NCBI GenBank assembly: GCA_018608435.1
Contig: JABAZV010000006.1
Location: 31,692 to 95,691, forward strand
Length of the DNA stretch: 64,000 nt
Direction of reading: 5' to 3'
Source of the DNA: Patescibacteria group bacterium
GTDB taxonomy: Bacteria > Patescibacteriota > Minisyncoccia > Phycocordibacterales > UBA918
In this document: positions 1-64,000 of the stretch, piece after piece
Layout: each line of letters begins with the position of its first letter
Position numbering within the stretch: the stretch's first letter is position 1
Translations under genes and position numbers: made by a program
Notes under the pieces: generated by a model
What the model saw: only the letters and a program-made list of their open reading frames with translations
Told to the model about the DNA's origin: nothing
Database searches by the model: none

Positions 1-336
1 TAGATTGCCCTCTTCTATCAAGTCGAGTAAAGACAACCCCCTGTTCATATAACGTCTTGAAATTTTTACAACTAAACGCAGATTGTACTCAATCATTATT
101 TTGCGTGATTTTTCGCAGCCCGTCTGTGCTTTACGGGTATATGACTTCTCCTCGTCTGCTGTTAGAAGCTTGTAGGCATCTATTTCCTTTAAATAAATAG
201 TCAAAACATCTCTGTTTTGTAGTGAGTTTTTTATTTGGCTTGGTTTCAGTTCTTCCTCGCCAATTTCAACTTCTTCATTTGAAAGATCATCGTCGTCCGG
301 CTCAATTTCATCTTGTTCTTGAATATCGTTTTTCAT
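1..336 (-). CDS. RNA polymerase sigma factor, sigma-70 family (RpoD/SigA-like), N-terminal part; the gene runs off the left edge of the window
   Basis: The minus-strand translation from the ATG at 336..334 has no stop codon down to position 1. It reads MKNDIQEQDEIEPDDDDL...EYNLRLVVKISRRYMNRGLSLLDLIEEGNL. This matches sigma-70 regions 1.2 and 2.1-2.2 (LRLV..IA.KY..RGL.FLDLIQEGN). A GGAGG RBS lies 4 nt upstream on the minus strand. Confidence 0.8.
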   Translation of the reverse strand, partial: MKNDIQEQDEIEPDDDDLSNEEVEIGEEELKPSQIKNSLQNRDVLTIYLKEIDAYKLLTADEEKSYTRKAQTGCEKSRKIMIEYNLRLVVKISRRYMNRGLSLLDLIEEGNL

Positions 337-381
337 GATCCCTCCTGAGGGTATATGTGATAGATAATTAAAAACATATTT

Positions 382-410
382 TTTATAGCACGTAGATGTT
401 CTATTTACAA
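382..410 (-). promoter_or_regulatory. Putative sigma-70 promoter for the sigma factor gene (minus strand: TTGTAA, 17 nt spacer, TATAAA)
   Basis: On the minus strand, TTGTAA (plus coords 405..410) is separated by 17 nt from TATAAA (plus 382..387). The element sits about 45 nt upstream of the start codon. This is a by-eye match only. Confidence 0.3.
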
Positions 411-413
411 TTT

Positions 414-440
414 AAAAGACGATCCAAAGGATCGTCTTTT
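414..440. terminator. Rho-independent terminator, probably bidirectional (11-12 bp perfect stem, AAA loop) after the rluB-like operon
   Basis: AAAAGACGATCC-AAA-GGATCGTCTTTT is a perfect hairpin. It is flanked by an A-run upstream and a T-run downstream. It lies between the stop of ORF 465..1184 and the sigma factor start. Confidence 0.65.
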
Positions 441-464
441 AAATGTTGTGCTTATAGTATTGTT

Positions 465-1184
465 CTACATACTTACTCCAATCGCTTGCAGAAAGGCAGT
501 TAGCTCCAATCCTTGGATTTTGCGGAATTGGTTTGGTTTTAGCTTGTCGAGTTCGATGTTTGTTACGCGCACACGCTTGAGTGTTTCGATTTGGTAGCCA
601 AGTGCTGCGCACATTCGCCTGATTTGGTGTTTCTTGCCTTCGGTAAGAATAATAGTAAAACGTTTGTCGTTTTTCGGGCTTCTGGTCGCTTTGGCTGCTT
701 TGGTGCGGTAGCCTTCAATATCAACGCCGTTTTCCATCGCGCGCATAAACATGCCGGAAACCTTCTTGTCTACGAGCACGTCGTATTCTTTTTCGTGATT
801 TGCTTCTGGGTCGAGCAGTGGGCCAGTGATTCGGCCGTCGTTAGAAAGTATAATAAGGCCTTCGGAGTCTTTGTCGAGACGGCCGACAGGCGACATGTCA
901 GTAATGCCGTAATCTTTTTTAAGTCTTCCTGCGATATCTATTTCATTTTCGCCTGGTGAATGAGTAATAACGCCGCGTCCTTTGTAGTATGCTAGGTAAG
1001 ATTTTACTTTTATTTTTCCGATTACTTCGACAGTGTCATCGACTTCGACTTTTTGCCCGAGCTCAGCTACTTTGCCGTTGATTGTAATTTTCTTTTTGCT
1101 TATGAGATCATCAACTTCGCGCCTCGAAGCAACCCCGTTTTTGGCGAGGTATTTATTGATCCGCATTGGGAATTCTTCATTCAT
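465..1184 (-). CDS. rluB: Pseudouridine synthase, RsuA/RluB family (S4 domain plus catalytic domain)
   Basis: The N-terminal S4 motif is RINKYLAKNGVASRREVDDLI. The catalytic motif VGRLDKDSEGLIILSNDG carries the conserved Asp. The 239-aa length fits RsuA/RluB/RluF, and I cannot distinguish the subfamily. Confidence 0.85.
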   Translation of the reverse strand: MNEEFPMRINKYLAKNGVASRREVDDLISKKKITINGKVAELGQKVEVDDTVEVIGKIKVKSYLAYYKGRGVITHSPGENEIDIAGRLKKDYGITDMSPVGRLDKDSEGLIILSNDGRITGPLLDPEANHEKEYDVLVDKKVSGMFMRAMENGVDIEGYRTKAAKATRSPKNDKRFTIILTEGKKHQIRRMCAALGYQIETLKRVRVTNIELDKLKPNQFRKIQGLELTAFLQAIGVSM

Positions 1185-1193
1185 GCTTGTACA

Positions 1194-1709
1194 CTACTCT
1201 ATTGTAGAGGAATATGGAAGCATAATAGTGTCACTCACTAGCTTGGCGATGCTTTCGCGCGCGGAACGAGTGCGGTTGCTGCCAACATAATAGGGGAGTT
1301 CAGAAACTGTAATACGATAAAGGTCAGATTCTGTCGGTGCTGTATTTTCTATATCGGCAATAACATAAAGGGTGAAATCAGCTTGAGTGTAAGGAGCAAG
1401 CACATAATATGATCCTTCCACCGGTAAATCAGCCAATAGTAAGCCTGAAGTTTTGACAGAAATGTTGTCGGATGGAGTTTTGCTTTGAAGATTGTAGCCG
1501 ATTAAGTCGACATTGTCTTTGCTAGTAATACCAATCTTTGCACCAATCGGCAGCCGGGTTTCTTCAGCTCCAGTAGAGAAGTTTATGTTTACACTAAAGA
1601 GAGCGATCGTGTCGGTGGCGGCATAGCTTATACCTGAGCCAAGAGCATTAGCTGGTAAAACTCCAATACCTCCAACTAAAACAAATAAAGCGATTACGTA
1701 TGATTTCAT
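1194..1709 (-). CDS. Secreted hypothetical protein (signal peptide, beta-rich), co-directional with and 9 nt upstream of the pseudouridine synthase gene
   Basis: The complete ORF is 171 aa. The N-terminus MKSYVIALFVLVGGIGVLPANALG is signal-peptide-like. I recognise no known domain. Confidence 0.55.
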   Translation of the reverse strand: MKSYVIALFVLVGGIGVLPANALGSGISYAATDTIALFSVNINFSTGAEETRLPIGAKIGITSKDNVDLIGYNLQSKTPSDNISVKTSGLLLADLPVEGSYYVLAPYTQADFTLYVIADIENTAPTESDLYRITVSELPYYVGSNRTRSARESIAKLVSDTIMLPYSSTIE

Positions 1710-1851
1710 GTGTAGTATTTTACTATATATATGAAGTGTCGCAAATTTACAGAGTGCTACAATCGTGCAGTGTAAGTAAAATGACTATTTTATAACCTGA
1801 GAAAGATTTATCGGTGTTGACTTAACTTGTTAATTCTGGGGAAAGGTTGGT

Positions 1852-1896
1852 GTATCTGTGCGAGTGACAGCCTGCGGCTGTCACTCGCACAGATAC
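1852..1896. repeat. Perfect 21-bp inverted repeat with a 3-nt spacer (GTATCTGTGCGAGTGACAGCC-TGC-GGCTGTCACTCGCACAGATAC) in a divergent intergenic region
   Basis: I verified this base by base. No T-run follows on either strand, so it is not a canonical terminator. It lies between the divergent ORFs 1194..1709 (-) and 2050..4038 (+). Confidence 0.7.
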
Positions 1897-2049
1897 ATTT
1901 CACACATCCAGTTCTCCACACTATACACAGCTTGCGTTTTCGAAAAAAAGTAGTATAGTCTGAACAACACGTCAAACCCCATAAGTAGTTGTTGCCGTGG
2001 GATCATTCAATCTAGTTCTTACTTCAAGTCTGTACGATACTTAATACAG

Positions 2050-4038
2050 ATGTTTTACCTTATTCAGATCACTTTAATACCTTTATTTATGAACGCTTTT
2101 TATTCTCTTAAAACTAATGCCTCAGCGCGCGCGCTAGCATTTTTAACCGTACTTTCGTTGCTTGTAAGCAGCTTGCCGTTGGCTGTTTTTACAGCAAATG
2201 CAGCGAGTGATGCTGTTGGTACGCTTACAGCTTTTGTGCTCCCAAACCCTTCAGATGGTGCTGGTGAGTACGTAGATCTTCAGTTTGTTGGTACAGGCAC
2301 GCTTGAACTAGCTGGCTGGACTATTTTTGACGCCAACAGGTTGCTTAATGACAATCCTCTATATACTTTTACAGAAACAGACATTCTTACTAATGGTGAT
2401 GAGCTGCGTCTGTGTGGCAATATGGCACTAGTGACTAACTGCGATATTGTTTATCCTGGCGGGAATACCGTTTGGAACAATACAACCGACACGCTCACGC
2501 TTAAGGATGAAGCAGGAGTAACAGTCCTAGAGTTTGATTGGACAGATCCTTTTGTTGAAGGTCTTGAAAATGGAGATACACCTGTTGATTTTTCTGCTGA
2601 AGAAGAAGAAGAAGATGAAGACGAAGCTGATACAAGTACATCTACCGAGCCGACAGGTTCTATCACGGTTGATCCCACAGTGCTAGAAACTACTATTTCA
2701 ACGCAAGTAAACTTCGTTGTTTCAGCGGAGTATGAAAACCTCTCATCTACACAAATCGTAGTGTCTGATGATTCTACTACTGGTTTGTTCTTCGGAGGCA
2801 ACACTGCGGGTGAATGTAATTCAGCTACTGTTGTTGAAGATAATACTTTTATTATTACTAACAACAAAGGTATTTGCTACTCAAACAGTGTTGCTGGCGA
2901 TTACGAAATCACTGCACAGCTAGTTGGTGGAGCAAGTAGTACTCCGGTAGGTGAAGCGGTTGTTATTGAGGTTTCTGTTCTTGCAGGTCAAGATGAAACA
3001 GGAACTACAACTGACGAAGGCACAGGAACTACAACTGACGACGGCACCGGAACAACTACTGACAACGGTTCAGGCACTACAACAGACAACGGAACAGGCA
3101 CGACTACAGACGATGGTGCTGGAGGCGGAGACGATGATGAAACAGGTGCGGGATCAGGTGGAGGTGGTGGTAGTGCAGAAACAGCTGGTGAATGTGAAAT
3201 TGAAGCTCATAAATACGACAGTGAAGGAAATCCTCTTTCAGGCTGGATGCTTGGTCTTATGAAGGTTATTTACAACGATGAATTCACAAATACATACTCT
3301 CTAGCTGAACAAGAAACTGGTGCTGATGGTTACGTATGTCTTGAATGGGATGGTGAAACTCGTTCTCCATTAAGCGTGGAAGGTGAAATTACTGGTAATG
3401 ACTACAATTTTGACTACTACGTATATGAGACATTGCAAGACGGATGGACAAATTGGTCAATCGAAGCTGGAGCAGACTTCAACAATCTTGTTGTAGTACC
3501 AGACGAAGATGTTCGTAGCGATGGTTTTACAGCCAGCGTACAGATTGGTGAGACTAATGGTTTCCTTATTAAAGGCGCAGCTTTCCATGTTGATTTCTAC
3601 AACCTTCTTCTAAACGGCGTAGAAACAGGAACATCAACTGACGATGGAACTGGAACAACTACAGACGACGGTACTAGTACTACGACTGATGATGGTACAG
3701 ACACAACTGTAAACGAAGTACCGCGTGGCGGTGGAGGTTCACTAGCTTCACCAGCTAACAGGGGTGGAAGTAGTGGAGGCTCAAGCTCTTCTGATGATGA
3801 GCTTGAAGAAGCTGGTGCGGCACCGCTTGTGGTGGGAACTACAAACAATGACAATGGTTCTGGTGACGGAAATACTCCAGCAGCACAAGTGCTTGGTGAT
3901 CAGGTAAGTGTTGTGCCATTTGGTGGTGCTGATACTGGTGCTGGCGGGAGTGCTCCACAGGCAGCTTCATTATGGGCTTCTCTACTGCTTGCGGTTTTGG
4001 CAGCTGGACTACGTTTTACACGACGCTTTGTAGCTTAG
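2050..4038 (+). CDS. Secreted cell-surface protein with Thr/Asp-rich tandem repeats and a C-terminal hydrophobic segment plus Arg-rich tail; candidate substrate of the adjacent sortase
   Basis: The N-terminus carries a signal peptide. An acidic run EEEEEDEDE is followed by GTGTTTDDGT repeats. The C-terminus ...VVPFGGADTGAGGSAPQAASLWASLLLAVLAAGLRFTRRFVA is a TM plus RR tail, like a cell-wall sorting signal but without LPXTG. A sortase gene lies 26 nt downstream. Confidence 0.8.
   Translation: MFYLIQITLIPLFMNAFYSLKTNASARALAFLTVLSLLVSSLPLAVFTANAASDAVGTLTAFVLPNPSDGAGEYVDLQFVGTGTLELAGWTIFDANRLLNDNPLYTFTETDILTNGDELRLCGNMALVTNCDIVYPGGNTVWNNTTDTLTLKDEAGVTVLEFDWTDPFVEGLENGDTPVDFSAEEEEEDEDEADTSTSTEPTGSITVDPTVLETTISTQVNFVVSAEYENLSSTQIVVSDDSTTGLFFGGNTAGECNSATVVEDNTFIITNNKGICYSNSVAGDYEITAQLVGGASSTPVGEAVVIEVSVLAGQDETGTTTDEGTGTTTDDGTGTTTDNGSGTTTDNGTGTTTDDGAGGGDDDETGAGSGGGGGSAETAGECEIEAHKYDSEGNPLSGWMLGLMKVIYNDEFTNTYSLAEQETGADGYVCLEWDGETRSPLSVEGEITGNDYNFDYYVYETLQDGWTNWSIEAGADFNNLVVVPDEDVRSDGFTASVQIGETNGFLIKGAAFHVDFYNLLLNGVETGTSTDDGTGTTTDDGTSTTTDDGTDTTVNEVPRGGGGSLASPANRGGSSGGSSSSDDELEEAGAAPLVVGTTNNDNGSGDGNTPAAQVLGDQVSVVPFGGADTGAGGSAPQAASLWASLLLAVLAAGLRFTRRFVA
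3001..3120 (+). repeat. Five tandem 24-nt repeats encoding GTTTD(D/E/N)G(T/S/A) within ORF 2050..4038; a second three-unit array lies at 3628..3699
   Basis: I read the units directly: ggaactacaactgacgaaggcaca, ggaactacaactgacgacggcacc, ggaacaactactgacaacggttca, ggcactacaacagacaacggaaca, ggcacgactacagacgatggtgct. Confidence 0.7.
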
Positions 4039-4063
4039 GCTGTGTGATTAAGTAAATTGTATT

Positions 4064-4666
4064 TTGCTTATGAATATTAACAAAAATCACCTCGAAATTG
4101 GGGTGATTTTTGTTTTTATGGCCGTACTAGTATTTGTTCCTAAGGGTGATCTTACGTCAGTCGAAAGAACAGAAGTAGAGGCGTTAGAAAGTGATTTTAT
4201 AGTTCAGGTTGCACAAAACCAATCTCTGCCTAAAACTCTGAGAATTCCAAAACTTAACATAGAAACTTCGTTTGGCTCAACTTTGGGTTTAACAGACAGT
4301 GGGGAAGTAGCTGTGCCTGATAATTTCTCCAATGTCGGTTTGTATGAATATGGTCCTCGTCCAGGGGAGCTTGGTCCGGCGGTTGTGCTTGGTCATGTTG
4401 ATTCTTATGAGGGTCCAGCAGTTTTTTATTCAATTGGTCAACTTGACCTCGACGATAAGATAGAAATTGAAACTGAAGATGGCACAAAACTAACCTTTAT
4501 TGTAACTGATTCTGTAAAATATTTACAAGATGATTTTCCGACGGAGCTGGTTTATGGAGACCTCGATCATGCTGGTTTACGGCTCGTGACATGCTCTGGA
4601 ACGTACAATAGAGACAAGAATCGCTACACACATAATCGTGTGATTTACGCAAGATTAGAAGGTTGA
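4064..4666 (+). CDS. Sortase (class E/F-like cysteine transpeptidase)
   Basis: There is an N-terminal TM. LRIPKLNIE matches the L.IPk.i motif. VVLGHVD holds the catalytic His. LRLVTCSG is the TLxTC Cys motif. NRVIYARLEG holds the conserved Arg. The gene is adjacent to a surface protein with a sorting-signal-like C-terminus. Confidence 0.85.
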   Translation: MLMNINKNHLEIGVIFVFMAVLVFVPKGDLTSVERTEVEALESDFIVQVAQNQSLPKTLRIPKLNIETSFGSTLGLTDSGEVAVPDNFSNVGLYEYGPRPGELGPAVVLGHVDSYEGPAVFYSIGQLDLDDKIEIETEDGTKLTFIVTDSVKYLQDDFPTELVYGDLDHAGLRLVTCSGTYNRDKNRYTHNRVIYARLEG

Positions 4667-4800
4667 ATAGTGAAATATTACGCTCGATATTGATTATATC
4701 GTTAATAAAGGCCATATATTTTGCTATTGACAAAAAACACTTTTCGGTATACAAATATACACATACCAGAAGTTCTCCAAATTTGTCGCATGATTTTTGT

Positions 4801-4824
4801 CTTCACTGGGTGACCAGTGAAGGT
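4801..4824 (+). promoter_or_regulatory. Perfect 9-bp stem-loop (CTTCACTGG-GTGA-CCAGTGAAG) in the putative 5' leader of the GT2 gene
   Basis: I read this in the sequence. There is no T-run after it. It lies about 47 nt upstream of the ATG at 4871. Its function is unknown. Confidence 0.3.
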
Positions 4825-4870
4825 TTAACGTGTGCTCAGGTGAGAATGACGTAGAGCAATTTATAAAAGT

Positions 4871-5905
4871 ATGACAATCACAATTTTAATACCATGTCAC
4901 AATGAAGAGCTCGGCATCGCCGCAACTGTTCAGTCGTGTTTAAACCAAACACGCAAGCCAGATCAAATTCTGGTTGTAAATGATGGCAGTACTGATCGTA
5001 GTGGCGAAATTCTCAAAAGCTTTGGTGATCAAATTCAAGTTTTGCATTTGCCCAAAGCAACTGGAAACAAAAGTCACGCCCAAGAGCTTGGACTTAAATT
5101 TGTAACTACAGATGTGTTTATTGCAACAGACGGCGACACGCAATTGGATGAGCGATTTGTCGAATACGTTGAAGAGGATCTCGAAAACAATCCTGAACTC
5201 ACAGCACTTGGTGGTTACGTGCGTAGCCAGCGTCACAACTGGCTTACCGCCTGTCGTGCCTTTGAATACAGTGTAGGACAAAACCTACACAAGCTTGCAC
5301 AACATCATCTTGGTTTTCTGTTTGTGATCCCTGGAGCGGCTGGAGTTTTCAAAACTGATCACTTCCGTAAATACATTTCTTTTGAACATGATACTTTGAC
5401 TGAAGACCTCGACTTCACCTACCGTCTGCACTCACTTGATCTTAAAATTATGTATGACCGTCGTTTGGTTGTATTGACACAAGATCCTGCCACACTGCAC
5501 TCATACATCAACCAAATGCGTCGATGGTTTGGCGGCGGTTGGCAGACTCTGATGAAGCATCACCGATTGGCTTTTAAAAAACCAAAAATTGCGCTGGAGT
5601 TGTCGATTATGTATGCAGAAGGAATTGTGTTTTCAATTTTGGTATTTTTGTTACCATTCTTGAGTCTTGAATTCTACAAGAACTTTATCTTGTCGTACTT
5701 TGCATTAGCGATCGCATTTGCTATCTTTGCTGCTTGGAAAGAGCGACGAATTGAAATGTTGTTGGTTCCGATTCCTTACGTATTGTTAGTATTAATCAAC
5801 TCGTATATATTCTTGGAGCAATTTGTTAAGGAGGTGGTTTTGCGTCGCAAGAACCTTACTTGGTTCCATCCAGAACGATTTAATAATAGTGAGAAATTAA
5901 GTTAA
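4871..5905 (+). CDS. Processive family-2 glycosyltransferase (beta-polysaccharide synthase-like: DXD, TED, QxxRW) with a C-terminal TM region
   Basis: The GT-A N-terminus is ILIPCHNEE...VVNDGSTD. The DXD is IATDGDTQLD. The TED motif is LTEDLDF. The QxxRW motif is INQMRRW. Three or four C-terminal TM helices follow. These motifs are diagnostic of cellulose/chitin/PNAG/hyaluronan-type synthases. Confidence 0.8.
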   Translation: MTITILIPCHNEELGIAATVQSCLNQTRKPDQILVVNDGSTDRSGEILKSFGDQIQVLHLPKATGNKSHAQELGLKFVTTDVFIATDGDTQLDERFVEYVEEDLENNPELTALGGYVRSQRHNWLTACRAFEYSVGQNLHKLAQHHLGFLFVIPGAAGVFKTDHFRKYISFEHDTLTEDLDFTYRLHSLDLKIMYDRRLVVLTQDPATLHSYINQMRRWFGGGWQTLMKHHRLAFKKPKIALELSIMYAEGIVFSILVFLLPFLSLEFYKNFILSYFALAIAFAIFAAWKERRIEMLLVPIPYVLLVLINSYIFLEQFVKEVVLRRKNLTWFHPERFNNSEKLS

Positions 5906-5910
5906 TTAGT

Positions 5911-6339
5911 ATGTTTTTTCAACTCGCAGGCCTGTCTCTAATAGTGCATCTTTTGATCATTTCCATGGCAGCTATATTCAATTTTGTAAGAGGAAGAAAA
6001 ATTTCATCAGCTTTTGACACGAAGAAAAAAGAGCATGGTCCCTCGTCTAAATTTGTAAGCATGCTGGTGTCTGGGTCAATTCTGACATTTGTATTCGTTT
6101 ACATGTTCTCACTGATGACCCTTGCTATATCAACTGGAGTTAAGGTTGGTGCTGATGAGCCGCAGGTTATCTTCATGAAAGAGCTATTTGGCACAGTCCT
6201 TGGTTGGATGATTGCTACTTTAACTCACCCTGTAGGAGTACTTAGTTTGCTTGTATTGGTTAGCGTTGTTATCGAGCTAAGTACACTACGTTACCGCCGA
6301 CAGTACAGTCGAGCGATGAGTAGCTCGATGGGAAGCTAG
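5911..6339 (+). CDS. Small integral membrane protein (about 4 TM), co-transcribed with the GT2 gene; possible synthase accessory subunit
   Basis: The ORF is 142 aa and starts 5 nt after the GT2 stop. It has four hydrophobic segments. I recognise no domain. Its position is analogous to IcaD/PgaD, which is inference only. Confidence 0.55.
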   Translation: MFFQLAGLSLIVHLLIISMAAIFNFVRGRKISSAFDTKKKEHGPSSKFVSMLVSGSILTFVFVYMFSLMTLAISTGVKVGADEPQVIFMKELFGTVLGWMIATLTHPVGVLSLLVLVSVVIELSTLRYRRQYSRAMSSSMGS

Positions 6340-6408
6340 TATTAAAAATGAAGTCACTAGAATTTAGAAAATTATCAATCATTTCAGTCAGTCAATAATT
6401 ATCGTCTT

Positions 6409-9400
6409 ATGAAAACTCCATTCAATCAAACTCGTAGTAATGTTCTTGTCGCCTTAGTAATGCTAGGTGCAGCATTGACATTCTTTGCACCGCAGTCAGC
6501 TTTGGCGCAAATTCCAGATGTCGTAATAAACGAGTCGGGGTTTGAGAATGAAGTGATTGCTGGTGGATTGAGTTTACCTACTGCGATGGCCTTCACTCCA
6601 GACGGGCGTATTTTTGTGACTGAAAAGAGTGGAGTTGTTCAGGTGATCAAGAATGGTGTTGTTCTAGCAGCTCCTCTTATTTCGCTTACAGATGTGAACA
6701 CTTTCGGCGACCGTGGTTTGCTTGGAATTGAGACTGATCCAAACTTTGCTTCAAACGGTTACGTGTATTTGTTATATACATATGAAAACTCACCAGGGAT
6801 AAACATCTCTGGTGCTAAGACTGCGCGAATCGTGCGAATCACTGTTACTGGCGACACTGCTAGTGAGTCTAGCAAAGTTGTTTTGGTTGGAGCTGTTGGC
6901 GGAAATGTTACTTCACCTTCGTGTGAGGATTTTGCTGTAACTGCAGACTGTATTGCGTCTGACTCAAACAGCCACAGTGCTGGCGGTTTGCGTTTTGGTC
7001 CTGACGGCAAGCTTTACGCCACAACTGGCGACGGAGCAGACTTTGCAGCGGTAGACAGCCGCGCACTGCGTGCCCAAGACATTGATTCGTTGGCTGGAAA
7101 AGTGCTTCGTATTAATACTGACGGAACTGCTCCAGCAGACAACCCGTTTTATGATGGTGATCCTGACTCAAACCGATCTAAAGTTTATGCTTTTGGTTTT
7201 CGTAACCAATTCCGCTTCAATTTTAATACCGAAACAGGCAAGCTTTATGGAGGTGATGTAGGATGGAGCTCATGGGAAGAAATCAACGAAGTAGTAGCTG
7301 GCGCCAACTACGGCTGGCCTTGTCGTGAGGGAGATTTTGCACAGGCTGAATATGCTTGTGATCCGTCAACTGTAGCTTCGGATCCTGTTTATGCTTACGC
7401 GCATGACGCAACTGGCGCAGGTTCAATCACAGCTGGCTCATTTTTCGAGAACAATGTATACCCGGCTGAGTATTCTACTAGCATGTTTATTGGTGACTAC
7501 GCGCAGCAATGGATGAAGCGACTAGTACTCGACACAAACGGAAATGTGGTTGAAGTAGTTGATTTTGTGCCCAATATGATTTGGCCGGTTGAGATTACAA
7601 CTGGCGCTGATGGAAATGTTTATTACATCGATATCGCACGAGGATCTGTAAACCGTATTACTCACACAGAAGGAAACCGTAGTCCGGTTGTAAACATTAC
7701 TGCTACGCCAACTTCTGGTCTATCGCCACTTCAAGTAGAGTTTTCAAGTGCTGGAACTCAGGATCTTGATGGTGATACACTTTCTTATTTCTGGACATTT
7801 GGAGACGGTGCGACGGCAGCCACTACAAGTCCTGTTCATACTTATACAACAAATGGACTTTACACAGCTTCGCTCCAAGTAACTGATTCTAATGGCGCTA
7901 CGGTATCAAAAAGTATTGATATTACGGTTGGTAATCAATCTCCAGCGGCTGAGATTACTAGTCCCGTTAGTGGTTCGTTCTATGAAGCTGGTCAAACATT
8001 GTCTGTTTATGGTCTTGGTACCGATCCTGAAGACGGAGCTATTCCAGCTGAAAACATTTCTTGGGAAGTAATACTTCATCATAATGTTCACACTCATACG
8101 TTATCGACGGCTGCAGGAGTGGATACAATTGAATTTCAAGCTGATGGTCATGACGATCCTGATGTTTACATTCGAGTCGTAATGCGAGTAACAGACAGCA
8201 ACGGTTTGGTTGGTGAGGACAGTATCAACATGTATCTCGACAACGGTTCAGGTATTGCTGGAAACTTGATTTCAAATCCTTCACTTGAAGAAGCTGATCC
8301 AGCTTTTGCTATTCAACCGCTTGATTGGATTCCGGGATGGTATGGAAACATGAACCCTGTATTTGAATATCCAGTTAACGGACTTTCTGGCGAAAAGGCT
8401 GCGCGAGTAACAGTTACTGATTATGTCTCAGGAGCAGCGAGATGGTATTTCTCTCCAGCCTTTGTGCAAGTGGGTACTGACTACAGATTTAGTAATGTTT
8501 ACATTGCAGATACAACTACCACTTTTACTGCTCAGTACGGTCGTTCAGATGGAACATACTTTTACGAAGTACTCAAAGTGCTTCCCGCTGTGTCTGATCC
8601 TACTAGTGCTGAGGTGACTTTCACTGTGCCAGAAGGAGTTCAGACAATGACTATTTTTCACGATCTATTTGCTAACGGTACTTTGACTGTGGATGAGTAT
8701 TCGTTGGTAGAAGTTTCTGGCGATACAAACCCACCGACTGGTTTCTTTACTAACATCGTGCCTGGTGATGTTGTTTCAGGAACCGTTTTGCTTGACGTGA
8801 CTGCAGCTGATGCTGAAGGTGATGTAACAATGGTGCATCTTTACGTGGACGGAGCAAAAGTTGAAGGAATAGAAGATACTACCGCACCATTTCAGCTTTT
8901 GTGGGACACGACTGCATTTGCAGACGGTGGGCACACAATCCAAGTTCATACACACGACGAAGTAGATAATGCTGGTTTGTCTGACCCAATCGCTATTACT
9001 ATTGATAATAGTTCTACTTCGACAAATCCAAATCTAGTATTTAATGGTGACTTTGAGATTGTTGGAGATGATGGTTTACCAGCCGGTTGGATACAGGGCG
9101 GTTGGGGTACAAACGAACGCGTTTACACTTACCCAAGCAATGGTCGCGATGGAGGAAGAGCAGCGGCTGTGTCTATTAATAAGTATGATCTGAGTGACGA
9201 CGGTGACGCTAAGTGGGTATTTTCAGATATTCCGGTTATTGTTGGTACAGAATACACATACAGAAATTATTACTATTCTGACACGATCTCAGACATAATT
9301 GGTCGCTACACTTACGCTGACGGCAGTATTTCTTACTTTGGTTTGATTAAGGAAATTGCACCTGTGGCTGATTGGACGCCGCTTGAAGCTACCTTTACAC

Positions 9401-12400
9401 CACCAATTGATGCTGTGAGCATAACGCTTTTCCAATTGGTAAGTTCTGTTGGTACAGTGGCTGTTGACGATGTCTCAATAGTTGTAAGTGGCACCAGCGG
9501 GCCAAGCGAAGCTAATGCACCAGCTGTCAATATCACAACTCCAGCGGCTGGAACGACTATAAGTGGAACTGTAACGGTCGTTGCAAACGCAACTGACGAT
9601 ACGGCGATAGTAGGAGTTTACTTTGCTGCAAATGGTATTCCAATCGGAAGCGAAGACTTTGCTGCTCCATATAATTACGTTTGGGACACAACAGCTGTAC
9701 CAAATGGAGAGTATATCCTGAAAGCAACTGCTCATGATCCATACGGAAACAACAATAAAGACGAAATTACAATAACTGTTGATAATAGTGGTGTAACGCC
9801 TCCGCCTTCTGGTGGCAATCTTATTGCCAACGCAGATTTTGCAACGGTAGTAGCAGGTGAACCAGCAGGCTGGAATAAAGGAGGATGGGGAACAAACAGT
9901 CGTGTTTTGACCTTTGTAGACAATGGCGGAAACGACAAGTATATTCGAACTGCAATTTCTGATTACGTATCAGGTGACGCGAAATGGTACTTCAATGATG
10001 TGTCTGTAACAGCTAACGAAACTTACGGTTACACGAGTACTTATCGATCCGATGTGCCAAGCGCTCTGACAGCTCGCTACACCAAAGCAGACGGCAGTAT
10101 TCAGTACGAATACCTCGGAGGCGAGCCTGCTTCTGCAGCATGGAATGATACTCAGGCTTACGACATCACAACTCCAGCGGACACGGTTTCATTGACTGTT
10201 TTCCATTCAATCAGCACAGCCGGTACGCTCGATGTACAAAGTGCAATATTGACTGGTGTGGCTGGTGAGCAAACAATCGAAGATCTGCAGCAGATGGTCA
10301 GTGATCTATTCCTTCAGATAAATGGTTTGTTGGCAAATGCTGGTAAAGAAGTAGATTCTTGTGATCTGATGACACTTGATCTAGCTAAAAACGCAGAAGA
10401 ACTTGATGCCCAGATTAATGATTTACTTGCAGTGCTTTCTGTACTGCAGGGAGGTGGAGTACCAGTTATTGGAACTTGTACAGTAACTGACATTCCAGTC
10501 GGTGCTAACCTGATCGCAAACGGCGATCTAGAAGTTGGTTCAGCAAACAATCCAACAGCTTGGGCTCAAGGAGGCTGGGGTACTAATGCTCGCGCCTTCA
10601 CTTACCCAGTAGCAGGCGAGACTGGTGACGCTGCTCGAGTAGAAATCACAAGCTACACCTCAGGTGACGCAAAATGGTTCTTCAATGACGTAACAGTGGT
10701 GTCTGGAACTGATTACACTTTTAGCGAAACTTACAAAGCAAACGTAGCTTCTGGACTCACAGCTCGCTACACTACAGCTGACGGTACAGTTTCTTACGAG
10801 TATCTTGCAACATTGCCAATTGCGGCAACGTGGCAAACTCACGTTGAAACAATCTCAGTACCAGCAGGCGTTACTGCTCTCACTATCTTCCACACTATTA
10901 CATCTGTAGGTGTGCTAGATATCGACAACTTCTCACTAACCGGAGCAGATGGTGGTCCTGGAGGTGGCGGAGGAGGGGTTACTCCACCAACTATTAGTTA
11001 CACAGGAGTAAGTGATGGTGATACTGTAACGGGACGACTTGTTCTAAATGTATCATTAGTAGACGGTAGCGCAGCTCCTTACCAGTCAGTTCAGCTGGAA
11101 ACAAATGGCACACCTGTAGCCAGAGACACAACGGCACCATATGTGTTGGCTTGGGACACAACTCGTTTTGCAGATGGTGACTACGAACTTGTAGTTGTAG
11201 TAAACGACGAAGTCGAAGCAAAAACTCAATCTGCGGCAATCAACATCACAGTTGATAATGTTGCTGACCCAGTAGATCCACCTCCGGTAGATCCTCCAAC
11301 AGGGAGCGGAATAATCAACGGATCAATGGAAGCGGCTGACCCAACTGACGCAACGCGTCCAAACGGTTGGAGCAAAAGTGCTTTCGGAGAATACGATGTA
11401 ACATTCACTTATCCAATTGCTGGAATAAGTGGAAACGGAGCGCGAGTTGAGCTTGCTAACTACATATCAAGTGACGCAAAGTGGGTATTCGAACCAGTCT
11501 CCGTAACAGCTGGAGCACTATACACACTGACTCATAGCTATCGTTCTGATGTAGAGACTACTATTAGTTTGGTATATCAGCGAGCCGACGATTCTTTCTA
11601 CTACATTGGACGAGTAGACTTAGCACCTAGCGCAACTTGGAAAACAGTCAAAGATTCATTCGTTATTCCAGATGATGCTGTAGCAGTATCTGTATTTCAA
11701 AGCCTGACTGCAGACGGTTTCCTTGAAGTAGACGAATTCATGCTAGAGCTTGGAACACCAGATGCTTTCAGTCAAGGAATGATTTCTCTTAGCTTCGATG
11801 ACGGTTGGCTAACTCACTATACTGAAGCTTTGCCACTGCTTGAAAAACACGACACTGACGCAACTTTCTACATAGTTAGTGGCTACACAACAGAAGCAAA
11901 TGGATCAGAACTAGTCGCCAACAACCTTATTTCAACAAACAACGGCAACGGTACACCAACAGGATGGTTCCAAGGTGGTTGGGGAGATAGTACTCAAGCA
12001 CTGGACTATAATATTACTGGCGGCGTGAATGGTGATGGTTCAGTGCGTACTGAAATAACAAATTATGTTTCTGGCGACGCTAAATGGTACTTTGATGACG
12101 TGCCAGTGACAGCAGGAGAATCATATGCTTTAACGCAAACTTACCGTTCTACGACTGACACTCAAATCAACGTTCGTTACACAATGTCTGATGATTCGTT
12201 CGTATACGACTTCATTGCTGGCGCTCCAAATACTGGAAACAGTTGGGAAGTGAATTCAAGTATAGTTGTTGCTCCAGTTGATGTGGTATCAATGACAATC
12301 TTTCATGTAGTTACTAGCGACGGAGTGCTAGAAATCGACAATGCATCAATTGTGTTAGTCGAAGACTTCATCTCTACCGACGAGGTACAGCGTTTGGCTG

Positions 12401-12891
12401 CGGCTGGTCACGAGATTGGTTCACATACTATTACCCACAGTTACCTCACAACATTAAGTGAGGCAGGGCAGGTAGCAGAACTTGAAAATTCAAAATCTAC
12501 TCTTGAGAACACGATTGTTCCAGGTGTTGCTGTGACTAGCATCGCGTATCCTTACGGAGACTACGATGGCTCAGTATTAGACAAAACAGCTGCGGCTGGC
12601 TATGACGCGGCGCGCGGAGTAGACCGAGGCTATAACACCAAAGCGACCGAACGTTACGCGCTTAAAGTGCAGCAAGTCGATCGTACAACAACAATTGCTG
12701 ATATTAACGAATGGATGACACAGGCAGAAACCGACGGTACTTGGTTAATCCTTATGTTCCACCAAATCGACGACATCGCAGCCAACGATCTCGGTATCAC
12801 AGCAGAATTCCTAGATGAAATCCTGACGACAGTAAACAACAGCGGAATCGCAGTGACAACAATAGGTGACGCAATCGGACTTTTGAACTAA
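6409..12891 (+). CDS. Giant secreted multidomain protein (2160 aa): PQQ-type sugar dehydrogenase-like beta-propeller, PKD/Ig-like domains, six CBM_4_9-like modules, and a C-terminal CE4 (NodB) polysaccharide deacetylase with one CBM module inserted
   Basis: It has a signal peptide. The SGDH-like propeller shows AMAFTPDGRIFVTEKSGVVQVI...LLGIETDPNFASNGYVYLLYTY. The PKD domain shows LSYFWTFGDGATAATTSPVHTYTTNGLYTASLQVTDSNG. Six modules repeat about every 600 bp, each with GW..GGWGTN...SGDAKW(Y/F)F.D.. ...W...PA..T.FH...S.G.L.(I/V)D. The CE4 motifs are SFDDGW (motif 1), GHEIGSHTITH (motif 2), IAYPYG (motif 3) and LILMFH (motif 5). Confidence 0.9.
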   Translation: MKTPFNQTRSNVLVALVMLGAALTFFAPQSALAQIPDVVINESGFENEVIAGGLSLPTAMAFTPDGRIFVTEKSGVVQVIKNGVVLAAPLISLTDVNTFGDRGLLGIETDPNFASNGYVYLLYTYENSPGINISGAKTARIVRITVTGDTASESSKVVLVGAVGGNVTSPSCEDFAVTADCIASDSNSHSAGGLRFGPDGKLYATTGDGADFAAVDSRALRAQDIDSLAGKVLRINTDGTAPADNPFYDGDPDSNRSKVYAFGFRNQFRFNFNTETGKLYGGDVGWSSWEEINEVVAGANYGWPCREGDFAQAEYACDPSTVASDPVYAYAHDATGAGSITAGSFFENNVYPAEYSTSMFIGDYAQQWMKRLVLDTNGNVVEVVDFVPNMIWPVEITTGADGNVYYIDIARGSVNRITHTEGNRSPVVNITATPTSGLSPLQVEFSSAGTQDLDGDTLSYFWTFGDGATAATTSPVHTYTTNGLYTASLQVTDSNGATVSKSIDITVGNQSPAAEITSPVSGSFYEAGQTLSVYGLGTDPEDGAIPAENISWEVILHHNVHTHTLSTAAGVDTIEFQADGHDDPDVYIRVVMRVTDSNGLVGEDSINMYLDNGSGIAGNLISNPSLEEADPAFAIQPLDWIPGWYGNMNPVFEYPVNGLSGEKAARVTVTDYVSGAARWYFSPAFVQVGTDYRFSNVYIADTTTTFTAQYGRSDGTYFYEVLKVLPAVSDPTSAEVTFTVPEGVQTMTIFHDLFANGTLTVDEYSLVEVSGDTNPPTGFFTNIVPGDVVSGTVLLDVTAADAEGDVTMVHLYVDGAKVEGIEDTTAPFQLLWDTTAFADGGHTIQVHTHDEVDNAGLSDPIAITIDNSSTSTNPNLVFNGDFEIVGDDGLPAGWIQGGWGTNERVYTYPSNGRDGGRAAAVSINKYDLSDDGDAKWVFSDIPVIVGTEYTYRNYYYSDTISDIIGRYTYADGSISYFGLIKEIAPVADWTPLEATFTPPIDAVSITLFQLVSSVGTVAVDDVSIVVSGTSGPSEANAPAVNITTPAAGTTISGTVTVVANATDDTAIVGVYFAANGIPIGSEDFAAPYNYVWDTTAVPNGEYILKATAHDPYGNNNKDEITITVDNSGVTPPPSGGNLIANADFATVVAGEPAGWNKGGWGTNSRVLTFVDNGGNDKYIRTAISDYVSGDAKWYFNDVSVTANETYGYTSTYRSDVPSALTARYTKADGSIQYEYLGGEPASAAWNDTQAYDITTPADTVSLTVFHSISTAGTLDVQSAILTGVAGEQTIEDLQQMVSDLFLQINGLLANAGKEVDSCDLMTLDLAKNAEELDAQINDLLAVLSVLQGGGVPVIGTCTVTDIPVGANLIANGDLEVGSANNPTAWAQGGWGTNARAFTYPVAGETGDAARVEITSYTSGDAKWFFNDVTVVSGTDYTFSETYKANVASGLTARYTTADGTVSYEYLATLPIAATWQTHVETISVPAGVTALTIFHTITSVGVLDIDNFSLTGADGGPGGGGGGVTPPTISYTGVSDGDTVTGRLVLNVSLVDGSAAPYQSVQLETNGTPVARDTTAPYVLAWDTTRFADGDYELVVVVNDEVEAKTQSAAINITVDNVADPVDPPPVDPPTGSGIINGSMEAADPTDATRPNGWSKSAFGEYDVTFTYPIAGISGNGARVELANYISSDAKWVFEPVSVTAGALYTLTHSYRSDVETTISLVYQRADDSFYYIGRVDLAPSATWKTVKDSFVIPDDAVAVSVFQSLTADGFLEVDEFMLELGTPDAFSQGMISLSFDDGWLTHYTEALPLLEKHDTDATFYIVSGYTTEANGSELVANNLISTNNGNGTPTGWFQGGWGDSTQALDYNITGGVNGDGSVRTEITNYVSGDAKWYFDDVPVTAGESYALTQTYRSTTDTQINVRYTMSDDSFVYDFIAGAPNTGNSWEVNSSIVVAPVDVVSMTIFHVVTSDGVLEIDNASIVLVEDFISTDEVQRLAAAGHEIGSHTITHSYLTTLSEAGQVAELENSKSTLENTIVPGVAVTSIAYPYGDYDGSVLDKTAAAGYDAARGVDRGYNTKATERYALKVQQVDRTTTIADINEWMTQAETDGTWLILMFHQIDDIAANDLGITAEFLDEILTTVNNSGIAVTTIGDAIGLLN

Positions 12892-12911
12892 AACAAAGAA
12901 AGTAATAGTTA

Positions 12912-12976
12912 GAAACCCTAAAATATAATGACCGGAGCTTTAGCTCTGGTCATTAATATTTTAGGGTTTCTTTTCT
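12912..12976 (+). terminator. Rho-independent terminator with an unusually long (about 27 bp) near-perfect stem after the 2160-aa gene
   Basis: GAAACCCTAAAATATAATGACCGGAGC-TTTA-GCTCTGGTCATTAATATTTTAGGGTTTC is followed by TTTTCT. The stem has one indel and one mismatch. Confidence 0.65.
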
Positions 12977-13010
12977 AATTATTTACCAGCTAAACCAAAC
13001 AGATAAGACT

Positions 13011-13019
13011 TGTTATAAT
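13011..13019 (+). promoter_or_regulatory. Extended -10 element (TGtTATAAT) 6 nt upstream of the MBL-hydrolase ATG; suggests a leaderless transcript
   Basis: TGTTATAAT lies at 13011..13019 and the ATG at 13026. There is no SD sequence. The spacing fits a TSS at the A of the ATG. Confidence 0.4.
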
Positions 13020-13025
13020 ATAAAA

Positions 13026-13667
13026 ATGAAAATCACTAAATACGGTCAGTGTTGTTTGCTGATTGAAATAAATGATAAAAGAATATTAACTGACCCGGGT
13101 AAATTCAGTGTGTCTCAAAATGATGTTAAGAACATTGATTTGATTTTGATTACGCATGAACACGCTGATCATTTACACAGTGACTCTTTGCAGGCTATTT
13201 TGGCAAACAATCCAAACGCCAAAGTCGTGGCAAATACCGGAGTTGCTAAAGTCTTAAACGAACTGGGAGTAAATCATGAAGTTCTAGAAGGGACTGACAG
13301 TGGCGAAAAGGCTGGGGTTGCGCTCGAAGCATATGATGGCAAACATGCAGAAATATTTGAAGAATACGGACAGGTGCAAAATACTGGATACTTTATCGAA
13401 AACAAATTATTTTACCCCGGAGACGCCTACACCGAGCCGAACAAAGAAGTGGAAGTATTAGCGCTCCCTGTCGCTGGTCCGTGGTGCAAAGCAGCTGATG
13501 CTATTGCATATGCACTTAAAGTAAAGCCATTAAAAGCTTTTCCGGTTCACGATTGGTTGCTTAATGATGATGGCATCGCCTTAACTCACAGTTTGTTTGA
13601 AACGCAGCTTAAAGTTAACGATATAGAGTTTGTCAGATTAAAGAACGATGAAGCTAAGGAGTTTTAG
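13026..13667 (+). CDS. MBL-fold metallo-hydrolase
   Basis: The HxHxDH motif is LILITHEHADHLH. Downstream are His and Asp ligands (GDAYTEP, PVHDW). The protein is 213 aa. Confidence 0.85.
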   Translation: MKITKYGQCCLLIEINDKRILTDPGKFSVSQNDVKNIDLILITHEHADHLHSDSLQAILANNPNAKVVANTGVAKVLNELGVNHEVLEGTDSGEKAGVALEAYDGKHAEIFEEYGQVQNTGYFIENKLFYPGDAYTEPNKEVEVLALPVAGPWCKAADAIAYALKVKPLKAFPVHDWLLNDDGIALTHSLFETQLKVNDIEFVRLKNDEAKEF

Positions 13668-13844
13668 CCAGATTGTGTAAAGTTCTAATTTTTTGTGCTA
13701 TTTTCTTCCCGCAATGCAAATTGCTACAATTTCCAAGTCTAAAGCTGGCTAACCAAAAACCGATGGTAAAGACAAAATATTCTTGTTGATATACTAAGGA
13801 TAGTGTTATACAGTATGGTTTGAAATCGTTTTGGGAGAAAAGTA

Positions 13845-14036
13845 ATGGCTAGGTCTATTTTCGCTGTAGTTCTCACTTTGGTGTCTTCTTCCTGTCTGTT
13901 CGTCGGAGTGTTTCATCTTACTGGTGACTGGGTGACTGCTGCTGTCTTTGCTGTGGCACTTTGCACAGCTCTGTTCATTTTGCTTATTTCAATAGAGGCT
14001 ATTATTGGGAGCATGCGCAAACTAAAATACAAATAA
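13845..14036 (+). CDS. Small two-TM membrane protein (63 aa), hypothetical
   Basis: Two hydrophobic helices are followed by a basic C-terminus. A terminator follows directly. Confidence 0.4.
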   Translation: MARSIFAVVLTLVSSSCLFVGVFHLTGDWVTAAVFAVALCTALFILLISIEAIIGSMRKLKYK

Positions 14037-14073
14037 CGCCCGCCGGTCGCCCTGACTTTTCGGGCGATTTTTT
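14037..14073 (+). terminator. Rho-independent terminator (CGCCCG...CGGGCG stem plus T6)
   Basis: cgcccgccggtcgccctgacttttcgggcgatttttt lies immediately after the 63-aa ORF. Confidence 0.5.
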
Positions 14074-14158
14074 ATATTAAAGGCGAAGTGTGTTGTTGTT
14101 CGTTTGTATATTATCCTGCCTCTTGGTTGCAGGGTGTTGAAAATTATTGTGTACGCAA

Positions 14159-14464
14159 TTATTCTGCTTTAAAAACAAATAAACCTTCTAGCTTCTTGCC
14201 TGAAATACTTTTCATATCGTAACACTTGGTCCATGGGTGATCGGCAGGGATGTCTTTCATGGCTGCAGTAGCTGCGTCTGCTGCTGCTTTGTCTTCCCAG
14301 AATACAAAGTCAGTGTAATTTCCATCTGCGTCTTTGGTGATATTCCAGCTCAACCAACCTGTCTGCTTCTTCATCCAGATGTCAACAATGTCTTCGGCGG
14401 CTTTGTGTAAAGCTTCTTCTGTTATTTCATCCGCTAGACGGTAATTGATTTGATCGATAAACAT
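14159..14464 (-). CDS. Hypothetical protein (about 101 aa; I trimmed the start to Met-72 of the listed 172-aa ORF to remove overlap with the upstream GH26 gene)
   Basis: The listed ORF 14159..14677 overlaps ORF 14541..15821 by 137 nt in another frame. The internal ATG at 14464..14462 removes the overlap. The C-terminal part reads as a globular protein, and I recognise no domain. Confidence 0.4.
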   Translation of the reverse strand: MFIDQINYRLADEITEEALHKAAEDIVDIWMKKQTGWLSWNITKDADGNYTDFVFWEDKAAADAATAAMKDIPADHPWTKCYDMKSISGKKLEGLFVFKAE

Positions 14465-14540
14465 AATATTTGTATTAATTAATAAGTTTACAAGGAAGGG
14501 TAGAGATAGATCAAAAATAGTCGCCCAGAGGTGGCTTTGT

Positions 14541-15821
14541 TTAATCTGTCTCTTCACCGATCGCGCGCAAGAACACTTCCCAAGCATCATCGTCAGACCA
14601 GAGCAGCCAGTTTCTTTCTTTGTTCTGGTTAAACCAAATCCAAGCTTCGATGTTTTTGTAGCGAGGAATGACATCAAAGAATCCTTCAGTCATCCACTTG
14701 GCCTTGTTTGGTCCTTCAGCTGACGCAAATGAGAAAATGAATATTGGCTTGTTGTATTGCGACAGAGTATCAAGCGGGCGAGTGAAAATCTCTTCAAAGG
14801 TGTACCACGGCGGCCCGTCATTAAACCCGTCTACACCGACAATATCGACGTAAGCATCGCCAGGGTAGTAGTTTTCAATCTTGTTTTCTGGAGTGTTTGG
14901 CACTGACGAAGCATTTACAGCCCAGCCAAATTTAACATTATTTAAGTGATTGAAGTAATCATGAATATACCGATAAGCTTGCACAGCCTTTTCTGGTGTA
15001 TTGCCGTTCTTGGTTCCACTCCATGGTGTCCAGTTGCCGTTTAGTTCAGAAAAAGGAATAAGAATAACCTCACCTCGGTAATTTTCTAGCTGGTCGGCAA
15101 AATCCTCGAAGTAATCGTCCCAGTTGCCATTTAAGATGTTCTGGTAAGAATAGGCAGGCTGATTTGTGCCTCCGATAGTGTAATCGCTGGCCTCCCAAAA
15201 GAGGACGAGTGTTCGGTCTTTGTCGCGTGCGTAGGTCTTGAGGAAGCTTGGTAAAGCACCATCACCGTTGCCCCAGTGAACAAAGAAGGCGAGATAATCA
15301 GGATTGGTTTCTACGCGTTGTTCAAAATCTTTGATGGCACCGGCATTTGAGCCAGTAAACACACCCCAATCTAATTGTTTGTATGGCGCCGGTGGAGTGT
15401 CGACAACTGTAGAGGGCTGGTTGGAGTAAAATGAAATATTGGTCGGTTTTGGAAGGATTGTGTTGTTTAGTGTGGTGGTTGATGTAGCTGCTGCAACTGG
15501 CATCTCTTCAATAACAGGCTTAATTGTTGTTTCTTGTTCAATCTCTACTGGCTTTACTGCTACTTCCTGTTCTTGCTGAACCTCTTTTGTTTCAGGTGTT
15601 TGTTGTAATTCTTCTGATTCTTGAACTATCACCGCTGTTTCTTCTGGCATTGTGTTTGTAGATAATTCTTCTGATTCGTGCAGAGCGTAAGCTGTTGGAG
15701 ATCTGGTTATAATTGACGGACTGTTAATTATCGTACTCGTTGTTTTTGGTGGAGTAGGGTTAATATTTTCAATTATTTCCTCCTGAACAGGTTGGTTGTG
15801 TGTACGCAAAATGTCTGCCAC
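14541..15821 (-). CDS. Glycoside hydrolase family 26-like (beta-mannanase family) with an N-terminal membrane anchor and a Pro/Glu/Thr-rich linker
   Basis: YYPGDAYVDIVGVDGFN matches the GH26 signature YYPGD.YVD.VG.D.Y(N/D). ILIPFSELNGNW matches the GH26 catalytic-acid region (HEMNG.W). Confidence 0.75.
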   Translation of the reverse strand: MADILRTHNQPVQEEIIENINPTPPKTTSTIINSPSIITRSPTAYALHESEELSTNTMPEETAVIVQESEELQQTPETKEVQQEQEVAVKPVEIEQETTIKPVIEEMPVAAATSTTTLNNTILPKPTNISFYSNQPSTVVDTPPAPYKQLDWGVFTGSNAGAIKDFEQRVETNPDYLAFFVHWGNGDGALPSFLKTYARDKDRTLVLFWEASDYTIGGTNQPAYSYQNILNGNWDDYFEDFADQLENYRGEVILIPFSELNGNWTPWSGTKNGNTPEKAVQAYRYIHDYFNHLNNVKFGWAVNASSVPNTPENKIENYYPGDAYVDIVGVDGFNDGPPWYTFEEIFTRPLDTLSQYNKPIFIFSFASAEGPNKAKWMTEGFFDVIPRYKNIEAWIWFNQNKERNWLLWSDDDAWEVFLRAIGEETD

Positions 15822-16044
15822 AAAGAATAGACATATAAAAAGGCAGAATCCACCACTGAGATAGAAAGCTTTCTTTTGTTTTCGATTTAACGGTGTCGAT
15901 TTCAGAGCTAGTATTATAACTCATTCTGAGTTTTGTTTGTGGTTTATGTATTTAAAATTGTGTCTTGTAGGTTGTCCTGTATGCCAATGTTAAATCTGCT
16001 CAGCAAATTCACTCAGAAACGGTGTTTGTGCCGCGTCTGCAGGT

Positions 16045-17529
16045 TTGACGATGCTATACTTTGTTATTATGAATAGTAATAATGACCATCATCTATCAAT
16101 TTCGCTGCAACCGTCTCGGCTGCAGCGGGTGGCAATGTCTTTGATGGCGGTCATGGTGCTGGTGACATTTGTTGCTACAAATTTGCAGGCTTTATTATGG
16201 CAATCTTCTTCTTGGCTGGTGGGAGCTGTTTTGCCGGCTGTGGTTGTTGATCTTACTAATGAAGAGCGTGGTGGGGTAGAAGCATCTTTGCTTGCGCGAA
16301 GCAGTCTGCTAGATGAGGCGGCACGCTTGAAGGCAGAACACATGGCTCAGAATGAGTATTTCTCGCACTATAGCCCTGAGGGAGTGACGCCGTGGGAATG
16401 GTTTGACGAGGTTAATTACGTTTACGCACATGCAGGAGAAAACCTAGCTATTCATTTTTCTGATTCATCTAAGTTGGTAGAAGCTTGGATGAATTCTCCT
16501 TCTCACCGTGAAAACATTGTGAATAGTGAATTCACAGAAATCGGCGTCGGTACAGCTAAGGGAAAGTTTGAAGGTTACGATACGGTTTACGTGGTGCAGC
16601 TGTTTGGCACTCCAGCAGTCATTGCTGAAGTAGAAGTCGTAACTGAGCTTGACGCAACAACATTTTCTTTGATTGAAGAAGTAGCTCCAGAAACAATTTC
16701 ATCAGATGTAGAACCAGCAATTGAAGAAACTGAAGAATTTACAGCAGTAGAATTAGCAGCAGTGACTGAGCCTGATATCGCTGCCGAGACTACTGCACTG
16801 GCTGAAGTTCTGGCAGTGCAGACTGAGGAAGTGATGGGAATAGTGGTAAAAGAAGATAGTTCTCATGCAGAAGAGGCTGCTAGCTATGAAGAAGCAACAA
16901 TAGAGATTAAGATTGAAGATCAATTAATTGAAACAGAATTAGAAACAGCCATAGATAATGAGGTTAAATTCACTGATTTGGCTGCTGTTTTAGATGTTGA
17001 ACCCGTTGAGTTAGAGGGTGTCGAAGATGAAATTTTACCATCTTCTACTTCAGAAACTGTTGTGGAAATCGAAGACCCTGCAAGTTCGACTCTGTTGTCT
17101 GGCAGCAGTGGACCAGCTGAATTAGTTAAAGCCGAGAACAGTCTGTCTGAGAGTGTTTCTGACTCTGAACAAGTGGCAGATGTTTCTGTTTATAAAGCAA
17201 GCCCTGCTGAAGTTATGCAAACTACGTTTCTATCAACATCATCTGGCTTAAAAGCGGTTGACTCTAAAAACACTTTTGTGACTGAGAAAACACTTTCTGC
17301 CACAGCAGGAACGACTGCCGCCGCGCTTGCTACCCAGCCACATGCGCTGTTGCGTGTCATATATATGTTGCTCACAACAACTATCCTTGGCTTGCTTGTG
17401 GCATCAATGGTGCTCGAGGCACGTCGTTTGCATGTGGTGCAAGTCGCTTATGGCTTTTTACTTATTTTAGGAATGGGAGGTTTGTGGTTCCTGCACGGTT
17501 GGTTTGTGGGTGGTGCGGTTGTGGTTTAG
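16045..17529 (+). CDS. CAP/SCP (YkwD-like) domain protein with an acidic low-complexity region and two C-terminal TM helices
   Basis: LTNEERGG...EYFSHYSPEGVTPWEWF...GENLA...EAWMNSPSHRENIVNSEFTEIGVG matches the CAP domain motifs. Confidence 0.8.
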   Translation: MTMLYFVIMNSNNDHHLSISLQPSRLQRVAMSLMAVMVLVTFVATNLQALLWQSSSWLVGAVLPAVVVDLTNEERGGVEASLLARSSLLDEAARLKAEHMAQNEYFSHYSPEGVTPWEWFDEVNYVYAHAGENLAIHFSDSSKLVEAWMNSPSHRENIVNSEFTEIGVGTAKGKFEGYDTVYVVQLFGTPAVIAEVEVVTELDATTFSLIEEVAPETISSDVEPAIEETEEFTAVELAAVTEPDIAAETTALAEVLAVQTEEVMGIVVKEDSSHAEEAASYEEATIEIKIEDQLIETELETAIDNEVKFTDLAAVLDVEPVELEGVEDEILPSSTSETVVEIEDPASSTLLSGSSGPAELVKAENSLSESVSDSEQVADVSVYKASPAEVMQTTFLSTSSGLKAVDSKNTFVTEKTLSATAGTTAAALATQPHALLRVIYMLLTTTILGLLVASMVLEARRLHVVQVAYGFLLILGMGGLWFLHGWFVGGAVVV

Positions 17530-17593
17530 TGTCGAATGATAATTCATTAGCACTGCCAGCAATGCTTTTCAATATCGAGTATACTAATGTGTA

Positions 17594-18055
17594 ATGAAGC
17601 AAAAAGCCTCCATAAGTGACAAAGCGAAACAGGTTGGTAACGCTATGATAAAAACTGATATTAAGTCAGAAAAGTTGCTTTTGTATGCCTCGCAACCAGC
17701 AGCTGGCTTTCCGGCACCAGGAGACGATCTGGTTGAAGCTCCACTTGATTTAAATGATTTACTTGTAGAAAACCCTACCAGTACGTTTTTTGTTCGCGTG
17801 TCTGGTGATTCTATGGAAGGCGCGCGTATTTTTGAAGGCGATATTTTGGTGGTAGATCGTTCAATTGAGCCTTCTCATGGCCGGATTGTGGTAGCTGCTG
17901 TGTATGGTGAATTGGTTATAAAGCGTTTACAAAAAACTCCCACAGGATTAGCTCTGGTGTCAGAGCAAAAAGGATATGAGCCAATTATTATCGATGATGT
18001 GGATGGTTGTTTTATTTGGGGAGTAGCAATTGGTTCGGCCAGGGTTTTGCTGTAA
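17594..18055 (+). CDS. umuD: UmuD-like S24 peptidase (translesion synthesis accessory protein)
   Basis: AGFPAPGDDLVEAPLDLNDLLVENPTSTFFVRVSGDSM aligns with E. coli UmuD [38 protein letters not shown]. This includes the Ala-Gly self-cleavage site, the Ser nucleophile and the Lys in VIKRL. There is no N-terminal HTH, so it is not LexA. Confidence 0.85.
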   Translation: MKQKASISDKAKQVGNAMIKTDIKSEKLLLYASQPAAGFPAPGDDLVEAPLDLNDLLVENPTSTFFVRVSGDSMEGARIFEGDILVVDRSIEPSHGRIVVAAVYGELVIKRLQKTPTGLALVSEQKGYEPIIIDDVDGCFIWGVAIGSARVLL

Positions 18056-18058
18056 GTA

Positions 18059-19288
18059 ATGTTTATAATCTACGTCTTTAGTACTATGAAAAATCAACTT
18101 GAAAAAACAACACATAATCAAATTTTATATATAGCCATGCTCTGGCTATTTCTAGCACTAGCTCCTGCTGTGGCGCACGGCGCTAGTAATCAGGTGGCTG
18201 TATGGATACCGTGGTGGGCGGAAGAAGCAGGAGCAGAAGATGCCGCTGCTCAAATACGCGATCTAGACGTCATCTATCCTTTTGTTTTTGAAGTAGAGGC
18301 TGACGGAAGTCTTAGAAACATGGTGGATTTCAAGGATGATCATTGGGAAGATTTGTTTGATAAGGCTGATGATCGGCGCGTGGATGTTGTTCCTACAGTC
18401 ATGTGGTTTGCTGGCTCAGAAATACATGAAGTTTTAAGTGATAGGCGCAAGCGAGAAAACCATGTTGAAGAGATTGTCGATATGGTGCGCAAAAATCGCT
18501 TCGATGGTGTAAATATTGATTATGAAAGTAAGTTAGCTGAAACTATCGATTACTTCTCTCTCTTTTTAAAAGAACTTGAAGACGAGCTCGGTCGCCGCGA
18601 TCTCACTTGTACCATAGAAGCACGCATGCCTCCCGAGTCTCGTTGGATTAATCCTCCTGCAGTTATTGAATATGCTAACGACTACAAAGAAATGAATCGT
18701 CATTGTGATTGGGTAGAAATCATGGCGTACGACCAACAGCGAGCTGATGTAAAGTTAAATAACGAACGTCGCGGAGTGCCGTATTCTCCAGTGGCAGACA
18801 TTGACTGGGTAGAAAAGGTGGTTGATCTCGCACTAGAAGATATCGATGAAGATAAAATAATGCTAGGGATCCCAACTTACGGTCGAGCTTGGGATGTGAC
18901 AGTGGCTTCAGAGTGGTATCGTGACTACAATCTAGTTACGTCCCTTAACCCAAAAAGAATAATTGAGCTTTCAAAGAAGTATGATTCGCTGATTGGAAGG
19001 ACTGCTGGTGGGGAAGCTGTTATTACGTACTTTCCTGAAGACTCACCGTGGCGATTGCTTAACCAATTACCAGCCCCTACAGGAACGCCTAAAGGTTACG
19101 AAGCAGCCGCCAAGGCTCTGCTCGTGGCAACGTACGCAGATATCGAAATTCCAGTTCGTTTTGTTTCTTGGAGTGATGCGCAAGCGATTGAAGATAAGTT
19201 GGACTTAGCTGACAAATATGATTTGCGAGGAGTGGCGATATTTAAAGTTGACGGCGAGGAAGACAAAAATATGTGGGATTTATTTTAA
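18059..19288 (+). CDS. Secreted glycoside hydrolase family 18-like protein, encoded between umuD and umuC
   Basis: It has a signal peptide. DGVNIDYE fits the GH18 catalytic motif D-G-x-(D/N)-x-D-x-E. The N-terminal VWIPWW is GH18-like. The gene starts 3 nt after the umuD stop. Confidence 0.75.
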   Translation: MFIIYVFSTMKNQLEKTTHNQILYIAMLWLFLALAPAVAHGASNQVAVWIPWWAEEAGAEDAAAQIRDLDVIYPFVFEVEADGSLRNMVDFKDDHWEDLFDKADDRRVDVVPTVMWFAGSEIHEVLSDRRKRENHVEEIVDMVRKNRFDGVNIDYESKLAETIDYFSLFLKELEDELGRRDLTCTIEARMPPESRWINPPAVIEYANDYKEMNRHCDWVEIMAYDQQRADVKLNNERRGVPYSPVADIDWVEKVVDLALEDIDEDKIMLGIPTYGRAWDVTVASEWYRDYNLVTSLNPKRIIELSKKYDSLIGRTAGGEAVITYFPEDSPWRLLNQLPAPTGTPKGYEAAAKALLVATYADIEIPVRFVSWSDAQAIEDKLDLADKYDLRGVAIFKVDGEEDKNMWDLF

Positions 19289-19400
19289 GACAGTACTTCT
19301 TATTCAGAAAGATAAAGTGCCGACTCTAATAGAGTGCGGCATTTTATTTTGCCAGTTTTAGAACATTGCCGAAGACACGGTCGATGGATATACTACTTGT

Positions 19401-20651
19401 ATGTCAAAACCACTTATCGGCTTGCTTGATTGTAATAATTTTTTTGTGTCATGTGAGCGTTTATTCCGACCTGATTTATTGGGTCGGCCAGTTATCGTCC
19501 TCTCAAGTAATGACGGTTGCGTAGTGGCCCGTTCGCAAGAAGTAAAGGACATCGGAGTAGAAATGGGTGTCCCTTACTTTAAAATAAAGGACACTGTAAA
19601 AGAGCACGGAATAGCAACGTTTTCTTCACATTTTGCTCTGTACAGAGATATTTCCAGAAGAGTGTTTGCTGTAATGAAAAGGGAATTAGAAGTAGTGGAG
19701 CAGTACTCAGTTGATGAAGCTTTTTTTATTATAAACAAGGATCATACTGAAACTGTAGTTAATTTAAAATCAACCATTGAGAAACTTGTCGGCATTCCTG
19801 TTTCTGTTGGAGTAGGGGCAAGTAAAACTCAAGCTAAATATGCTAGCGAACTTGCTAAGAAAGGTTCTGGCATAAAGGTCCTTACTCCAATCGAATGGAA
19901 TAGTTTGGCAGATAGTATCCCTCTTGGCCAATTGTGGGGAGTTGGTGGCAAATCATCAAAGCGGTATAAACAGCACAATTTGTTTACTGTCAGTGATATT
20001 TTAAATGCGGATTCAGGCAGAATAGCGCAATTGTTTGGGGTGAATGGTATTCGCTTGCAGCAGGAATTATTAGGTGATTTAACCCCTAAAATAGAACAAA
20101 AGCATGCTCCGCAACAAAGCATTACGAGCTCTCGTTCTTTTGCAAATTCGGTTACTGAACTGTCGATTTTGTACGATGCTGTTGCTTACCATGTGCGTCA
20201 CGCGGCAGCAGACTTGCGTGCACAAAAGCAGAATGCTGGCAAGATAATAGTCTCAATTAGACCTGGTCGATACGGTGATTTTGTCTTGCGTGGTGGCTCT
20301 AAAGAAGCTGTTTTCACCTCGCCTACAAACGACACTGTTGCTCTGATGACTTGTGCAGAAAAGCTTGTGTGTGATCTGTATGAAAAAGGTGTTCCGTACA
20401 AGAAAGTAGGAATAACTCTTTCTTTATTGCGCCCTGTAGGGGAAAGACAGACAGCCTTGTTTGCTGACCAAACACCAGAAGCAGGGTCGAAGCTACTGGC
20501 CGCAGTCGACATTTTAAACCAAAAGGTAGGGAAGGAGGTTGTGCTGTTTGGCAGTCGACTACAAACTAAAAAATGGCAATCTCGTTCAGCCTCTCAGTCC
20601 CCCTCGTATACAACTAACTGGAAAGACATTGCTACAGCACAGGCTTCATAG
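19401..20651 (+). CDS. umuC: Y-family DNA polymerase, UmuC-like (error-prone translesion polymerase V catalytic subunit)
   Basis: The N-terminus IGLLDCNNFFVSCERLFRPDLLGRPVIVLSSNDGCVVARSQEVKDIGVEMGVPYF aligns with E. coli UmuC FALCDVNAFYASCETVFRPDLWGKPVVVLSNNDGCVIARNAEAKALGVKMGDPWF. A umuD homologue lies upstream. Confidence 0.9.
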   Translation: MSKPLIGLLDCNNFFVSCERLFRPDLLGRPVIVLSSNDGCVVARSQEVKDIGVEMGVPYFKIKDTVKEHGIATFSSHFALYRDISRRVFAVMKRELEVVEQYSVDEAFFIINKDHTETVVNLKSTIEKLVGIPVSVGVGASKTQAKYASELAKKGSGIKVLTPIEWNSLADSIPLGQLWGVGGKSSKRYKQHNLFTVSDILNADSGRIAQLFGVNGIRLQQELLGDLTPKIEQKHAPQQSITSSRSFANSVTELSILYDAVAYHVRHAAADLRAQKQNAGKIIVSIRPGRYGDFVLRGGSKEAVFTSPTNDTVALMTCAEKLVCDLYEKGVPYKKVGITLSLLRPVGERQTALFADQTPEAGSKLLAAVDILNQKVGKEVVLFGSRLQTKKWQSRSASQSPSYTTNWKDIATAQAS

Positions 20652-21127
20652 GACAAGTGTCTGTTTGTGGGGTTTTTAGTATCCGACATTTGTACCAGAG
20701 CCCGTTTAGCGCTCATGTCCGTTTGTGTGATTATTAGCCATTAAAACTAGGTGTTTTCTAAAGGAACAAAGGTCAGCTCAAAAAGGTTATCAACAGTCAA
20801 TATCGGACAGTTGCATAAAGACTTAGTACAATACTTTTAGATCGGTAGTAGTTAAGTCGTTTAAACATTTTTCTTCAATGCGCACCGACACCCGTTTTAG
20901 CCAACGTAAGTGTCGATTGCAAAAAAGTATTTTATTAAAATGTTTGTTGCGGCTATACAGATAAAATTTCACTAAAGGCTGAGTTTTCTCACATATTGTG
21001 AATTACTTTATCTCTCCACAAACAACTACTATCGACCAGTACTTCAAGAGTTTCTCAATAAAAAACAAATTAAAATATTGAGTAAGTTCTCAGTACAAAG
21101 TTATTTAAAATAATTATAAATATAAAC

Positions 21128-22207
21128 ATGTTCGCAAAAGCAACTAAAGTTGGCTTTGCGCAGCAGGTGGTCGCGACACTTGTTGCAAGCGCAGTACTTA
21201 TGTGGTCATTTGGAATGTACCACACTGCGCAAGCAGCTAACCTCACTTTAATTAGTGACACCCTCGGCACTTCGGAGCCGGCGGTGACCTCAACACACTC
21301 AATTGCCTTCACTATCCCAACCGGCTCTGCGCTGGCGGATGGTGACACGGTAACTATTACATTCCCCGTAGGCTTTACAGGCGTTGCAGCAGTAGCCGAT
21401 GCTAATACCGACATTACTGTCGGAGGAACGCTAGATGTTGATGGTTCGGCAACCGTCGCAGGCGCTGGCCAAAGTATTACATTTAATACTGTGGCTGCAG
21501 CGGCGGGGCAAGAAATAATAGTCGCGATCGATGATTTGATTATTACAAATCCAGCAGTAGTTGGTTCGTATGAAATCTCACTTGATACTGGAACAGGTGG
21601 AGATAATGGTAACACTCGTGTTGCCATTATCGACACTGTACTAGTTACTGCAGCAGTTCTTACAACTTTTGATTTCACAATCATTGGAACTGCAACTTCT
21701 ACAGCAGTTAACGGAACATCAACTACTGGCTCAACTACTCCAACTGCCGTACCGTTTGGTACCGTGTCAGCTGGAGAAGTTAACACTCTCGCTCAACGTC
21801 TAACTGTATCTACAAACGCACGAAACGGTTTTGTGGTTACGGTACAAAGTGACGGTGAACTAGAGTCTTCAAACGGAGCGATCATTGACAGCTTCACCAA
21901 CGGTACTGACATTGCAGTTGCAGGTACCGCTTGGGCATCACCTACAAACCTCGTAGCAGATGAAGCGACTTGGGGTCACTGGGGAATCACTTATGATGAT
22001 GACGCAACAGTAGATCTTGCAGCCAATGAATTTATTGCTGCTTCTACTACACCGCGAGAAGTCTTCAGTCACACAGCTGCAGCTGATGGAGTAACACCAA
22101 ACATTGGTAGTACAACTATTGGCTACCAGCTAGAGATTACTCCACTACAGGAAGCGGCCGATGATTACAGCACTATTCTGACATTCATTGCAACACCTAC
22201 TTTCTAG
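21128..22207 (+). CDS. Secreted surface protein (signal peptide; N-terminal about 60-aa domain paralogous to that of ORF 24360..26258)
   Basis: Cleavage looks to follow AQA. The N-domain is SDTLGTSEP...THSIAFTI...GDTVTITFPVGF. The 24360 ORF has SDTISDSGP...HTLNFIL...GSTFEITPPSGF. The opposite-strand ORF 21070..21786 is a shadow. Confidence 0.7.
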   Translation: MFAKATKVGFAQQVVATLVASAVLMWSFGMYHTAQAANLTLISDTLGTSEPAVTSTHSIAFTIPTGSALADGDTVTITFPVGFTGVAAVADANTDITVGGTLDVDGSATVAGAGQSITFNTVAAAAGQEIIVAIDDLIITNPAVVGSYEISLDTGTGGDNGNTRVAIIDTVLVTAAVLTTFDFTIIGTATSTAVNGTSTTGSTTPTAVPFGTVSAGEVNTLAQRLTVSTNARNGFVVTVQSDGELESSNGAIIDSFTNGTDIAVAGTAWASPTNLVADEATWGHWGITYDDDATVDLAANEFIAASTTPREVFSHTAAADGVTPNIGSTTIGYQLEITPLQEAADDYSTILTFIATPTF

Positions 22208-22230
22208 TAAATGCAAATCTGAAATGGACA

Positions 22231-22259
22231 CAAAACCCTCTTTGAGGGTTTTTGTTTTG
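22231..22259 (+). terminator. Rho-independent terminator (AAACCCTC-TTTG-AGGGTTT plus T-run)
   Basis: caaaaccctctttgagggtttttgttttg lies 25 nt after the stop at 22207. Confidence 0.75.
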
Positions 22260-22668
22260 TCTGTTGCTCATGCTAGACAAGCTTTCGACAATATTATTTT
22301 TTCACATTTTTGATATTTATCATATTTTATTCTGAATTTTACGCTTGCCAATTTAATTGTCATAACAAGTTTATTTTCATAAATAATATTTAAAAGTGGC
22401 TTAGCTTTGTTAAAACTTTGGGTCAGATCTTGGTTAAGAAAGGTCTTTTAGATTTAAAAATATTTACAGTGTTTGTAGTTTCAGTTTAAAATATGGTTAA
22501 AGGTGAACCCAAATATGACATCGACTTTAGTTGTAAGCATGAGGATTGGTACACATTTTTTCGTACACATTTATAAATAATGTGTTCGTTTTGTGAATAG
22601 TAAAGACATACACAGTTGCAGGGTGATATGATGGTATTAATTATCAAATTTATAGTCAAAGCTGACAC

Positions 22669-23763
22669 ATGACATCAATCCCTCATTTTTTATCGACCTA
22701 TTTTATATCATGTGCGAAATTGGTGGTTGTCGCCTTTTTTATTGTAGTTTTCTTTATTTTCCCCATACTTGCGACGGCGCAAGAAGAAGGGGTCGGTATT
22801 TCTCCTGCGACGATCGAAGAAACTATAGATCCTGGAGTGACAAAAGAATACGCGGTGACTATAGAGAACCTGAATAATAGTGAACAGAAATATTTTTTGT
22901 CCACTCGAAATATAAAAGGAGTAGAAGCTGGTGGTGTTCCTGTATTCGCTACAGATAATTTAGAGAAGACTGGTTATGAGTTAGCAGATTGGATAGATTT
23001 GTCTGTGACAGAAGTTGTCGTTCCTTCTCGCGGTAAAGTTCAGGTTCCTTTTGTACTAAGTGTGCCAGAAGCCGCTTCTCCTGGAAGTCACTTTGGAGGA
23101 GTTTTTATTTCGGTGGACCCTCCTGATATTGTGGGTAGTGGTGCAGCTGTGGGATATCAAGTAGCAAACATTATAAGCATAAGAGTTTCGGGTGACGCTA
23201 TCGAACAGGCTGGTGTACGTGAATTTTCAACTGTTAACTTTTTCCATAATTCACAAGATGTTGATTTTCAAGTAAGAATTGAGAACACAGGAAATGTTTT
23301 AGTGCGCCCCACTGGACCGCTTGAGATTTACAACATGTTAGGAAATAAAGTTGGTAACATCGTTTTTAACGAAAGTCAAAGCGGCGTATTTCCAGGAACG
23401 GTAGAGACTTTCTCAAATATAAATTGGACAGGGGATTCGCTTGGGTTCGGTCGTTATGAAGCGGTAGTTAGCCCGGTTTATGGTGATTTTGGAGCCATAA
23501 AGACCATGACAAGTACTGTTACTTTTTGGATTCTACCGATGAGCATTATCGGTCCTGCTCTTGGTGTGCTGGCTGTGCTGGTTTTACTTACATACATATT
23601 TGTGCGCATCTACATCAAGAGATCTCTTGCTCACATAACGCAGGGCAGGAGAATTGTTCGTAAGCGTAATCAGCAAGGGTCGTCAGCCTGGTTACTTGTT
23701 ACAGTAATGGTATTGGCGGTCACAGCTCTATTTCTCATTGTGTTGTTGGCTCTGTTTGCGTAA
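22669..23763 (+). CDS. Cell-surface protein with an N-terminal signal/TM, an Ig-like extracellular region and a C-terminal TM anchor (DUF916/DUF3324-like or COG1470-like architecture)
   Basis: GISPATIEETIDPGVTKEYAVTIENLNNSEQKYFLS resembles the DUF916 N-terminus pattern. There are two C-terminal TM helices. The assignment rests on pattern and architecture, not on a confirmed HMM hit. Confidence 0.6.
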   Translation: MTSIPHFLSTYFISCAKLVVVAFFIVVFFIFPILATAQEEGVGISPATIEETIDPGVTKEYAVTIENLNNSEQKYFLSTRNIKGVEAGGVPVFATDNLEKTGYELADWIDLSVTEVVVPSRGKVQVPFVLSVPEAASPGSHFGGVFISVDPPDIVGSGAAVGYQVANIISIRVSGDAIEQAGVREFSTVNFFHNSQDVDFQVRIENTGNVLVRPTGPLEIYNMLGNKVGNIVFNESQSGVFPGTVETFSNINWTGDSLGFGRYEAVVSPVYGDFGAIKTMTSTVTFWILPMSIIGPALGVLAVLVLLTYIFVRIYIKRSLAHITQGRRIVRKRNQQGSSAWLLVTVMVLAVTALFLIVLLALFA

Positions 23764-23791
23764 TTTACAATTGTGTGACATATTAAAACAT

Positions 23792-24238
23792 ATGGCATCT
23801 GACGCAATAAACAACAATGTGATACCGAAATTGAAGCAATTTTCGATGTATCATAAAGCATTGCGAATTGCTATGGCTGTCGCATCTGTCGCACTTGTGT
23901 TTGAAAGTGGTTTGGTTGATGATTCTACTGCTCGCATGTCGCAGCAAACTCATCAGTACTTGGCTAATGCAGTTGGCATGACAACTTCTGTTAGTCCAAC
24001 AGAGCTCAATCAGTACACCGCCGCCCTAACGGCAAAAGAAAAAGCTCTTGCTGATCGAGAAGCTGCCTTGGAAGAACGTGAACTATCGATCGGTTTGTCG
24101 TCTGGGGTTAGTACTCCAGGAAATCAACAGGCAACGTATATTTTGGCTAGCGTTCTGTTTATATTGTTGGCACTAATATTGCTAAACTACATTCTTGATT
24201 ACATGCGTTTGCGTCGAGAATCAGTCGTGCAAGTTTAA
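23792..24238 (+). CDS. Small bitopic membrane protein with a central coiled-coil segment (start trimmed to the ATG at 23792)
   Basis: The listed ORF starts at 23738, inside the upstream gene. The downstream ATG gives 148 aa with N- and C-terminal TM helices and a coiled coil (EKALADREAALEERE). Confidence 0.45.
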   Translation: MASDAINNNVIPKLKQFSMYHKALRIAMAVASVALVFESGLVDDSTARMSQQTHQYLANAVGMTTSVSPTELNQYTAALTAKEKALADREAALEERELSIGLSSGVSTPGNQQATYILASVLFILLALILLNYILDYMRLRRESVVQV

Positions 24239-24248
24239 AGAATATAAA

Positions 24249-24279
24249 GATCAGCAAGCAAAACTTGCTGATCTTTTTT
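24249..24279 (+). terminator. Strong Rho-independent terminator (10-bp perfect stem GATCAGCAAG/CTTGCTGATC, CAAAA loop, T6)
   Basis: I read this directly at 24249..24279. Confidence 0.8.
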
Positions 24280-24359
24280 AATGCTTTTCATTCACACATC
24301 GTTTTGCTTCCTGTGTAATAAGTCGTTTTATCTGTCTTGGTGCGCGGTACAATATAAGT

Positions 24360-26258
24360 ATGTTATCTCTAGCACTAAAGAAAGTGTGCCGATTATTACT
24401 ATTTGCACTGTTTGTATTTTCTGGTTGGCTAGTTGTGTCTACTGAAAGTGCGGAGGCAGCAAATATTATACAATACAGCGATACTATAAGTGATTCTGGT
24501 CCGAATCAATTAGCCAATCACACTTTAAATTTTATTCTCAACGCAGCAGCAGGAAGTGGTTCGACCTTTGAAATTACTCCTCCGTCTGGATTTACACTTA
24601 ATTCAACAACAACGTTTGGCGTTCGAAATGTTGAGCTTGTGGTAGATGGCGCCGTACGTTCTGCAGTTGATACTCCTACTGCTGGTGAAGATTCGGTTGA
24701 TATTACTGGTGGTTCTCCTGGTTTTATTAGCTACACTTTGGCTGACGATTACAGTATTCCGGCCGGTAGTGAGCTGACATTTAGAATCGGTAATCATACC
24801 TCCGGTGCCCTAGGAGCTGTCTCTTCTTTCAGTACTACTACTGGTACAACCACTACGCAAGCCGATGTGCCGCCAATACAGAACTCATCTGCTCTTGGGA
24901 GACATGATTTACTGCTTGAAGTATATGATGGTTCTTTGATCGCATCCACTGAGTTTGTTCTTTTTCTAAATAATAAGGTTAATCTACAAGGAATTGATAC
25001 GACAGAAGAAATTCCTCCTTTTCTTTTTAATGGTTCACCGACCAGTACTGTTGGCGGAACCACTTTGAGTGTAGAAATTTCTTTAGAGTCGGATGAGTTT
25101 GCTTTTTGTAGATATAGCACAACTTCGGGCACGGCTTTTACTTCTATGGATCCTGATTCATTCTCTAATACGGGTTTAATATTTCATTCGACAGTAGTTT
25201 CTATTGTTACTGGTCAACTCAACGTATTTTTTGTGCGCTGTATTGACGACGAAGGAAACTTTAATACAGAAGATTTTTTAATCTCTTTCGTCGTATCAGG
25301 TCAGCCAACCGGTACTGCTAACACCGAAGGTGAAACCAGTGGAGATGGAACTGGATCAGGAGATAGCGGTGGAGGAAGTGGTAGTGGATCAGGCGGAACC
25401 TCTGGTGATTCTGATGGTGAGCAACCAGAAGAAGGAAATTCTTCTGGAACTGGCGGTTCTGGTGGAGGTGGGGGTAGAACTTCTGGTGGCGGAGCTGGCG
25501 GTGGATTTGAAAATACAGATGCTTCGTATCGGAGTGGCGACGGACGCGTTGTAATTTCAGGTTACGCTTTTCCAGATAGTGACGTCACTATATTGATTGA
25601 CGGGCAGCTTCACGACACTGTAATAGCAGATGCTGACGGATCGTACTCCATTACTCTCGATGAAATAGCTCGTGGGGCTTATACTTTTGGAGTTTACGCG
25701 GTTGGTGACAATGATGTGAAGTCGTCAACATTCAGTACTTCCTTTACTGTAACTGGTGCTAGGACTTCTTCTTTGAGTAATATTAATGTTGTTCCGTCAG
25801 TACTGGTCGATCCTGACCCAGTTGATATTGGGCAAACTCTGACTATGTCTGGATATGCTTTGCCCAACGCGATTATTTCGATTGAAAACAGTCAACGTGA
25901 ATCAAGTATTGTAAAAGAAATTTCTGCTACTTCAAACAGTGATGGTTTTTGGTCGACTACAGTAGATACAGGTTCTTTCTCCCAAGATACATATCAAGTG
26001 CGGGTAAAGTCTGAGCAAGAGGATGGTGCTGAGACTGGATGGTCTAACTACACATATTATGGTGTTGGCGGAGAAGCTGAAGCTCCTCTTTTCCCCGATT
26101 TAAACCGAGACGGGTTTGTTAATCTTGTCGACTTCTCTATCTTACTTTTCTGGTGGGCAACAGACGGAGGTGACTCTGATCCACCGGCTGACATTAACCG
26201 CGACGGTAATGTGACTCTGACAGACTTCTCTATTCTGCTCTTTAATTGGACTGGATAA
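24360..26258 (+). CDS. Secreted protein with an N-terminal domain paralogous to ORF 21128, a Gly/Ser-rich linker, Ig-like domains and a C-terminal type-I dockerin
   Basis: It has a signal peptide. The C-terminus has DLNRDGFVNLVDFSILLFWW and DINRDGNVTLTDFSILLFNW. These are two canonical dockerin Ca-binding segments with D1-N3-D5-G6-V8-N/T9-D12 spacing. Confidence 0.85.
   Translation: MLSLALKKVCRLLLFALFVFSGWLVVSTESAEAANIIQYSDTISDSGPNQLANHTLNFILNAAAGSGSTFEITPPSGFTLNSTTTFGVRNVELVVDGAVRSAVDTPTAGEDSVDITGGSPGFISYTLADDYSIPAGSELTFRIGNHTSGALGAVSSFSTTTGTTTTQADVPPIQNSSALGRHDLLLEVYDGSLIASTEFVLFLNNKVNLQGIDTTEEIPPFLFNGSPTSTVGGTTLSVEISLESDEFAFCRYSTTSGTAFTSMDPDSFSNTGLIFHSTVVSIVTGQLNVFFVRCIDDEGNFNTEDFLISFVVSGQPTGTANTEGETSGDGTGSGDSGGGSGSGSGGTSGDSDGEQPEEGNSSGTGGSGGGGGRTSGGGAGGGFENTDASYRSGDGRVVISGYAFPDSDVTILIDGQLHDTVIADADGSYSITLDEIARGAYTFGVYAVGDNDVKSSTFSTSFTVTGARTSSLSNINVVPSVLVDPDPVDIGQTLTMSGYALPNAIISIENSQRESSIVKEISATSNSDGFWSTTVDTGSFSQDTYQVRVKSEQEDGAETGWSNYTYYGVGGEAEAPLFPDLNRDGFVNLVDFSILLFWWATDGGDSDPPADINRDGNVTLTDFSILLFNWTG
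26155..26255 (+). other. Dockerin type-I module (two 22-residue Ca-binding repeats) at the C-terminus of ORF 24360..26258
   Basis: The coordinates are approximate. The two segments are quoted in the entry for ORF 24360..26258. Confidence 0.8.
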
Positions 26259-26473
26259 GAGTCAGTTTAATAAACAGTTTATGATATTAAGCAGAGACCG
26301 TAACAATACATTTACGGTTTGTATAAAAGTGATGCACCACTCTGGTGTGTGACTTTTATATCGTAAGCAAAATGTTGTAAATTTAAATTTTGTTAAATTA
26401 AAATTTAAGCTACGAAAACCGTGTATCTCTTTGTTTTCTGTGGGTAAACCATAAACATTTTCTCTGACTACCG

Positions 26474-26479
26474 TATAAT
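26474..26479 (+). promoter_or_regulatory. TATAAT -10 hexamer 8 nt upstream of the hsp20 ATG (putative leaderless promoter)
   Basis: The sequence is ccgTATAATacttacatATG. There is no SD. I found no CIRCE or HAIR element. Confidence 0.35.
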
Positions 26480-26487
26480 ACTTACAT

Positions 26488-26973
26488 ATGTCCTTTCTGC
26501 AGAGACTAAAAGGTAGGGGAGTACGTGATGGTGACGACACGCTTCTTTCTGATGCTGAAGAAACAGCCGTCGACAAGGTTGCTCAGCTCCATGTTGATGT
26601 TTACCAGACTGAGCGGATGATTGTGGTTTACGCACAATCTGCTGGCGCTGACATGAATGACGTTCACGTTTCAATTGAAGGTGATGCGGATATCGTTTTG
26701 ATTGAAGGTCGTCGTGTGCGACCTGAGTACATTGTTTTCCCGCGAAAAAAGGTCAAAGGAGCTTTTGCTGCCGAAGAGTGCGAGTGGGGCGAGTTTTACA
26801 GGCGAATTATTTTGCCTGAAAGCGTTGATATTGACCAGGCGGATGCAAAGATTAAAAACGGAGTTTTAATACTAATTTTACCCTTGCTAAAGCCGAGCGA
26901 AAAGGAAAAGGTTAATCTTAAGGTTACAGGCGGCCGTAAAGAAGGGAAGCGCAAGGTAGCAAAATCTACTTAA
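26488..26973 (+). CDS. Hsp20/alpha-crystallin family small heat-shock protein
   Basis: The alpha-crystallin domain has the motif AKIKNGVLILILP (A..nGvL.i..P). Size and charge distribution also fit. Confidence 0.85.
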   Translation: MSFLQRLKGRGVRDGDDTLLSDAEETAVDKVAQLHVDVYQTERMIVVYAQSAGADMNDVHVSIEGDADIVLIEGRRVRPEYIVFPRKKVKGAFAAEECEWGEFYRRIILPESVDIDQADAKIKNGVLILILPLLKPSEKEKVNLKVTGGRKEGKRKVAKST

Positions 26974-26991
26974 TATAGTTCTATTGTTCTT

Positions 26992-28542
26992 ATGAAAACC
27001 ATCCGTATTGTAGATAAGATAATAACAGCAACACTTTTTTCTGTGGCTATGTTTGCCTTTTCAGCAGCTTCTGTTATGGCGGCGGACTTGGCTCTTTCTC
27101 CCAGCACAGGGTCTTACTCAGTTGGACAAACTTTTACAGTAGCTGTGCAAGCAGTGCCTGGTGGAGATAATGTTAACGCAGTTGAAACTACTCTGGAATT
27201 TGATCCTAGCGTTCTTTCTGTTGTCAGTATAAATAAAGATGGCTCCGCCTTTTCCTTGTGGACTACTGAGCCAGCCTTTTCAAACAGCGCCGGCACCATC
27301 ACTCTAGGTGGCGGAAGTCCGACGCCTTTTACCGCCACTTCCAAGATACTTAATGTTACGTTTAGAACAACAGGAGAAGGAGTTGGCTCGGTAACCTTTA
27401 GTGGTTCTTCAGTTTTGGCAGCTGATGGTAGAGGTACCGACGTTTATAAAAATTCTACCAATGGTACTTATACTATTGCTGTAGCCACAACTCCTACGCC
27501 AGAGCCTACTCCTACGCCTGTGTCTACACCTGAACCAGTGTCCCAAACACCGACTGAAGCAGCAGAGGAAGATGATGAAGAAGCTATTATTTTTGGCGAC
27601 CCGCCACGACCGCCTGAAGTTGGTTCTCAAACTTTTCTTGATCCAAATATTTGGTACGGTGACATAAACGGTCTTTTTACTTGGTCGCTTCCGTTTGATG
27701 TTAACGTCGTGGCTGTAGAAATTTCTGATGACCCAGAAAATAAACCTGAAGAAAACGAAGATGCAATCATTGATCCACCAGTTGAAGAGTTTATAATTAG
27801 CGAAGATAATGCCTCAGATGGAGTGCAATACGTTAGTGTAAACTTCAAAAACCAAGTTGGTTGGGGTGCGCCTACAAACAGGAAATTGCAGATCGACACT
27901 ACTTCGCCAGAGCCATTTGCAATTAATGTCCAAGCTGGAACTTCTCCAGATTCATTCCCTTTGCTTAAATTTGCTGCTGAAGATAAAACTTCTGGAATCG
28001 AATACTACGATATGACTGTGGCGGACAAAGAACCTGTCCGTATTACTCCTGACGAAGCAAAGCTTGGCTATTTACTTAAAGATCTTGAGGACGGTACGTA
28101 CACTGTAAAAGTGGTTGCTTCAGACATGGCCGGTAATACTCGTGAAAGTAGTGTTGCTGTATTGATCACTGCTGGTTGGGTGAAACCGGTTGAAGTCATT
28201 GATGAAACTTCTTTCTGGGACTACTTAACTTTCGTTAATCTTCTGATCTTCTTCTTAATCGTTACTATTATTCTACTAATGGTTTACGTCTGGTACTTGC
28301 TTAAGAGCACAAAAGAAAAAGATGAAAAATTGCGCCGAGAAACACGTGAAATTCAAGATCAAATGGAAAAGATTTTCTCTGCTCTCCGTGATGAAATTTA
28401 CGATCAAATCAACACCATAACAAAGCGAAAGCGGTTGTCAGCAAAAGAAAAAGAAACTGTAGCAGCTCTTACACAAGCACTAGAAGTATCCGAAACTCTG
28501 ATTGAAAAAGAGATCAATGATGTCAAAGCCATTCTGAAATAA
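26992..28542 (+). CDS. Membrane-anchored protein with an N-terminal cohesin-like domain, a Pro/Thr/Glu linker, a second beta domain, a single TM and a cytoplasmic coiled-coil tail
   Basis: It has a signal peptide. GQTFTVAVQAVPGGDNVNAVETTLEFDPSVLSVVSINKDG...GTITLGGG...ILNVTFRTTG...GSVTFSG follows the cohesin consensus (..fdl.YDp.vLe.vsv..). The TM is FVNLLIFFLIVTIILLMVYVWYLL. A C-terminal coiled coil follows. Confidence 0.75.
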   Translation: MKTIRIVDKIITATLFSVAMFAFSAASVMAADLALSPSTGSYSVGQTFTVAVQAVPGGDNVNAVETTLEFDPSVLSVVSINKDGSAFSLWTTEPAFSNSAGTITLGGGSPTPFTATSKILNVTFRTTGEGVGSVTFSGSSVLAADGRGTDVYKNSTNGTYTIAVATTPTPEPTPTPVSTPEPVSQTPTEAAEEDDEEAIIFGDPPRPPEVGSQTFLDPNIWYGDINGLFTWSLPFDVNVVAVEISDDPENKPEENEDAIIDPPVEEFIISEDNASDGVQYVSVNFKNQVGWGAPTNRKLQIDTTSPEPFAINVQAGTSPDSFPLLKFAAEDKTSGIEYYDMTVADKEPVRITPDEAKLGYLLKDLEDGTYTVKVVASDMAGNTRESSVAVLITAGWVKPVEVIDETSFWDYLTFVNLLIFFLIVTIILLMVYVWYLLKSTKEKDEKLRRETREIQDQMEKIFSALRDEIYDQINTITKRKRLSAKEKETVAALTQALEVSETLIEKEINDVKAILK

Positions 28543-28651
28543 ACAAACATACAATGAACACTCTAGCCAAAGTATCCAAATTAACTGATAATATATTGTA
28601 GCTCTATAAATAAGGGTATAACCAAAAAACCAATCCCCAAAAAAGTTAAAT

Positions 28652-28692
28652 ACCGCACATCCAAATCGTTGGATGTGCGGTATACTTATAAT
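28652..28692 (+). promoter_or_regulatory. Perfect 13-bp stem hairpin (ACCGCACATCCAA-ATCG-TTGGATGTGCGGT) abutting a TATAAT box upstream of the 5599-aa gene; putative operator or attenuator
   Basis: I read this in the sequence. TATAAT lies at 28687..28692, 6 nt after the hairpin. The GTG start of the giant ORF is at 28737. Confidence 0.35.
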
Positions 28693-28736
28693 TGCCCACA
28701 CATCTATGTCGGTGATATAGAAAGGGCACTTGTTTA

Positions 28737-31700
28737 GTGAAAAAAAATAAGCCTCACAACTCAAGCGAAAATAAAAATAAGAGCATTTTTAAAGCACCAT
28801 TCGGGATTTTGCAGCTTATTAATGGTTTTAAATTGTCATTAAAATTTACTCTAGCTGTCGCTGTTGTATTTAGTTTGCTTTTACTGCAACCGCCTGATGT
28901 TCAATCAAAACGTTCGACAAACATTAGCTTTGGTTCAGATCAGACCATCAATATTTTTCCGTCACAAGTTGAAACGACAGATTGGGCTGGACTTAACAAC
29001 GTTCTTATTCAGGATTTGCCGAACGATGCTCTGTACCAAAACTTTGGTGCTCAGTCATCAGCTTATGTTCCTTTGGCCGATTTGTTCGTTCCACAAAATG
29101 GCGAGCCTGAATTGATCAATAGTCAAGTACAGCCGCAAGCAGACAGTTCATCTTCAGACGGTAGTCAGCCTGCTTTGCCAAATGGAACTTCTGCTGCTGA
29201 CGCTGCCGGTTTTGTCGAGAATGATGCTATAAGTCTTTCTGGTGATCAGTCGACATCAACTCAGTCTGAAGAAGTGTCAAATGAAATTTCTGATAATCCT
29301 GTAACAGAAAGTGATTCGTCAAATGCTGATGAGACAGTTGTTGCTGAACCTTTGCTCGATGATGTTCCTGAAAAAGATGATGGTTTTTCTGTTCAGTCGG
29401 AACCAGAATCTGATGAAAGTACTGCTGCTGATGTTTCTGAAATAGAAGAGGAGATTGTTGTCGAAAGCGAAGTGGAAGTTGTTGCTGAACCTGTTGAAGA
29501 TTCGACGGCTGAAACTGAATCTTCAGAACCTGAACCTTCAGCTGAGCCAGAAGAAGCGATTTCACTGATTGATATTTTGCACCCAAAGTACGGAGTTTTT
29601 TCTGTAACTTCACAACTCTTTCCACTTATGCAGCTGTCGTTTGTTAGTACCACGGAACCGGTTTTAGAAGAATCTACTCCCCTTGAAACTGATTCAGGAA
29701 ATATTGTTGATGTAGAAGAAGATCAACCACTTCCTGAAGAAGCAGCTCCTGAAGAAACATTTTCATCATCAATTGCAAACGAAGGAGTTGTAGAAGAGAT
29801 TGATCCTCTGTCGCTTTCTGATGAAGTAGTAGAGATTGATACGACAACTTCTACATCTGAAATTTTGAATACTGAGTCATCTTTAAACACAAAAAGTATA
29901 GAGTCTCCAGTGGCCGACGATACTTCTTCAGCTTTGCAAGATTCTCCTGTGACATCTAATTCTTCATTTTTACATGAGATTACTTTGTCTAACTTCGATA
30001 CAGCCCCGCTCGATCCTGGGCAGTTTGTCCAAGGTATGCAGCTTAGACTTTCACTTGCAGCCCAGCTTAATGATCCTGTTGCTGACGGCGAACAAGCACC
30101 ATACATAGAAATATTATTTGGGCAAGGTGAATCGCTTGAAACTGTCGGTATTATTTTGCTTGAAGATGAAGTGTCAAATGCACTTAATGGTGGCTATTTC
30201 CTCTTCGCTTTACCTGAACTTTATGACATTGACAATCTCGCCAGCACCACGGTTTCTGTGCGTTACATGGGAGAGGCTGATTTGCTTGATGGAATGTTCC
30301 TTGATGCTGCTTGGCTCGAGCTTGATACGAAAATTATTACAAAAGAAGACCTTGAAGCTCGAGGTAATGCCGCAGCGATTAAGAAACTTGATTTGCCAAC
30401 AGCTAGTACGCTTATAAGCGATCAGGTTAATTTCCGTCGCGACGAAACCCCAGTCTTCAACTTGCGCTATAACTCAAAAAGAAACACTGTTCTGCGTGGT
30501 TTGCGTGACCTTTTCGGAAGAGATTTAGTGGAAGTTGAATCGGCTCTCGTTAAGCACCGTGGGACAGGTTTGTTAGGGATCACACCAGAGATTAATATTA
30601 CAAATGATGGTTTGCTTACCGTATCAATTAATGAAAAAGATAGGAAAAAACTTCGTCCCGGTCAGTATACGGTTGAGATAACATACAAAGAAGGAGGCGA
30701 GACTATCATTGATACTTTTGATTTCCAGTGGGGAATATTAACTACTAATCCCAATAAGTCAGAATATGAAGTAGGTGAGACAGCACAGATTTCCGTTGGT
30801 GTTTTGACTCCTACTGGACACACTGTTTGTGATGCAAATCTAGACCTGTACGTCACCGATCCTGAAGGATTTGTGTCTCGCTACCTAGTCGATCCGTCAG
30901 GTTTATGTGATGGAAATAATGTTATTGACGTGCCTGATTTCAGCACTTTTGTTCCAGTGACAACTGCAGGTGTGTATGAGCTGTATTTGGAGAGACTGGA
31001 CGATGATGGTTCTGTTCTTGGTTTTACTACAGACACTTTCAATGCTGTGCCTCTACAACAAACAATCAGTATTGAACGTACTGGGCCAACTCGTATTTAC
31101 CCACTTGCTCCTTACACAATGAGCTTGAAGGTTGATTCGGCTGGTGATTTTGATGGAACTTTGACCGAGTATGTTCCAGCTTCTTTTGTGGTTTTTGATA
31201 CTGACGCTAGTGTAGAGCGTGAAGGTGAGTGGCTTAAATTAGTTTGGGATTTATCTGTTTCGGCTAGTGGTACGGAAACCATTAGCTATCAGTTTGATGC
31301 TCCGGATATTTCTCCCTACCTCTTTACTTTAGGGCCAGCGCGGCTTGATTCTAACGACGCATCTACAGCTTCAAGCACCGAAAAAACGGCTAGAAATAAC
31401 GTTTTCATTGAACATCGCCGTTGGCAGATCGCGTCTGACGCGGTTGGGAAGATGTTGCTCTTCTGGGATGACGGTGCTGCTATTCCGGCAGGCTGGGTTT
31501 GTGTTTCTTGTGCACCGGCTGATCCTTTTTATCAAAGGTTTATTATGGGTAGCTCAACTTACAACTCTACTGGTGGTGCGGCTACTCATACTCATACTAC
31601 TAGCGGATCCGTTCTGGCGTCACTTTTATCTACGACAGAGAGTGGGTCAGGTACCATAGCGCCAGTGAGCCATACTCACACCTACACTCCGACTATCAGT

Positions 31701-34700
31701 GGTGAATCAAATCTTCCGCCTTATCGTCAGTTACGCGTAATCCGCTACGACACCGCGGCAGGAGAGCCTGCAACGATTCCGGCTGGAGCGATTGGTATAT
31801 TTGATGTTGCGTCCTCATCACTTCCAGCTAATTGGAATCGTTACGGTGCGCAAGATGGCAGTTTCATTTACGGTGAAGACACCCCTGCTACCACAGGTGG
31901 TACAACTACTCACACTCATGGTATTTCTGGAACAACCGGCGCTTCAGCTGGAGCTGGCACGCGTGTTCGTGGTGGCGGAACACAGGTCTCGGGTGCTGGC
32001 AATACTCATACTCACACTGTTACTGCTAGTAGCGACTCTCACAGCAATGAGCCACCTTACATAACTGTCTTATTGGCGGAGCTTTCTGTCGATTCTGCGC
32101 CAACTAATGGACTAATTGCAATGTGGGACGAAGATATTGATGATGGCTGGTTAAGCTTGTCAGCCGACAGCGAAGCATTCAGCAACCGTTTTATTAAACC
32201 AACTACAACTTACGGTACGACCGGTGGAGGTGAAACTCATGATCATGCCGACGTTACTGGTATTACTTCAAGTGCTCCAAGCGCAACTCAAAATGCACGT
32301 TCTGGTTCTTCTGGTTCTGATGGCACGCACACTCACTCAGTAAGCGTTACCGGATTCTCAACTGAGTCAAACTTGCCGCCTTATGTAACTGTTGTCTTTG
32401 GCAAGCGACAGGGAACTAGTCCGGTTTACGAACAGCTTTCTTCTCGTTGGTACGCTAATAATGAATCAGCCCAAACACCGACCGAACCATGGCCAAACGA
32501 CGCTGGAGTAATTGATTTGGCAGAAGATGAGCCGATTACTGCTACCAGCTCACCGGTGAAAAATGGTGAAGAAGTTCGTTTGCGAATTAATGTTGGTGTT
32601 ACAAATGCTACTTCTACTGCAGGAGAGGAATTCCAGCTCCAATACACTGCGGCCAATATTTGTACAGACGGATCTGCGGTGTGGAGTGATGTTGGTGATG
32701 TAGCGTCTAGCACAGCTTTTTGGCGCGGTTATAATAATGTCAGTATTACCGACCATGGAACTCTCTCTTCTACGCTCCTTGCTTCATCAACCGTCGAGGC
32801 TACTTACGAAGAAAACGGCTACTCCACTACCACACCCAATGATATTAGTGTAGGTGAGTATGGCGAGTGGGATTTTGTCTTGCAACACAACGGTGCCTTA
32901 GCTGGCACAAATTACTGTTTCCGAATGGTTGAGAAAGCCGGTGCGACTTTCCAGAGCTACACGCAGTACCCACAAATTTACACCAACGAGTCACCAAACC
33001 AGCCAACCCTAAGTAAGTTATTTGATGCTGAAAAAACAGCTTCTACCTCTCCTTGGTTTTATTTCGTTGCCAGTGACACTGAAGGGGAAAACATTCATTA
33101 CGAAATAGAAATAGCTGACAATTATGCTTTCGCTTCACCAGCTGTTAGCAAAGACACCATTTCCAATTCTTCCCAATTTGAAAACCAACTTCTAATCTCT
33201 GATAAAGCTCCTTTCCGTCAGGGTGAATTAATGAAGTTTACTCCCAGTGCAAGCTTCACAAATGGCACGACTTATTATTGGCACGTGCGCGCTCGAGATC
33301 CTGAGGGGTCAGACGATTGGAGTGAGTGGTCAAGTATCAATAGCTTTACTATTGATACTGCGCTGACAGCTTCTGCTTGGTTCCAAACGGAAACAGAACA
33401 ATTTGACGAAAACATTCTCGACAGGGTCGACACCGCTACCGATCAGGCTGACATTGCGGCTGGTTCTACCACTGCCGCCATGACAGGAGGTTTGATAGAT
33501 TTCACCGATGGTGAAATGGGAACAGCTTGGGATAGTCTGACATTTAACGAAACCGACGGCAGTGGCGTACTCTTGTATCAAATCGAGTATTTGGATAATA
33601 GCGACACATGGACGCTGATTCCAGATGTCGACTTGCCAGGAAACAGTACGGGCTTTAACACTTCACCGGTAAACTTATTATCACTTGATGTTGAGACTTA
33701 TAATTCCATTCGAGTGGTGGCTGATTTTAGTGCTAATACTGGTACACCAAGTTTGCAAGACTGGACAATAAACTGGGGTTATCGAGTAGATACTCCGATG
33801 ATCGCGAGTCTTTTTGCTAACGAACAAACAGGCACGACAACACCGACATTAGAATTTACTACGACCGATCCACAGAACGACAGTCTGACTTATCAGCTGC
33901 AGTGGTCACTCACACCTGATTTTGCCGCTTCAACAACGCGTACATCTGATGCTGATGCTGGGTTTACAAATATCAACACCGGCGCTGATCTCGATCCGTT
34001 TAACTCTGGCGATACAATTCAATTTACCGTGCAAGCAGCCGATGCTCTGACTGGTTCAACCACTTACTGGTGGCGAGTGCGGGCAAAAGACACTACAGGG
34101 GATGATGCTTATTCCTTCTGGACTGACGCTCAGAGCTTTACTGTAATTCCTGGGACTGAAGTTTCTACTTGGTTCCAAACATCAGCTGATCAATTTAGTA
34201 GTAATATTCTCTCTGGTACTACACCAATTGGTATTGGTGCTGTAACAGTAGCGACTACAGCCGTAGAAGCGATGATTGTTTACGGAGAAGGTACGCTTAC
34301 GTCACCACGTTATCGTCAGTGGGATGGTACAAATCTTGGCGCTGAAGATTCAATGCAAGATATTGACTCACCGTTAAAGTGGGCTGTTGTGCGGGCTGCT
34401 CCAACGCGTGAAGAATATGTCGCAGCAACAGTCGGGACTGATGCCGACGTGAACGCTCAAGTATTTTCGACTGGTAGTTGGGAGAATTTACAGGAAATGA
34501 CTATCAGTGTCGGTAACATTAACGCTCGTGGTTTTGATGTGGCATACGAAACGCTCTCGGGTGACGCTCTGGTTGTGTACTGTGACGGCGACGCTGACCC
34601 TAGCTATTACGTTTGGAACGGAACTAGTTGGACTAGCGGCGGAACTATAAATCTTGCTAGTATAAATAACTGCGAATGGATAAAACTCGCTGCTGATCCT

Positions 34701-37700
34701 GTGTCTGACGAGATTGTTCTGATGGCGCGTGATAGTGATGGTACTGCTGCTGCTTCTTACGAACTGCAGGTGTGGAACGGTACGGCTTGGGGAAACTCTT
34801 CTACTCAAGGCGGTGCGCGTAACACAGCTTACGAAACAATGGCTTTAAAATATGAAGAAAGCGGTGGTCAACTACTTTCGGTTTCAGGTGACGGTAATCC
34901 AGCTCGGTTTGAATACAACTCTTGGAACGGTACTGCTTGGGCCGGAAACGCCAATGATAGTACGATCGCGGATAATATAATTTGGGCAGAACTAACACGC
35001 GACGAAGGAACAGACAACATGACAATGTGTTATGTAGACGAATCAGTTGCAATTGGTGCAATCAATTGGACTGGTGCAGCATGGAGCGGACAAATTGACC
35101 TAGATGCAACTGGAAATGCAATAGATGACAAAGCGGTTTCTTGTGTGTACGAATCAACGACTGGTCGCGACGGTAATCTTATGACTGTCTACAGTGACGC
35201 AACCAACTCTCGCTACCGTGTGTGGAATGGAGTGACATGGTCAGCGGAAGCTTCTGTAAGCACGATCACTGATGTGTCGACTATTCAAACAATCCGCACG
35301 GGAATTGGTGGTATTCTTGGTCTTTTCTACGACGATGTAAACGACGCTATTTCTTTCTCAGACTGGAACGGCAGTGCATGGAGCGCGGAGCAGACAGTTG
35401 AAACAAACGGCTCAGTCGATACGGTTCCTTACGGACAGCCGTTCTTCATGGCGCCCAGAAACCCAGGTGGCGAAGGAACGGTGGTAGTTAGTCCAGCACT
35501 TAATTTTGACGACGGCAACGGACCGTACTGGAAAACGTTCTCGTGGAATGATGTGCAGCCAGGTACGAGCGAGATTCTGTATCACTTGCAATACCAGACT
35601 GCGACTGGTTCATGGGCATTTATCCCTGACGTAGATTTACCTGATAATGTTGCAGGCACATCAACCGGACCTTATGATTTATCTCTCTTAAACACCGGTA
35701 TCTACGATACGATCAGGCCGTATGCTGAGCTTACTTGTGACGGTTCTGGCAATTGTCCAGAGTTGCAAGATTGGAAAGTTGAATGGGCTGGCGGAATTGT
35801 TATTTCGGGAACAGCTGCACTCTACGACGAAACTACGGCTCTAAATAGCGGTACAGTGGCAGTGGCTGTAAACGGAGTATTGCAAGTTGGTAAAACAGCT
35901 AACATTAGTGCAGGCGCATGGAGCATTACTAACGTAACCACTTTCCCTAGTGATGTTGTTACGGTGTTTATAACTGGTGCGGCTGACTCCGGCGAAGCTG
36001 TTGCTGTTTCGCGCTACGATGGGCAAGGCGACATGAGCGGTATGGACTTGTTTGAAAGGCACCTTACGCTTGGTTCAAACGACGCGACCACTACGCCACT
36101 TACCAATGCTGATATTGGGCTGTATGACTTTACTAATACTGAAGACATTTTCTTCGATCTCTCTGGCGCGACTCTTACTATGTGTGCCGATGCTGGTTGT
36201 AGCGATGCTGAATTATACGTTCAAGCTGGTACATATTACGAGCCAGCCGGTGCTTTTGTTGCGCATGATTTTGAAAATAACGGCTACTTCACAGCCGGCG
36301 CATACACCCATGAGATAAATGGCTCTTGGGACAATAACGCCACTACGACAATGACAGGTTCGACAGTCGTATTCGCTGCGACTAGCACAACCGAAAGTGT
36401 AGATAATACAGGTGCTGTCACTCCAACTTTTGACAATATAAGATTTGGTACAACTACAGGTAACGGAACATGGACACTTGAAAGCGAGCTTGATGTTAAT
36501 GGCGACCTGATCGTTGATAACGGTACCTTAGCGCGCGGCACAACCAGCATGTTAGTGGCCGGTGATTTGACGACTGGAACCAGTGGTTTCTGGAGCGGAA
36601 TCGGCACTACTACATTTGACGGCGCAGATGCAGCCAACTGGAGTGATCAGAACGCCGTCATACAAAACGTTGGTAATGTAGTGGTTGACGGTACAAACAA
36701 AGTAGTTATCTTGGCCGGTGACGCTGCGGCAGAATCAATCATTATCGGAGCCGATGACACGCTTGATGTTTCGGTTTCAAACTATGATCTTACTGTTTAT
36801 GGCGATTGGACTAATCAAAACAACTTCCTTGCTCGCGCCGGAACAGTTTTCTTTGCAGCAACTTCAAGCGGACAAGCAATCACAAGCGCTGGCGACGCTT
36901 TCTATGATCTTTCATTTGTAGGAATTAATGGCGGCTGGTCGTTTATAGACACGGCACTCTTGGTGAATAATGATTTTGCCGTAGCGACAGGAACAGTAAC
37001 TTTGCCGACAGCTACAACGACCATCGACGGCTCATTTGATTCTACTGGTGGTAGCTTCGCGCATAACAACGGCACGCTTCTGTTTACGTCGGATGCCGCT
37101 GAAAACATCACTCTCGACGGAGATGACTTTACGAATGTTACGAATAATCTAATTTTTGATGGGGCTGGCACATGGAACATGCTCGATGTTAATGCGACTT
37201 CTACTGGAAATGTAACAGTGAGTCAGGGAACAGTTAATTTCCCATCTGGTACCTTAGCGATTGGTGGATCACTCACTGATGATGGCGGCACTTTTGTTGG
37301 CGGCACAGGTACCGCGCGTTTCTATAGCGCTGGAACTGAGACGGTAACTACCGGAGGGTCGAGCTTCAATAATCTTACTTTCGACGGCGCTGGTGATTGG
37401 TCTTTTGTCGACACTAACTCGACTATTGCTGGCGATTTGCTCGTACTGCAAGGAACGACCACTTTCCCAACCGGCAATCTCTTGATTGGTGGTTCTTACC
37501 AAAATGCAGCAACTGTTGATGCTAACTCGGGAACAGTTACTTTTGATTCAGCTGACACAGGAGAAGCTATCGACTTCGGAAACTCTGCTCTTTACGATGT
37601 TTCCTTCACTAGTGTAAGTGGCGGCTGGACGATTACCGCTGTAGCTACGACTACTAATAACTTCAGTCTCGTTGCTGGCTCTGATTTCACTCTCGACAGC

Positions 37701-40700
37701 GGGCAAATTTTGTCGGTCGGTGCTAATTTCACCAATAGTATCGGCGGAGCTTCTACCACTTGGACCGGTTCGACGCTTTCGCTTGAAAATGGCGCTTACA
37801 GTATAAATACAAAAACAGACAACGGTGATGTTTACGAAACGTTACGCATCTCTGCAACAGCCGACGTTAAAATGTGGAATTCGAGCGCCGCTACTTATAA
37901 TGTTTTGACTGGCGGTTCGCTTTACTCTCAAGATCATACAGAAGTAGATGGAGAGCTCTACATCTTTGGTGCTTACGAAAATATTGGCGGTAATGAATAC
38001 TGGAGTTACGCTACTGATTTTGATGGAGCTGATTTGATTGCCTCAAGTAGCGAGCGGCAAGCACAAGTATATTTTGCGTCAGGCGGAAGTGCTTTGCTTA
38101 CAAACTCTTCGTTTGAAATGCTTGGAGACTCAACTGCTTCTTCTACTGTTCAGAATCAAGGTTCAGGTACATACGGTGTGACTGTAGAAAGCGGAACGAC
38201 AACAGCACAATATTATGAATTCAATAATCTCGGCGGCAGTGGCCTTAGCTTGCTCGACAGCTCAAATGTAATTTCGCTTCGAGACGGTTACTTTGAAGTG
38301 ACTGGTGTTGCTGGCACAGCTCTCACTCTTGCTTCGAGCACAATCGACGCAAATCCAGCGAAGCAAATTTACAACGTTACCTTTGCAACCAGCTCAGCTA
38401 TTTTTGCAAATAACGTTACACAATCTGGAGCAGCGCCGACTTCATACTGGTGGTTCCGCGACGGCTTCGGTAATCTTTACGGTGAAGCAAAAGACAACGA
38501 CTCTGGTGATCCTGGTTCTGTTCGGTTTGATGACAGTTCGCTCGTTCTTACTATTGCCGGAACCGTGTATACCGACGCTGGTACAACAGAGCTTACTGGT
38601 GGCACTTGCGACGGCGCTACTCCAGTAGTGCGAATAATGGTCGACGACGTTGAAGCGGCCAGGGTTTCGTGTAGCGCCGCCGACGGCAGCTACTCAGCAG
38701 CAGGAATAATTGTCATTGGCGATCCGACTATTACCGTTTACCTCGACAATGCTTCTGGCGGAGAGCAGGGAAGCGCGATCACTCGTACACCCACAGCAGA
38801 CATTGCCGATATGGATATTTATGCTAATCGCGTGATTGTGCGCAATGAAGATGCGGCCGCTCTTACAATTGAAAACTTGGCGGTCCTCGACAGTTCTGAC
38901 GATGCGGATCTCAACTACAGCGCAGCAACTTCAACTAGTGGCGACACGCTAAGTGTGGCTTCTGGTAACGAGTTGTTTGTCTGGGCGTCTTCCACCTTTA
39001 CTCCAAGTGGAGCGGTGACGCTTGCTGGCGAAGCGGCTGCTAATAGTTACGACGGCACTTTGTACTTAGCTGGCGACGCCACCTTTAATGCATACTCCAC
39101 TTCGACTGTAACAATTGGTGGACGGCTCGAGCTCGAGTCTGGTGCAGTCTTCAGTGCCGCTAGCACAACGGTCTTGATGAATGCAACCACAACTGGTAAG
39201 AGTATTACAGCGGTAGAAGAAGTTTCGTTTAACGAACTCGTCTTCGACGGTGTCGGTGGAGGCTGGAACTTGAGCGCCGACATTCGCGTGGCTGGAGATA
39301 TGACTATTACAAACGGCACCGTTACAGGAACTGGCGACATTTACATGGAAGCGGGTGGTTTGACTGGTAACGGAACATTGTCGCTCGGCGGCGGAACAAC
39401 TACGCTTGCAACCACCAACTCACTTGGCGGAAGTACAGCTTGGACTTTCTTTGACCTTACTTTAGGCGACGCAATTGCCGTTGGTACAACAACTCCATTG
39501 TTTACCAGTACCACCACCGTGTCAGGAAAACTGACTATTTCTGCTGCTCATTATCTAGATGCAGGTAATACGGCATGGGACTTGGCAGGTTCAGGAACAG
39601 TGTTTGAGGAGAGTGGAACTTTCTTGGAAGACACGAGTACGATTCGTTACAGCGGCGCGAATGCTGACGTACTCGACGCACAATACTATAATCTGACCTT
39701 AGACGCGGGCGCCGGATCAGCTACTTATACAGCGGTAACAGCTGGGCTGATTGTCGACAACGACTTAGTGATTGGTGGCACAGCCAACACGACTTTTGAT
39801 CTTAATGCTAATAACGTTTGGTTCGATGTAAACGCCGATGTGTTTGTGGGCAGCAACGGCACGCTTTCAGCTAGTGCTGGGAACAACTTCACGATTGCTG
39901 GAAGTTATGATAATGACGGCACTTTCACAGCTAATGGCGGAACACTAACTTTTGACGGAGCTGGAACAATCGACATCGCTGCTGGCACTAGCGACTTTAA
40001 TAATCTTGAAGTGATAGCAACAGGTGATGTAACTTTCTCTGAAAGTGCAACTTCTTCTGATCTTTTTACTCTCACTGCGGCCAATTCCTTTACTCTTGCA
40101 AGTGGTGAAACACTGGCTGTCGGCGGAGCGTTCTACTCGGCGCTGGCTGACGGAGATACGACTTGGACCGGCACAACTCTTCGACTTTATGGTGGCAATA
40201 ATTACAGCCTCGGTGCAGCTACTTCGTCTGATTCATACGCTACGCTCGACATCGACGACACAACGCAAATTCGTATGTGGAACTCAGACGCATTAGTTTA
40301 CGATGTTGCTCCAACCGCTTCACTTTATTCTCAAGATCACGCTGGTGTCGACGGCGACTTGTATATCTGGGGCGATTACAACCAAACTTCTGCCAATGAT
40401 TACTGGAGCTTCGCCACTGATTTTGACGGTACAGCACTTGGCTTAGCAACACGTAAAGTTGATGTTTACATCAATAGTGGTTCAAGCGTCACTTACACCA
40501 ATGGTTCGCTCTCAGTGATCGGAGATTCGGCTGCTTCAACTACAATTCAAAATCAAGGTTCAGGAACTTACAGTCTTACTATTGGCGGTACTGCAACTAC
40601 TGAGTTTAATTATTACGAAATACGCGACATTGATATAGTTGGTCTTTTGCTCACAGGCACACCGACAATTACTTCGCTTTCGTACGGTGATATCGAAGTT

Positions 40701-43700
40701 TCGCAAACTGGCGGCTCTGGTATTACTGTTGGTGGTTCTGTTATTACCCAAAATCCAGCTAAGAACTTTACCCAAAATCGGTTCGCTCGTAACGGCGCTG
40801 CTTCAGGCTTTGGTGTCACTGCGACTGGTACGAGCGTGAGTTCGTGGCGCTTCGCAAATCATACTGGCGATATTTCGGGCGAAAGTTTTGACGTCGATCC
40901 TGATGGCGATCCTGGTTACGTGGCTTGGGATGATTCAGCTGCTTTAATTACAATTTCTGGTGTCGTGTACAGCGATGAAGGAAGTACAGTTTCAGCTATT
41001 TGTGACGGTTCGACCAACAACATTGTTTTGCGCGTAGCAGGAATCACAACTTACACTTCGAGCTGTAACGCGACGACTGGAGTGTACAGTGTGACCAGCG
41101 TTTCGTACGGCGCGAGCGATTCGCTTGTCGCTTTCATCGACGGCGAAGCGGTTGAGGGAACGACGGTTTCAAAGGAACCAATTTCAAACATTGGTAACTT
41201 TGATATCTACGAAAATCGAGTTATCGTCCGCCACGAAGACGTGAATCCGATCACCATTGCTGACATGGCTGTGTGGGATTCTTCAGACGATGCCGACATT
41301 TTGTTTACAGCAGTCGATGCAGGAAGTGACACTCTTACACTGCCAGCCGACACGAAGTTGATTATCTGGAACGGAAAAACTTTTGCACCAGCAGGCGACG
41401 TTACTCTTTCAGGTGGCGGAGCAGGCGCTGTATATGACGGAACGCTGGAGCTTTACGACAACGCAGTTTGGTCTGGCACAGGGACCGAGTCGATCGACAT
41501 TGGCGGCAGCTTGATTTCAGGTACCGGTGCGATCTTTACCGCTGGTAACGGAACTACAACTTTTACAACAGTTGATGCTGGCCGAACGATAGGTGTGAAC
41601 GAAGCTGGTTTCTACAACCTTACTGTTACTGGATCGGGTGATCTTACTTTCACTGACTCCACGCTCACTGTCCTTGGCGATTATGCACAAACAGCCGGAA
41701 CAGTTACTCTCCCGTCTGCTACTTCTACTTTCTCTGGATCTTTCACAAACAGTGGCACAAGCTTCGACGCAAACGACGGCTTTGCTTACTTCACAGGCTC
41801 TGGAACGCATAGTGTTGCGCTTGGCGGATCAGACTTAGCACTAGTAGAATTCGCTGGCGGCACTTACGTGTGGAGTGATACAGATGCAACTACAACCAAA
41901 TCTATCCTTATTTCTAGCGGTAGTTTGACACTGCCAAGCGGCAAGCTTACAGTCGGCGGCAACTTTGAAAACGTAGACGGAACACTTGCACACAATACCT
42001 CTGAACTTGTCTTTACTGCCTCCACGACAGCTTTTCTTTTAGCTTCAAGTTCAGATTTGTACGAAGTGAGGTTTGTCGGTGGCGGTGACTACACGCTGGT
42101 AGATGAAGGTCTGGCGTTGCTCGACAGCCTTACAGTTTCGAGCGGAACTCTTGCTTTGGCTTCAGGCACGCTTTCAATCGGCGGTAGCTTCGACGCTTCG
42201 GGCGGTAGCTTCGACCACGCTTCAGGCACTATCCTGTTCAACTCTGCTGATACGGGAGAATTTATCGATGCTGGCACGAGCGATTTCTACGCAGTACAAA
42301 TAAGCGCTCCGACCGGCGGCTACACTCTCATCGGCAGCGCTACTACTACAAACAATTTCACTTTGGCTGCGGCTAATACTTTCGTCGCTCAATCAGGCAG
42401 TTCGCTCGTGGTTGAAGGAGTGTTTACTAACCTTGTCGGCGGAACAAATACTACTTGGTCTGGCAGCACTCTCACACTTGCTGGTCAAAACACTTACACC
42501 GTAAACACAAAAATAAACGGTGGCGATAATTACGACACGCTCGTTCTGGGGGCAAATAGTGACATTCGCTTGTGGGATTCTGCTGCGACCACTACTACTG
42601 TGGCGAATAATTCATCACTATATTCACAAGATAACAACTCCGTTGACGGCGCGCTCAACATTTATGGCGACTTCCATATCGCAACTACAACCGAGTATTG
42701 GAGCTACGCAACTGACTTCGATGGTACTGATCTTTCTGGCGGTAGCGAGCGCATGGTAACTGTTTCGCACGCAACCAGCGCAACCACTACTTTAGATGGC
42801 GGAACATTACAGATAGTTGGAGTCAGTGGAAATGAGACCCTTATAACTAATCAAGGTTCTGGTACGTTCGATATGGGAGTTGAAGCAGGAACTTTTACTG
42901 CAAACTATTATCAATATCGTAATCTTGCTTCTGCTGGACTAGCTCTTTCGGGCACTCCGGTCATTACTTCGCTTTCTTACGGCGACTTTGAGCTGGCAGT
43001 CTCTGGCGGCAGTCTCATTACTCTTTCATCTACCACGCTCAACGCCAATGCGTCGCTTATAATTACTGGCAATAGTTTTGCTACGACATCAGCCATCACA
43101 GGGAACAACGTTACTCTCACGGGTAGTACAAGCAACGCTTGGACATTCGTCTCGCACTCAGGCAATCTAGATGGCGAAAATTACGATGCTGACGGCGCGA
43201 CCGCTTGTGGACAGATTCGCTGGAACGACAGCGCTTGTTTGCTCACCCAGCAAACTAATTACCGCTGGCGTAATGATGACGGAGGCCTTGGAGTAGACAG
43301 TGACGAATGGTACAGCGCGAGTTGGGCAGCGCGGCAATATGTACGAGTGCAAAATGCCGACGCCACGACTTATGCCGACGCAGTGGTTAAGATGACTGTT
43401 CCTTATGATGGAGATATGCAATCAGACTTCGATGATCTGCGCGTTACTTCAGGCGATGGAACAACACTGCTTTCACACTGGATCGGAGCTTCGACTGCCG
43501 CAACTGAAGCTGAGCTATGGGTAAAAATTCCAACTCTCACAGCAGAAGCTGTCACTGACCTTTATCTTTATTACAATAATCCAACTGCCACCAGTACCGC
43601 TTCCAGCACAGCTGTCTTTATCGCAGTCGATGACTTTGAAGACAATGACATAAATGAATATTCTGGCCAAACAAGTCTCTTTAATGTCGGTACTAGCTTT

Positions 43701-45536
43701 AATTACGACGGCAGTTATGGTCTCGACAACTCCGGTAGCGAATCAGGTCGAGCCAACACAGGTGGTATTTATAGATTCGATCAAACTGTTAGTCAGGGAG
43801 AAACCTTTAGTTATCAGCAGTATGTAGACACCAGTGCTGGTACAAGTGACGAAGTATGTACTATGTTTGGTGTTCAATCACCAGGTTCTACCAATCTAAA
43901 TTATGCTATTTGTCTTGAGCAGTTTGGAGTAGACAGAATTTCACTGGTGAAAGACGTAGTTGACAATGATGCCTCTGGAACAATTATTGCATCATCAACA
44001 GTAACCTTCACAACTGGCTGGTACAACATCGAAGTTGATTGGGACACAGACGATTCTTTCAATGTGTCATTGTTCAATCCATCTGGCAGCGAAGTGGCAA
44101 ACTTCACCGGATCAGACAGTACATATACTTCAGGAGGATACGGCTTCACTTTCTGGTTCCATAATGGTGGCTGGGACAGTGTCCATTCACGTCCAATCAT
44201 TACTACGACACCAACGGTGCAGCTTGGCTCAGAACAGGTTGATGGTGGAGCTAGTTGGAATGCTACTCAAAATACCCTTGGTATATACGAAGTAAATGAC
44301 ATCGCGCGTTTACGTCTTTCAGTCGAGAATTCTGGCTTGGCTATCACTAACCAACAGTACCGACTCGAATACGCTGCACTAGATTCTGCTCCTAGTTGTG
44401 AGGCTGTTGATACGTCTGATTATGTAGCCGTACCAGTACAGGCAAGTTGTGGAACTTCACCGCTTTGTATGCAAAGTTCAACTCAGGCAACAAACGGAGC
44501 AGCTACAGCCGAACTCCTGACAAATGTATCTGGTACTTTTACAGCGGGTGAAGTAAGAGAAGATCCTTCAAACACTACTGGGAATATTGACATCGACCAA
44601 GACTTTTACACTGAGTTAGAGTATGCCGTTACTCCAACTGAAAATGTCGTGGACCAAAATCTTTGTTTGCGAGTTACTAACAGTGGCACCGATCTTGACA
44701 CCTACCTTAAAGTCGCCCAGCTTGTATTGCGTTTTGATCCGACATTAGGTGCTATTACATTTAATGACGGTTTGCCTATTTCTCTTGTCCCAGGTACGAC
44801 TACTTTGGTTTATGCAACAGGAACCGTAACCGACCTCAACGGCTTTGCCGATTTGGTGCTGGCGAGTTCTACTTTCTATCGTAGCGGTGTGGCTGGCGGC
44901 GCAGCTTGTACTCTTGATAATAACAATTGTTACTCTTCAACTCTGTCTAATAGCTGTGCGTTTACAAACTGTTCAGGTAACAGCTGTGTCTTGGAATGTA
45001 CAGCCGAAGTTTATTATCACGCTGATCCAACTGATTCTGGGAGTACCTTTGAAGGACAAGAATGGTTGGCGTTTCTTGAAGTTGAAGACACGGGTGGTGG
45101 CTACGACTTTGGCTCAGGGCTTGGTATAGAAATGAACACTCTCCGCGCTATTGATGTTATTGGTGCGATTGATTATGGCGCTTTGGCTGTAAACTCTGAC
45201 ACTGCTGCTTACAACGCTTCTACTTCTGTATTAAACTACGGAAACGTGGAGGTTGACCTCGAAGTGTATGGTTCGGATTTGTCTGATGGATTGAGCTCTG
45301 TCATCCCGGCTGATCAACAAAAATTTGCTACCAGTACATTTACTTATTCTTCTTGTGGCCTGAGTTGTTCTTTGCTCTCAAGTACTTCGCCTTTGTCTCT
45401 CGATGTTGATCTGACCAAGCCGACCACTAACGCTCCGCCGGTAGAAGACGAAGTGTACTGGGGAATAGCGGTTCCGATTGGAGTCAATAGCGTTCCTCAC
45501 CAAGGAATTAACGTCTTTACTCCAGTTAGTCCATAA
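28737..45536 (+). CDS. Giant cell-surface protein (5599 aa): N-terminal signal anchor, acidic low-complexity region, three phage tail-collar (MDP-like) domains, FN3-like domains, a six-bladed WNGTxW repeat propeller-like region, a long beta-helix region including three tandem ~800-aa super-repeats, and a DUF2341/LamG-like C-terminus
   Basis: This is a single uninterrupted ORF. The tail-collar motifs are GGAATHTHTTSG...SNLPPYRQLRVIRY, GGTTTHTHGISG...NTHTHTVT...SNEPPYITVLLAEL and GGGETHDHADVTG...THTHSVSVTGF..SNLPPYVTVVFGKR. The FN3 region includes TYYWHVRARDPEGSDDWSEWSS. The repeat YYVWNGTSWTSG recurs six times at about 50-aa spacing. The beta-helix modules repeat GTVT(L/F)PxxxxTxxGSFxxxGGSFxHxxGT. 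The DUF2341-like region is DLRVTSGDGTTLLSHWIGAST..AELWVKIPTL....DLYLYYNNPTA. Confidence 0.9.
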   Translation: MKKNKPHNSSENKNKSIFKAPFGILQLINGFKLSLKFTLAVAVVFSLLLLQPPDVQSKRSTNISFGSDQTINIFPSQVETTDWAGLNNVLIQDLPNDALYQNFGAQSSAYVPLADLFVPQNGEPELINSQVQPQADSSSSDGSQPALPNGTSAADAAGFVENDAISLSGDQSTSTQSEEVSNEISDNPVTESDSSNADETVVAEPLLDDVPEKDDGFSVQSEPESDESTAADVSEIEEEIVVESEVEVVAEPVEDSTAETESSEPEPSAEPEEAISLIDILHPKYGVFSVTSQLFPLMQLSFVSTTEPVLEESTPLETDSGNIVDVEEDQPLPEEAAPEETFSSSIANEGVVEEIDPLSLSDEVVEIDTTTSTSEILNTESSLNTKSIESPVADDTSSALQDSPVTSNSSFLHEITLSNFDTAPLDPGQFVQGMQLRLSLAAQLNDPVADGEQAPYIEILFGQGESLETVGIILLEDEVSNALNGGYFLFALPELYDIDNLASTTVSVRYMGEADLLDGMFLDAAWLELDTKIITKEDLEARGNAAAIKKLDLPTASTLISDQVNFRRDETPVFNLRYNSKRNTVLRGLRDLFGRDLVEVESALVKHRGTGLLGITPEINITNDGLLTVSINEKDRKKLRPGQYTVEITYKEGGETIIDTFDFQWGILTTNPNKSEYEVGETAQISVGVLTPTGHTVCDANLDLYVTDPEGFVSRYLVDPSGLCDGNNVIDVPDFSTFVPVTTAGVYELYLERLDDDGSVLGFTTDTFNAVPLQQTISIERTGPTRIYPLAPYTMSLKVDSAGDFDGTLTEYVPASFVVFDTDASVEREGEWLKLVWDLSVSASGTETISYQFDAPDISPYLFTLGPARLDSNDASTASSTEKTARNNVFIEHRRWQIASDAVGKMLLFWDDGAAIPAGWVCVSCAPADPFYQRFIMGSSTYNSTGGAATHTHTTSGSVLASLLSTTESGSGTIAPVSHTHTYTPTISGESNLPPYRQLRVIRYDTAAGEPATIPAGAIGIFDVASSSLPANWNRYGAQDGSFIYGEDTPATTGGTTTHTHGISGTTGASAGAGTRVRGGGTQVSGAGNTHTHTVTASSDSHSNEPPYITVLLAELSVDSAPTNGLIAMWDEDIDDGWLSLSADSEAFSNRFIKPTTTYGTTGGGETHDHADVTGITSSAPSATQNARSGSSGSDGTHTHSVSVTGFSTESNLPPYVTVVFGKRQGTSPVYEQLSSRWYANNESAQTPTEPWPNDAGVIDLAEDEPITATSSPVKNGEEVRLRINVGVTNATSTAGEEFQLQYTAANICTDGSAVWSDVGDVASSTAFWRGYNNVSITDHGTLSSTLLASSTVEATYEENGYSTTTPNDISVGEYGEWDFVLQHNGALAGTNYCFRMVEKAGATFQSYTQYPQIYTNESPNQPTLSKLFDAEKTASTSPWFYFVASDTEGENIHYEIEIADNYAFASPAVSKDTISNSSQFENQLLISDKAPFRQGELMKFTPSASFTNGTTYYWHVRARDPEGSDDWSEWSSINSFTIDTALTASAWFQTETEQFDENILDRVDTATDQADIAAGSTTAAMTGGLIDFTDGEMGTAWDSLTFNETDGSGVLLYQIEYLDNSDTWTLIPDVDLPGNSTGFNTSPVNLLSLDVETYNSIRVVADFSANTGTPSLQDWTINWGYRVDTPMIASLFANEQTGTTTPTLEFTTTDPQNDSLTYQLQWSLTPDFAASTTRTSDADAGFTNINTGADLDPFNSGDTIQFTVQAADALTGSTTYWWRVRAKDTTGDDAYSFWTDAQSFTVIPGTEVSTWFQTSADQFSSNILSGTTPIGIGAVTVATTAVEAMIVYGEGTLTSPRYRQWDGTNLGAEDSMQDIDSPLKWAVVRAAPTREEYVAATVGTDADVNAQVFSTGSWENLQEMTISVGNINARGFDVAYETLSGDALVVYCDGDADPSYYVWNGTSWTSGGTINLASINNCEWIKLAADPVSDEIVLMARDSDGTAAASYELQVWNGTAWGNSSTQGGARNTAYETMALKYEESGGQLLSVSGDGNPARFEYNSWNGTAWAGNANDSTIADNIIWAELTRDEGTDNMTMCYVDESVAIGAINWTGAAWSGQIDLDATGNAIDDKAVSCVYESTTGRDGNLMTVYSDATNSRYRVWNGVTWSAEASVSTITDVSTIQTIRTGIGGILGLFYDDVNDAISFSDWNGSAWSAEQTVETNGSVDTVPYGQPFFMAPRNPGGEGTVVVSPALNFDDGNGPYWKTFSWNDVQPGTSEILYHLQYQTATGSWAFIPDVDLPDNVAGTSTGPYDLSLLNTGIYDTIRPYAELTCDGSGNCPELQDWKVEWAGGIVISGTAALYDETTALNSGTVAVAVNGVLQVGKTANISAGAWSITNVTTFPSDVVTVFITGAADSGEAVAVSRYDGQGDMSGMDLFERHLTLGSNDATTTPLTNADIGLYDFTNTEDIFFDLSGATLTMCADAGCSDAELYVQAGTYYEPAGAFVAHDFENNGYFTAGAYTHEINGSWDNNATTTMTGSTVVFAATSTTESVDNTGAVTPTFDNIRFGTTTGNGTWTLESELDVNGDLIVDNGTLARGTTSMLVAGDLTTGTSGFWSGIGTTTFDGADAANWSDQNAVIQNVGNVVVDGTNKVVILAGDAAAESIIIGADDTLDVSVSNYDLTVYGDWTNQNNFLARAGTVFFAATSSGQAITSAGDAFYDLSFVGINGGWSFIDTALLVNNDFAVATGTVTLPTATTTIDGSFDSTGGSFAHNNGTLLFTSDAAENITLDGDDFTNVTNNLIFDGAGTWNMLDVNATSTGNVTVSQGTVNFPSGTLAIGGSLTDDGGTFVGGTGTARFYSAGTETVTTGGSSFNNLTFDGAGDWSFVDTNSTIAGDLLVLQGTTTFPTGNLLIGGSYQNAATVDANSGTVTFDSADTGEAIDFGNSALYDVSFTSVSGGWTITAVATTTNNFSLVAGSDFTLDSGQILSVGANFTNSIGGASTTWTGSTLSLENGAYSINTKTDNGDVYETLRISATADVKMWNSSAATYNVLTGGSLYSQDHTEVDGELYIFGAYENIGGNEYWSYATDFDGADLIASSSERQAQVYFASGGSALLTNSSFEMLGDSTASSTVQNQGSGTYGVTVESGTTTAQYYEFNNLGGSGLSLLDSSNVISLRDGYFEVTGVAGTALTLASSTIDANPAKQIYNVTFATSSAIFANNVTQSGAAPTSYWWFRDGFGNLYGEAKDNDSGDPGSVRFDDSSLVLTIAGTVYTDAGTTELTGGTCDGATPVVRIMVDDVEAARVSCSAADGSYSAAGIIVIGDPTITVYLDNASGGEQGSAITRTPTADIADMDIYANRVIVRNEDAAALTIENLAVLDSSDDADLNYSAATSTSGDTLSVASGNELFVWASSTFTPSGAVTLAGEAAANSYDGTLYLAGDATFNAYSTSTVTIGGRLELESGAVFSAASTTVLMNATTTGKSITAVEEVSFNELVFDGVGGGWNLSADIRVAGDMTITNGTVTGTGDIYMEAGGLTGNGTLSLGGGTTTLATTNSLGGSTAWTFFDLTLGDAIAVGTTTPLFTSTTTVSGKLTISAAHYLDAGNTAWDLAGSGTVFEESGTFLEDTSTIRYSGANADVLDAQYYNLTLDAGAGSATYTAVTAGLIVDNDLVIGGTANTTFDLNANNVWFDVNADVFVGSNGTLSASAGNNFTIAGSYDNDGTFTANGGTLTFDGAGTIDIAAGTSDFNNLEVIATGDVTFSESATSSDLFTLTAANSFTLASGETLAVGGAFYSALADGDTTWTGTTLRLYGGNNYSLGAATSSDSYATLDIDDTTQIRMWNSDALVYDVAPTASLYSQDHAGVDGDLYIWGDYNQTSANDYWSFATDFDGTALGLATRKVDVYINSGSSVTYTNGSLSVIGDSAASTTIQNQGSGTYSLTIGGTATTEFNYYEIRDIDIVGLLLTGTPTITSLSYGDIEVSQTGGSGITVGGSVITQNPAKNFTQNRFARNGAASGFGVTATGTSVSSWRFANHTGDISGESFDVDPDGDPGYVAWDDSAALITISGVVYSDEGSTVSAICDGSTNNIVLRVAGITTYTSSCNATTGVYSVTSVSYGASDSLVAFIDGEAVEGTTVSKEPISNIGNFDIYENRVIVRHEDVNPITIADMAVWDSSDDADILFTAVDAGSDTLTLPADTKLIIWNGKTFAPAGDVTLSGGGAGAVYDGTLELYDNAVWSGTGTESIDIGGSLISGTGAIFTAGNGTTTFTTVDAGRTIGVNEAGFYNLTVTGSGDLTFTDSTLTVLGDYAQTAGTVTLPSATSTFSGSFTNSGTSFDANDGFAYFTGSGTHSVALGGSDLALVEFAGGTYVWSDTDATTTKSILISSGSLTLPSGKLTVGGNFENVDGTLAHNTSELVFTASTTAFLLASSSDLYEVRFVGGGDYTLVDEGLALLDSLTVSSGTLALASGTLSIGGSFDASGGSFDHASGTILFNSADTGEFIDAGTSDFYAVQISAPTGGYTLIGSATTTNNFTLAAANTFVAQSGSSLVVEGVFTNLVGGTNTTWSGSTLTLAGQNTYTVNTKINGGDNYDTLVLGANSDIRLWDSAATTTTVANNSSLYSQDNNSVDGALNIYGDFHIATTTEYWSYATDFDGTDLSGGSERMVTVSHATSATTTLDGGTLQIVGVSGNETLITNQGSGTFDMGVEAGTFTANYYQYRNLASAGLALSGTPVITSLSYGDFELAVSGGSLITLSSTTLNANASLIITGNSFATTSAITGNNVTLTGSTSNAWTFVSHSGNLDGENYDADGATACGQIRWNDSACLLTQQTNYRWRNDDGGLGVDSDEWYSASWAARQYVRVQNADATTYADAVVKMTVPYDGDMQSDFDDLRVTSGDGTTLLSHWIGASTAATEAELWVKIPTLTAEAVTDLYLYYNNPTATSTASSTAVFIAVDDFEDNDINEYSGQTSLFNVGTSFNYDGSYGLDNSGSESGRANTGGIYRFDQTVSQGETFSYQQYVDTSAGTSDEVCTMFGVQSPGSTNLNYAICLEQFGVDRISLVKDVVDNDASGTIIASSTVTFTTGWYNIEVDWDTDDSFNVSLFNPSGSEVANFTGSDSTYTSGGYGFTFWFHNGGWDSVHSRPIITTTPTVQLGSEQVDGGASWNATQNTLGIYEVNDIARLRLSVENSGLAITNQQYRLEYAALDSAPSCEAVDTSDYVAVPVQASCGTSPLCMQSSTQATNGAATAELLTNVSGTFTAGEVREDPSNTTGNIDIDQDFYTELEYAVTPTENVVDQNLCLRVTNSGTDLDTYLKVAQLVLRFDPTLGAITFNDGLPISLVPGTTTLVYATGTVTDLNGFADLVLASSTFYRSGVAGGAACTLDNNNCYSSTLSNSCAFTNCSGNSCVLECTAEVYYHADPTDSGSTFEGQEWLAFLEVEDTGGGYDFGSGLGIEMNTLRAIDVIGAIDYGALAVNSDTAAYNASTSVLNYGNVEVDLEVYGSDLSDGLSSVIPADQQKFATSTFTYSSCGLSCSLLSSTSPLSLDVDLTKPTTNAPPVEDEVYWGIAVPIGVNSVPHQGINVFTPVSP
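31480..32410 (+). other. Three consecutive phage tail-collar / microcystin-dependent-protein-like domains inside the 5599-aa ORF
   Basis: The motifs are quoted in the 5599-aa ORF entry. The coordinates are approximate. Confidence 0.7.
37700..43250 (+). repeat. Three tandem, diverged ~2.3-kb intragenic repeats (units beginning about 37760, 40165 and 42455; the third is shorter) encoding homologous ~800-aa beta-helix super-modules
   Basis: The protein-level alignment holds across all three units. Each begins TTW(T/S)GSTLxLxxGxxYxxxxxxxxxDxYxTLxxxxxxxxxxWxSxAxxxxVxxxxSLYSQDxxxVDGxLxIxGxxxxxxxxxYWS(Y/F)ATDFDGxxL. QNQGSGT(Y/F) recurs a fixed distance downstream. The unit boundaries are approximate. 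Confidence 0.6.
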
Positions 45537-45699
45537 TACTGATCAATCTTGCTGACCGAAGGAAAGGAATATAAAAGAGATGACTAAAGCGCAGTTCGTC
45601 CAAAGGGCGTCCTGTGCTTTTTTATGTTGTGCCTACAATTGCTAACTTTCCTCACACCTATAAAAATTTTATCTCTAACATAATGCTATTATTACAGGA

Positions 45700-47286
45700 A
45701 TGTTCCGCTCATTGCTCGGTTTTGTTTTAGCTATATTTGCGCTTGGTGGCGCAGCTTATGCTGTGGCAGCCGACGACCAGGAGGCTCCTGAGATTAACAA
45801 CGTTAAGATTGAACAGGTTGATGACAGTAGCGTTACCATCAGCTGGGAGACAGACGAAGATTCAGACTCGCTGGTAAACTACGGTCTGCAGCCTGATTAT
45901 GGCATTGTCCGTATCCCTGTGGCCGATCGAACCGCTCACTCCATTACTCTAGACAATCTGGAAGCAGGTCAGGTTTACTATTTTCGCGTAGTTTCAGCCG
46001 ACTCAAGTGGTAACCAAGGAATTTCTGCTGACTACAGAGTACAAACTTCTGGCGAATCAAATGATGGTAAAGATGCAGGTACTGATGACGGAGTTGGCGA
46101 AGGTGCTGCTGATGGTGTTGGTAGCGGTGTGCAGGCTGGTGATGATTCAGGTGAATCTTCAGATACACAAACTCAATCTGAATCTGAAACTGAATTCGAC
46201 ACCAATACAGCGTCACAAGAGCAAAGTCAAACCGTGCAAGAAATAATCGAGCAAATTAACAAGATCGGTAATCCTGAGCAGCTAGAAGAGATTTTAAACG
46301 AAACAATCAAGGCTATAAAAGGAATCACCGAAGATCTAACTATCGTTGGGCCGCCAACTGTCATCCCTGAGACAAACACAGCCGTCGTTAGTTGGATCAC
46401 TGACCGAGAAGCTTCTTCAAAGGTTTTGTTCTCGGCTACTAATGGATTTGACGGCTTTAATTATGAGTATTCGCAAGAGTCTACCCAGCCACCGACTACT
46501 GATCATGAGATTAGACTCATTGGGCTTGACCCGTTTACAGAGTACAGCTTTAAAGTTATTTCAGATGACAGTTTTGGTATTAGCGGAGAAAGTAGAAACT
46601 TCACTTTTACTACAAAGGCCACTGCGCCAGATATTCGTAATTTGCGTGTGTTGAAGGTAGAAGAAAATGCAGCTACGCTAGCTTGGGATACAAATGTGCC
46701 AACTAAAGCTTTGGTAGATTTTCAAGACCAGACAACTGGAGAACAGCAATCAGTCGGTCGTCCAACCCTTTCAACTACTCACCAGATGCGTTTGGCCGAT
46801 CTTACGCTTGGAACACGTTATGTCGCTTTTGTGACAGCTGAAAACTCAGGTGGGGATCGCGAGCGCAGTCGGCCAGTACAATTCATTACTGTGCGTGACA
46901 CCGCTTCGCCGATTATCACTAATGTTACAAATGAATCAACTCTTTTTCCAGGCAGTGAGTCGCGTATTCAAACTATTGTGGAATGGGATACAGACGAGCC
47001 AGCCAACTGTTTGCTTACATACCAAGAAGGAGTGGCTGGCGGAACTGATCCGTATACAGTAGAAAAAGAAGTGCTTGAGTACAATACAGGACATGTTGAA
47101 GTTATCGTAGACTTCGCTCCAGCAACTGTTTATCAGTTTTTCCTGACTTGCGTCGATGAGGCTGGTAATGAAGTTAAGTCTGAAAACTTCGTACTCTTTA
47201 CTCCAATCCAAGAGAAGAACATTATTGATCTTATCCTCGAAAACTTCGAAAGCACCTTCGGCTGGGTCAAAAACATCAGTGGATAA
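45700..47286 (+). CDS. Secreted protein with four fibronectin type III-like domains and an acidic linker
   Basis: It has a signal peptide. The FN3 patterns are VTISWETDEDSDSLVNYGL...YYFRVVSADSSGN, TAVVSWITD...YSFKVISDD, ATLAWDTNVPTKALVDF...YVAFVTAEN and IQTIVEWDTDEPANCLLTY...YQFFLTCVDEAGN. Confidence 0.75.
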   Translation: MFRSLLGFVLAIFALGGAAYAVAADDQEAPEINNVKIEQVDDSSVTISWETDEDSDSLVNYGLQPDYGIVRIPVADRTAHSITLDNLEAGQVYYFRVVSADSSGNQGISADYRVQTSGESNDGKDAGTDDGVGEGAADGVGSGVQAGDDSGESSDTQTQSESETEFDTNTASQEQSQTVQEIIEQINKIGNPEQLEEILNETIKAIKGITEDLTIVGPPTVIPETNTAVVSWITDREASSKVLFSATNGFDGFNYEYSQESTQPPTTDHEIRLIGLDPFTEYSFKVISDDSFGISGESRNFTFTTKATAPDIRNLRVLKVEENAATLAWDTNVPTKALVDFQDQTTGEQQSVGRPTLSTTHQMRLADLTLGTRYVAFVTAENSGGDRERSRPVQFITVRDTASPIITNVTNESTLFPGSESRIQTIVEWDTDEPANCLLTYQEGVAGGTDPYTVEKEVLEYNTGHVEVIVDFAPATVYQFFLTCVDEAGNEVKSENFVLFTPIQEKNIIDLILENFESTFGWVKNISG

Positions 47287-47340
47287 AAAGCAACTGGCGT
47301 TGCTTTTTATCCGATTCCGGCGCGAGCCGGAAATTCCCGA
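47282..47340 (+). terminator. Tandem hairpins after the FN3 gene (13-bp perfect stem GATAAAAAGCAAC-TGGC-GTTGCTTTTTATC, then TTCCGGC-GCGA-GCCGGAA)
   Basis: I read this in the sequence. The second hairpin is followed by ATTCCCGATTTCGTTT. Confidence 0.6.
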
Positions 47341-47589
47341 TTTCGTTTAGACAAGGGAATAGGTGGGCACCAGCTTCAAGCAGCAAAACTTGTGCTCCGC
47401 ACAAACTATCTCTCCCAATTCTCTTGCGGCAGGTTTTGTCTGTTCTAAGCGATAACACTCCACGTGATGACGTTACGACCAGGCAGAGTTAAGTTGAGTT
47501 TTCTCTAATTTACATCGTCACTTACTTATTCTCAGCTTTGTCCCAAGCACAATTTGTTCAACAGTGGTTAACCATGTATTATAAAATTA

Positions 47590-49161
47590 ATGAATAAAGA
47601 ACTAAAAGAATACGTTGAAAGTGAAATTGCTCGTGGTGTTGGCAAGCAAGAAATTAGAGACACATTACTACAACAAGGGGGTTGGACCGAAGAGGATTTT
47701 GGCGATCTGTTTGAAGATCTTGTTGTTACTGGTGAAATCAAAACAGGATTTGGTGAAGGTGATCAAATAATTACTGAAAATAAAGACGTTTATAATCCAC
47801 AGCAAGTAGCAGAATCCAAATTCAAGCCTTATCTTTTAGGTGCAATAGTTGCCGTACTACTTTTCGCTCTAGCTGGCGGAGTCTTTTTTGTCAAGCAACA
47901 GAAAAATTCGTCCGGTTTAATGGAAAATGGTTCTCCAGAATACATGGAAAACAAGAAGGGGATTGATGCTCTGAATGAAGAATGGAGTAAACTTGAAGCT
48001 GAACTTAGAGCAGATGGTAAATCTGATGAGGAGATAAAGCTTTACAAATCCGATTATTTTGAATTTATTGCAACTGCTTTGCTTTTAGACATTAAACTGA
48101 ATACAGCACTGACAGATTCTGAGAAGGATAATTTGCTAGGTCATGTTGAAGAAATAGTTGATGCCGATGTTATTACTAAGCCTGACAGAGGTTGTAAATA
48201 TTCTGAAGAGATATTACCAGTGGAAGATTTTTTTGAGGGAGCGGTTATCAAATTCTCAAACCCAATGCTTTATATCACTGATCCTGACGATCAAGAAAAA
48301 TGCTCACCTATAATGAAGCAGAAAGACTATGAGTTATATTCTGCTGATTCTTGGAACAGTATTATATTTGACAAGTCTGAAATCAAAGAGCTTCCCATAG
48401 ATGAAGGTACTACTTTTACAGTTGAAGGTAAGATCTTGCTTGAGCTAGGTGGTCTATTTGATGACGAGACAGTGCGTTATGTACTTCGCGACAGTAAGGG
48501 CAATCTTTCCGTGCCATCTTTCTTTATCTTTGATATGGCTAGGTCAGACGACAAGTCTAGTTCTTATTTGTACAAAGACGACGAACAGGTTGGTCATTTG
48601 GTGCAAGATATTCGCGGTAGCGTTGTATGGCTTGAAGAAAATGGTGTTCCTGAGGAGGTGGTTGAATCGTATGATCTTCAACGACCTTCAAGTTTTGAAA
48701 GTCCGCTACTTAAAAGAGGGGAATTTTTGCGCAGATTAATGTTTGCTGTTCAAGAAGATAAGTTAATCAACTATTCACAGAAAGAATTAATCGACGCTGG
48801 ATTAACAGAAAATATTTACGAAATACAAGGCAGTAAGATAGTGAATGATTACGGAGGTGCTGTAGAAGTAACGAATGACGGCACGCACGTTGCTGTAGCT
48901 TTTAGCGGCGTCCCTCGTGGCGACGATTGTTACAAATTTTACTTTATGAACGATCCTGACATATATGGTTTTAATGAAACATACATTGATGGTACTCTCA
49001 AAGAATACATTGAAAGAAGCTCACAAGGCACAAGCGCTTTTAAAGAAAAGGTTTGTTTTACTGAAAAAGATGTGCATGAAATAACTTTTAAAGGATCTGT
49101 TAGTGAAATAATTTCGCAAGCACAGTCTATTCAGCGCAGAGAAAGTAATCCTTATAGATAA
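47590..49161 (+). CDS. Hypothetical single-pass membrane protein (523 aa) immediately upstream of the ABC transporter genes
   Basis: This is a complete ORF. One TM helix (PYLLGAIVAVLLFALAGGVFFV) lies about 90 aa in. It has a large extracytoplasmic C-terminal region. I recognise no domain. Confidence 0.65.
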   Translation: MNKELKEYVESEIARGVGKQEIRDTLLQQGGWTEEDFGDLFEDLVVTGEIKTGFGEGDQIITENKDVYNPQQVAESKFKPYLLGAIVAVLLFALAGGVFFVKQQKNSSGLMENGSPEYMENKKGIDALNEEWSKLEAELRADGKSDEEIKLYKSDYFEFIATALLLDIKLNTALTDSEKDNLLGHVEEIVDADVITKPDRGCKYSEEILPVEDFFEGAVIKFSNPMLYITDPDDQEKCSPIMKQKDYELYSADSWNSIIFDKSEIKELPIDEGTTFTVEGKILLELGGLFDDETVRYVLRDSKGNLSVPSFFIFDMARSDDKSSSYLYKDDEQVGHLVQDIRGSVVWLEENGVPEEVVESYDLQRPSSFESPLLKRGEFLRRLMFAVQEDKLINYSQKELIDAGLTENIYEIQGSKIVNDYGGAVEVTNDGTHVAVAFSGVPRGDDCYKFYFMNDPDIYGFNETYIDGTLKEYIERSSQGTSAFKEKVCFTEKDVHEITFKGSVSEIISQAQSIQRRESNPYR

Positions 49162-49287
49162 TTGAGTGTTATTCAGATATTTTGTTATGTAAAGAATAAC
49201 AGCATTAACGGTTGTGCTTTCAACACCACTCATTGCCTGTGAATTCAGCCGCTCTTTCTTTCAATAAAAATGTAATAATGTAAGCAA

Positions 49288-50613
49288 ATGGCAAAGCCAC
49301 TAATTGTTGCGCGTGATCTTTCGATTATCTATAACCAAGGAAAATCGAATGAGTTTAAAGCCTTGTCGGATGTTAATACCGATATTTTTGAAGGTGAGTA
49401 CATCATTCTTTTTGGTCCGTCTGGATGTGGAAAATCTACCCTTATGTATTCCATTCAAGGATCTCTTCCGCCTGGAGAGGGAACACTGCTTGTAAAAGGC
49501 GATGACGTATATTCATACCCGCCAGCCGAGCGTGTTTACTTTCAGCGCCATGTGATGGGAATTATCTTCCAGCAGTTCAACCTCATTATGTCTTTGTCTG
49601 TTTTGGACAACGTCGCCTTGCCGCAAATTTTCTGTAATGGTGATAAGCAAAAACGTGAGCGTAGGGCGCAATCACTACTCGATCGCTTTGGAGTAGGGCA
49701 TGTTTCGCACAAGCTACCGGCCATGCTTTCTGGTGGTCAGCAGCAGCGTGTGTCAGTGTCCCGCTCTATGGTAAATGATCCTAAAATTCTTTTGGCCGAT
49801 GAACCTACTGGAAACCTTGACTCTGTTTCCACTCAACAAGTAATGGACAAGATCGACGAAATTAACACCTTCGACCGTCGTACTATTATTATGGTGTCCC
49901 ACAATGCGGCCCATCTTTCTTACGCTCACCGAGTATACTATCTGAAGGATGGTTATGTTCTGCGCGAAGTTGTTAATCCGCAGAGAAAGCAGATTAAGCC
50001 CGTGCGAGAAGGAGAAACGATCGTTACTGAACTTGAGCAGCTTGCTAGGCTTTATCCATACGACTCGGTGGAGACGTGGCGTGTAAAGAGTATGGTTAAC
50101 TACCTTACCCAGGATTATACCTTCAATCAAATTAATCGTATTGAACGCGCCATTAGTCTTTTCCTCCAAGGTAAGGTTGATCGACATGCTATGGTTAAAG
50201 CGCTTGTGTTGCCTTACGAGCGTGGCGGAGCAGAAGTGAAGGAAAAAGAAGCTAGACGTATGGCCAGTGTCTCTGCCAGAATGGTCGATCATTCGACAGA
50301 CATTAAGCGTTTTCGTGCACGAAAAGATAATGACAACATTTTCTTCACTCAACACAAGCTGGCTGAACGAATGTCTGATCATTTGTCACACGAATACCGC
50401 ATCAAACTATCCAAAGATCAACGCGAAAACATGACAGAAATGATTGCTGACCGTGTGACCGGAGTAGCAACTGATGTGGAGATGAATATTCGTCTTATGC
50501 GTGGCATTCGTACTGGTGGACTTGGTTTATCAGAAAGCGAAGCTGACAATATCACACGGCACTTTGAAAAAATCATCGCTCAGGGAGTAGATGTTAGTTA
50601 CAAGAAAGAGTAG
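49288..50613 (+). CDS. ABC transporter ATP-binding protein, MacB/LolD/FtsE-like, with an ~200-aa C-terminal extension of unknown function
   Basis: Walker A is GPSGCGKST. The signature is LSGGQQQRVSVSRSM. Walker B is ILLADEPTGNLD. The H-loop is MVSHN. The extension after about residue 230 has no motif I recognise. Confidence 0.9.
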   Translation: MAKPLIVARDLSIIYNQGKSNEFKALSDVNTDIFEGEYIILFGPSGCGKSTLMYSIQGSLPPGEGTLLVKGDDVYSYPPAERVYFQRHVMGIIFQQFNLIMSLSVLDNVALPQIFCNGDKQKRERRAQSLLDRFGVGHVSHKLPAMLSGGQQQRVSVSRSMVNDPKILLADEPTGNLDSVSTQQVMDKIDEINTFDRRTIIMVSHNAAHLSYAHRVYYLKDGYVLREVVNPQRKQIKPVREGETIVTELEQLARLYPYDSVETWRVKSMVNYLTQDYTFNQINRIERAISLFLQGKVDRHAMVKALVLPYERGGAEVKEKEARRMASVSARMVDHSTDIKRFRARKDNDNIFFTQHKLAERMSDHLSHEYRIKLSKDQRENMTEMIADRVTGVATDVEMNIRLMRGIRTGGLGLSESEADNITRHFEKIIAQGVDVSYKKE

Positions 50614-50762
50614 CGCAAAATCTAGATCTTATTTGTCAGTTATTGTTTAAAGCAAAGCGTTCCTTTTGAGACCGTGGGCGTTCATTATCGACCTTTTTTA
50701 ATTATCCCTACCTCAGCCAAGTTAGGCGTAATTTTCTGCTTCAATCAGGTATAATCAACTAA

Positions 50763-51977
50763 ATGCGCATACAAGATCTTGCACAACTTTCGACTAGAAT
50801 GTTTAAAACCAACCCGCTTCGTACGTGGTTGACAATTTTAGGTATGGGTGTTGGAACTGGTGCGGTTGTAATCTTGGTGGGTCTCGGTTTTGGTCTGCAG
50901 CAGATCATCCTCGAGCAGATTGTATTCGGTGAAACATTGCTATCTCTTGGCGTTTCTTCTACTGGAGCGCAAGGCTTGCGACTTACTCCAGAAACAGTCA
51001 CAGATTTTGAGGAGAATCCGGCTGTGCTAGACGCCGCTCCCTTGGCCCGTTTTCCCGCGCTAGTAACATACAAAGGTCTGACGGGTAACGTTTTCGTACA
51101 AGGGGTAGAGCCGCCCTATTTACGCTACGCTGGTGTAACGACTTTGGCTGGAGAAGTTTTTACAGATGAAGACGCTGGTGACACAACCTCAATTATTCTT
51201 TCGCCAGCAACACTAAAATTATTTGGTATTCCCGACGAAGAAATGGAAGCTTTTATTGGCGAAAAAGTTTCTATTCGTCTTTTAGTGCCAGCTGAAGACG
51301 GTACAGACAATGTTAACGAAATCATCATTGATAAAGAATACGTCGTACGTGGTGTAAATAAAGAGGCTGGTGTTCTAAACGCCATGATGATGCTTCCAGA
51401 GCTCCGTAATTACGTTGGTATTGAAGAATACGAGCGTATACAAGTCCGTGTAGACACCAACGAAAACCTACCAATAATAGAAAACATGTTGATTGAAGAA
51501 GGGTATCGGGTAACCGCTTTGTCTAAAACTGTAGAGCAAGCCTCAAAAATCTTCCAAGGTATTCAAGCAGTGCTCGCTACTTTTGGTGGAATTGCGCTTA
51601 TTGTGTCGGCAATCGGAATGTTTAACACTATGACAGTTACGCTTTTGGAGCGAACCAAAGAGATTGGTATTATGCGCACAATCGGAGCTTCTCCAAACGA
51701 TGTTAAATACCTCTTCGTTTCTGAATCAATCGTGGTAGGTTTCTTGGGTGGCATTACAGGAATTCTGATGGGGGTAATTTTGGGTGGAGCAGTTAATCTG
51801 TTTTTGAATATACTTGCTGGCCAGTTTGGAGGACAGGCTGTGAAGCTGTTTGCTTTTCCTCTCGACTTCCTAACATTTATTGCTGTATTCTCTGCTGGGG
51901 TTGGATACCTTACGGGTATTTTCCCGGCTCGACGCGCCTCAACTTTAAACCCGCTCGACGCTATTCGTTACGAGTAG
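50763..51977 (+). CDS. ABC transporter permease, FtsX/MacB family (MacB-like periplasmic domain plus FtsX TM bundle)
   Basis: There is an N-terminal TM, a large extracytoplasmic domain and three C-terminal TM helices with the FtsX-type motif LLERTKEIGIMRTIGASPNDV. Confidence 0.85.
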   Translation: MRIQDLAQLSTRMFKTNPLRTWLTILGMGVGTGAVVILVGLGFGLQQIILEQIVFGETLLSLGVSSTGAQGLRLTPETVTDFEENPAVLDAAPLARFPALVTYKGLTGNVFVQGVEPPYLRYAGVTTLAGEVFTDEDAGDTTSIILSPATLKLFGIPDEEMEAFIGEKVSIRLLVPAEDGTDNVNEIIIDKEYVVRGVNKEAGVLNAMMMLPELRNYVGIEEYERIQVRVDTNENLPIIENMLIEEGYRVTALSKTVEQASKIFQGIQAVLATFGGIALIVSAIGMFNTMTVTLLERTKEIGIMRTIGASPNDVKYLFVSESIVVGFLGGITGILMGVILGGAVNLFLNILAGQFGGQAVKLFAFPLDFLTFIAVFSAGVGYLTGIFPARRASTLNPLDAIRYE

Positions 51978-52165
51978 TTCTGTGTGGCAAACTATTATTG
52001 CTTTTAATGATTTCCTTAGTTCACGGGCAAAATGTGTTTATACCCCTCGACAAATAGTTTATTTAGTGTATTGTGTAGTCTCAAATCGGGTATTGTTGTA
52101 AGCAGAAGCGAAGTGTTTATACAGTCTCAGTATGGTTTGAGATTTATAACTTTTCAAAAAACAAT

Positions 52166-52378
52166 ATGCAAACAGGAACTATTGCTCGTTTAAATAACGG
52201 CTACGGATTTATTACTCGCGAAGAAGGAGAGAAAGATCTTTTCTTCCACGCTAACGGACTTGTAGGAGTTGCGTTTGACGACTTGCGAGAAAATGACAAA
52301 GTACAGTTTGAAGTAGGTGAAGGTCCAAAAGGCCCTAACGCTGTAAACGTTGCTTTGGTTGAAGAAGCTGCTGCTTAA
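52166..52378 (+). CDS. cspA: Cold-shock protein, CspA family
   Basis: MQTGTIARLNNGYGFITREEGEKDLFFHANGL...FEVGEGPKGPNAVNV matches the CSD motifs RNP1 (GYGFI) and RNP2 (LFFHA). The protein is 70 aa. Confidence 0.9.
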   Translation: MQTGTIARLNNGYGFITREEGEKDLFFHANGLVGVAFDDLRENDKVQFEVGEGPKGPNAVNVALVEEAAA

Positions 52379-52390
52379 TAAGCAAATTCT

Positions 52391-52416
52391 AAAAAAGCGC
52401 CTTACGGCGCTTTTTT
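52391..52416 (+). terminator. Rho-independent terminator (GCGCC-TTAC-GGCGC plus T6)
   Basis: aaaaaagcgccttacggcgcttttttg lies 12 nt after the csp stop. Confidence 0.8.
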
Positions 52417-52593
52417 GTATATCTGTTTACAAAATTAATGATTGCTTCAGCAGTATTGATTTTTCAAATGAAGCTGGTGTATTTTGAAATTTTGAAATAT
52501 TAGAACCATCAGTTTGTATTAATTATTACAGAGCCACTTTCTTTCTGAAGCTCTGTTCTCGAAATTTAATTTTATTTCTATAACATTTGAAAT

Positions 52594-52926
52594 ATGAAAA
52601 AACGTGAAGAAAATAATCATCTTGCAATGTTGGCTGTACCAATTGTATTGTCGATGCTGATTAATGTGTCAGGATTTTCAATGAACGGGTCAGCAATTCG
52701 GTCTAATGAACAAAATGCTCAGTCTCATAAGAGTGCAAGTGCTGACAATTCCACAGCAGAAAAGGATAGTAATAGCCAACGTATTGCAGCAATGCAAACA
52801 GCGGTAGACTCGGTTGATTACACAGCTTTTCTAAATTCAATGCAAAACACACCATTAGCTGACGTCATGACAGAAACAGCCTTCAACGAAGTGGTTAAGC
52901 GTTATCAAGCGTATTTGCTTGTTTAA
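52594..52926 (+). CDS. Small secreted hypothetical protein (110 aa)
   Basis: It has an N-terminal hydrophobic segment. I recognise no domain. Confidence 0.45.
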   Translation: MKKREENNHLAMLAVPIVLSMLINVSGFSMNGSAIRSNEQNAQSHKSASADNSTAEKDSNSQRIAAMQTAVDSVDYTAFLNSMQNTPLADVMTETAFNEVVKRYQAYLLV

Positions 52927-53042
52927 ATAGATGTTCTTGCTGCAACTGTGAAGCACATAAAACATTAAACATTTTTGTTCTAAGATAATTTTAAAGTATT
53001 TTGCTTATTGATTGTGTTATTATTCATTTCAATTAATAAGCA

Positions 53043-53113
53043 GGGCCTATAGTATAACGGTAGAACATATCCATGGCATGGATAGGGTCCGGGTTCGATT
53101 CCCGGTAGGTCCA
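53043..53113 (+). tRNA. tRNA-Ala (anticodon GGC), CCA not encoded
   Basis: I folded it by hand. The acceptor is GGGCCTA/TAGGTCC with a G3:U70 wobble, the Ala identity element. The D-arm is GTAT-AACGGTA-GAAC with one mismatch. The anticodon stem is TATCC/GGATA with loop ATGGCAT, anticodon GGC. The T-arm is CCGGG-TTCGATT-CCCGG. The discriminator is A. Confidence 0.7.
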
Positions 53114-53299
53114 CAACTTAAGCCACCACTCTATTGAGCAGTGTCTTTTGTTTCTAGAGATGAGTCTAAATCAAATTATGCTAAGAAACGAAAGATTATA
53201 AAATTACGATTTATCCCAGTTGAGGTCTGTACAATCGACAAATAATACTGTATATTCCTGCTTAGTTTGTACATTCTGTAAAGACAAAAGGAGAGAGTA

Positions 53300-53638
53300 G
53301 TGAGATTCATTATAATAAACGGTACCAAGGTCAGAGATGGTGACTTGGTCGAGATGCAGGTGACAGTACCTGTGTTTTTTGGTCAAGGATCTAGAGTTAT
53401 TAAAGTCACCTCGGCCTTCTTGGGTGTTGGCGAAGGAAACAGTGAAGAAGTAAATTTGTTTTTTGTCGACAAAGCAAGAGATTGTCTTTATATTAGTTTT
53501 TTCATCAGTCAGATAAAAAGTATTCAGGTGGTCGAAGAAGCGAAAGACGCCGTTCTCCGGAATACAGGTGGAGATTTTGGTCATGGTTCCGCGGTTTGTT
53601 ATGAGAGCGAAGGTTACTTTGTTAATTGTGGCTATTAG
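53300..53638 (+). CDS. Hypothetical protein (112 aa); an alternative overlapping ORF exists on the minus strand
   Basis: It starts with GTG, with an AAAGGAGAG RBS 5 nt upstream. The competing ORF 53204..53584 (-) has no such RBS. I recognise no domain in either. Confidence 0.35.
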   Translation: MRFIIINGTKVRDGDLVEMQVTVPVFFGQGSRVIKVTSAFLGVGEGNSEEVNLFFVDKARDCLYISFFISQIKSIQVVEEAKDAVLRNTGGDFGHGSAVCYESEGYFVNCGY

Positions 53639-53870
53639 CTGCGTATGATGGGACTGTGTCTGTTTTTCTTCCGAGTAAAAATATTTCTAAGACACTAAGT
53701 CTGTCACAAGTTTATTCTTGTATAGAATAGATCACTCATGAATGATGATATGATTTAACTTTCGCGCAGCTTGCTGCGCGTTTTTTTTGATCAATAAAAC
53801 TTCAGTTATAAAATATTGACAAGTAGTACAAATAATGTATAATTTGTTTAGTTTAAACGGAGGTACATTT

Positions 53871-54182
53871 ATGTACAAGTTTGTTTTATTGGTCAGAGTT
53901 CTTAAAAATTTTGCCTATTTCAATTTGGCAAAAGCCGATTTCAAATATCCTGAGGAATTTAAGATCGTTAAAACGTTTTCTTCTGAAGACCATCCAGACA
54001 CAGTTGTTGAGACTGTCAGTGAAAAGATGGAGAATTACGATAAAAATCTCATGTGTCTTTTGTTACAATCAGCACCAGAGCCAGTTGATTGTACATATGA
54101 AGACGCTAGCCTTTCGAGAGATTTAATGAAATCTATCGAAACGGCTGTGGCGAGGCGTCGAAAGCAGCATAAGGCTACTTAA
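53871..54182 (+). CDS. Small hypothetical secreted protein (start trimmed to the ATG at 53871, which has a GGAGG RBS)
   Basis: ACGGAGGTACATTTATG gives a good RBS. The N-terminus MYKFVLLVRVLKNFAYFNLAKA is hydrophobic. Confidence 0.4.
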   Translation: MYKFVLLVRVLKNFAYFNLAKADFKYPEEFKIVKTFSSEDHPDTVVETVSEKMENYDKNLMCLLLQSAPEPVDCTYEDASLSRDLMKSIETAVARRRKQHKAT

Positions 54183-54188
54183 GCAAAC

Positions 54189-54230
54189 AGACCTACGACA
54201 ATTCAATTGTCGTAGGTCTGATTTTATTTT
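54189..54230. terminator. Bidirectional terminator: perfect 16-bp palindrome CAGACCTACGACAATT|AATTGTCGTAGGTCTG flanked by A- and T-runs, between convergent genes
   Basis: I read this in the sequence. It lies between the stop of the + ORF (54182) and the stop of the minus-strand RND gene (54261). Confidence 0.75.
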
Positions 54231-54260
54231 CTTATTTATCCTCTTGTCTTCTGCTCAGTT

Positions 54261-57200
54261 TTATTTTTCAATTTTGCCGGGATTACGAACGTACAAGATA
54301 GGAATAAGGAGCAGGGTAATGATGACAGAGAAAACTAAGCCAAACATAACTGCATAGGCAAGTGGCGCCCACAGATCGCCAGCGTAAGCTAGCGGTAGCA
54401 TTCCGAACACGGTTGTGATGGTGGTAAGCAGAATCGGACGAATACGATTTCCAGCTGCTTCAAGCACGATTCCTTCGATGCTTTGCTGTGGGTTTTTAAG
54501 ACGCAAGTTATTCATCATGTCGATGAGCAAAATGGAGTTGTTTACCACGATTCCAGAAAGAGCAATAAAGCCCATGATGGAAGGGAAGGAGAGTGGATTA
54601 GAAGTAACTGCGAGACCTAGCATGATACCAATCAAAGAATACGGCAAGATCGACAAGACATAACGCATATGCAGATAAGAGTTGAATTGCAGAACCAAGA
54701 TTCCAACCATGAGTAGAATTCCAACTACAAGTGCTAGTCCCATTTCAATGAAGGCTTTGTTTGATTCGTCAGTTTCTCCACCACCAGTGCTAAGTTCGAC
54801 ACTGTCTGACATGCTTAGCTCGGCGTTAATTCTTTCTATGGCAAGAGCTTGTAGCTCTCGTGCGTTGGCGCCGTTTGTTATGTCGGCAGTGATGGTTACA
54901 ACCCGTTTTCCTTCTTCGTGATAAATAACAGAGCTTGATTCACGCAGTTTTACTGTCACCAAGTTTGAGAGGGCAATAGAGCCGTCTCTGGTTGGAATAC
55001 TGATGTTTTCCAATGCATCAATCGTAGTAACGTTGGCAGTTTCGTTGGTGACGCTGTCAGAGTTGTTTACGTTTAGTCTTACTATCACTGGAATATCTTC
55101 GTCGAGAGTAGTGAGAGAAGTGGCTTCGCTACCAAACACAGCAGCCCGAGCAAGTTGTGAAATAGTGAAAGGATTCAATCCGAGTGCTGTTGCTTTGTCG
55201 CGATCAAGCTCGAGGACAAACTCAGTGCTGTTGTTGTTTGTACTAGTTTCAACGTTAATAGCATCAGGCAAAGAGCGGAAGATGCGTGCTGATTCGTTGG
55301 CAAGACGAGTGAGTTCGTCTAGATCGTCTCCCAAGAATTTTACGATTATCGCGGCACCAGTTGGCGGCCCGTCGCTTGGTTGGCTGACTGTGACCTTTAA
55401 GTCAGTCAGTGGCTGAAATCTTTCGCGCAAGCTGTCGACGACTTCGCCTGAAGTGCTGTCTCGATCAAGTGAAAGATTAACAAACACATTGGCAAACTTT
55501 TCTCCCGAACCACCTGATCCAAAGTCGCTTCCGCTACCTACAGTGACAGCAAACGAATCAATGTCTGATTCTTCGTAGAGAAAATCTTCTACGCGGCGAA
55601 TGGCGATGTCTGTTACTTCTTTAGTTGTGCCTTCTGGCTTTTCCAGTTCGACAATGATGAAGTCTACATCGCTTTGCTCAAAGAATGTTACAGCAACAGG
55701 ACTGTAAACAGGGAAGATTATACCAACAATAAAGAAACAAATTCCAATCGTTAAAATAAAGCTAACTGCAACCGAAAGACGTTTGGCAAATGCGGTCCAA
55801 AAGCCAGTTGCTTTCCATTTAGAAAATAGCAGCGACAGTTGGTATACCAGAGGAGCTGCAACTAATCCGGCAAAGACATTTACCGTAAGAGAAATTGCTA
55901 GTACAAGAGCGGCTGCCAAGAAGGCGAGGAAAACGTTTTGTTTTCGCTCGCTTGTCATGTATGGAGTAAGCCTGGCTCGATACCATGTTTCTAGCTTGTG
56001 AGCGAAAGCAACTTGTCTTTCTTCAAGCTTGGAAGTTGATTTCCGTCTTAAGAACACCGATGCGATCAAAGGAATGATAGCGAGTGAGACAAACAAAGAC
56101 GCAAACAAAAGGAAGATGAGCGTAAAAGGAATAGAAGCAATGAATTGTCCGATTACTCCAGATACGATAAACAGCCCAGCAAACATTGACACAGTTGTAA
56201 GTGTTCCAGAGATAAGCGGGGCAGAGAACTCATGAATCGCTTCAATTGCTGCTTGCTTCTTGTCGATATTTACATCATCTTTCATTTTGCGGTTGATGCC
56301 TTCAACCATCACGATGGCAGAGTCCACCAAAATTCCGATTCCCAGAATAAGAGAGAAAAGACTGAGGAAGTTGATCGTGTTGCCGGAAAAATATAGACCA
56401 ATAAAACCGAACAAAAAGGAAAGAGGAATAGCCGCACCAGCTAAAAGACCTTCGCGCCAACCAATTGCAACGATAAGCAAAAGTACCACAAGTATGATTG
56501 TTTGTAGTCCAGAAGAAGAAAGTCGCACAAGATCCTTTTTAATTTGGTCGCCAGAGTCGAGTACGATTGCGGTTGTTATGCCGTCGAGCATTGCTCCTTT
56601 TTCGCTTAGTTCTGTTATTTTACTATTAACAGCCGAAGTAATGCGAGTGATGTCTCCTCCAGATTGCTTGTAGACATTTAGCGTGATGGAGTTTTGAGAA
56701 GGTTTTCCTTCGACACTAAGCCGTGATAAAGACGCTCCTGTAGCAAGTCCGTCTTCTACGATTGCGATATCACGGATGAAAACTGGCTGACCGCCGCGGG
56801 CAGCAATACTTACATTCGCGATTTCGCTAGAGTCTGTAATGTCTCCTTCAAATGCTACGTTATAAGAAATTCCATCGTTTATGATTTGTCCAATTGGAAA
56901 AGTGAGGTTGGCGTTAGAGAGTCCATTTATCACTTCATTTAAAGTCATGTCGTAGCGAGCAAGTGCTGTTTGGTCAACGATGATTGCAACTTCACGGTCG
57001 CGCACGCCAGAGAATTCAGCTCGCGATACGCCAGCAATGGTTTCAATTTCGCGCTCAACTTCATCTGCCAAAGCTGAGAATTCAAAGTCTGAAAGATTAG
57101 CTGACAGGCCAATGGTGATAATTGGCTGATCAACAAAGTTTACTTCAGAAACAGAAGCATCAGCCGCGTCAGCTGGGAGTTCGCGCTCAATTACGTCGAC

Positions 57201-57527
57201 GCTGTCTTTGAGGTCTTGGATTGAATCATCCAGATTAGCATCAGCTTCGAATTCTACGACTATACTTGAAAAACCTTCGCGCGAAGTAGAAGTAATTTTT
57301 TTAACGTTTTCTAAGCTTGTCAGACCACGTTCTATTTCATTTGTGATGAGAGATTCGACGTCGGCTGCAAGAGCGCCCGGATAAGCGACCGAAACTACAC
57401 CTACCGGAATAATAACTTCAGGTGAAGATTCGCGAGGAATACTAAGAATACTGTAAACACCTACTCCCAAAAGAGCGAGTAGAAACAGGTAGGCAAACTT
57501 GTTGTTTTTTATAAAGAAATCCCACAT
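54261..57527 (-). CDS. RND family efflux transporter permease (AcrB/HAE1-like, 12 TM, two large extracytoplasmic loops)
   Basis: The protein is 1088 aa. The N-terminus MWDFFIKNNKFAYLFLLALLGVGVYSILSIPRESSPEVIIPVGVVSVAYPGALAADVE parallels AcrB. The topology is the typical duplicated one. Confidence 0.9.
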   Translation of the reverse strand: MWDFFIKNNKFAYLFLLALLGVGVYSILSIPRESSPEVIIPVGVVSVAYPGALAADVESLITNEIERGLTSLENVKKITSTSREGFSSIVVEFEADANLDDSIQDLKDSVDVIERELPADAADASVSEVNFVDQPIITIGLSANLSDFEFSALADEVEREIETIAGVSRAEFSGVRDREVAIIVDQTALARYDMTLNEVINGLSNANLTFPIGQIINDGISYNVAFEGDITDSSEIANVSIAARGGQPVFIRDIAIVEDGLATGASLSRLSVEGKPSQNSITLNVYKQSGGDITRITSAVNSKITELSEKGAMLDGITTAIVLDSGDQIKKDLVRLSSSGLQTIILVVLLLIVAIGWREGLLAGAAIPLSFLFGFIGLYFSGNTINFLSLFSLILGIGILVDSAIVMVEGINRKMKDDVNIDKKQAAIEAIHEFSAPLISGTLTTVSMFAGLFIVSGVIGQFIASIPFTLIFLLFASLFVSLAIIPLIASVFLRRKSTSKLEERQVAFAHKLETWYRARLTPYMTSERKQNVFLAFLAAALVLAISLTVNVFAGLVAAPLVYQLSLLFSKWKATGFWTAFAKRLSVAVSFILTIGICFFIVGIIFPVYSPVAVTFFEQSDVDFIIVELEKPEGTTKEVTDIAIRRVEDFLYEESDIDSFAVTVGSGSDFGSGGSGEKFANVFVNLSLDRDSTSGEVVDSLRERFQPLTDLKVTVSQPSDGPPTGAAIIVKFLGDDLDELTRLANESARIFRSLPDAINVETSTNNNSTEFVLELDRDKATALGLNPFTISQLARAAVFGSEATSLTTLDEDIPVIVRLNVNNSDSVTNETANVTTIDALENISIPTRDGSIALSNLVTVKLRESSSVIYHEEGKRVVTITADITNGANARELQALAIERINAELSMSDSVELSTGGGETDESNKAFIEMGLALVVGILLMVGILVLQFNSYLHMRYVLSILPYSLIGIMLGLAVTSNPLSFPSIMGFIALSGIVVNNSILLIDMMNNLRLKNPQQSIEGIVLEAAGNRIRPILLTTITTVFGMLPLAYAGDLWAPLAYAVMFGLVFSVIITLLLIPILYVRNPGKIEK

Positions 57528-57530
57528 AGA

Positions 57531-59069
57531 TTATTTTTCTAGCACTGTTACTTGGTCTCCGTTGTTTAGTCCGCGTGCGTCAGACACAAACTCTTCGTCG
57601 GCTGTAAGGCCAGAGGTTACTTCAACTGAACCTCCACGAATAACACCTAAAGTTATGTCACGAGAAACCAAACGACCGTTGTCGAGCAAGAAGACCGAGC
57701 CATCTTCAGCTTGGAGCTTCACTGCTGAAAGTGGCACTTGAATCGTTTGCAATGCAGCTGTGTCAGAAAAAGTCTTGCTGATGCGAACAGTGTCGCCGTT
57801 TGCAATGCTTGATTCTTCGCTGGCAACACGTACTTCAGTTTTACCAGTTTCGCTATCAACTGATGGGGCGATGTTAGTTACGATTCCTTCGAATTCATTT
57901 TCAATCGTAACTGTGCTGCCAACTTCTAGCAGTGATCGCTCAGTGTCGCTAACATAAGTTACAATTTCAAGCGCATTGTTGTTTGCAATGGTTGCAACTG
58001 GGGCAAATGAGCTCAGAAAGTTTCCGACTCTAATATCAACTGCGTTTACAGTTCCACTGATTGGAGAGCTAAACACTGTCTTTGCCAAGTTGGCTTGTGC
58101 TGCACGTAAAGAACCGAGTGCTTGTTTTATTTGCGCGTCGGCTGCCGAGGTTGTTCCTCCGCTGGCTGCAATCTTTGCTTTTTCTACTCCTTCGCGCGCT
58201 GACGAGAGACTGTTTTCTGCATTGTCTATACTAGACTGTGTACCAATCAAAGTAGAACGAAGAGATGTAAAAGAATTGATAAAACCTTTTATTTCAGATT
58301 CAGAATAACGGCCGTTTCTATCCTGATTAGCAAAGACTGTCAGGAATGTGTCGATCAAAGTGATAGTTCTTTGCACTTGAACACTAGCGTAAGCAAGCTC
58401 GGTGTTGATGTCAGCCGCAGTTGAAATGGTATTAGACTTTTGCTGCCAAGAGGTGAGAAGAGTTTGATAGACCACTCGTTCGTTGTTCAGAGCGCTTGTA
58501 AAACCTTTTCCATCGAGGCGCAAGCCGGGAATACGAGCGTCAGGATCAGAGAAGAAAGGGTCGATATTATTGCGCACCATTCCGTTAGTTGTGTTGTAGG
58601 CTGATTGGAAAGTTGAAACAGCTGCTTTTTCAGCCGATAGTACTACTGTTTCTGCTTGCTCAACACTGACACCGCTTTGCGCTGCCGCTGCAAGTGCTGA
58701 TTCATAAGCACCCTCGGCTTGCAAAACAGAAGCACGTTCGCTCGCATTCTCGATTGAACCGATTGTTTGGCCAGCGTTTACAAACTGTCCAAGCTCAACA
58801 TTTACGCTTGTTATGCGTCCTGAAGCCTCGCTGGTGACTTTTGCTTCACTAAACGCTCGTGCTGTTCCGATAAGAGAAAGTGATTCTTCGCCACTATAGT
58901 TGAGAGCAGAAGTTAGGGTAACTTGTGGTAGTTTTGTGCCACTCACTATTGCGTCTTCTTCTTGTTTGTCGACTACTAACACCCAAAAAGCAATAGCAGC
59001 AATCGCTATAACCAGTACCCAGAGTAGTTTTTTACGCAACCAAGTTGCGATGTTCATAATCATTTCCAT
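57531..59069 (-). CDS. Efflux RND periplasmic adaptor (membrane fusion protein, HlyD/AcrA family) with an extended coiled-coil hairpin
   Basis: It has an N-terminal TM, a biotinyl-lipoyl-like segment (GRITSVNVELGQFVNAGQTIGSIE), a long alpha-helical hairpin and C-terminal beta-barrel/MP domains. The stop lies 4 nt before the RND start. Confidence 0.85.
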   Translation of the reverse strand: MEMIMNIATWLRKKLLWVLVIAIAAIAFWVLVVDKQEEDAIVSGTKLPQVTLTSALNYSGEESLSLIGTARAFSEAKVTSEASGRITSVNVELGQFVNAGQTIGSIENASERASVLQAEGAYESALAAAAQSGVSVEQAETVVLSAEKAAVSTFQSAYNTTNGMVRNNIDPFFSDPDARIPGLRLDGKGFTSALNNERVVYQTLLTSWQQKSNTISTAADINTELAYASVQVQRTITLIDTFLTVFANQDRNGRYSESEIKGFINSFTSLRSTLIGTQSSIDNAENSLSSAREGVEKAKIAASGGTTSAADAQIKQALGSLRAAQANLAKTVFSSPISGTVNAVDIRVGNFLSSFAPVATIANNNALEIVTYVSDTERSLLEVGSTVTIENEFEGIVTNIAPSVDSETGKTEVRVASEESSIANGDTVRISKTFSDTAALQTIQVPLSAVKLQAEDGSVFLLDNGRLVSRDITLGVIRGGSVEVTSGLTADEEFVSDARGLNNGDQVTVLEK

Positions 59070-59316
59070 ATATCAGCTTTAAAATAATACTTCCGTTTTG
59101 CTAAGTAATCACAAAAAGTACCATAAGTAAAGTCTTTTGTCTATAGATAAGGCTTATGTTTTAGGCACTTTTGGCTTTGAATGATCTGGCTCAAGAATAA
59201 ATTGTATAAAATAAACCGCCCAGATAAGCGGGGCGGCTAATTAAGCTCGGAAGAGCTCAGTTTAGAACTTTTAGTTGCAGTTGCTGTCTAACGTACTGAA
59301 GGCATCAGTTGAGACA

Positions 59317-59943
59317 TTATTGTACAATCCTGAGACGTGGAGGGTTTTCAGCTTGTTCGGCAGCGTATCCTGTTTCTCCGACAGCGCTTAATCGCTCCAC
59401 ACTGTCTTCAGCTGCTTGTAGCTGAGCTATTGTTTCGCGCAATAGATTATCCATGCGCGAAAATTTTTGCTGATTGTCATCGTTGAAGTATGATTTCTCG
59501 CGCAATTTTTCAGTTGGCAGACATCCTGCTACGAAAGCACAGAGCAGATCGCAGTTATGGATGACATACGTGCGGATAAACTTTTTTGTTTGAGAATACA
59601 CGAAAGTTGAACCGTTTTCACGGATAGACCACAAATCACTTTTTTTGTCGCAGAAAATAGATAATTCGTCTGTTTCATACGCAGCGTAATCTACTGTGCA
59701 CGCTTCGACAGACCGATCAAGATGACGATGAATATATATGAAGCAGTATTCGCCAGACCCCTTTACTGCCAAGACGATTGGTTCGGCAGGGTCTTTGGGC
59801 TCAAAAGAGAGCGCTTCAATTTCCTGACCTCGTTTGAAGTCGCTTAGAGGACGGAGGTTGAAATGTCCAACCACTGTAATGCACAAATCTGTACCGTTGT
59901 AATGGTGTTTTTCCGGATCATAAGACAGTGACAACATGCTCAT
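59317..59943 (-). CDS. Hypothetical cytoplasmic protein (about 208 aa; start trimmed to the MSMLSL Met)
   Basis: The N-terminal 30 codons of the listed ORF are Cys-rich and atypical. The ATG at 59943 is preceded (minus strand) by AGAGAGG. I recognise no domain. Confidence 0.5.
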   Translation of the reverse strand: MSMLSLSYDPEKHHYNGTDLCITVVGHFNLRPLSDFKRGQEIEALSFEPKDPAEPIVLAVKGSGEYCFIYIHRHLDRSVEACTVDYAAYETDELSIFCDKKSDLWSIRENGSTFVYSQTKKFIRTYVIHNCDLLCAFVAGCLPTEKLREKSYFNDDNQQKFSRMDNLLRETIAQLQAAEDSVERLSAVGETGYAAEQAENPPRLRIVQ

Positions 59944-60119
59944 ATAAAGCCTCTCTTTGCTGGGTGAATTTGTGCTGAGTAAACAGCACTGATGATTAGG
60001 AACGTTTAAAGCAGCGCATATTATACATCTCATTTATATCTTGTCAACTTAGTTAGTTTTCGTAACTCGGCATCAAAATATCTAGCAATGCATTTTGTTT
60101 ATGATATAATCCATGCACT

Positions 60120-60434
60120 ATGTTAGGAAAATTGAAAAATATGGCGATGAAGAAACTTCTTCAGTCGCAAATGAAAGACGTACCAGAAGATCAGCAGAAG
60201 ATGATTATGGAGATGCTGGAGAAAGACCCGAAGCTATTTGAGAAAATTGCTAAAGAAATGCAGGCAGAACTTAAGTCCAATGGCAACAATCAAATGCAAG
60301 CTGCGATGAAGGTTTTGCCAAAGTACCAGAAAGAAATTATGTCTGTGATGAGTCCTGAAATGAAAGAGAAAATGATGCAAATGCAAGCTGGCATGGCAGG
60401 GAAGTTCAGTCCTGACGGGCGAATCAACTCTTAG
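60120..60434 (+). CDS. Small Met/Lys/Glu/Gln-rich protein (104 aa), hypothetical
   Basis: The composition is biased (MKxxM and MQ repeats). A terminator follows. Confidence 0.45.
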   Translation: MLGKLKNMAMKKLLQSQMKDVPEDQQKMIMEMLEKDPKLFEKIAKEMQAELKSNGNNQMQAAMKVLPKYQKEIMSVMSPEMKEKMMQMQAGMAGKFSPDGRINS

Positions 60435-60452
60435 TTCTAAAGAAAGTAAACA

Positions 60453-60484
60453 AAAACCCCACACTTGTGTGAGGGGTTTTGTTT
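60453..60484 (+). terminator. Rho-independent terminator (AAACCCCACAC-TTG-TGTGAGGGGTTT plus T-run)
   Basis: I read this in the sequence. The stem has one mismatch. Confidence 0.7.
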
Positions 60485-60566
60485 AACTTGTCCTTTTAAA
60501 AAGTGTAATCAACAGAACACGCGCTTTGACCCAGCTCTTGGTCAACACATGCTGTACAATAAACCC

Positions 60567-61148
60567 ATGAAATCCAAAAATATCGTTATAATTTGCGGTC
60601 ATCCAGATTCTGACAGTTTTACTGGACATCTTTTAGATGTTTACCAAGCTGCTGCTGAGGAAGCTGGTCACGAAATTAGACGTTATGACTTGGGTTTACT
60701 CAAATTCGATCCTGTCTTACACAAGGGTTACAAAGAAATTCAGCATCTAGAACCAGATCTTGAAATGATACAAAGTGCCATTCGCGAGTGCGACCATTTG
60801 GTAATCGCTTACCCAAACTGGTGGTGCAGCATGCCCGCCTTGCTCAAAGGCTTGTTTGACCGCATTTGGTTGCCCGGGTTTGCCTTTAATTTTAATAAAG
60901 AAACAAACAAAACAGAAAAACATCTCACTGGCAAAACTGCTCGTGTATTTACTCTTTCTGGTTCGCACAGCCCATTTAACACTTGGTGGAAGTTTGGTGA
61001 TTATACCAACGAAATTCAATACGGGATTTTAGAGTTTGCCGGAATTAAGGCAGAAGTTACTGCGTATGGTCCTTGCGAAAAAGTAGACGACAAAGTAAGG
61101 GAGAAGTGGTTGAAAGAAGTTGATGCGTTCGGTCAAAAAGCAAGGTAA
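60567..61148 (+). CDS. Flavodoxin-like fold NAD(P)H-dependent oxidoreductase (NAD(P)H dehydrogenase (quinone)/Flavodoxin_2 family); start trimmed to MKSKN
   Basis: MKSKNIVIICGHPDSDSF is the flavodoxin-like FMN/NAD(P)H loop. LVIAYPNWWCSMPALLKGLFDRIW is typical of Flavodoxin_2. The listed upstream extension overlaps the terminator. Confidence 0.75.
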   Translation: MKSKNIVIICGHPDSDSFTGHLLDVYQAAAEEAGHEIRRYDLGLLKFDPVLHKGYKEIQHLEPDLEMIQSAIRECDHLVIAYPNWWCSMPALLKGLFDRIWLPGFAFNFNKETNKTEKHLTGKTARVFTLSGSHSPFNTWWKFGDYTNEIQYGILEFAGIKAEVTAYGPCEKVDDKVREKWLKEVDAFGQKAR

Positions 61149-61708
61149 AGAACGTTTTGAAAAATTTTCTCAATATACGTGAAAAAGATGGATACTTAGC
61201 GATATACTTTTGTTCAAAATGTGTACAAAAAAATTGGAGAGTTCATTCATCGAACTGCCAGAGGATGAGAGTTTTGGTAACCGGTCACAGCACGCTAGTG
61301 CACACTGCTCGTTTACAGCGTTTCAAAATATTGTCTTTACAAATTTTGATAATCAGCTCGCTTCTAACCTAGTGAGCTCTGGCGTTATTTACTTGAAAGA
61401 GATATTTGACCTTAAATCAAACAAATCTGACCTTACGTTTGGTTATACTTGGCAAAATAATATCTCTTCTATTCAATTGGCTATTTCTGGAGATGCAAAA
61501 AATGCTTTTTTGTACTTCACTAAAAAGTTTTAATAAATTTGTTCTTTATAGAGCTGCGTTTAAAAACGCTGCTCTTATTTTTTTATTGAAAAATGAGTGT
61601 ACATAGATAAGTAGAAACGACCTAAAAACATTGCTTTTTACGTTAAGTTATGGTATACTGCGTACAGAATTTGTTCCAATAAAACCTTTCCCCAAACAGG
61701 AGAACCAA

Positions 61709-62023
61709 ATGAAAAAGTCTGCATTTTTACTAATAGGATTGTTTTTCATACTTGGCACAGTAAGTTGTGTCGTTCCTTACGAACCTTACGAACCTTACGA
61801 AAGACCTGCGCGAAATTTCTCAGCCGTGGCTGGTGCTTATGTCAAAAATGGCGTAAGTAGGAGTAACTGTCCAGATGGTCTTTACCAACCAGACACAGAG
61901 ATTTATACCAGTTCTGAAGCAATCGCTGATGAGGATTACGACAGCCGAGATGGATCTGTCGAGAGATTCCGCCAGAGACATGAAGGGGACAGGAGAGGAC
62001 CATGTGTGAAAAAACCTCAATAG
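61709..62023 (+). CDS. Small putative lipoprotein with a PYEPYEPYE repeat (start trimmed to MKKSAFLL with an AGGAG RBS)
   Basis: CAGGAGAACCAAATG gives the RBS. The signal peptide has a lipobox-like ...LGTVSC. A tandem 9-nt repeat ccttacgaa x3 lies at about 61775..61801. Confidence 0.5.
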   Translation: MKKSAFLLIGLFFILGTVSCVVPYEPYEPYERPARNFSAVAGAYVKNGVSRSNCPDGLYQPDTEIYTSSEAIADEDYDSRDGSVERFRQRHEGDRRGPCVKKPQ

Positions 62024-62259
62024 TAATAGCGCTTTTATTTTTTCTCTCAGGCTGCGTTGGAACCAGCTTTAAAGTTGAAAGCACTATTCCAGGAGTAGCT
62101 CCTGTTATTGCAGGTGCGATGCAGAAAATCGATAATCTGGCTGTTTGTCCGCGAGGGACAGAGCCAGTGAAGGAAGTTTCTGCTCAGCAACGCAAAAGTT
62201 CTGGTGCTGCAGGCAGAAAAGAGATATTTGAATCGACGCTAGAGTGTCGACAACTATAA
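62002..62259 (+). CDS. Small putative lipoprotein (lipobox LSGC)
   Basis: IVIALLFFLSGCVG is a classic L-S-G-C lipobox. The protein is 85 aa. The ORF overlaps the preceding one by 22 nt. Confidence 0.45.
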   Translation: MCEKTSIVIALLFFLSGCVGTSFKVESTIPGVAPVIAGAMQKIDNLAVCPRGTEPVKEVSAQQRKSSGAAGRKEIFESTLECRQL

Positions 62260-62271
62260 AGAGGCTAAAAT

Positions 62272-62306
62272 CCCGTTCGCAATCTGCGAACGGGTATATT
62301 TATTAT
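62272..62306 (+). terminator. Rho-independent terminator (CCCGTTCGC-AATCT-GCGAACGGG plus T-rich tail)
   Basis: I read this in the sequence, 13 nt after the stop at 62259. Confidence 0.6.
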
Positions 62307-62344
62307 ATTGTCGATTGCGCGTTTCTGTCTCCTCTTAGCATGAT

Positions 62345-63199
62345 ATGATACAAGCAATTATGCAAAAATCTTTTCTGCGAGAAACAGCCAGCGTTGTAAT
62401 GCGTGCGGTGGTGGTTGTGCTTACAATTGTGTTGGTCGTATGGAGCATGTCGGCTTTGTATGCAGTCGGGACCGGTATCAGCGATGGTGAGTGTAATGTG
62501 GCTGTTTTACCAATCGAAGGAGTTATTTTGCCTTACCATGGGTTACTCGATTACGAAATAATTACTACGCCAGAAAAAGTCGAAACCTTTATGTCTTTGG
62601 TTGAGGACGATCCTTCTATTGATGCTGTTTTGTTAGAAATAAATTCTCCCGGAGGAACACCAGTGGCGTCAGAAAGAATCGCTCAGCGTTTTAGGGACAG
62701 TAGTTTGCCGGTAGTAGGGCTGATTGGCGATACTGGCGCATCAGGTGGATACATGATTGCCGCAGCGACAGATTACTTAGTGGCTTCGAGAATGTCAGAT
62801 GTTGGTAGTATCGGTGTAAATATGTCGTATTTGGAAGAGTCGAAAAAGAACGATGAAGAAGGAATTACCTACGTGCAGCTGACGACCGGAGAATTTAAAG
62901 ATGCGGGTAGCCCAAATCGTCCTATTACAGACGCTGAGCGTGACTTATTGCAGGCAGATTTAGATATGGTACACGATGCTTTTATAGATTTGGTCAGTGA
63001 GTATCGTGGCCTTGAAAGGGAAGCAGTCGTAGAGCTTGCAAATGGCGCCACGATGCCCGGAGAGCGTGCATTCGAAGAAGGTTTGATAGATTCTGTCGGT
63101 GGTCGTGATGAAGTTAAAAAAGTACTTTCAAAATCACTCGACATCCAACCAGAAGAGGTTATCTTTTGTGAGTACAGCAGCGGCTTCTGGTTGCTATAA
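62345..63199 (+). CDS. sppA: Signal peptide peptidase SppA (S49 family, 36K type)
   Basis: It has an N-terminal TM. EINSPGGTPVASE is the oxyanion region. GASGGYMIA contains the Ser nucleophile. A catalytic Lys lies downstream. Confidence 0.85.
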   Translation: MIQAIMQKSFLRETASVVMRAVVVVLTIVLVVWSMSALYAVGTGISDGECNVAVLPIEGVILPYHGLLDYEIITTPEKVETFMSLVEDDPSIDAVLLEINSPGGTPVASERIAQRFRDSSLPVVGLIGDTGASGGYMIAAATDYLVASRMSDVGSIGVNMSYLEESKKNDEEGITYVQLTTGEFKDAGSPNRPITDAERDLLQADLDMVHDAFIDLVSEYRGLEREAVVELANGATMPGERAFEEGLIDSVGGRDEVKKVLSKSLDIQPEEVIFCEYSSGFWLL

Positions 63200-63202
63200 T
63201 TT

Positions 63203-63640
63203 TTGCAAATAATGCCTCAGCAATCTACCCGCTTTGATTTTGGTGACAGCTTCGCACCCAAAGAAGACTTCGTGTTGCTTGAAAATATCATCGAAGATCG
63301 CGGCAGTCGCTACGCTGTGAGCTATGGAATGGTGCAAAATAGAGCCGAAATAAAAGTTTTTTTGCAACGTTTGAAGAAAAAAAAGAAATATAATAAAGCT
63401 ACACACAACTCTTGGGCAGTGCGCATTTCTCACGCTGGCACAATTTACGAAAGTAAATCAGACGATGGCGAGACTGGCGCCGGTATGGTGATATTAAGAA
63501 TTATGCAAAAAACCGATGTGACAAACTGTGTTGTTTGTGTGACTCGTTGGTTTGGAGGAGTTAAGTTGATGGGTGACCGCTTTAAGCATCTGCAAGACGC
63601 AACAAAAATTGCTATTCAAGACATAGAGCACAAACGGTAA
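63203..63640 (+). CDS. yigZ: YigZ/IMPACT family protein (UPF0029)
   Basis: ATHNSWAVRI...SDDGETGAGMVIL and VVCVTRWFGGVKLMGDRFKHL match the conserved IMPACT-N motifs (ATHNCYAY..DDGEP.GTAG.P.L; VVVtRYFGGikLG.GGL). Confidence 0.8.
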   Translation: MQIMPQQSTRFDFGDSFAPKEDFVLLENIIEDRGSRYAVSYGMVQNRAEIKVFLQRLKKKKKYNKATHNSWAVRISHAGTIYESKSDDGETGAGMVILRIMQKTDVTNCVVCVTRWFGGVKLMGDRFKHLQDATKIAIQDIEHKR

Positions 63641-63738
63641 ACTGCTGCTTGGATGATTAAGAGTTTACAGTTCTGCATGTTCTAGGGTGTTATGCATATT
63701 TGCATTATGACGACTATAAGTCTGTTAGAATAAAAGAG

Positions 63739-64000
63739 ATGGATTTTGGCTATTTGCTATTGTTTCTATACGAGTTTTCTTACTTGCTGTCCGTGTTCGG
63801 AGTTTTTGTTGTTATCGCTGTGCTGAAAGGGAGGCAAGCGATTATAAATATTATTTTTGGTTTGTACCTGTCACTCTTGCTGGTAACTTTTTTGCCAAAT
63901 TATGACCAGCTCTTTTCTAGTGTTAGTGGCGCGGCTGCTAACTCTGCAGCACAACTCGCTTTCTTTGTGTTTTTGACTGTAATCACTACTATAGTTTCGG
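63739..64000 (+). CDS. Partial ORF (runs off the right edge) encoding a polytopic membrane protein N-terminus
   Basis: ATG at 63739 opens a frame with no stop to the window end. It reads MDFGYLLLFLYEFSYLLSVFGVFVVIAVL..., which is strongly hydrophobic. I recognise no family. Confidence 0.35.
   Translation, partial: MDFGYLLLFLYEFSYLLSVFGVFVVIAVLKGRQAIINIIFGLYLSLLLVTFLPNYDQLFSSVSGAAANSAAQLAFFVFLTVITTIVS

Follow-up and report, generated by a model that had tools for sequence, protein, structure and literature searches.

A putative class F-type sortase and an adjacent surface protein with a GVDTG-type C-terminal signal in Patescibacteria

Results

Organization of the locus and properties of the putative substrate

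The window, i.e., the whole 64-kb stretch of Patescibacteria DNA that was analyzed, was originally predicted to encode a sortase and, immediately upstream, a candidate substrate of this enzyme. Both open reading frames (2050..4038 and 4064..4666, plus strand) were present at these positions. The upstream gene, below called the substrate gene, showed the following features:

2050..4038, plus strand: substrate gene, 662 aa, with signal peptide, LTD-like domain, Ig-like beta domains, Thr/Asp/Gly-rich linkers and C-terminal sorting signal
2050..2202, plus strand: predicted Sec signal peptide, residues 1-51, with A-N-A (49-51) before the predicted cleavage site, read from sequence
2239..2544, plus strand: Lamin-tail-domain (LTD)-like beta domain, residues 64-165, weak match to Pfam PF00932
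2998..3113, plus strand: first Thr/Asp/Gly-rich tandem repeat (TRF), 24 nt encoding the 8-aa unit TGTTTDDG, 4.8 copies, within the linker formed by residues 314-383
3199..3600, plus strand: all-beta passenger domain, residues 384-517 (CEIEAHKYDSEGNPLSGW...), kept in P0122, P0123 and one protein of locus L005
3629..3707, plus strand: second Thr/Asp-rich tandem repeat (TRF), 24 nt, 3.3 copies, in linker 2

The NCBI protein identical to the substrate (P0121) carries no name. P0122 and P0123, the only two full-length relatives that were found, share its domains and its C-terminal signal. Within the signal-peptide region, A26, R27, A30, T33, L35, L38, P43, and A49 are kept in both relatives; Met14 at position 2089 is an alternative start. 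The match of the substrate to PF00932 (27.7 bits, E 3.8e-6) lies under the gathering score of 34.3, but the same family appears in the precomputed Pfam lists for P0121 and P0122, and the substrate of locus L003 gave an equally weak match. In the linker formed by residues 314-383, Thr, Asp, Gly, and Ser account for 80% of the residues, and the AF2 model has pLDDT values below 50. A Pfam search with the passenger domain (residues 384-517) gave no match, and the domain was modeled by AF2 with low confidence. For the entire substrate, which was modeled from a three-sequence alignment, the mean pLDDT was 44.7, and a comparison with the PDB sequences gave no match.

The stop codon of the substrate gene is separated from the sortase gene by 25 nt (TTG start at 4064) or 31 nt (ATG start at 4070). 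A promoter and terminator scan of positions 1600..5000 revealed nothing above the shuffled expectation and no terminator-like site between the two genes. Given this short gap and the lack of a terminator-like site, the two genes are probably co-transcribed. Downstream of the sortase gene lie a gene for a PgaC-like glycosyltransferase and one for a giant protein bearing a deacetylase, as is also the case in loci L004 and L005. In the entire window, there is a single sortase gene and a single protein whose C-terminus is of the substrate's kind; a search for further sortases and LPXTG proteins, which had been proposed along with the original prediction, revealed within the 64 kb neither a second sortase nor an LPXTG-type signal.

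The C-terminus of the substrate is a non-canonical sorting signal

The C-terminal sequence of the substrate reads ...VLGDQVSVVPFGGADTGAGGSAPQAASLWASLLLAVLAAGLRFTRRFVA, and the stretch spanning its signal is VSVVPFGGADTGAGGSAP. Four elements can be distinguished:

3889..3948, plus strand: extended sorting motif VLGDQVSVV-PFGGADTGAGG, residues 614-633
3916..3948, plus strand: conserved motif core P623-F-G-G-A-D-T629-G630-A-G-G633 (PFGGADTGAGG)
3970..4011, plus strand: hydrophobic membrane-spanning segment LWASLLLAVLAAGL, residues 641-654 (14 residues), from a hydropathy scan
4012..4038, plus strand: basic cytoplasmic tail RFTRRFVA and stop codon, from sequence

Seven residues separate PFGGADTGAGG from LWASLLLAVLAAGL, which is followed by RFTRRFVA and the stop codon, and AF2 predicted a helix for residues 639-661. 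P0122 and P0123 both retain R658 and R659, and an RR(R) cluster is also found in the proteins encoded next to homologous sortases (see below). The tail thus consists of a motif, a hydrophobic segment and a basic C-terminal end, on a protein with a signal-peptide-like N-terminus. LPXTG, LAXTG or NPXTG sorting signals were absent from the substrate and from every frame of the 64-kb window, where matches of regular expressions for LPXTG-type patterns were confined to a membrane-spanning segment or to non-coding frames. The predicted layout of a cell wall sorting signal devoid of an LPXTG or LAXTG pentapeptide was therefore confirmed.

The motif itself, which had been proposed to be novel if this protein is the substrate, is already covered by the NCBIfam model NF058571 ("GVDTG sorting domain," GVDTG_CTERM), which matches residues 622-659 of the substrate. 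The score of the full-length protein was 25.6 bits (E 1.1e-5) and thus below the curated cutoff of 29, whereas the isolated 55-aa C-terminus exceeded this cutoff with 32.3 bits (E 9e-8). The difference is presumably due to the composition correction applied to a low-complexity protein. When the tail was compared with other sorting-signal models, including those of the LPXTG family, GlyGly-CTERM, and PEP-CTERM, none matched at E ≤ 0.01. The signal is hence non-canonical, yet already modeled in NCBIfam. By analogy with the LPXT/G cut, the predicted scissile bond is most likely the one between Thr629 and Gly630.

The downstream gene encodes a divergent, class F-like sortase

The second gene of the pair has the following features:

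4064..4666, plus strand: class F-type sortase gene, 200 aa from TTG 4064 or 198 aa from ATG 4070 (NCBI gene call)
4082..4141, plus strand: N-terminal membrane anchor, residues about 7-26, hydrophobic run EIGVIFVFMAVLVFVP, AF2 helix 7-23
4394..4396, plus strand: catalytic His111 in GHVDS, invariant in 105/105 homologues
4592..4594, plus strand: catalytic Cys177 in TCSG, invariant in 105/105 homologues
4634..4636, plus strand: Asn191 in YTHNRVIYA, Asn in 103/105 homologues, at the catalytic-Arg position of other sortase classes

The identical NCBI protein is likewise unnamed. Residues 59-198 match Pfam PF04203 with 63.5 bits (cutoff 26.6) over profile positions 1-124 of 125. The AF2 model had a mean pLDDT of 85.9, and Foldseek aligned it with class C, E, D, and A sortases with a probability of 1.00 and TM scores of about 0.55-0.65, in agreement with the eight-stranded beta-barrel of sortases. 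Among the sortase hallmarks listed in the original prediction, the LRIPKLNI motif, His111 in GHVDS and Cys177 in TCSG were recovered, but the Arg of NRVIYARLEG that had been named as catalytic is not conserved, and the family has Asn191 instead. In an alignment with the sortase E of T. fusca, this Asn falls on the Arg of "SHRLIVHAEL." All Arg residues considered for the catalytic role were rejected: among the homologues, the residue at 192 is usually Leu, Val or Ile and that at 197 varies, while R187, which aligns with "DRY" of 4d70, is an Arg in only 3 of 53 relatives from Actinomycetota, and the class E alignment puts Asn191 at the catalytic position. Since replacement of Arg by Asn is the published signature of class F sortases (PMC6998099), Asn191 argues for a class F enzyme and not against homology to sortases. 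In a family lacking the catalytic Arg of proven sortases, however, activity and chemistry could differ.

The original assignment to class E or F could be narrowed down. With the NCBIfam class F model NF033748, the sortase scored 149.8 bits (profile positions 6-154 of 155), which is below the curated cutoff of 166 but more than 130 bits above the scores with the class E (17.7 bits) and class D (16.7 bits) models. Its homologue P0004 (53% identity) reached 159.7 bits, and the homologues P0047 and P0049 as well as those in loci L002, L016, L025, L032, L037, L056, and L068, each of the latter with a signal-bearing gene upstream, scored 168-188 bits. For several class F sortases, the second-best model was TIGR03784 with 26-32 bits. 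These profile scores suggest a divergent member of class F.

Conservation of the gene pair and of the signal

Using the sortase alone as query, we retrieved 80 genome loci comprising 1.24 Mb, the best of which matched the sortase with 53% identity; 66 of them contained enough upstream DNA. An upstream neighbor was counted as signal-bearing if it was the same-strand gene just upstream and contained P-x-G-x-x-x-[T/A/S]-G-x-G no more than 60 aa from the stop codon. Such a gene was present in 59 of the 66 informative loci, which belonged to both Patescibacteria and Actinomycetota, and the predicted pairing of a sortase with an adjacent substrate was thereby supported. The distance between the stop codon of the upstream gene and the sortase match had a median of 234 nt (53 first-pass genes), and the upstream neighbors account for 64 of all 86 motif occurrences in the 1.24 Mb. 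NF058571 matched 44 of 54 neighbor tails. This match together with the recurrence of the signal beside homologous sortases indicates that it is not a chance feature.

Within the 54 neighbor proteins, the Pro at position 0 was found without exception, although it was outside the selection pattern, and so were the Gly of P-x-G, the Gly of T-G and the Gly of the following G-x-G (54/54 each); the Thr position was occupied by Thr in 41 and Ala in 13 proteins and the last position by Gly in 39 and Ser in 12. The resulting consensus core is P-x-G-x-[V/P/A]-x-[T/A]-G-x-G-[G/S], where the residue after P-x-G is often Gly or Ala. Position 4 is often Pro, which creates an LPXTG-like core of the type [A/H/Y/S]-P-x-T-G, and Gln occurs at position -5 in 26 of 50 proteins. 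The Gly of T-G is typically 29-34 residues away from the first basic pair, a geometry that matches classical sorting signals. In members from Patescibacteria, the Pro is preceded, at a distance of 5-9 residues, by an additional conserved block, VLG-x-Q-V. In accordance, P0122 and P0123 keep VLG-[D/E]-QVS-x-VP-[F/L]-G-x-x-[D/N]-[T/A]-GAG, the membrane-spanning segment and the RR pair, whereas their linkers diverge. Of the two stretches formerly favored as recognition motif, VPFGG is conserved solely in P623 and G625 and covers just the P-x-G edge of the core, and the Ala-rich stretch before the membrane-spanning segment corresponds to a variable spacer (SAPQAAS); neither was retained as the motif.

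The proteins carrying the signal are otherwise unrelated, with LTD, SpaA or SdrD_B domains in Patescibacteria and DUF4397 or Ice_binding domains in Actinomycetota, so that the tail acts like a transferable module linked to the enzyme. Subclades of the sortase co-vary with variants of the signal (raw comparison, without correction for phylogeny). In the Saccharibacteria loci L015 and L024, proteins with canonical LAKTG or LPATG signals are encoded about 9 kb from a pair of class F sortase and GVDTG-type protein. Due to this coexistence, LPXTG proteins elsewhere in the genome, which had been proposed as a refutation of the pairing, would not argue against a dedicated pair and are a weak test.

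Discussion

Proposed function of the gene pair

We consider it likely that the two genes form a dedicated enzyme-substrate cassette for the covalent display of the passenger via a GVDTG-type signal. What was directly observed are the sequence features, the family membership of signal and enzyme, and the strong association of the neighboring genes over two phyla. In the proposed mechanism, the 662-aa protein would be exported, presumably by the Sec system, via its N-terminal signal peptide and then be held in the membrane by the C-terminal hydrophobic segment and the RFTRRFVA tail. In this way, P623-F-G-G-A-D-T-G-A-G-G633 might be presented to the membrane-anchored class F-type sortase, whose Cys177 (putative active site His111/Cys177/Asn191) could cut within the signal, with Thr629-Gly630 as the most likely bond. 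The passenger, comprising the LTD-like and Ig-like domains and the Thr/Asp-rich stalks, would then be transferred to the cell wall as the presumed acceptor and be covalently displayed on the surface of the Patescibacteria (Paceibacteria-like) cell. Counting against a cassette are the scores of both window proteins under the curated full-length cutoffs (149.8 versus 166 and 25.6 versus 29), the null result obtained with Actinoplanes missouriensis, in which deletion of all four class F sortases caused no phenotype (PMC13251363), and the LPXTG use described for P. acnes (PMC8225981).

Alternatively, the sortase might process the signal in another way, e.g., for polymerization of a fiber or pilus, for attachment to an acceptor other than peptidoglycan (for example, a surface glycopolymer or the S-layer), for release, or by cutting another bond, possibly within G-x-G-G. 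We regard such a non-housekeeping role as unlikely. It would fit the presence of one enzyme per substrate, as known from pilus and other dedicated sortases, and the SpaA, SdrD_B or prealbumin-like domains of substrate relatives, which are typical of pilins and adhesins, but the Actinomycetota passengers (DUF4397, Ice_binding) are not pilin-like, and a pilin-type Lys motif and a second pilin gene were not identified. The Asn in place of the catalytic Arg and the fact that the conserved signal exceeds a pentapeptide in both directions (P-x-G upstream, G-x-G-G downstream) also point to a special role, whereas the T-G dipeptide and the geometry of the tail suit ordinary anchoring. The genes for the PgaC-like glycosyltransferase and the deacetylase-bearing giant protein following the sortase gene here and in L004 and L005 are a further hint in this direction; however, the glycosyltransferase is adjacent in only 2 of 80 loci.

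That the C-terminus serves as a permanent tail anchor, with the sortase acting on LPXTG-type proteins encoded elsewhere and the adjacency being incidental, appears highly improbable to us. A mere anchor would not be expected to keep an invariant P-x-G...[T/A]-G-x-G at a fixed distance from the membrane-spanning segment over two phyla and on unrelated passengers, nor to be encoded immediately upstream of a sortase in 59 of 66 loci, and no LPXTG-type signal was found near the sortase in the window. On the other hand, the window covers 64 kb, with most of the genome outside it, the full-length NF058571 score is under the cutoff, canonical LPATG or LAKTG proteins occur in some Patescibacteria loci, and one enzyme studied as class F sortase reportedly cuts LPXTG (PMC8225981). 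The chance that the glycine-rich tail is a substrate of a different sorting enzyme, such as a rhombosortase or an enzyme of the exosortase/archaeosortase type, is in our opinion close to negligible. G-x-G-G followed by a membrane-spanning segment and an Arg cluster superficially resembles the GlyGly-CTERM signal, which is the substrate of rhombosortase, but of the sorting-signal models only NF058571 matched the tail (E ≤ 0.01), the window ORFs scanned yielded neither a rhomboid nor an exosortase-like domain, and the tight synteny is with a sortase.

Starting from the dedicated cassette, a more far-reaching reading, which we put forward tentatively and consider rather doubtful, is that class F sortases, with their His-Cys-Asn signature, and the P-x-G-x-x-x-T-G-x-G-G tail represent a distinct protein-sorting system instead of an LPXTG variant, in which recognition would involve a longer, glycine-rich element and the scissile bond, catalytic mechanism or acceptor might differ. 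If so, the locus would exemplify, for Patescibacteria, a system with substrates that the literature calls unknown, and the occurrence of the cassette in both Patescibacteria and Actinomycetota could reflect an exchange between epibiont and host.

Class F sortases occur widely in Actinomycetota and were also present in the Patescibacteria loci surveyed, and their function was still called unknown in papers up to 2026 (PMC13251363, PMC6998099). In our literature search, no paper describing a GVDTG signal was found; the term "GVDTG" gave unrelated matches only, and "DUF4397" combined with "sortase" gave none. The pairing points to the substrates of class F sortases and assigns to every such enzyme a concrete candidate for its substrate, together with 11 residues that may serve as recognition element. 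As the sorting domain is already curated in NCBIfam, the value of the locus lies in confirmation, a divergent member and testability rather than in discovery. Patescibacteria live attached to other cells, and the pair marks a stalked surface protein that is probably covalently displayed. Should the enzyme indeed process a Gly-rich signal other than LPXTG, with Asn substituting for Arg, sortase-mediated ligation could gain a further tool.

Comparison with known sorting systems

The closest counterparts of the window pair are other pairs matching NF058571 and NF033748. They share the tail architecture and core (GADTG within PFGGADTGAGG in the window, consensus P-x-G-[G/A]-[V/P/A]-x-[T/A]-G-x-G-G), the order of substrate and sortase genes on one strand, and the His, Cys, and Asn residues of the enzyme. 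In contrast, both window proteins are divergent, scoring below the NCBIfam full-length cutoffs, and the passenger is an LTD/Ig-like stalked protein and not a DUF4397 or Ice_binding protein. The sortase of P. acnes (Cutibacterium acnes), the only characterized enzyme named class F, is reported to use LPXTG and to have a housekeeping function (PMC8225981); its likeness to the window enzyme consists in the class F label in the literature (PMC13251363, PMC8225981).

With LPXTG proteins and the class A sortase SrtA of S. aureus, the window pair has in common the tripartite signal, in which a Thr-Gly motif is followed at similar spacing by a hydrophobic segment and a basic tail, and the membrane-anchored sortase fold with its His/Cys pair. 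It differs in a signal that lacks Leu-Pro and has at least 11 conserved positions dominated by Gly and Pro, and in an enzyme that has Asn for the catalytic Arg and appears dedicated to one adjacent substrate instead of being a housekeeping sortase. Class E sortases (SrtE1/E2 of Streptomyces, SrtE of T. fusca) keep the catalytic Arg and recognize LAXTG (PMC8225981). They occur in Actinomycetota, the phylum that also holds class F pairs, their structures are among the closest solved folds to the window sortase (about 20% identity), and their beta-8 sequence SH-R-LIVHAEL resembles the class F-type YSH-N-LIVYAEL; nevertheless, the window enzyme scored merely 17.7 bits with the class E model. Dedicated cassettes are known for the class B sortase SrtB with IsdC (NPQTN) and for the class GN "marine" sortase TIGR03784 with its single target. 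Both systems retain the catalytic Arg and involve another motif and another enzyme family than the window pair, but like the latter they combine a specialized sortase with one substrate or a few substrates that carry a variant signal and are encoded next to it.

Organization of the gene pair

The two ORFs of the proposed pair were found at the coordinates originally predicted, on the plus strand, with the sortase ORF beginning 25 nt past the stop codon of the putative substrate gene. No terminator-like site was found between the two genes. The features of the pair are as follows.

Features of the putative substrate and sortase genes
2050..4038, plus strand: substrate ORF, 662 aa
Residues 49-51 of the substrate: A-N-A, end of the hydrophobic N-terminus
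2998..3113 and 3629..3707: two arrays of tandem repeats in the substrate gene, 24-nt units, TGTTTDDG-like
Substrate C-terminus: VLGDQVSVVPFGGADTGAGGSAPQAASLWASLLLAVLAAGLRFTRRFVA
Substrate span that includes the sorting signal: DQVSVVPFGGADTGAGGSAPQ
4064..4666, plus strand: sortase ORF, Pfam Sortase domain (63.5 bits, cutoff 26.6)

Thr, Gly, and Asp are the commonest residues of the 662-aa substrate, and a weak match to the Lamin-tail domain was obtained for residues 64-165 (27.7 bits, under the Pfam cutoff). Only two full-length relatives were present in a collection of 5.8 billion proteins. Both share the substrate's tail (...VLGEQVSAVPFGGVNAGAGS... and ...VLGDQVSAVPLGAANTGAGG..., each with a TM segment and RR after it), and the linkers diverge. 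The divergent intergenic region between the substrate gene and ORF 1194..1709 (minus strand) contains a hairpin at 1849..1899 with a near-perfect 24-bp stem (GGTGTATCTGTGCGAGTGACAGCC / GGCTGTCACTCGCACAGATACATT) and no T-run; its predicted RNA fold has an energy of -50.7 kcal/mol (z = -8.85 compared to shuffled sequences).

The substrate tail matches a GVDTG-type sorting signal

The NCBIfam model of the GVDTG sorting domain (NF058571, GVDTG_CTERM) matched residues 622-659 of the full-length substrate with 25.6 bits (E 1.1e-5, cutoff 29), and the last 55 residues scored alone reached 32.3 bits (E 9e-8), which exceeds the cutoff. None of the other sorting-signal models matched the tail. Because of this match, we regard G-A-D-T-G within PFGGADTGAGG as the recognizable motif, rather than VPFGG alone or the Ala-rich spacer, which had been put forward as candidates. 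The signal had also been considered novel, provided that the protein is the substrate; it indeed contains neither LPXTG nor LAXTG, but a curated model already covers the tail. The 64-kb window harbors a single sortase gene and a single protein that ends in a GVDTG-type tail, and genuine LPXTG, LAXTG, or NPXTG sorting signals were absent from all of its frames.

The enzyme is a divergent class F-type sortase

The class F model NF033748 fitted the sortase far better than any other, with 149.8 bits compared to 17.7 bits for the class E model, so that of the suggested resemblance to class E/F the class F side was borne out. Since its score is below the curated cutoff of 166 and close and distant homologs score 168-188 bits (P0047, P0049, and seven sortases whose upstream gene bears the signal), the window sortase is classed by sequence as a divergent member of this family. 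Another homolog, P0004, scored 159.7 bits. The AF2 model (mean pLDDT 85.9) comprises an N-terminal helix (residues 7-23), a low-confidence linker, and a beta-barrel, and it matched class C, E, D, and A sortases with a probability of 1.00 at about 20% identity. Sequence and fold comparison revealed no solved structures of close relatives.

Across 105 homologs, His111, Asp113, Cys177, Gly179, and Tyr188 were invariant and Asn191 was present in 103. The assignment of a catalytic role to the Arg in NRVIYARLEG was not upheld, as neither R192 nor R197 is conserved: most homologs have Leu, Val, or Ile at position 192, and residue 197 differs among them. Arg187 occurred in 41 of 52 Patescibacteria and 3 of 53 Actinomycetota sequences. 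In a profile alignment with sortase E of Thermobifida fusca, which was weak (E 0.04) with a clear local pattern, the family sequence 'YSH-N-LIVYAEL' lay over 'NSH-R-LIVHAEL', and Asn191 is therefore predicted to occupy the position of the catalytic Arg. This agrees with a published statement that class F sortases have Asn instead of Arg (PMC6998099).

Signal-bearing genes are located upstream of class F sortase genes

Using 25 aligned sortase homologs as query, we retrieved 80 loci (labeled L plus a number) from species-representative genomes. They were chosen by the sortase alone; about 27 belong to Patescibacteria and the rest mainly to Actinomycetota. Upstream DNA of at least 1.2 kb was available for 66 loci, in which we first searched for hydrophobic tails that contain a basic residue. 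A motif-bearing gene on the same strand ended just upstream of the sortase gene in 49 of these loci, with a median of 234 nt between its stop and the start of the sortase match. When the hydrophobicity filter was relaxed, this number rose to 59 of 66; several Patescibacteria tails are short and weakly hydrophobic. In 1.24 Mb, the last 60 residues before a stop codon contained the pattern P-x-G-x-x-x-[T/A/S]-G-x-G 86 times, of which 64 were just upstream of a sortase gene; the other occurrences were mostly second copies or spurious high-GC frames.

NF058571 matched 44 of 54 upstream-gene tails. Their passenger domains were unrelated (Flg_new_2, DUF642/SdrD_B/LTD, SpaA_4, DUF4397, Ice_binding), which indicates that the tail acts as a movable unit that stays associated with the enzyme. 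Across the 54 tails, the first basic pair typically follows the T-G glycine at a distance of 29-34 residues.

Residues at positions of the signal (54 tails unless stated otherwise)
Position -5: Gln in 26 of 50
Position 0: Pro in 54 of 54 (Pro lies outside the selection pattern)
Position 2: Gly in 54 of 54
Position 3: Ala 20, Gly 19, Ser 7
Position 4: Val 19, Pro 18, Ala 11
Position 6: Thr 41, Ala 13
Position 7: Gly in 54 of 54
Position 9: Gly in 54 of 54
Position 10: Gly 39, Ser 12

Several loci deserve separate mention. In a subset of Patescibacteria (upstream genes of L001, L005, L007, L009, L010, L012, and L014), the GVDTG-type signal precedes not a full TM helix but a short stretch of about 10-12 residues with weak hydrophobicity (e.g., ...GTSRGLEFFHVVPVALLRRKA). 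In two Actinomadura loci (L039, 9813.., and L077, 9744..), the gene directly upstream of the sortase gene ends right after the motif (PAGAAATGFGEVLGRR*), and some 5 kb upstream of it there is a complete copy with TM and tail; truncation after duplication or a frameshift may account for the short gene. L008 (PWWA01000121.1), labeled 'Candidatus Woesearchaeota archaeon', encodes a sortase 56% identical to that of the window and a Patescibacteria-type upstream tail (LGEQVSVVPVGGAATGAGG). The label probably reflects a binning or labeling error rather than an archaeal sortase.

Two Saccharibacteria loci encode proteins with a canonical LAKTG or LPATG motif, TM, and basic tail (L015, 3..1055; L024, 1..1041), about 9 kb from class F/GVDTG-type pairs. 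Class F and canonical signals can thus coexist in one genome, and the pairing would consequently not be refuted by LPXTG proteins elsewhere.

Surrounding genes of the window

Directly downstream of the sortase gene, at 4871..12891, three genes encode a PgaC/IcaA-like GT2 glycosyltransferase (TIGR03937, 135.6 bits, under the cutoff), a 142-aa membrane protein, and a 2160-aa secreted protein with glucose/sorbosone dehydrogenase, PKD, Big_7, and C-terminal polysaccharide deacetylase domains. The three genes resemble a PNAG-style synthase/deacetylase set, which recurs in part in L004 (GT2, membrane protein, giant protein) and L005 (GT2, membrane protein). A conserved trio at 21128..24238 encodes a 359-aa protein with a weak BslA match, a WxLIP_PGBD-like protein that has a C-terminal TM, and a protein of about 166 aa whose C-terminal helix is strikingly conserved (ST[FY][IV]LS.ILFILL.L.VLNY.LD[FY].R.R). 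Seven Patescibacteria loci (L003, L004, L006, L009, L012, L018, L020) have the trio in synteny with the sortase region, 5-8 kb downstream of their sortases, and it resembles the WxL/Csc cell-surface clusters of Firmicutes. Proteins with a dockerin (24360..26258) and a cohesin (26992..28542), with an Hsp20 gene between them (24360..28542 in total), could form a cohesin-dockerin surface pair. The 5599-aa protein encoded at 28737..45536, with only two small Pfam matches (Ig_Rha78A_N, DUF2341), is probably surface-associated. A pseudouridine synthase near the pair shares 66-74% identity with those of Paceibacterota, Kaiserbacteria, and Parcubacteria MAGs, which points to a Paceibacteria-like member of Patescibacteria as the source of the window.

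Proposed mechanism and alternatives

The substrate has a secretory-type N-terminus and a tripartite C-terminal signal, the adjacent membrane-anchored sortase has invariant His and Cys residues, and the gene pairing is strong and conserved. By analogy with the LPXTG paradigm, the tail would retain the exported protein in the membrane, Cys177 would attack inside the signal, and the passenger would then be transferred to the wall. The most likely cut would be between Thr629 and Gly630, because the Thr/Ala-Gly dipeptide is the conserved center of the motif. Many variants of the signal read [A/H/Y/S]-P-x-T-G and are LPXTG-like. More speculatively, the extra P-x-G upstream, G-x-G-G downstream, and the Arg-to-Asn change suggest a recognition mode different from that of class A. 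In Actinomycetota, Q173/'YLSN' enzymes go with x-P-x-T-G-x-G-G-A signals and W114/G119 enzymes with [A/G]-V-x-[T/A]-G-D-G-S-S signals, a matching of subclades that was counted without phylogenetic correction and would fit co-diversification.

The tail might instead be a permanent anchor with an incidental sortase neighbor, which is hard to reconcile with the invariance of the motif and its synteny with the sortase. Action of a different processing enzyme finds no support in a model match, and no rhombosortase or exosortase-like domain was present among the window ORFs scanned. A different job for the sortase is a real possibility: it may polymerize or release the protein, act on another bond, or use a different acceptor.

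Comparison with known sortase systems

A literature search yielded no paper describing the GVDTG signal, and reviews and recent primary papers describe the function of class F as unknown (PMC13251363). In Actinoplanes missouriensis, deletion of all four class F genes caused no phenotype (PMC13251363). The P. acnes enzyme, the only characterized one called class F, is reported to use LPXTG (PMC8225981). NCBIfam contains a curated model for the signal and another for the enzyme; their kind is thus already known to database curators. The pair of the window is a divergent, unnamed member of this kind, and it is chiefly of value for the substrate hypothesis that it offers for class F sortases, which experiments can address directly.

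Follow-up and report, generated by a model that had tools for sequence, protein, structure and literature searches.

What might a glycosyltransferase, a small membrane protein and a giant secreted protein, encoded one after another in the same direction, be making together in a member of the Patescibacteria? The DNA we analysed comes from a Patescibacteria group bacterium (assembly GCA_018608435.1, contig JABAZV010000006.1, positions 31,692 to 95,691 of the forward strand), and the whole stretch of 64,000 nt is what we call the window. The three genes occupy 4871-12891. The original prediction saw in them the logic of icaADB and pgaBCD, a synthase plus an accessory protein plus a de-N-acetylase, and it had the sizes, the coordinates and the 5-nt gap between the first two genes exactly right when we checked the open reading frames. 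A consensus scan of the unit found no strong terminator-like site before a hairpin at 12926-12955 which, lying directly 3' of the giant gene, is the likely end of the transcription unit. Other secreted glycan-active genes, a GH18 and cohesin/dockerin proteins, lie near the cluster in the window. Our answer is that the cluster is probably a synthase-dependent surface-polysaccharide system that makes, exports, partly deacetylates and trims a GlcNAc-type polymer, the GlcNAc and its linkage being suggested by family resemblance. The features on which the argument turns are these.

4871..5905, + strand: GT2 synthase, open reading frame of 344 aa
5911..6339, + strand: small membrane partner, open reading frame of 142 aa, 5 nt after the GT2 gene
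6409..12891, + strand: giant secreted or anchored modification protein, open reading frame of 2160 aa
6409..6507, + strand: signal peptide or signal anchor of the giant, aa 1-33, predicted cleavage after SALA and before QI
6571..7629, + strand: GSDH/PQQ-type sugar dehydrogenase-like beta-propeller, aa 55-407 (181.8 bits)
7675..7929, + strand: PKD domain (PKD_4, Pfam), aa 423-507
8263..8715, + strand: CBM-like module 1, aa 619-769 (repeat comparison)
9031..9486, + strand: CBM-like module 2, aa 875-1026 (repeat comparison)
9520..9726, + strand: Big_7 Ig-like spacer, aa 1038-1106, one of three Big_7 (Pfam)
9817..10260, + strand: CBM-like module 3, aa 1137-1284 (repeat comparison)
10507..10944, + strand: CBM-like module 4, aa 1367-1512 (repeat comparison)
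10999..11259, + strand: Big_13 Ig-like spacer, aa 1531-1617 (Pfam)
11311..11748, + strand: CBM-like module 5, aa 1635-1780, directly before CE4 (repeat comparison)
11749..11907, + strand: CE4/NodB N-terminal piece, aa 1781-1833, with motif 1 (Pfam, AF2, alignments)
11908..12360, + strand: CBM-like module 6, aa 1834-1984, inside CE4 between motifs 1 and 2 (repeat comparison, AF2 model)
12361..12888, + strand: CE4/NodB C-terminal piece, aa 1985-2160, with motifs 2, 3 and 5 (Pfam, AF2, alignments)
12926..12955, + strand: terminator-like hairpin with a 13-bp stem (consensus scan only)
14541..15821, - strand: GH26-like glycoside hydrolase, 426 aa, catalytic domain aa ~150-426

The synthase is where any such argument has to begin. 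It carries the processive motif set that had been predicted, in the form of DGD (aa 87-89), TED (aa 177-179) and QMRRW (aa 215-219, nt 5513-5527). Its GT-A domain begins at aa 2, with no N-terminal transmembrane (TM) segment, and is followed by interface helices, three C-terminal TM helices (aa ~238-323, nt 5582-5839) and a conserved NLxWFxPxR motif. Pfam matches are Glycos_transf_2 (2.6e-24), Glyco_tranf_2_3 (6e-19) and Glyco_trans_2_3 (1e-14); Glyco_transf_21 gives a weak match (E 0.002) under its cut-off. The top curated family is PgaC_IcaA (TIGR03937; E 2e-39), whose 135.6 bits are far below the equivalog cut-off of 422.3; the runner-up scores 56.6, NodC 43 and CelA 27 bits, and the DPM/ArnC-type and GT21 models are likewise far behind. 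An alignment of 240 aa with E. coli PgaC gives 30% identity (E 3e-33); the two proteins share DGD, TED and Q(x)RW, and the N-terminal TM hairpin of PgaC has no counterpart here. Its AF2 model (pLDDT 79) finds its best PDB matches, over the full length and with the membrane part aligned too, in XlHAS1 and CvHAS (TMq 0.77), then Chs1 and BcsA, whereas non-processive GT2 structures match the GT-A half only (TMq ~0.46). Profile comparison gives the same picture, the C-terminal half matching BcsA and HAS in sequence and the DPM, GtrB and ArnC-type structures aligning with the first ~110 residues only. Clustering with non-processive GT2s was looked for in these comparisons and did not appear. The fold and motifs are those of a minimal PgaC/IcaA-like processive synthase, for which UDP-GlcNAc is the most likely substrate.

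The small partner turned out differently from what had been expected of it. Its size and its distance from the GT2 gene stood, but in place of four TM segments we found three clear hydrophobic ones (aa 5-23, 48-66 and 108-126). A three-TM topology with the N terminus out and the C terminus in fits both the positive-inside rule and the fused relatives described below, and would be unlike that of PgaD. Neither PgaD nor the N terminus of PgaC shows detectable homology to it, so that the predicted likeness to IcaD/PgaD survives as one of position only. No Pfam or NCBIfam family matched the protein; it is a member of a new family that has a two-TM core and, as its signature, PFsGLSLxIHLxII within TM1 and (R)EGxxEPQ following TM2. 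When 82 related Patescibacterial loci were searched with a profile built iteratively from the window's copy, 81 proved to have a member of this family next to the GT2 gene, on its downstream side, and the profile matched only four times elsewhere among 9752 ORFs. In most loci an ORF with two N-terminal TMs begins -19 to +20 nt from the GT2 stop. In the closest relatives (L001-L010) partner and GSDH/CBM giant are fused into one protein, the called gene of L001 encoding 2141 aa, and the segment that matches the giant's signal region is there the last TM ahead of the ectodomain; outside this group the stand-alone partner is the norm. Such a fusion makes it unlikely that the GT2-partner pair and the giant have independent roles.

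Searches of the giant itself recovered the GSDH propeller and the PKD domain that had been called, the catalytic-His position of the propeller aligning with the PQQ aldose dehydrogenases 3a9g and 2ism. There are indeed six CBM-like repeats of ~150 aa each (pairwise identity 29-47%), yet they fall short of the Pfam CBM_4_9 threshold under which they had been filed: the best, module 2, scores 21.6 bits against a cut-off of 25.9 (E 2.9e-4). Relatives have precomputed PF02018 matches, and the fold is of the CBM4/16/22/70 kind, module 6 forming a beta-sandwich that in structure most resembles CBM70 (4d0q), CBM22, CBM16 and CBM4.

Polysacc_deac_1 matches the giant in two separate stretches, and the four CE4 motifs lie where they had been predicted, SFDDGW at aa 1795, HEIGSHTITH at 2001, AYPYG at 2046 and LMFH at 2115. 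Alignments show the metal triad intact (D1798/H2006/H2010), with D1797 as base and H2118 as acid; H2006, H2010 and H2118 are invariant in all 43 homologues. In motif 3 the Arg is replaced by Ala, as it is in PplD. The insertion of a CBM between motifs 1 and 2 was borne out by the AF2 model (pLDDT 93.8), in which module 6 is all-beta and sits within an intact NodB fold. Unusual among solved structures, it is nevertheless common in the phylum, 27 genes in Patescibacterial loci having it and 16 lacking it. A related architecture is known from BoPDA of Bacteroides ovatus, a polysaccharide-biosynthesis deacetylase in which CE4 is inserted into a CBM (PMC11713874). Its topology is the reverse of ours, where the CBM is the insert and CE4 the parent, and it is without the canonical His-His-Asp triad that the Patescibacterial CE4 retains. 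Among solved structures, those closest to the CE4 core belong to chitin deacetylases, to peptidoglycan GlcNAc deacetylases and to PplD, with BpsB as the last match listed (E 8e-4). Beta-1,4-GlcNAc deacetylases resemble this CE4 more closely than PgaB or IcaB do (TIGR03938, 34.9 vs 321.9; IcaB, 18 bits vs 248).

The three-part module that had been proposed is real and incomplete, for it overlooked a conserved GH26-like gene, present in 31 of the 42 loci having wide flanks. The best PDB match of its product is the lichenase CtLic26A, or CelH, of C. thermocellum (E 3e-34, 268 aa aligned). Both have the acid/base Glu, in an (H/S)E-x-N-G motif, which is E259 here and is kept in 171 of 171 family members; where CtLic26A has its nucleophile, Glu222, the Patescibacterial protein has Ser364, and Ser occupies that position in 170 of the 171. 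Unlike CtLic26A, the family is tied genomically to a PgaC-like synthase. We saw no conserved Asp beside the acid/base of the family. The window's copy is without an N-terminal signal or anchor, which most homologues have, and in two homologues we found the CBM module that the CE4 proteins carry. A Ser in place of the nucleophile, together with an invariant acid/base, would be compatible with substrate-assisted cleavage of an acetamido sugar; just as well, a protein without its nucleophile could be inactive and lectin-like.

Across the phylum, very divergent lineages (GT2 identity 48-83%) share the one-strand arrangement of GT2, partner and CBM-CE4, in keeping with the icaADB/pgaBCD logic. Of the 61 loci with 4 kb or more of sequence beyond the GT2, at least 40 have a CE4 gene downstream in the same orientation, and about a third of sufficiently flanked loci have no CE4 within 10 kb. 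All the computational tests that had been named as able to overturn the prediction were carried out, and none went against it. The neighbourhood yielded no conserved acetyltransferase and no IcaC-like acyltransferase.

How does this compare with systems whose product is known? The staphylococcal icaADBC cluster, which makes PIA/PNAG, has the same order of IcaA-like GT2, small membrane protein and CE4 deacetylase, the same monoderm-type envelope without an outer-membrane porin, and an extracellular CE4 with an intact metal site. It differs in the N-terminal TMs of its synthase, in having IcaC and in its unfused deacetylase; the Patescibacterial one is not IcaB-like, is joined to CBMs, Ig domains and a GSDH propeller, and is accompanied by the GH26-like member. 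(Our comparisons of the partner covered PgaD and the PgaC N terminus, and as far as they go it is not a homologue of IcaD.) With pgaABCD of E. coli the cluster has in common, beyond the GT2 core, a small two-TM protein encoded directly downstream that is needed by or paired with the synthase, and the pairing of a deacetylase with a glycoside hydrolase for the product, PgaB being a deacetylase/GH153 hydrolase. Both the PgaA porin and a PilZ or c-di-GMP module are absent from the Patescibacterial cluster, whose hydrolase is a separate, GH26-derived protein and whose CE4 is only distantly related to PgaB. A precedent is Streptomyces MatB, where a GT2 nearest PgaC is combined with a CE4 nearest chitin and peptidoglycan deacetylases and the product was shown to be PNAG (bioRxiv 10.1101/089920). 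The same mixed signal is found here. Both systems couple synthase machinery physically to CE4, MatB as a GT2-TM-CE4 fusion and the close Patescibacterial relatives through the membrane partner, and both have an accessory membrane protein, MatA being of unknown fold. The CBM arrays, propeller and GH26-like member are Patescibacterial features. The cluster is most likely a PNAG-like variant in a Patescibacterium of the Parcubacteria/Paceibacteria type, to be likened to the Gram-positive systems icaADB and matAB.

Could the same architecture make something else? It is rather unlikely, in our judgement, that the polymer is an O-acetylated beta-glucan or another hexose polymer (cellulose, curdlan, mixed-linkage), with CE4 removing the O-acetyl groups and the GH26-like protein binding or cleaving the glucan. 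CE4 enzymes do include O-acetyl-xylan esterases, the nearest characterized GH26 relative is a beta-1,3-1,4-glucanase, neighbours of the CBM fold bind xylan, glucans or hyaluronan, and BcsA is among the matches of the GT2 C-terminal half. Against this stand the gulf between PgaC_IcaA and CelA in the synthase scores, the GlcNAc deacetylases and PplD that head the CE4 matches, the lack of a conserved acetyltransferase nearby and the near-universal Ser where a retaining beta-glucanase requires its nucleophile Glu.

We also consider it improbable that the giant and the GH26-like protein are offensive or foraging tools directed at host wall or environmental glycans (peptidoglycan, chitin), linked to a separate GT2-partner pair by genomic position only. 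Most Patescibacteria are episymbionts, and the affinities of the CE4, its absence near about a third of GT2 loci and the GH18 and cohesin/dockerin genes would suit such a life. The one-strand order kept across such divergent lineages and the fusion of the synthase's obligatory membrane partner to the CBM protein speak against it. Very unlikely indeed is a non-polymerizing glycolipid or lipid-carrier glycosyltransferase (GT21/MGlcDG-synthase-like, or a polyprenyl-phosphate sugar synthase) decorating scavenged lipids: QxxRW is found in some non-processive lipid glycosyltransferases too, and the three TM helices, the weak Glyco_transf_21 match and the very high conservation of the GT2, as expected of a core envelope function, are in its favour, but the full-length structural matches are HAS, Chs and BcsA, the lipid-type enzymes cover the first ~110 residues only, and what is conserved alongside the GT2 (CBMs, CE4, GH) is directed at polysaccharides.

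For the GlcNAc-type polysaccharide system that we favour, the pieces can be put in order. Working on the cytoplasmic side, the GT2 would build a chain from a UDP-sugar, of which UDP-GlcNAc is the likeliest, and thread it through the membrane. Its translationally coupled partner, adjacent to it and in close relatives fused to the giant, would supply the helices that the short synthase lacks, presumably completing the channel, and would tether the downstream machinery. As the chain emerges, the giant, whether anchored or secreted, might capture it with its CBM-like modules, and module 6, built into a rim loop of CE4 between motifs 1 and 2, would keep it in place for catalysis. The architecture and intact catalytic residues predict a metal-dependent deacetylase that would partly de-N-acetylate the polymer. 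An extracellular GH26-like enzyme without a carboxylate nucleophile may trim or release the polymer, plausibly with the substrate's own 2-acetamido group as nucleophile. The partly deacetylated, cationic glycan would be retained at the cell surface, serving in the wall or in adhesion, which makes the cluster a candidate for how the ultra-small cells of the Patescibacteria/CPR build or stick their surface.

A poly-GlcNAc/chitin-like exopolysaccharide module had been proposed for positions 4871-12891, and the idea holds. It has also gained a gene: the original prediction overlooked a GH26-like gene, which is a conserved fourth member of the module. ORF calling places three co-directional reading frames where they had been expected, with the claimed 5-nt gap between the glycosyltransferase and the small membrane protein. 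The four genes are:

4871-5905 (+): GT2 glycosyltransferase, 344 aa, the putative synthase
5911-6339 (+): small membrane protein, 142 aa, the partner of the GT2
6409-12891 (+): giant protein, 2160 aa, ending in a CE4 deacetylase domain
14541-15821 (-): GH26-like protein, 426 aa

A strong terminator-like hairpin (12926-12955) lies 3' of the giant gene, and the terminator scan gave no site of equal quality within the unit.

The GT2 carries the full motif set ascribed to it (DGD, aa 87-89; TED, 177-179; QMRRW, 215-219), and all three motifs are invariant across 22 homologues. It matches the Pfam families Glycos_transf_2 (2.6e-24), Glyco_tranf_2_3 (6e-19) and Glyco_trans_2_3 (1e-14), all above their cut-offs. 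By a wide margin, its top curated family is PgaC_IcaA (TIGR03937; 135.6 bits, E 2.2e-39), the next best scoring 56.6 bits, NodC 43, CelA 27 and the polyprenyl-phosphate transferases about 20. That score does not attain the TIGR03937 equivalog cut-off of 422.3 bits. Escherichia coli PgaC is 30% identical over 240 aa (E 3e-33), and its residue 76 aligns with residue 2 of the GT2, which therefore lacks the N-terminal transmembrane (TM) hairpin of PgaC. The ORF cannot be extended upstream, and homologues are of similar length (338-372 aa). There are more than 1000 of these in the databases, the best 120 being 62-83% identical and coming, among named sources, from Nomurabacteria, Kaiserbacteria, Parcubacteria and "Patescibacteria group" MAGs. 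(An exact-sequence look-up of the window GT2 returned no record, and a Nomurabacteria homologue with 77% identity took its place.) Scanning a single genome for each GTDB species yielded 80 loci, nearly all from Patescibacteria lineages, with GT2 identities of 48-83% across lineages. The window accordingly belongs to a CPR bacterium of the Parcubacteria/Paceibacteria type.

Could the GT2 be a non-processive or lipid-carrier enzyme? We rejected this possibility: structures of the DPM, GtrB, ArnC and TarP type match its N-terminal GT-A half only, and it does not group with dolichol- or undecaprenyl-type transferases, the main threat to the proposal that the original prediction had named. The AlphaFold2 model (pLDDT 79.3) consists of a GT-A domain, interface helices and three long C-terminal helices. 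Its best Foldseek matches in the PDB are the hyaluronan synthases of Xenopus (XlHAS1, 8smn) and Chlorella virus (CvHAS, 7sp7), with a TMq of 0.77 over some 370-390 aligned columns, followed by yeast Chs1 and BcsA. All are full-length, membrane-integrated processive synthases, whereas soluble or non-processive GT2 structures cover just the GT-A half (TMq about 0.46). A profile search of PDB sequences agrees, aa 154-277 in the C-terminal half matching BcsA and aa 42-305 matching HAS. With three C-terminal TM helices and none at the N terminus, the GT2 falls short of the complement usually needed to form a channel in one chain (at least five to six). It is probably a processive membrane synthase that acts with its partner, and it is the partner that we infer completes the channel.

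The partner belongs to no Pfam or NCBIfam family, and a single-sequence HMMER search of 1.84 billion representatives retrieved only 23 relatives. Most stand alone (100-196 aa) and align over the first ~95 residues; two are the N termini of 2010- and 2141-aa proteins. In most of 82 related loci, the next ORF starts within -19 to +20 nt of the GT2 stop codon (up to about +145 nt in some), and it almost always has two N-terminal TMs. A profile iterated from the window partner finds a match at that position in 81 of the 82, with just four other matches among 9752 ORFs. The core of the family is the pair of N-terminal TMs, with G7, S9 and H13 invariant in TM1 and (R)EGxxEPQ conserved after TM2. To this core the window protein adds a third hydrophobic segment. 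Four TMs had been claimed for it, but we find three clear segments (aa 5-23, 48-66 and 108-126), a count that also agrees with the positive-inside rule and with the topology required in fused relatives.

Those fused relatives are the ten loci closest to the window (L001-L010), in which partner and GSDH/CBM giant share a reading frame; in L001, from a Nomurabacteria relative, the gene is called as 2141 aa. After the partner come a variable linker and the last TM, which ends in a signal-peptidase-like AxA|Q site. Cleavage there may divide the fused precursor into the two proteins that have separate genes in the window. Partner and giant are also split in L011, L013, L014 and L051. In the window the two ORFs share a frame, and we considered whether read-through or a recoded stop joins them, but the 69-nt AT-rich spacer contains four in-frame stops and the idea was dropped. 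The partner is thus an obligatory, translationally coupled membrane protein that in some lineages is covalently joined to the downstream modifying protein. As a counterpart of IcaD/PgaD it qualifies by position, just 3' of the synthase, but compared with E. coli PgaD it shows no detectable homology (BLASTP E 0.75; hhalign probability 0.2%). We also looked for a likeness to the N-terminal hairpin of PgaC and found none. The partner would supply the TM helices absent from the short synthase and tether the modification machinery at the channel exit.

The modification machinery resides in the giant protein, whose parts are as follows:

N terminus: signal peptide or anchor
aa 55-407: GSDH/PQQ-type propeller (PF07995; Pfam, 181.8 bits against a cut-off of 25)
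aa 423-507: PKD domain
aa 619-769, 875-1026, 1137-1284, 1367-1512, 1635-1780 and 1834-1984: six copies of a ~150-aa repeat (repeat profile)
Ig-like spacers: Big_7 and Big_13
C-terminal region: CE4 domain (PF01522; Pfam, 89.3 bits against a cut-off of 23.1), in two separate stretches

In the propeller, the catalytic-His position is occupied: the histidine of SHSAGG aligns with that of IHNGG in the PQQ aldose dehydrogenase 3a9g. One might speculate that the propeller oxidises the reducing end of the polymer. The repeats had been described as CBM_4_9-like. They do have the beta-jelly-roll fold of carbohydrate-binding modules (CBMs), and we regard them as putative carbohydrate binders, but none reaches the Pfam gathering score for CBM_4_9 (PF02018, 25.9 bits); the best module scores 21.6 bits (E 2.9e-4) and the others at most 15 bits or no match. 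Many homologues carry a precomputed PF02018 match.

Without the insert, the CE4 core best matches the Colletotrichum chitin deacetylase ClCDA (2iw0; 3.8e-14), then the chitin deacetylase of A. niger, PplD of S. pyogenes and peptidoglycan GlcNAc deacetylases; the weakest match listed is BpsB, a PgaB orthologue (8e-4). The metal-binding residues, on which the original prediction had staked its proposal, are intact in the alignment with 2iw0: D1797/D1798, H2006/H2010 and H2118 align with its catalytic base, metal triad and catalytic acid. All 43 homologues keep the three histidines, and the Asp pair is present in all 22 sequences aligned there. The arginine of motif 3 (RxPY) is absent, the sequence being AYPYG with Ala at the Arg position, as it is in PplD (6dq3). 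Neither the PgaB nor the IcaB equivalog is reached (TIGR03938, 34.9 against 321.9; TIGR03933, 18.2 against 248.35).

As predicted, the sixth CBM-like module (nt 11908-12360) sits between CE4 motif 1 (SFDDGW, aa 1795) and motif 2 (HEIGSHTITH, aa 2001). An AlphaFold2 model of aa 1777-2160 (pLDDT 93.8) has it as an all-beta module (residues ~57-212 of the segment) emerging from an otherwise complete NodB fold. The insertion had been called unusual. That is fair with respect to solved structures, among which we found none with a CBM inserted into CE4 in this way; BoPDA has the opposite arrangement, with CE4 inserted into a CBM (PMC11713874). Among the related loci, however, it is common: 27 CE4 genes have a gap of 115-176 aa between the CE4 halves, while 16 do not and carry the CBM directly upstream instead.

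How well conserved is the module as a whole? It spans the phylum. Of the 61 loci with at least 4 kb of downstream sequence, 40 have a CE4 homologue downstream in the same orientation. The GH26-like gene has homologues in 47 of 82 loci; when only the 42 loci with wide flanks on both sides are counted, the figure is 31. These homologues are located either just 3' of the CE4 gene or 2-3 kb 5' of the GT2. All-against-all ORF clustering of 81 loci revealed no other conserved member, such as an IcaC-like acyltransferase, PilZ or a porin/exporter, the remaining recurrent clusters being antisense shadow ORFs.

The GH26-like protein matches PF02156 (48.8 bits against a cut-off of 20.2), and among solved structures it lies nearest to the lichenase CtLic26A (E 3e-34 over 268 aa). 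Its acid/base, E259, aligns with E109 of CtLic26A and is invariant in 51 of 51 locus and 120 of 120 database homologues. The nucleophile is another matter. At the site of CtLic26A E222 the window protein has Ser364, and serine is found there in 50 of 51 locus homologues and in all 120 from the database. A retaining clan GH-A enzyme without its nucleophile cannot cleave a glucan in the usual way. Enzymes of families GH18, GH20 and GH84 use the 2-acetamido group of the substrate as nucleophile. To judge from its sequence, the GH26-like protein may do likewise, or may be non-catalytic. We take the loss of the nucleophile as indirect support for a polymer of acetamido sugars. The CBM module of the CE4 proteins also turns up in two GH26-like homologues (L027, 8449-9873, E 1e-41; L038, 7720-9840, 1e-44), which ties hydrolase and deacetylase to one glycan. 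Most GH26-like homologues have an N-terminal signal or anchor that is absent from the window copy. The start codon of this copy is a GTG at 15821, and a 51-aa ORF in a different frame (15769-15924) encodes a hydrophobic stretch, which suggests that a 5' frameshift or assembly error lies behind the missing N terminus.

Several neighbours deserve mention in their own right. Upstream of the GT2 are a 662-aa Lamin-tail-domain (LTD) protein (2050-4038, +) whose C terminus bears a sorting signal of the GVDTG type (NF058571, 25.6 bits, just under the cut-off of 29) and a class F sortase (4064-4666, +; 149.8 bits against a cut-off of 166). The pair is found 5' of the GT2 only in the closest relatives, L003-L009, and we rejected it as part of the module because its synteny goes no further. 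In L001 a complete V/A-type ATPase operon (424-9173) lies directly 5' of the GT2 instead. A CAP/YkwD-family secreted protein of 494 aa (16045-17529, +), in which a long acidic linker is combined with TM segments at the C terminus, is syntenic only in L009, L010 and L065. Five kilobases downstream of the module, a GH18 (chitinase-family) gene (18059-19288, +) might be thought to belong to it, but it is syntenic in 1 of 82 loci and was likewise rejected; it is flanked by an S24 LexA/UmuD-like peptidase (17594-18055, +) and a Y-family polymerase (19401-20651, +) with IMS, IMS_C and DUF4113 domains. Further along, a dockerin-domain protein (24360-26258, +) lies near a cohesin-domain protein (26992-28542, +), with a 161-aa ORF between them; going by their domains, the two would make a Patescibacterial cohesin-dockerin pair. 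An ORF of 5599 aa (28737-45536, +) is nearly domain-free, matching only DUF2341 and an Ig_Rha78A_N fragment.

What might such a module do? Reading substrate, linkage, channel completion and hydrolase mechanism from what we see (fold, motifs, intact catalytic residues, adjacency, fusion and co-conservation), we envisage four steps. The GT2 would polymerise UDP-GlcNAc at the cytoplasmic face and move the chain across the membrane. The partner would complete or stabilise the channel and position the modification protein. The CBM array would then capture the chain, and the CE4 domain, with a CBM at its motif 1-2 rim loop, would take off some of the N-acetyl groups. Finally, the GH26-like enzyme would trim or release the polymer. 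We lean, by a modest margin, towards this mechanism being right in its entirety, its GlcNAc-based product included. The linkage signal is mixed, the GT2 being nearest to PgaC/IcaA (beta-1,6) and the CE4 domain nearest to beta-1,4-GlcNAc deacetylases, and a specifically beta-1,6 linkage is a tentative suggestion with the balance somewhat against it. Exactly such a mixed pattern is known from Streptomyces MatB, the product of which has been demonstrated to be PNAG (bioRxiv 10.1101/089920).

The module works like icaADB, pgaBCD and matAB. It falls below the PgaC_IcaA, PgaB and IcaB cut-offs, its GT2 is devoid of N-terminal TMs, no homology links its partner to PgaD, and its GH26 nucleophile is absent. 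We therefore class it as a variant among synthase-dependent GlcNAc-type exopolysaccharide systems. Our search of the literature on Patescibacteria found no description of such a system; one paper mentions PgaC, for other phyla only.

A bolder reading takes everything together. We think it unlikely to be correct in full, but it would make the module a phylum-wide, near-core envelope or adhesion glycan machine of the Patescibacteria rather than an accessory biofilm operon. A stripped-down PgaC-like synthase would form a working channel only with a previously undescribed family of two-TM partners. The partner would double as the membrane tether of the modifying enzyme, the two forming one polypeptide in some lineages. 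The deacetylase would have a CBM wired into the rim of its active site, and the polymer would be trimmed by the first GH26/clan GH-A enzyme without a carboxylate nucleophile, working by substrate assistance on GlcNAc. The resulting cationic glycan would attach episymbionts to their hosts.

Patescibacteria (CPR) account for a large share of bacterial diversity and are mostly uncultured, and how they cover their surface and attach to hosts is poorly understood. In a strongly conserved four-gene module we have a definite candidate for a surface or adhesion polymer, and one that is open to testing. There is much here for the enzymologist too: a minimal processive synthase with three TMs that a new partner family would complete in trans, a CE4 deacetylase whose catalytic motifs are separated by a carbohydrate-binding module, and a family derived from GH26 in which loss of the nucleophile is uniform. 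Should the product prove PNAG-like, these organisms could be enriched, stained or detached with the help of anti-PNAG reagents and dispersin B.

Follow-up and report, generated by a model that had tools for sequence, protein, structure and literature searches.

The genes for UmuD and UmuC form a textbook two-gene operon, umuDC. In the 64,000-nucleotide stretch of DNA that we analysed (the window), the two are 1345 nt apart, with a gene for a GH18 glycoside hydrolase between them, and the question is whether this enzyme has become part of the DNA-damage response or simply lies there. The initial annotation took the former view, reading positions 17594-20651 as one operon in which the hydrolase is co-regulated with translesion synthesis. 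The three open reading frames, umuD-like, GH18 and umuC-like, were confirmed at their coordinates, all on the + strand. We consider it probable that this is a lineage-fixed rearrangement of the polymerase V (umuDC) locus, with the GH18 gene in between and the three genes most likely read as three separate transcription units.

The first gene (17594..18055, + strand) encodes a self-cleaving peptidase of the S24 family, 153 residues long, that has no DNA-binding domain. Residues 31-146 of the 153 match Peptidase_S24 (PF00717) with 90.9 bits. Among the NCBIfam models, the protein clears the threshold for UmuD (NF007621, 133.4 bits; cut-off 110) and stays short of the one for LexA (62.7 bits; cut-off 110.95). 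Alignment to E. coli UmuD/UmuD' places A37-G38 at the C24-G25 cleavage site, S73 of the GDSM motif at S60, and K110 at K97. The Ala-Gly site is found in 62 of 64 UmuD proteins of relatives, GDSM in 61 and the lysine motif in 59. The third gene (19401..20651, + strand) encodes a Y-family DNA polymerase of 416 residues comprising IMS, IMS_C and DUF4113 domains (PF00817, 106.2 bits; PF11799, 60.3 bits; PF13438, 48.1 bits), together with the SSNDGCVVARS motif typical of UmuC. Identity to other UmuC proteins of the clade is 41-60%; for those of Legionella, Bacteroidota and Enterobacterales it is 30-38%. The alignment and domain content thus bear out the intact cleavage site, the Ser/Lys dyad and the Y-family polymerase read by the initial annotation. 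In these features, and in lying on one strand with umuD first, the locus resembles E. coli-type umuDC.

It is highly improbable that the genes of the S24 protein and the polymerase are unrelated and flank GH18 by chance, encoding something like a LexA-like fragment and a polymerase of DinB type instead of a polymerase V pair. The two genes are indeed not adjacent, and the full-length match of the polymerase to the UmuC model NF002955 scores 267.8 bits, under the curated cut-off of 431. However, this model is by far the best NCBIfam match, with Pol IV models at 163 bits or less, and DUF4113 is present; UmuD passes its own curated model and aligns with the E. coli protein over the cleavage site and dyad. 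In addition, both genes occur together in 46 of 47 loci, and in the outgroup the nearest homologues of the two are encoded side by side as umuDC.

The gene between them (18086..19288, + strand) encodes a secreted or anchored GH18 glycoside hydrolase of 400 residues, as indicated by profile, structure model and homologues. The mechanical open reading frame is longer (18059-19288, 409 residues), and the gene had been described as starting 3 nt after the umuD stop. That frame does exist, but the ATG at 18059 is probably unused and the start is probably 18086, because a database protein with 100% identity begins at M10, at 18086, and a conserved upstream motif places the ATG there. This ATG lies 30 nt downstream of the umuD stop. 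An exact search with either form of the protein, 409 or 400 residues, matched no recorded contig. The protein matches PF00704 with 95.1 bits (cut-off 29.6), has a hydrophobic stretch at the N-terminus that would be a signal or an anchor, and contains the sequence FDGVNIDYE. Here the DxxDxDxE motif reads D-G-V-N-I-D-Y-E, and nearly all members have the middle Asp replaced by Asn. Among homologues, which are 53-78% identical across the clade, D145 and E147 (400-residue numbering) and M-x-Y-D are invariant, and EIMAYDQ is invariant or conservatively replaced.

The AlphaFold model of the hydrolase has a mean pLDDT of 71; the barrel core exceeds 85, and an insertion around residues 267-340 is modelled with low confidence. 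The top Foldseek matches of this model are all GH18 proteins, with E values down to 7e-17. In both sequence and fold, the best matches are SleL (YaaH)/YdhD-type enzymes, along with 4Q6T, 4WIW and 5JH8. The SleL/YdhD type comprises spore-cortex peptidoglycan N-acetylglucosaminidases of Bacillus, and the three structures are related 'class V chitinases'. The (β/α)8 barrel, the D-x-E catalytic pair and M-x-Y-D are common to both, and the middle Asp of DxxDxDxE is replaced there too, by N in 4Q6T and by T in YdhD. The resemblance spans only 17-20% identity, however, and the window protein has no LysM domains and bears the N-terminal signal or anchor segment and the insertion; moreover, the host organism is not spore-forming. 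We describe the protein as a predicted, SleL/YdhD-like hydrolase.

The initial annotation had allowed that the interruption of the umuD/umuC pair might be annotation noise or a recent insertion, and had suggested a comparison with relatives. In that comparison neither proved to be the case. Among 47 related loci that could be assessed in full, 46 show the order umuD-GH18-umuC; umuD lies 5' of GH18 in 66 of 71 and umuC 3' of GH18 in 51 of 51, so the GH18 gene interrupts the pair clade-wide. The clade, one of tiny uncultured bacteria, bears the NCBI label Candidatus Nomurabacteria or Kaiserbacteria (Patescibacteria). Many of the related contigs stem from marine and lake samples for which RNA data exist, and in CP060228, a complete genome of the clade (951 kb), the corresponding locus is at 754-766 kb. 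In outgroup (non-Patescibacteria) loci, distant UmuC loci matched by a UmuC protein query in a search that also returned one clade member (L008), umuD adjoins umuC in all 20+ examined. Judged from gene order, the split arrangement is ancestral to one Patescibacteria clade.

The three genes belong to a larger syntenic block of seven, CAP-umuD-GH18-umuC-p359-p364-p166, in which the conserved upstream neighbour (16045..17529, + strand) encodes a CAP-domain secreted or membrane protein. Because the whole block is conserved, the adjacency of umuD, GH18 and umuC taken alone amounts to general synteny. An Rfam search of 15700-21300 found no RNA family.

What bears on joint or separate expression is the set of transcription signals at the three genes; the promoters, terminators and leaderless starts discussed here are predictions from sequence. 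Shine-Dalgarno motifs are virtually lacking from the genome, and at several other genes a -10 box stands 6-8 nt ahead of the start codon, so that transcripts without a leader would be the local norm. At umuD, TATACT (17580..17585, + strand), with a G in front of it, is a predicted -10 box lying 8 nt 5' of the ATG, and a GTATACT/GTACACT-like box occurs 5-10 nt before the in-frame umuD ATG in 27 of 63 relatives. The position of this predicted box implies that the umuD transcript would be leaderless or nearly so.

The GH18 gene is preceded by a bipartite promoter-like motif (18052..18076, + strand) comprising GTAAGT (-35-like), 15 nt, and CGTC (-10-like, 18073-18076), 9 nt before the ATG at 18086. 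In the window, the -35-like element contains the umuD stop codon TAA (18053-18055), and the umuD stop falls within this hexamer in 15 of 65 loci. Of 78 non-redundant GH18 loci, 75 carry the form G[TA]AAG[ATG]-N15-CGTC, the ATG lying exactly 9 nt past CGTC in 52 of those 75; the consensus layout is tG[T/A]AAGA-N15-CGTC-N9-ATG. The strict form matches 71 times at GH18 and has no other match across 493 kb, where 1.85 would be expected, and the motif is single-copy in the window. We infer that it is a dedicated promoter, of a different type from the umuD and umuC boxes.

ECF (group 4) promoters, such as those of Bacillus sigma-W/X/M, reportedly follow TGAAAC/TGTAAC-N16-17-CGTx in descriptions by Helmann and Staron. 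Set beside that consensus, the GH18 motif has a similarly rigid bipartite spacing (tG[T/A]AAG-N16-CGTC) and a CGT-containing -10 element, and it would drive a gene for an envelope-acting enzyme; it differs in that its -35 half ends in AAG rather than AAC. The motif thus appears ECF-sigma-like, a putative class assignment. Genes neighbouring the cluster yielded no cognate sigma factor. One candidate, an ECF sigma gene near the cluster, was set aside, occurring only in two loci (L046 and L051) and lacking the motif upstream of itself.

Between umuD and GH18, the gap has a median of 36 nt across loci, the junction in the window is unstructured (z = +1.2), and a screen for a hairpin with a T-run finds a terminator after the umuD stop in 9 of 53 loci (17%), which is the background rate (coding controls, 14/156, or 9%, and 14/90, or 16%). 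Because no terminator was found, the gap is short and the genome is independent of Shine-Dalgarno sites, a umuD-to-GH18 read-through transcript could possibly yield GH18 protein, and would then be the sole coupling remaining among the three genes. One could therefore imagine partial coupling, in which read-through from umuD adds to the output of GH18's own promoter and the hydrolase acts on the wall under DNA-damage stress, by analogy with ChiZ and YneA. Several observations fit: the -35 element lies on the umuD stop or just past it, GH18 stays between umuD and umuC while other genes come and go, and SOS-induced division inhibitors, chiZ included, are documented (PMC4211646). Nevertheless, we consider partial coupling unlikely. 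The promoter motif and the sequence conservation of GH18 persist where umuD is absent (L003, L093-L095 and L112), other genes or long gaps split umuD from GH18 in 13 loci, and no LexA box or conserved palindrome that would speak for damage-inducibility was found upstream of umuD; the synteny of the whole seven-gene block also means that the linkage needs no functional explanation. We speculate further, and regard as decidedly unlikely, that selection has kept GH18 in place, with partial read-through making it a damage-linked enzyme of wall remodelling or division delay, a CPR counterpart of ChiZ/YneA to which the ECF-like promoter would add an envelope-stress input. If true, translesion synthesis would be linked to wall metabolism in Patescibacteria that are free of LexA boxes.

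Between GH18 and umuC, by contrast with this first junction, there is an intrinsic-terminator-like element (19308..19350, + strand), consisting of an A-tract, a 19-bp interrupted hairpin and TTTTATTTT. The hairpin has a dG of -22.3 kcal/mol (z = -7.08), and none of 200 shuffled sequences folds as stably. In 54 of 74 loci (73%), a hairpin with a T-run follows the GH18 stop at a distance of no more than 110 nt; in the other 20 it is undetected. Intrinsic terminators are seldom fully efficient. Downstream lies a predicted sigma-70-type promoter for umuC (19366..19394, + strand), comprising TTGCCG, 17 nt, and TATACT (19389-19394), an extended -10 box that ends 6 nt before the ATG at 19401. Of 51 loci, 40 (78%) have a -10-like hexamer, often TGGTATACT, 5-8 nt ahead of the umuC start codon, compared with 22 of 2640 internal ATGs (0.8%), which suggests that umuC too would be transcribed without a leader, from its own predicted box. 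In some loci a conserved TAGCATA occurs near umuC; considered as an operator, it is better read as the -10 box of a divergent NUDIX gene.

The GH18-umuC gap ranges from 30 to 2062 nt. Of 51 loci, 28 have a gap of more than 140 nt, and about 20 of these carry the NUDIX gene in it, on the opposite strand. At the other extreme, a few loci (L005, L043 and L044) have a gap of only 30-39 nt with no detectable terminator, and GH18 and umuC may therefore be co-transcribed in these. Such loci, together with the shared strand, the conserved order and the short, terminator-free gap after umuD, are what could be cited for a single damage-inducible umuD-GH18-umuC operon, in which the hairpin would be an attenuator or stabiliser and the hydrolase would be co-induced with translesion synthesis. 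We find this reading very unlikely, given the conserved GH18 promoter motif of another type, the terminator after GH18 and the umuC -10 box in most loci, the intervening opposite-strand NUDIX genes and the lack of a conserved operator. The single-operon claim of the initial annotation is therefore not supported, and the internal promoter and terminator named there as evidence against it are both predicted.

We also searched for a LexA operator. Apart from GAAT-N4-ATTC, no CTGT-N8-ACAG, GAAC-N4-GTTC or other phylum-type box was found in the window with up to two mismatches, in a scan whose boxes were those of other groups. A Patescibacteria LexA motif, with the SOS network of these bacteria, was reportedly described by Sanchez-Osuna, Barbe and Erill in 2017. 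At this tolerance, the absence of E. coli-type and Gram-positive boxes upstream of umuD, reported earlier, was confirmed. The GAAT-N4-ATTC palindrome (17534-17545), considered as a degenerate Gram-positive LexA box, is not conserved among relatives and was rejected. De novo searches with exact half-sites through the 51-62 regions preceding umuD or umuC turned up terminator stems and lineage-specific repeats, but no palindrome that is conserved; since exact half-sites were required, a degenerate operator could escape this screen. Within the window, the sole S24 match is umuD itself, and no recA gene is present.

Taken together, our preferred reading of a rearranged locus with separate transcription units would operate as follows. 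Transcription of umuD would start from a housekeeping-type -10 box close to the ATG, GH18 would be read from its own ECF-sigma-like promoter, the -35 part of which overlaps or closely follows the umuD stop, and that transcription would end at the intrinsic terminator, after which umuC would restart at its extended -10 box. Damage control of polymerase V would then be post-translational, through RecA-stimulated self-cleavage of UmuD and not through a LexA operator, a proposal that rests on the conservation of the cleavage site and of the Ser/Lys dyad. In comparison with E. coli-type umuDC, the locus is set apart by a 1.2-kb unrelated gene between the pair, by a predicted terminator and a separate predicted umuC promoter (the hairpin at 19308-19350 and the box at 19389-19394, which argue against one transcription unit), and by the absence of a detected LexA box.

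Envelope-acting division inhibitors induced by the SOS response are documented, namely ChiZ/Rv2719c, YneA, DivS and SidA, of which ChiZ is a cell-wall hydrolase (PMC4211646). By position only, the window resembles these systems, as an extracytoplasmic or wall-acting protein is genetically linked to DNA-damage genes. They are, however, LexA-regulated and mostly small membrane proteins, whereas here a 400-residue GH18 enzyme is preceded by a predicted promoter of an alternative type, and no LexA box was found. The layout is no evidence for a wall hydrolase in the DNA-damage response; on the sequence evidence, the gene order looks like a fixed quirk and not a three-gene DNA-damage operon.

What is new here is a conserved layout variant of the known umuDC locus. 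The annotation is corrected in two respects, with the GH18 start at 18086 and three predicted transcription units instead of one. The clade-wide GH18-specific motif may be an alternative sigma factor site; very little work exists on transcription signals in these organisms. Lastly, the umuDC pair is split across the clade by the gene of an unrelated secreted enzyme, hinting that co-transcription of the polymerase V subunits is dispensable; with an apparent promoter for each gene and no visible LexA box, UmuD self-cleavage may be all that controls polymerase V in this clade.

The locus comprises three genes on the same strand: a umuD-like gene of 153 aa (17594-18055) with a Peptidase_S24 domain, a GH18 ORF (18059-19288; PF00704, 95.1 bits) and a umuC-like gene of 416 aa (19401-20651) with IMS, IMS_C and DUF4113 domains. 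The UmuD-like protein scores 133.4 bits against the NCBI curated UmuD model, with a cut-off of 110, and fails the LexA model. Alignment with the structures of E. coli UmuD and UmuD' places A37-G38 at the C24-G25 cleavage site, S73 at Ser60 and K110 at Lys97, confirming the intact Ala-Gly site and Ser/Lys dyad recorded in the initial annotation. The best family match of the 416-aa protein is UmuC, a full-length hit whose 267.8 bits fall short of the strict cut-off of 431 but lie well over the score of every Pol IV model. A UmuD/UmuC-like pair with a GH18 gene between its members is thus confirmed. Neither lexA nor recA genes were found within the 64-kb window.

The GH18 product has a hydrophobic N-terminus and carries the motif FDGVNIDYE. 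Its start had been placed 3 nt past the umuD stop, at 18059; the ATG at 18086 is most likely the true start, since a database protein of 100% identity begins there and a conserved upstream motif lies at a fixed 9 nt from it. An alignment of 35 homologues shows no variation in the catalytic residues D145 and E147 (400-aa numbering) or in the M-x-Y-D motif. In nearly all members Asn takes the place of the middle Asp of DxxDxDxE, which is likewise replaced in the nearest solved relatives. By both sequence and fold, the closest PDB entries are the bacterial GH18 enzymes 4Q6T, 4WIW, 5JH8, SleL (4S3J, 4S3K) and YdhD (3CZ8). The protein is most likely a secreted or anchored hydrolase of GlcNAc polymers, with peptidoglycan or chitin oligomers as its target.

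The database contains many GH18 homologues with 64-78% identity, and those with names belong to Candidatus Nomurabacteria or Kaiserbacteria, or to the 'Patescibacteria group'. The neighbourhoods of four of them show the order CAP-S24-GH18-IMS, CAP being a CAP-domain protein gene; in one variant among the four the S24 gene is missing, and the polymerase gene is preceded by a NUDIX gene on the other strand. A metagenome scan with the GH18 alignment gave 80 further loci, 78 non-redundant with the window included, on which the window proteins were mapped, counting only loci with sufficient flanking DNA. In 66 of 71 loci a umuD gene lies 5' of GH18, umuC lies 3' of it in 51 of 51, and both neighbours are present in 46 of 47. 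Far from being missing from orthologous loci, the GH18 insertion is conserved across the clade. Identities to the window proteins of 53-78% for GH18, 41-60% for UmuC and 52-82% for UmuD indicate that the arrangement is old within the clade. At every outgroup locus with both umuD and umuC (Legionella, Caedibacter, Bacteroidota, Enterobacterales and others), at most a few tens of bases separate the end of the first from the start of the second; the insertion is therefore clade-specific and not noise. The entire block, from CAP through umuD, GH18 and umuC to the downstream genes p359, p364 and p166, is conserved to the same degree, so that adjacency alone is uninformative on shared function.

The CAP gene (16045-17529) is the constant neighbour 5' of umuD, and a gene for a GH26-like secreted protein (14541-15821, minus strand) diverges from it, with a homologue similarly placed in the related locus L077. 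The rest of the window encodes mostly cell-surface proteins, with sortase, cohesin, dockerin and FN3 domains and two giant ORFs (6409-12891, 2160 aa; 28737-45536, 5599 aa) typical of CPR surface proteins. The dockerin and cohesin genes (24360-26258 and 26992-28542) lie two genes apart, the former belonging to the conserved block 3' of umuC in relatives, and their products may form a small surface assembly. A Lamin-tail-domain protein gene followed by a sortase gene (2050-4666) suggests sortase-anchored surface proteins.

Upstream of GH18 we found the motif G[T/A]AAG[A/T/G]-N15-CGTC in 75 of 78 loci, the remainder being one variant and two contigs that are truncated where the gene begins. The distance from CGTC to the ATG is exactly 9 nt in 52 of the 75. 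In the window, which holds a single copy, GTAAGT (18052-18057) includes the umuD stop codon and is followed by 15 nt, CGTC (18073-18076), 9 nt and the ATG at 18086. Under a strict definition, 71 copies precede GH18 and none occurs elsewhere on either strand of 493 kb of related loci, where shuffles predict 1.85. The motif is retained without umuD in L003, L093-L095 and L112. Together with L114, where GH18 likewise has the motif, the last four are rare loci in which no umuD lies upstream; in L114 (178-2958) a 1.5-kb gap precedes a p359 homologue, and umuC was not detected.

The rigid spacing and fixed ATG distance give the motif the look of a leaderless-mRNA promoter. Written as tG[T/A]AAG-N16-CGTC, it resembles ECF-sigma promoters (Bacillus sigma-W/X/M consensus), with AAG in place of the usual AAC. 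In two relatives (L046:205-825 and 835-1752; L051:6-431) a gene for an ECF-type sigma factor lies some 2 kb 5' of the CAP gene, and after it comes one for a multi-pass membrane protein, a possible anti-sigma factor. The motif is absent before this sigma gene, which is therefore not clearly the cognate factor.

Past GH18, a terminator-like element (19308-19350) consists of an A-tract, a 19-bp hairpin and TTTTATTTT. The hairpin has a dG of -22.3 kcal/mol (z = -7.08), and none of 200 shuffles folds equally well. A hairpin plus T-run (dG -8 or lower, at most 110 nt from the GH18 stop) is found in 54 of 74 loci, with sequences that differ and are unrelated between loci; the identical scan gave 9/53 after the umuD stop and 14/156 and 14/90 in random coding windows. 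GH18 and umuC are 30 to 2062 nt apart, and in 28 of 51 loci the gap is longer than 140 nt. In about 20 loci it houses an opposite-strand NUDIX gene divergent from umuC, an arrangement incompatible with obligate co-transcription. The encoded NUDIX protein combines an RppH-like WQFxQGG with a Nudix box (PF00293). Its gene occurs within the cluster in 28 related loci (L003:6429-6887, minus strand; also L066, L008, L040, L042, L045 and others), mostly on the opposite strand and with its start 20-40 nt away from the umuC ATG; in a few it lies between umuD and GH18 (L057, L059, L069, L101) or on the plus strand. No NUDIX homologue was found in the 64-kb window.

The predicted umuC promoter, TTGCCG-17-TATACT, ends 6 nt before the ATG. 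A -10-like hexamer, frequently TGGTATACT, lies 5-8 nt ahead of the umuC ATG in 40 of 51 loci, as against 22 of 2640 internal ATGs. For umuD, a predicted -10 box (G-TATACT) lies 8 nt before the ATG, with counterparts in 27 of 63 relatives, several preceded by a terminator past CAP. In roughly half of the relatives the umuD start coincides with the CAP stop or lies within a few bases of it, and no -10 box can be recognised; CAP-umuD co-transcription is therefore possible there. Shine-Dalgarno motifs precede 1 of 31 window genes, and in several others (starts e.g. 13026, 24360, 26488, 50763) a G-TATAAT or TATACT ends 6-8 nt ahead of the ATG, a pattern which suggests frequent leaderless mRNAs in the source genome.

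When the three intergenic regions were searched with up to two mismatches allowed, six phylum-type LexA box patterns, the Patescibacteria motif not being among them, gave one match: a perfect palindrome, GAAT-N4-ATTC (17534-17545), upstream of umuD, with two symmetric mismatches to the Gram-positive box. It is not conserved in relatives and was rejected as a LexA box. This match aside, the search bears out the earlier statement that no recognisable E. coli- or Gram-positive-type box is present. Among exact palindromes (half-sites 4-6 nt, spacers 0-10 nt) in 51 umuC and 62 umuD upstream regions, none is common to more than six sequences, and Rfam returned no RNA element in the locus region.

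The initial annotation had taken the three genes as one SOS operon, in which the hydrolase would be co-regulated with translesion synthesis. Conserved sequence signals for an internal promoter and for a terminator speak against this. We consider it probable that the layout is lineage-fixed, a former umuDC pair having been split by GH18, and that each of the three genes forms its own transcription unit. GH18 would have a dedicated promoter of an alternative-sigma type, and polymerase V would presumably be controlled via UmuD self-cleavage, the required residues being conserved. Transcription may read through from umuD into GH18, as no terminator lies between them, their median gap is 36 nt and the source genome does not use Shine-Dalgarno sites. 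A functional link of the ChiZ/YneA type (PMC4211646) is therefore an alternative, of low probability. We found no description of the umuD-GH18-umuC arrangement in the searchable literature. It is a real, conserved variant of umuDC organisation and, judged from its conserved signals, not a three-gene SOS operon. Among the by-products of the analysis, the most useful is the promoter motif specific to GH18.
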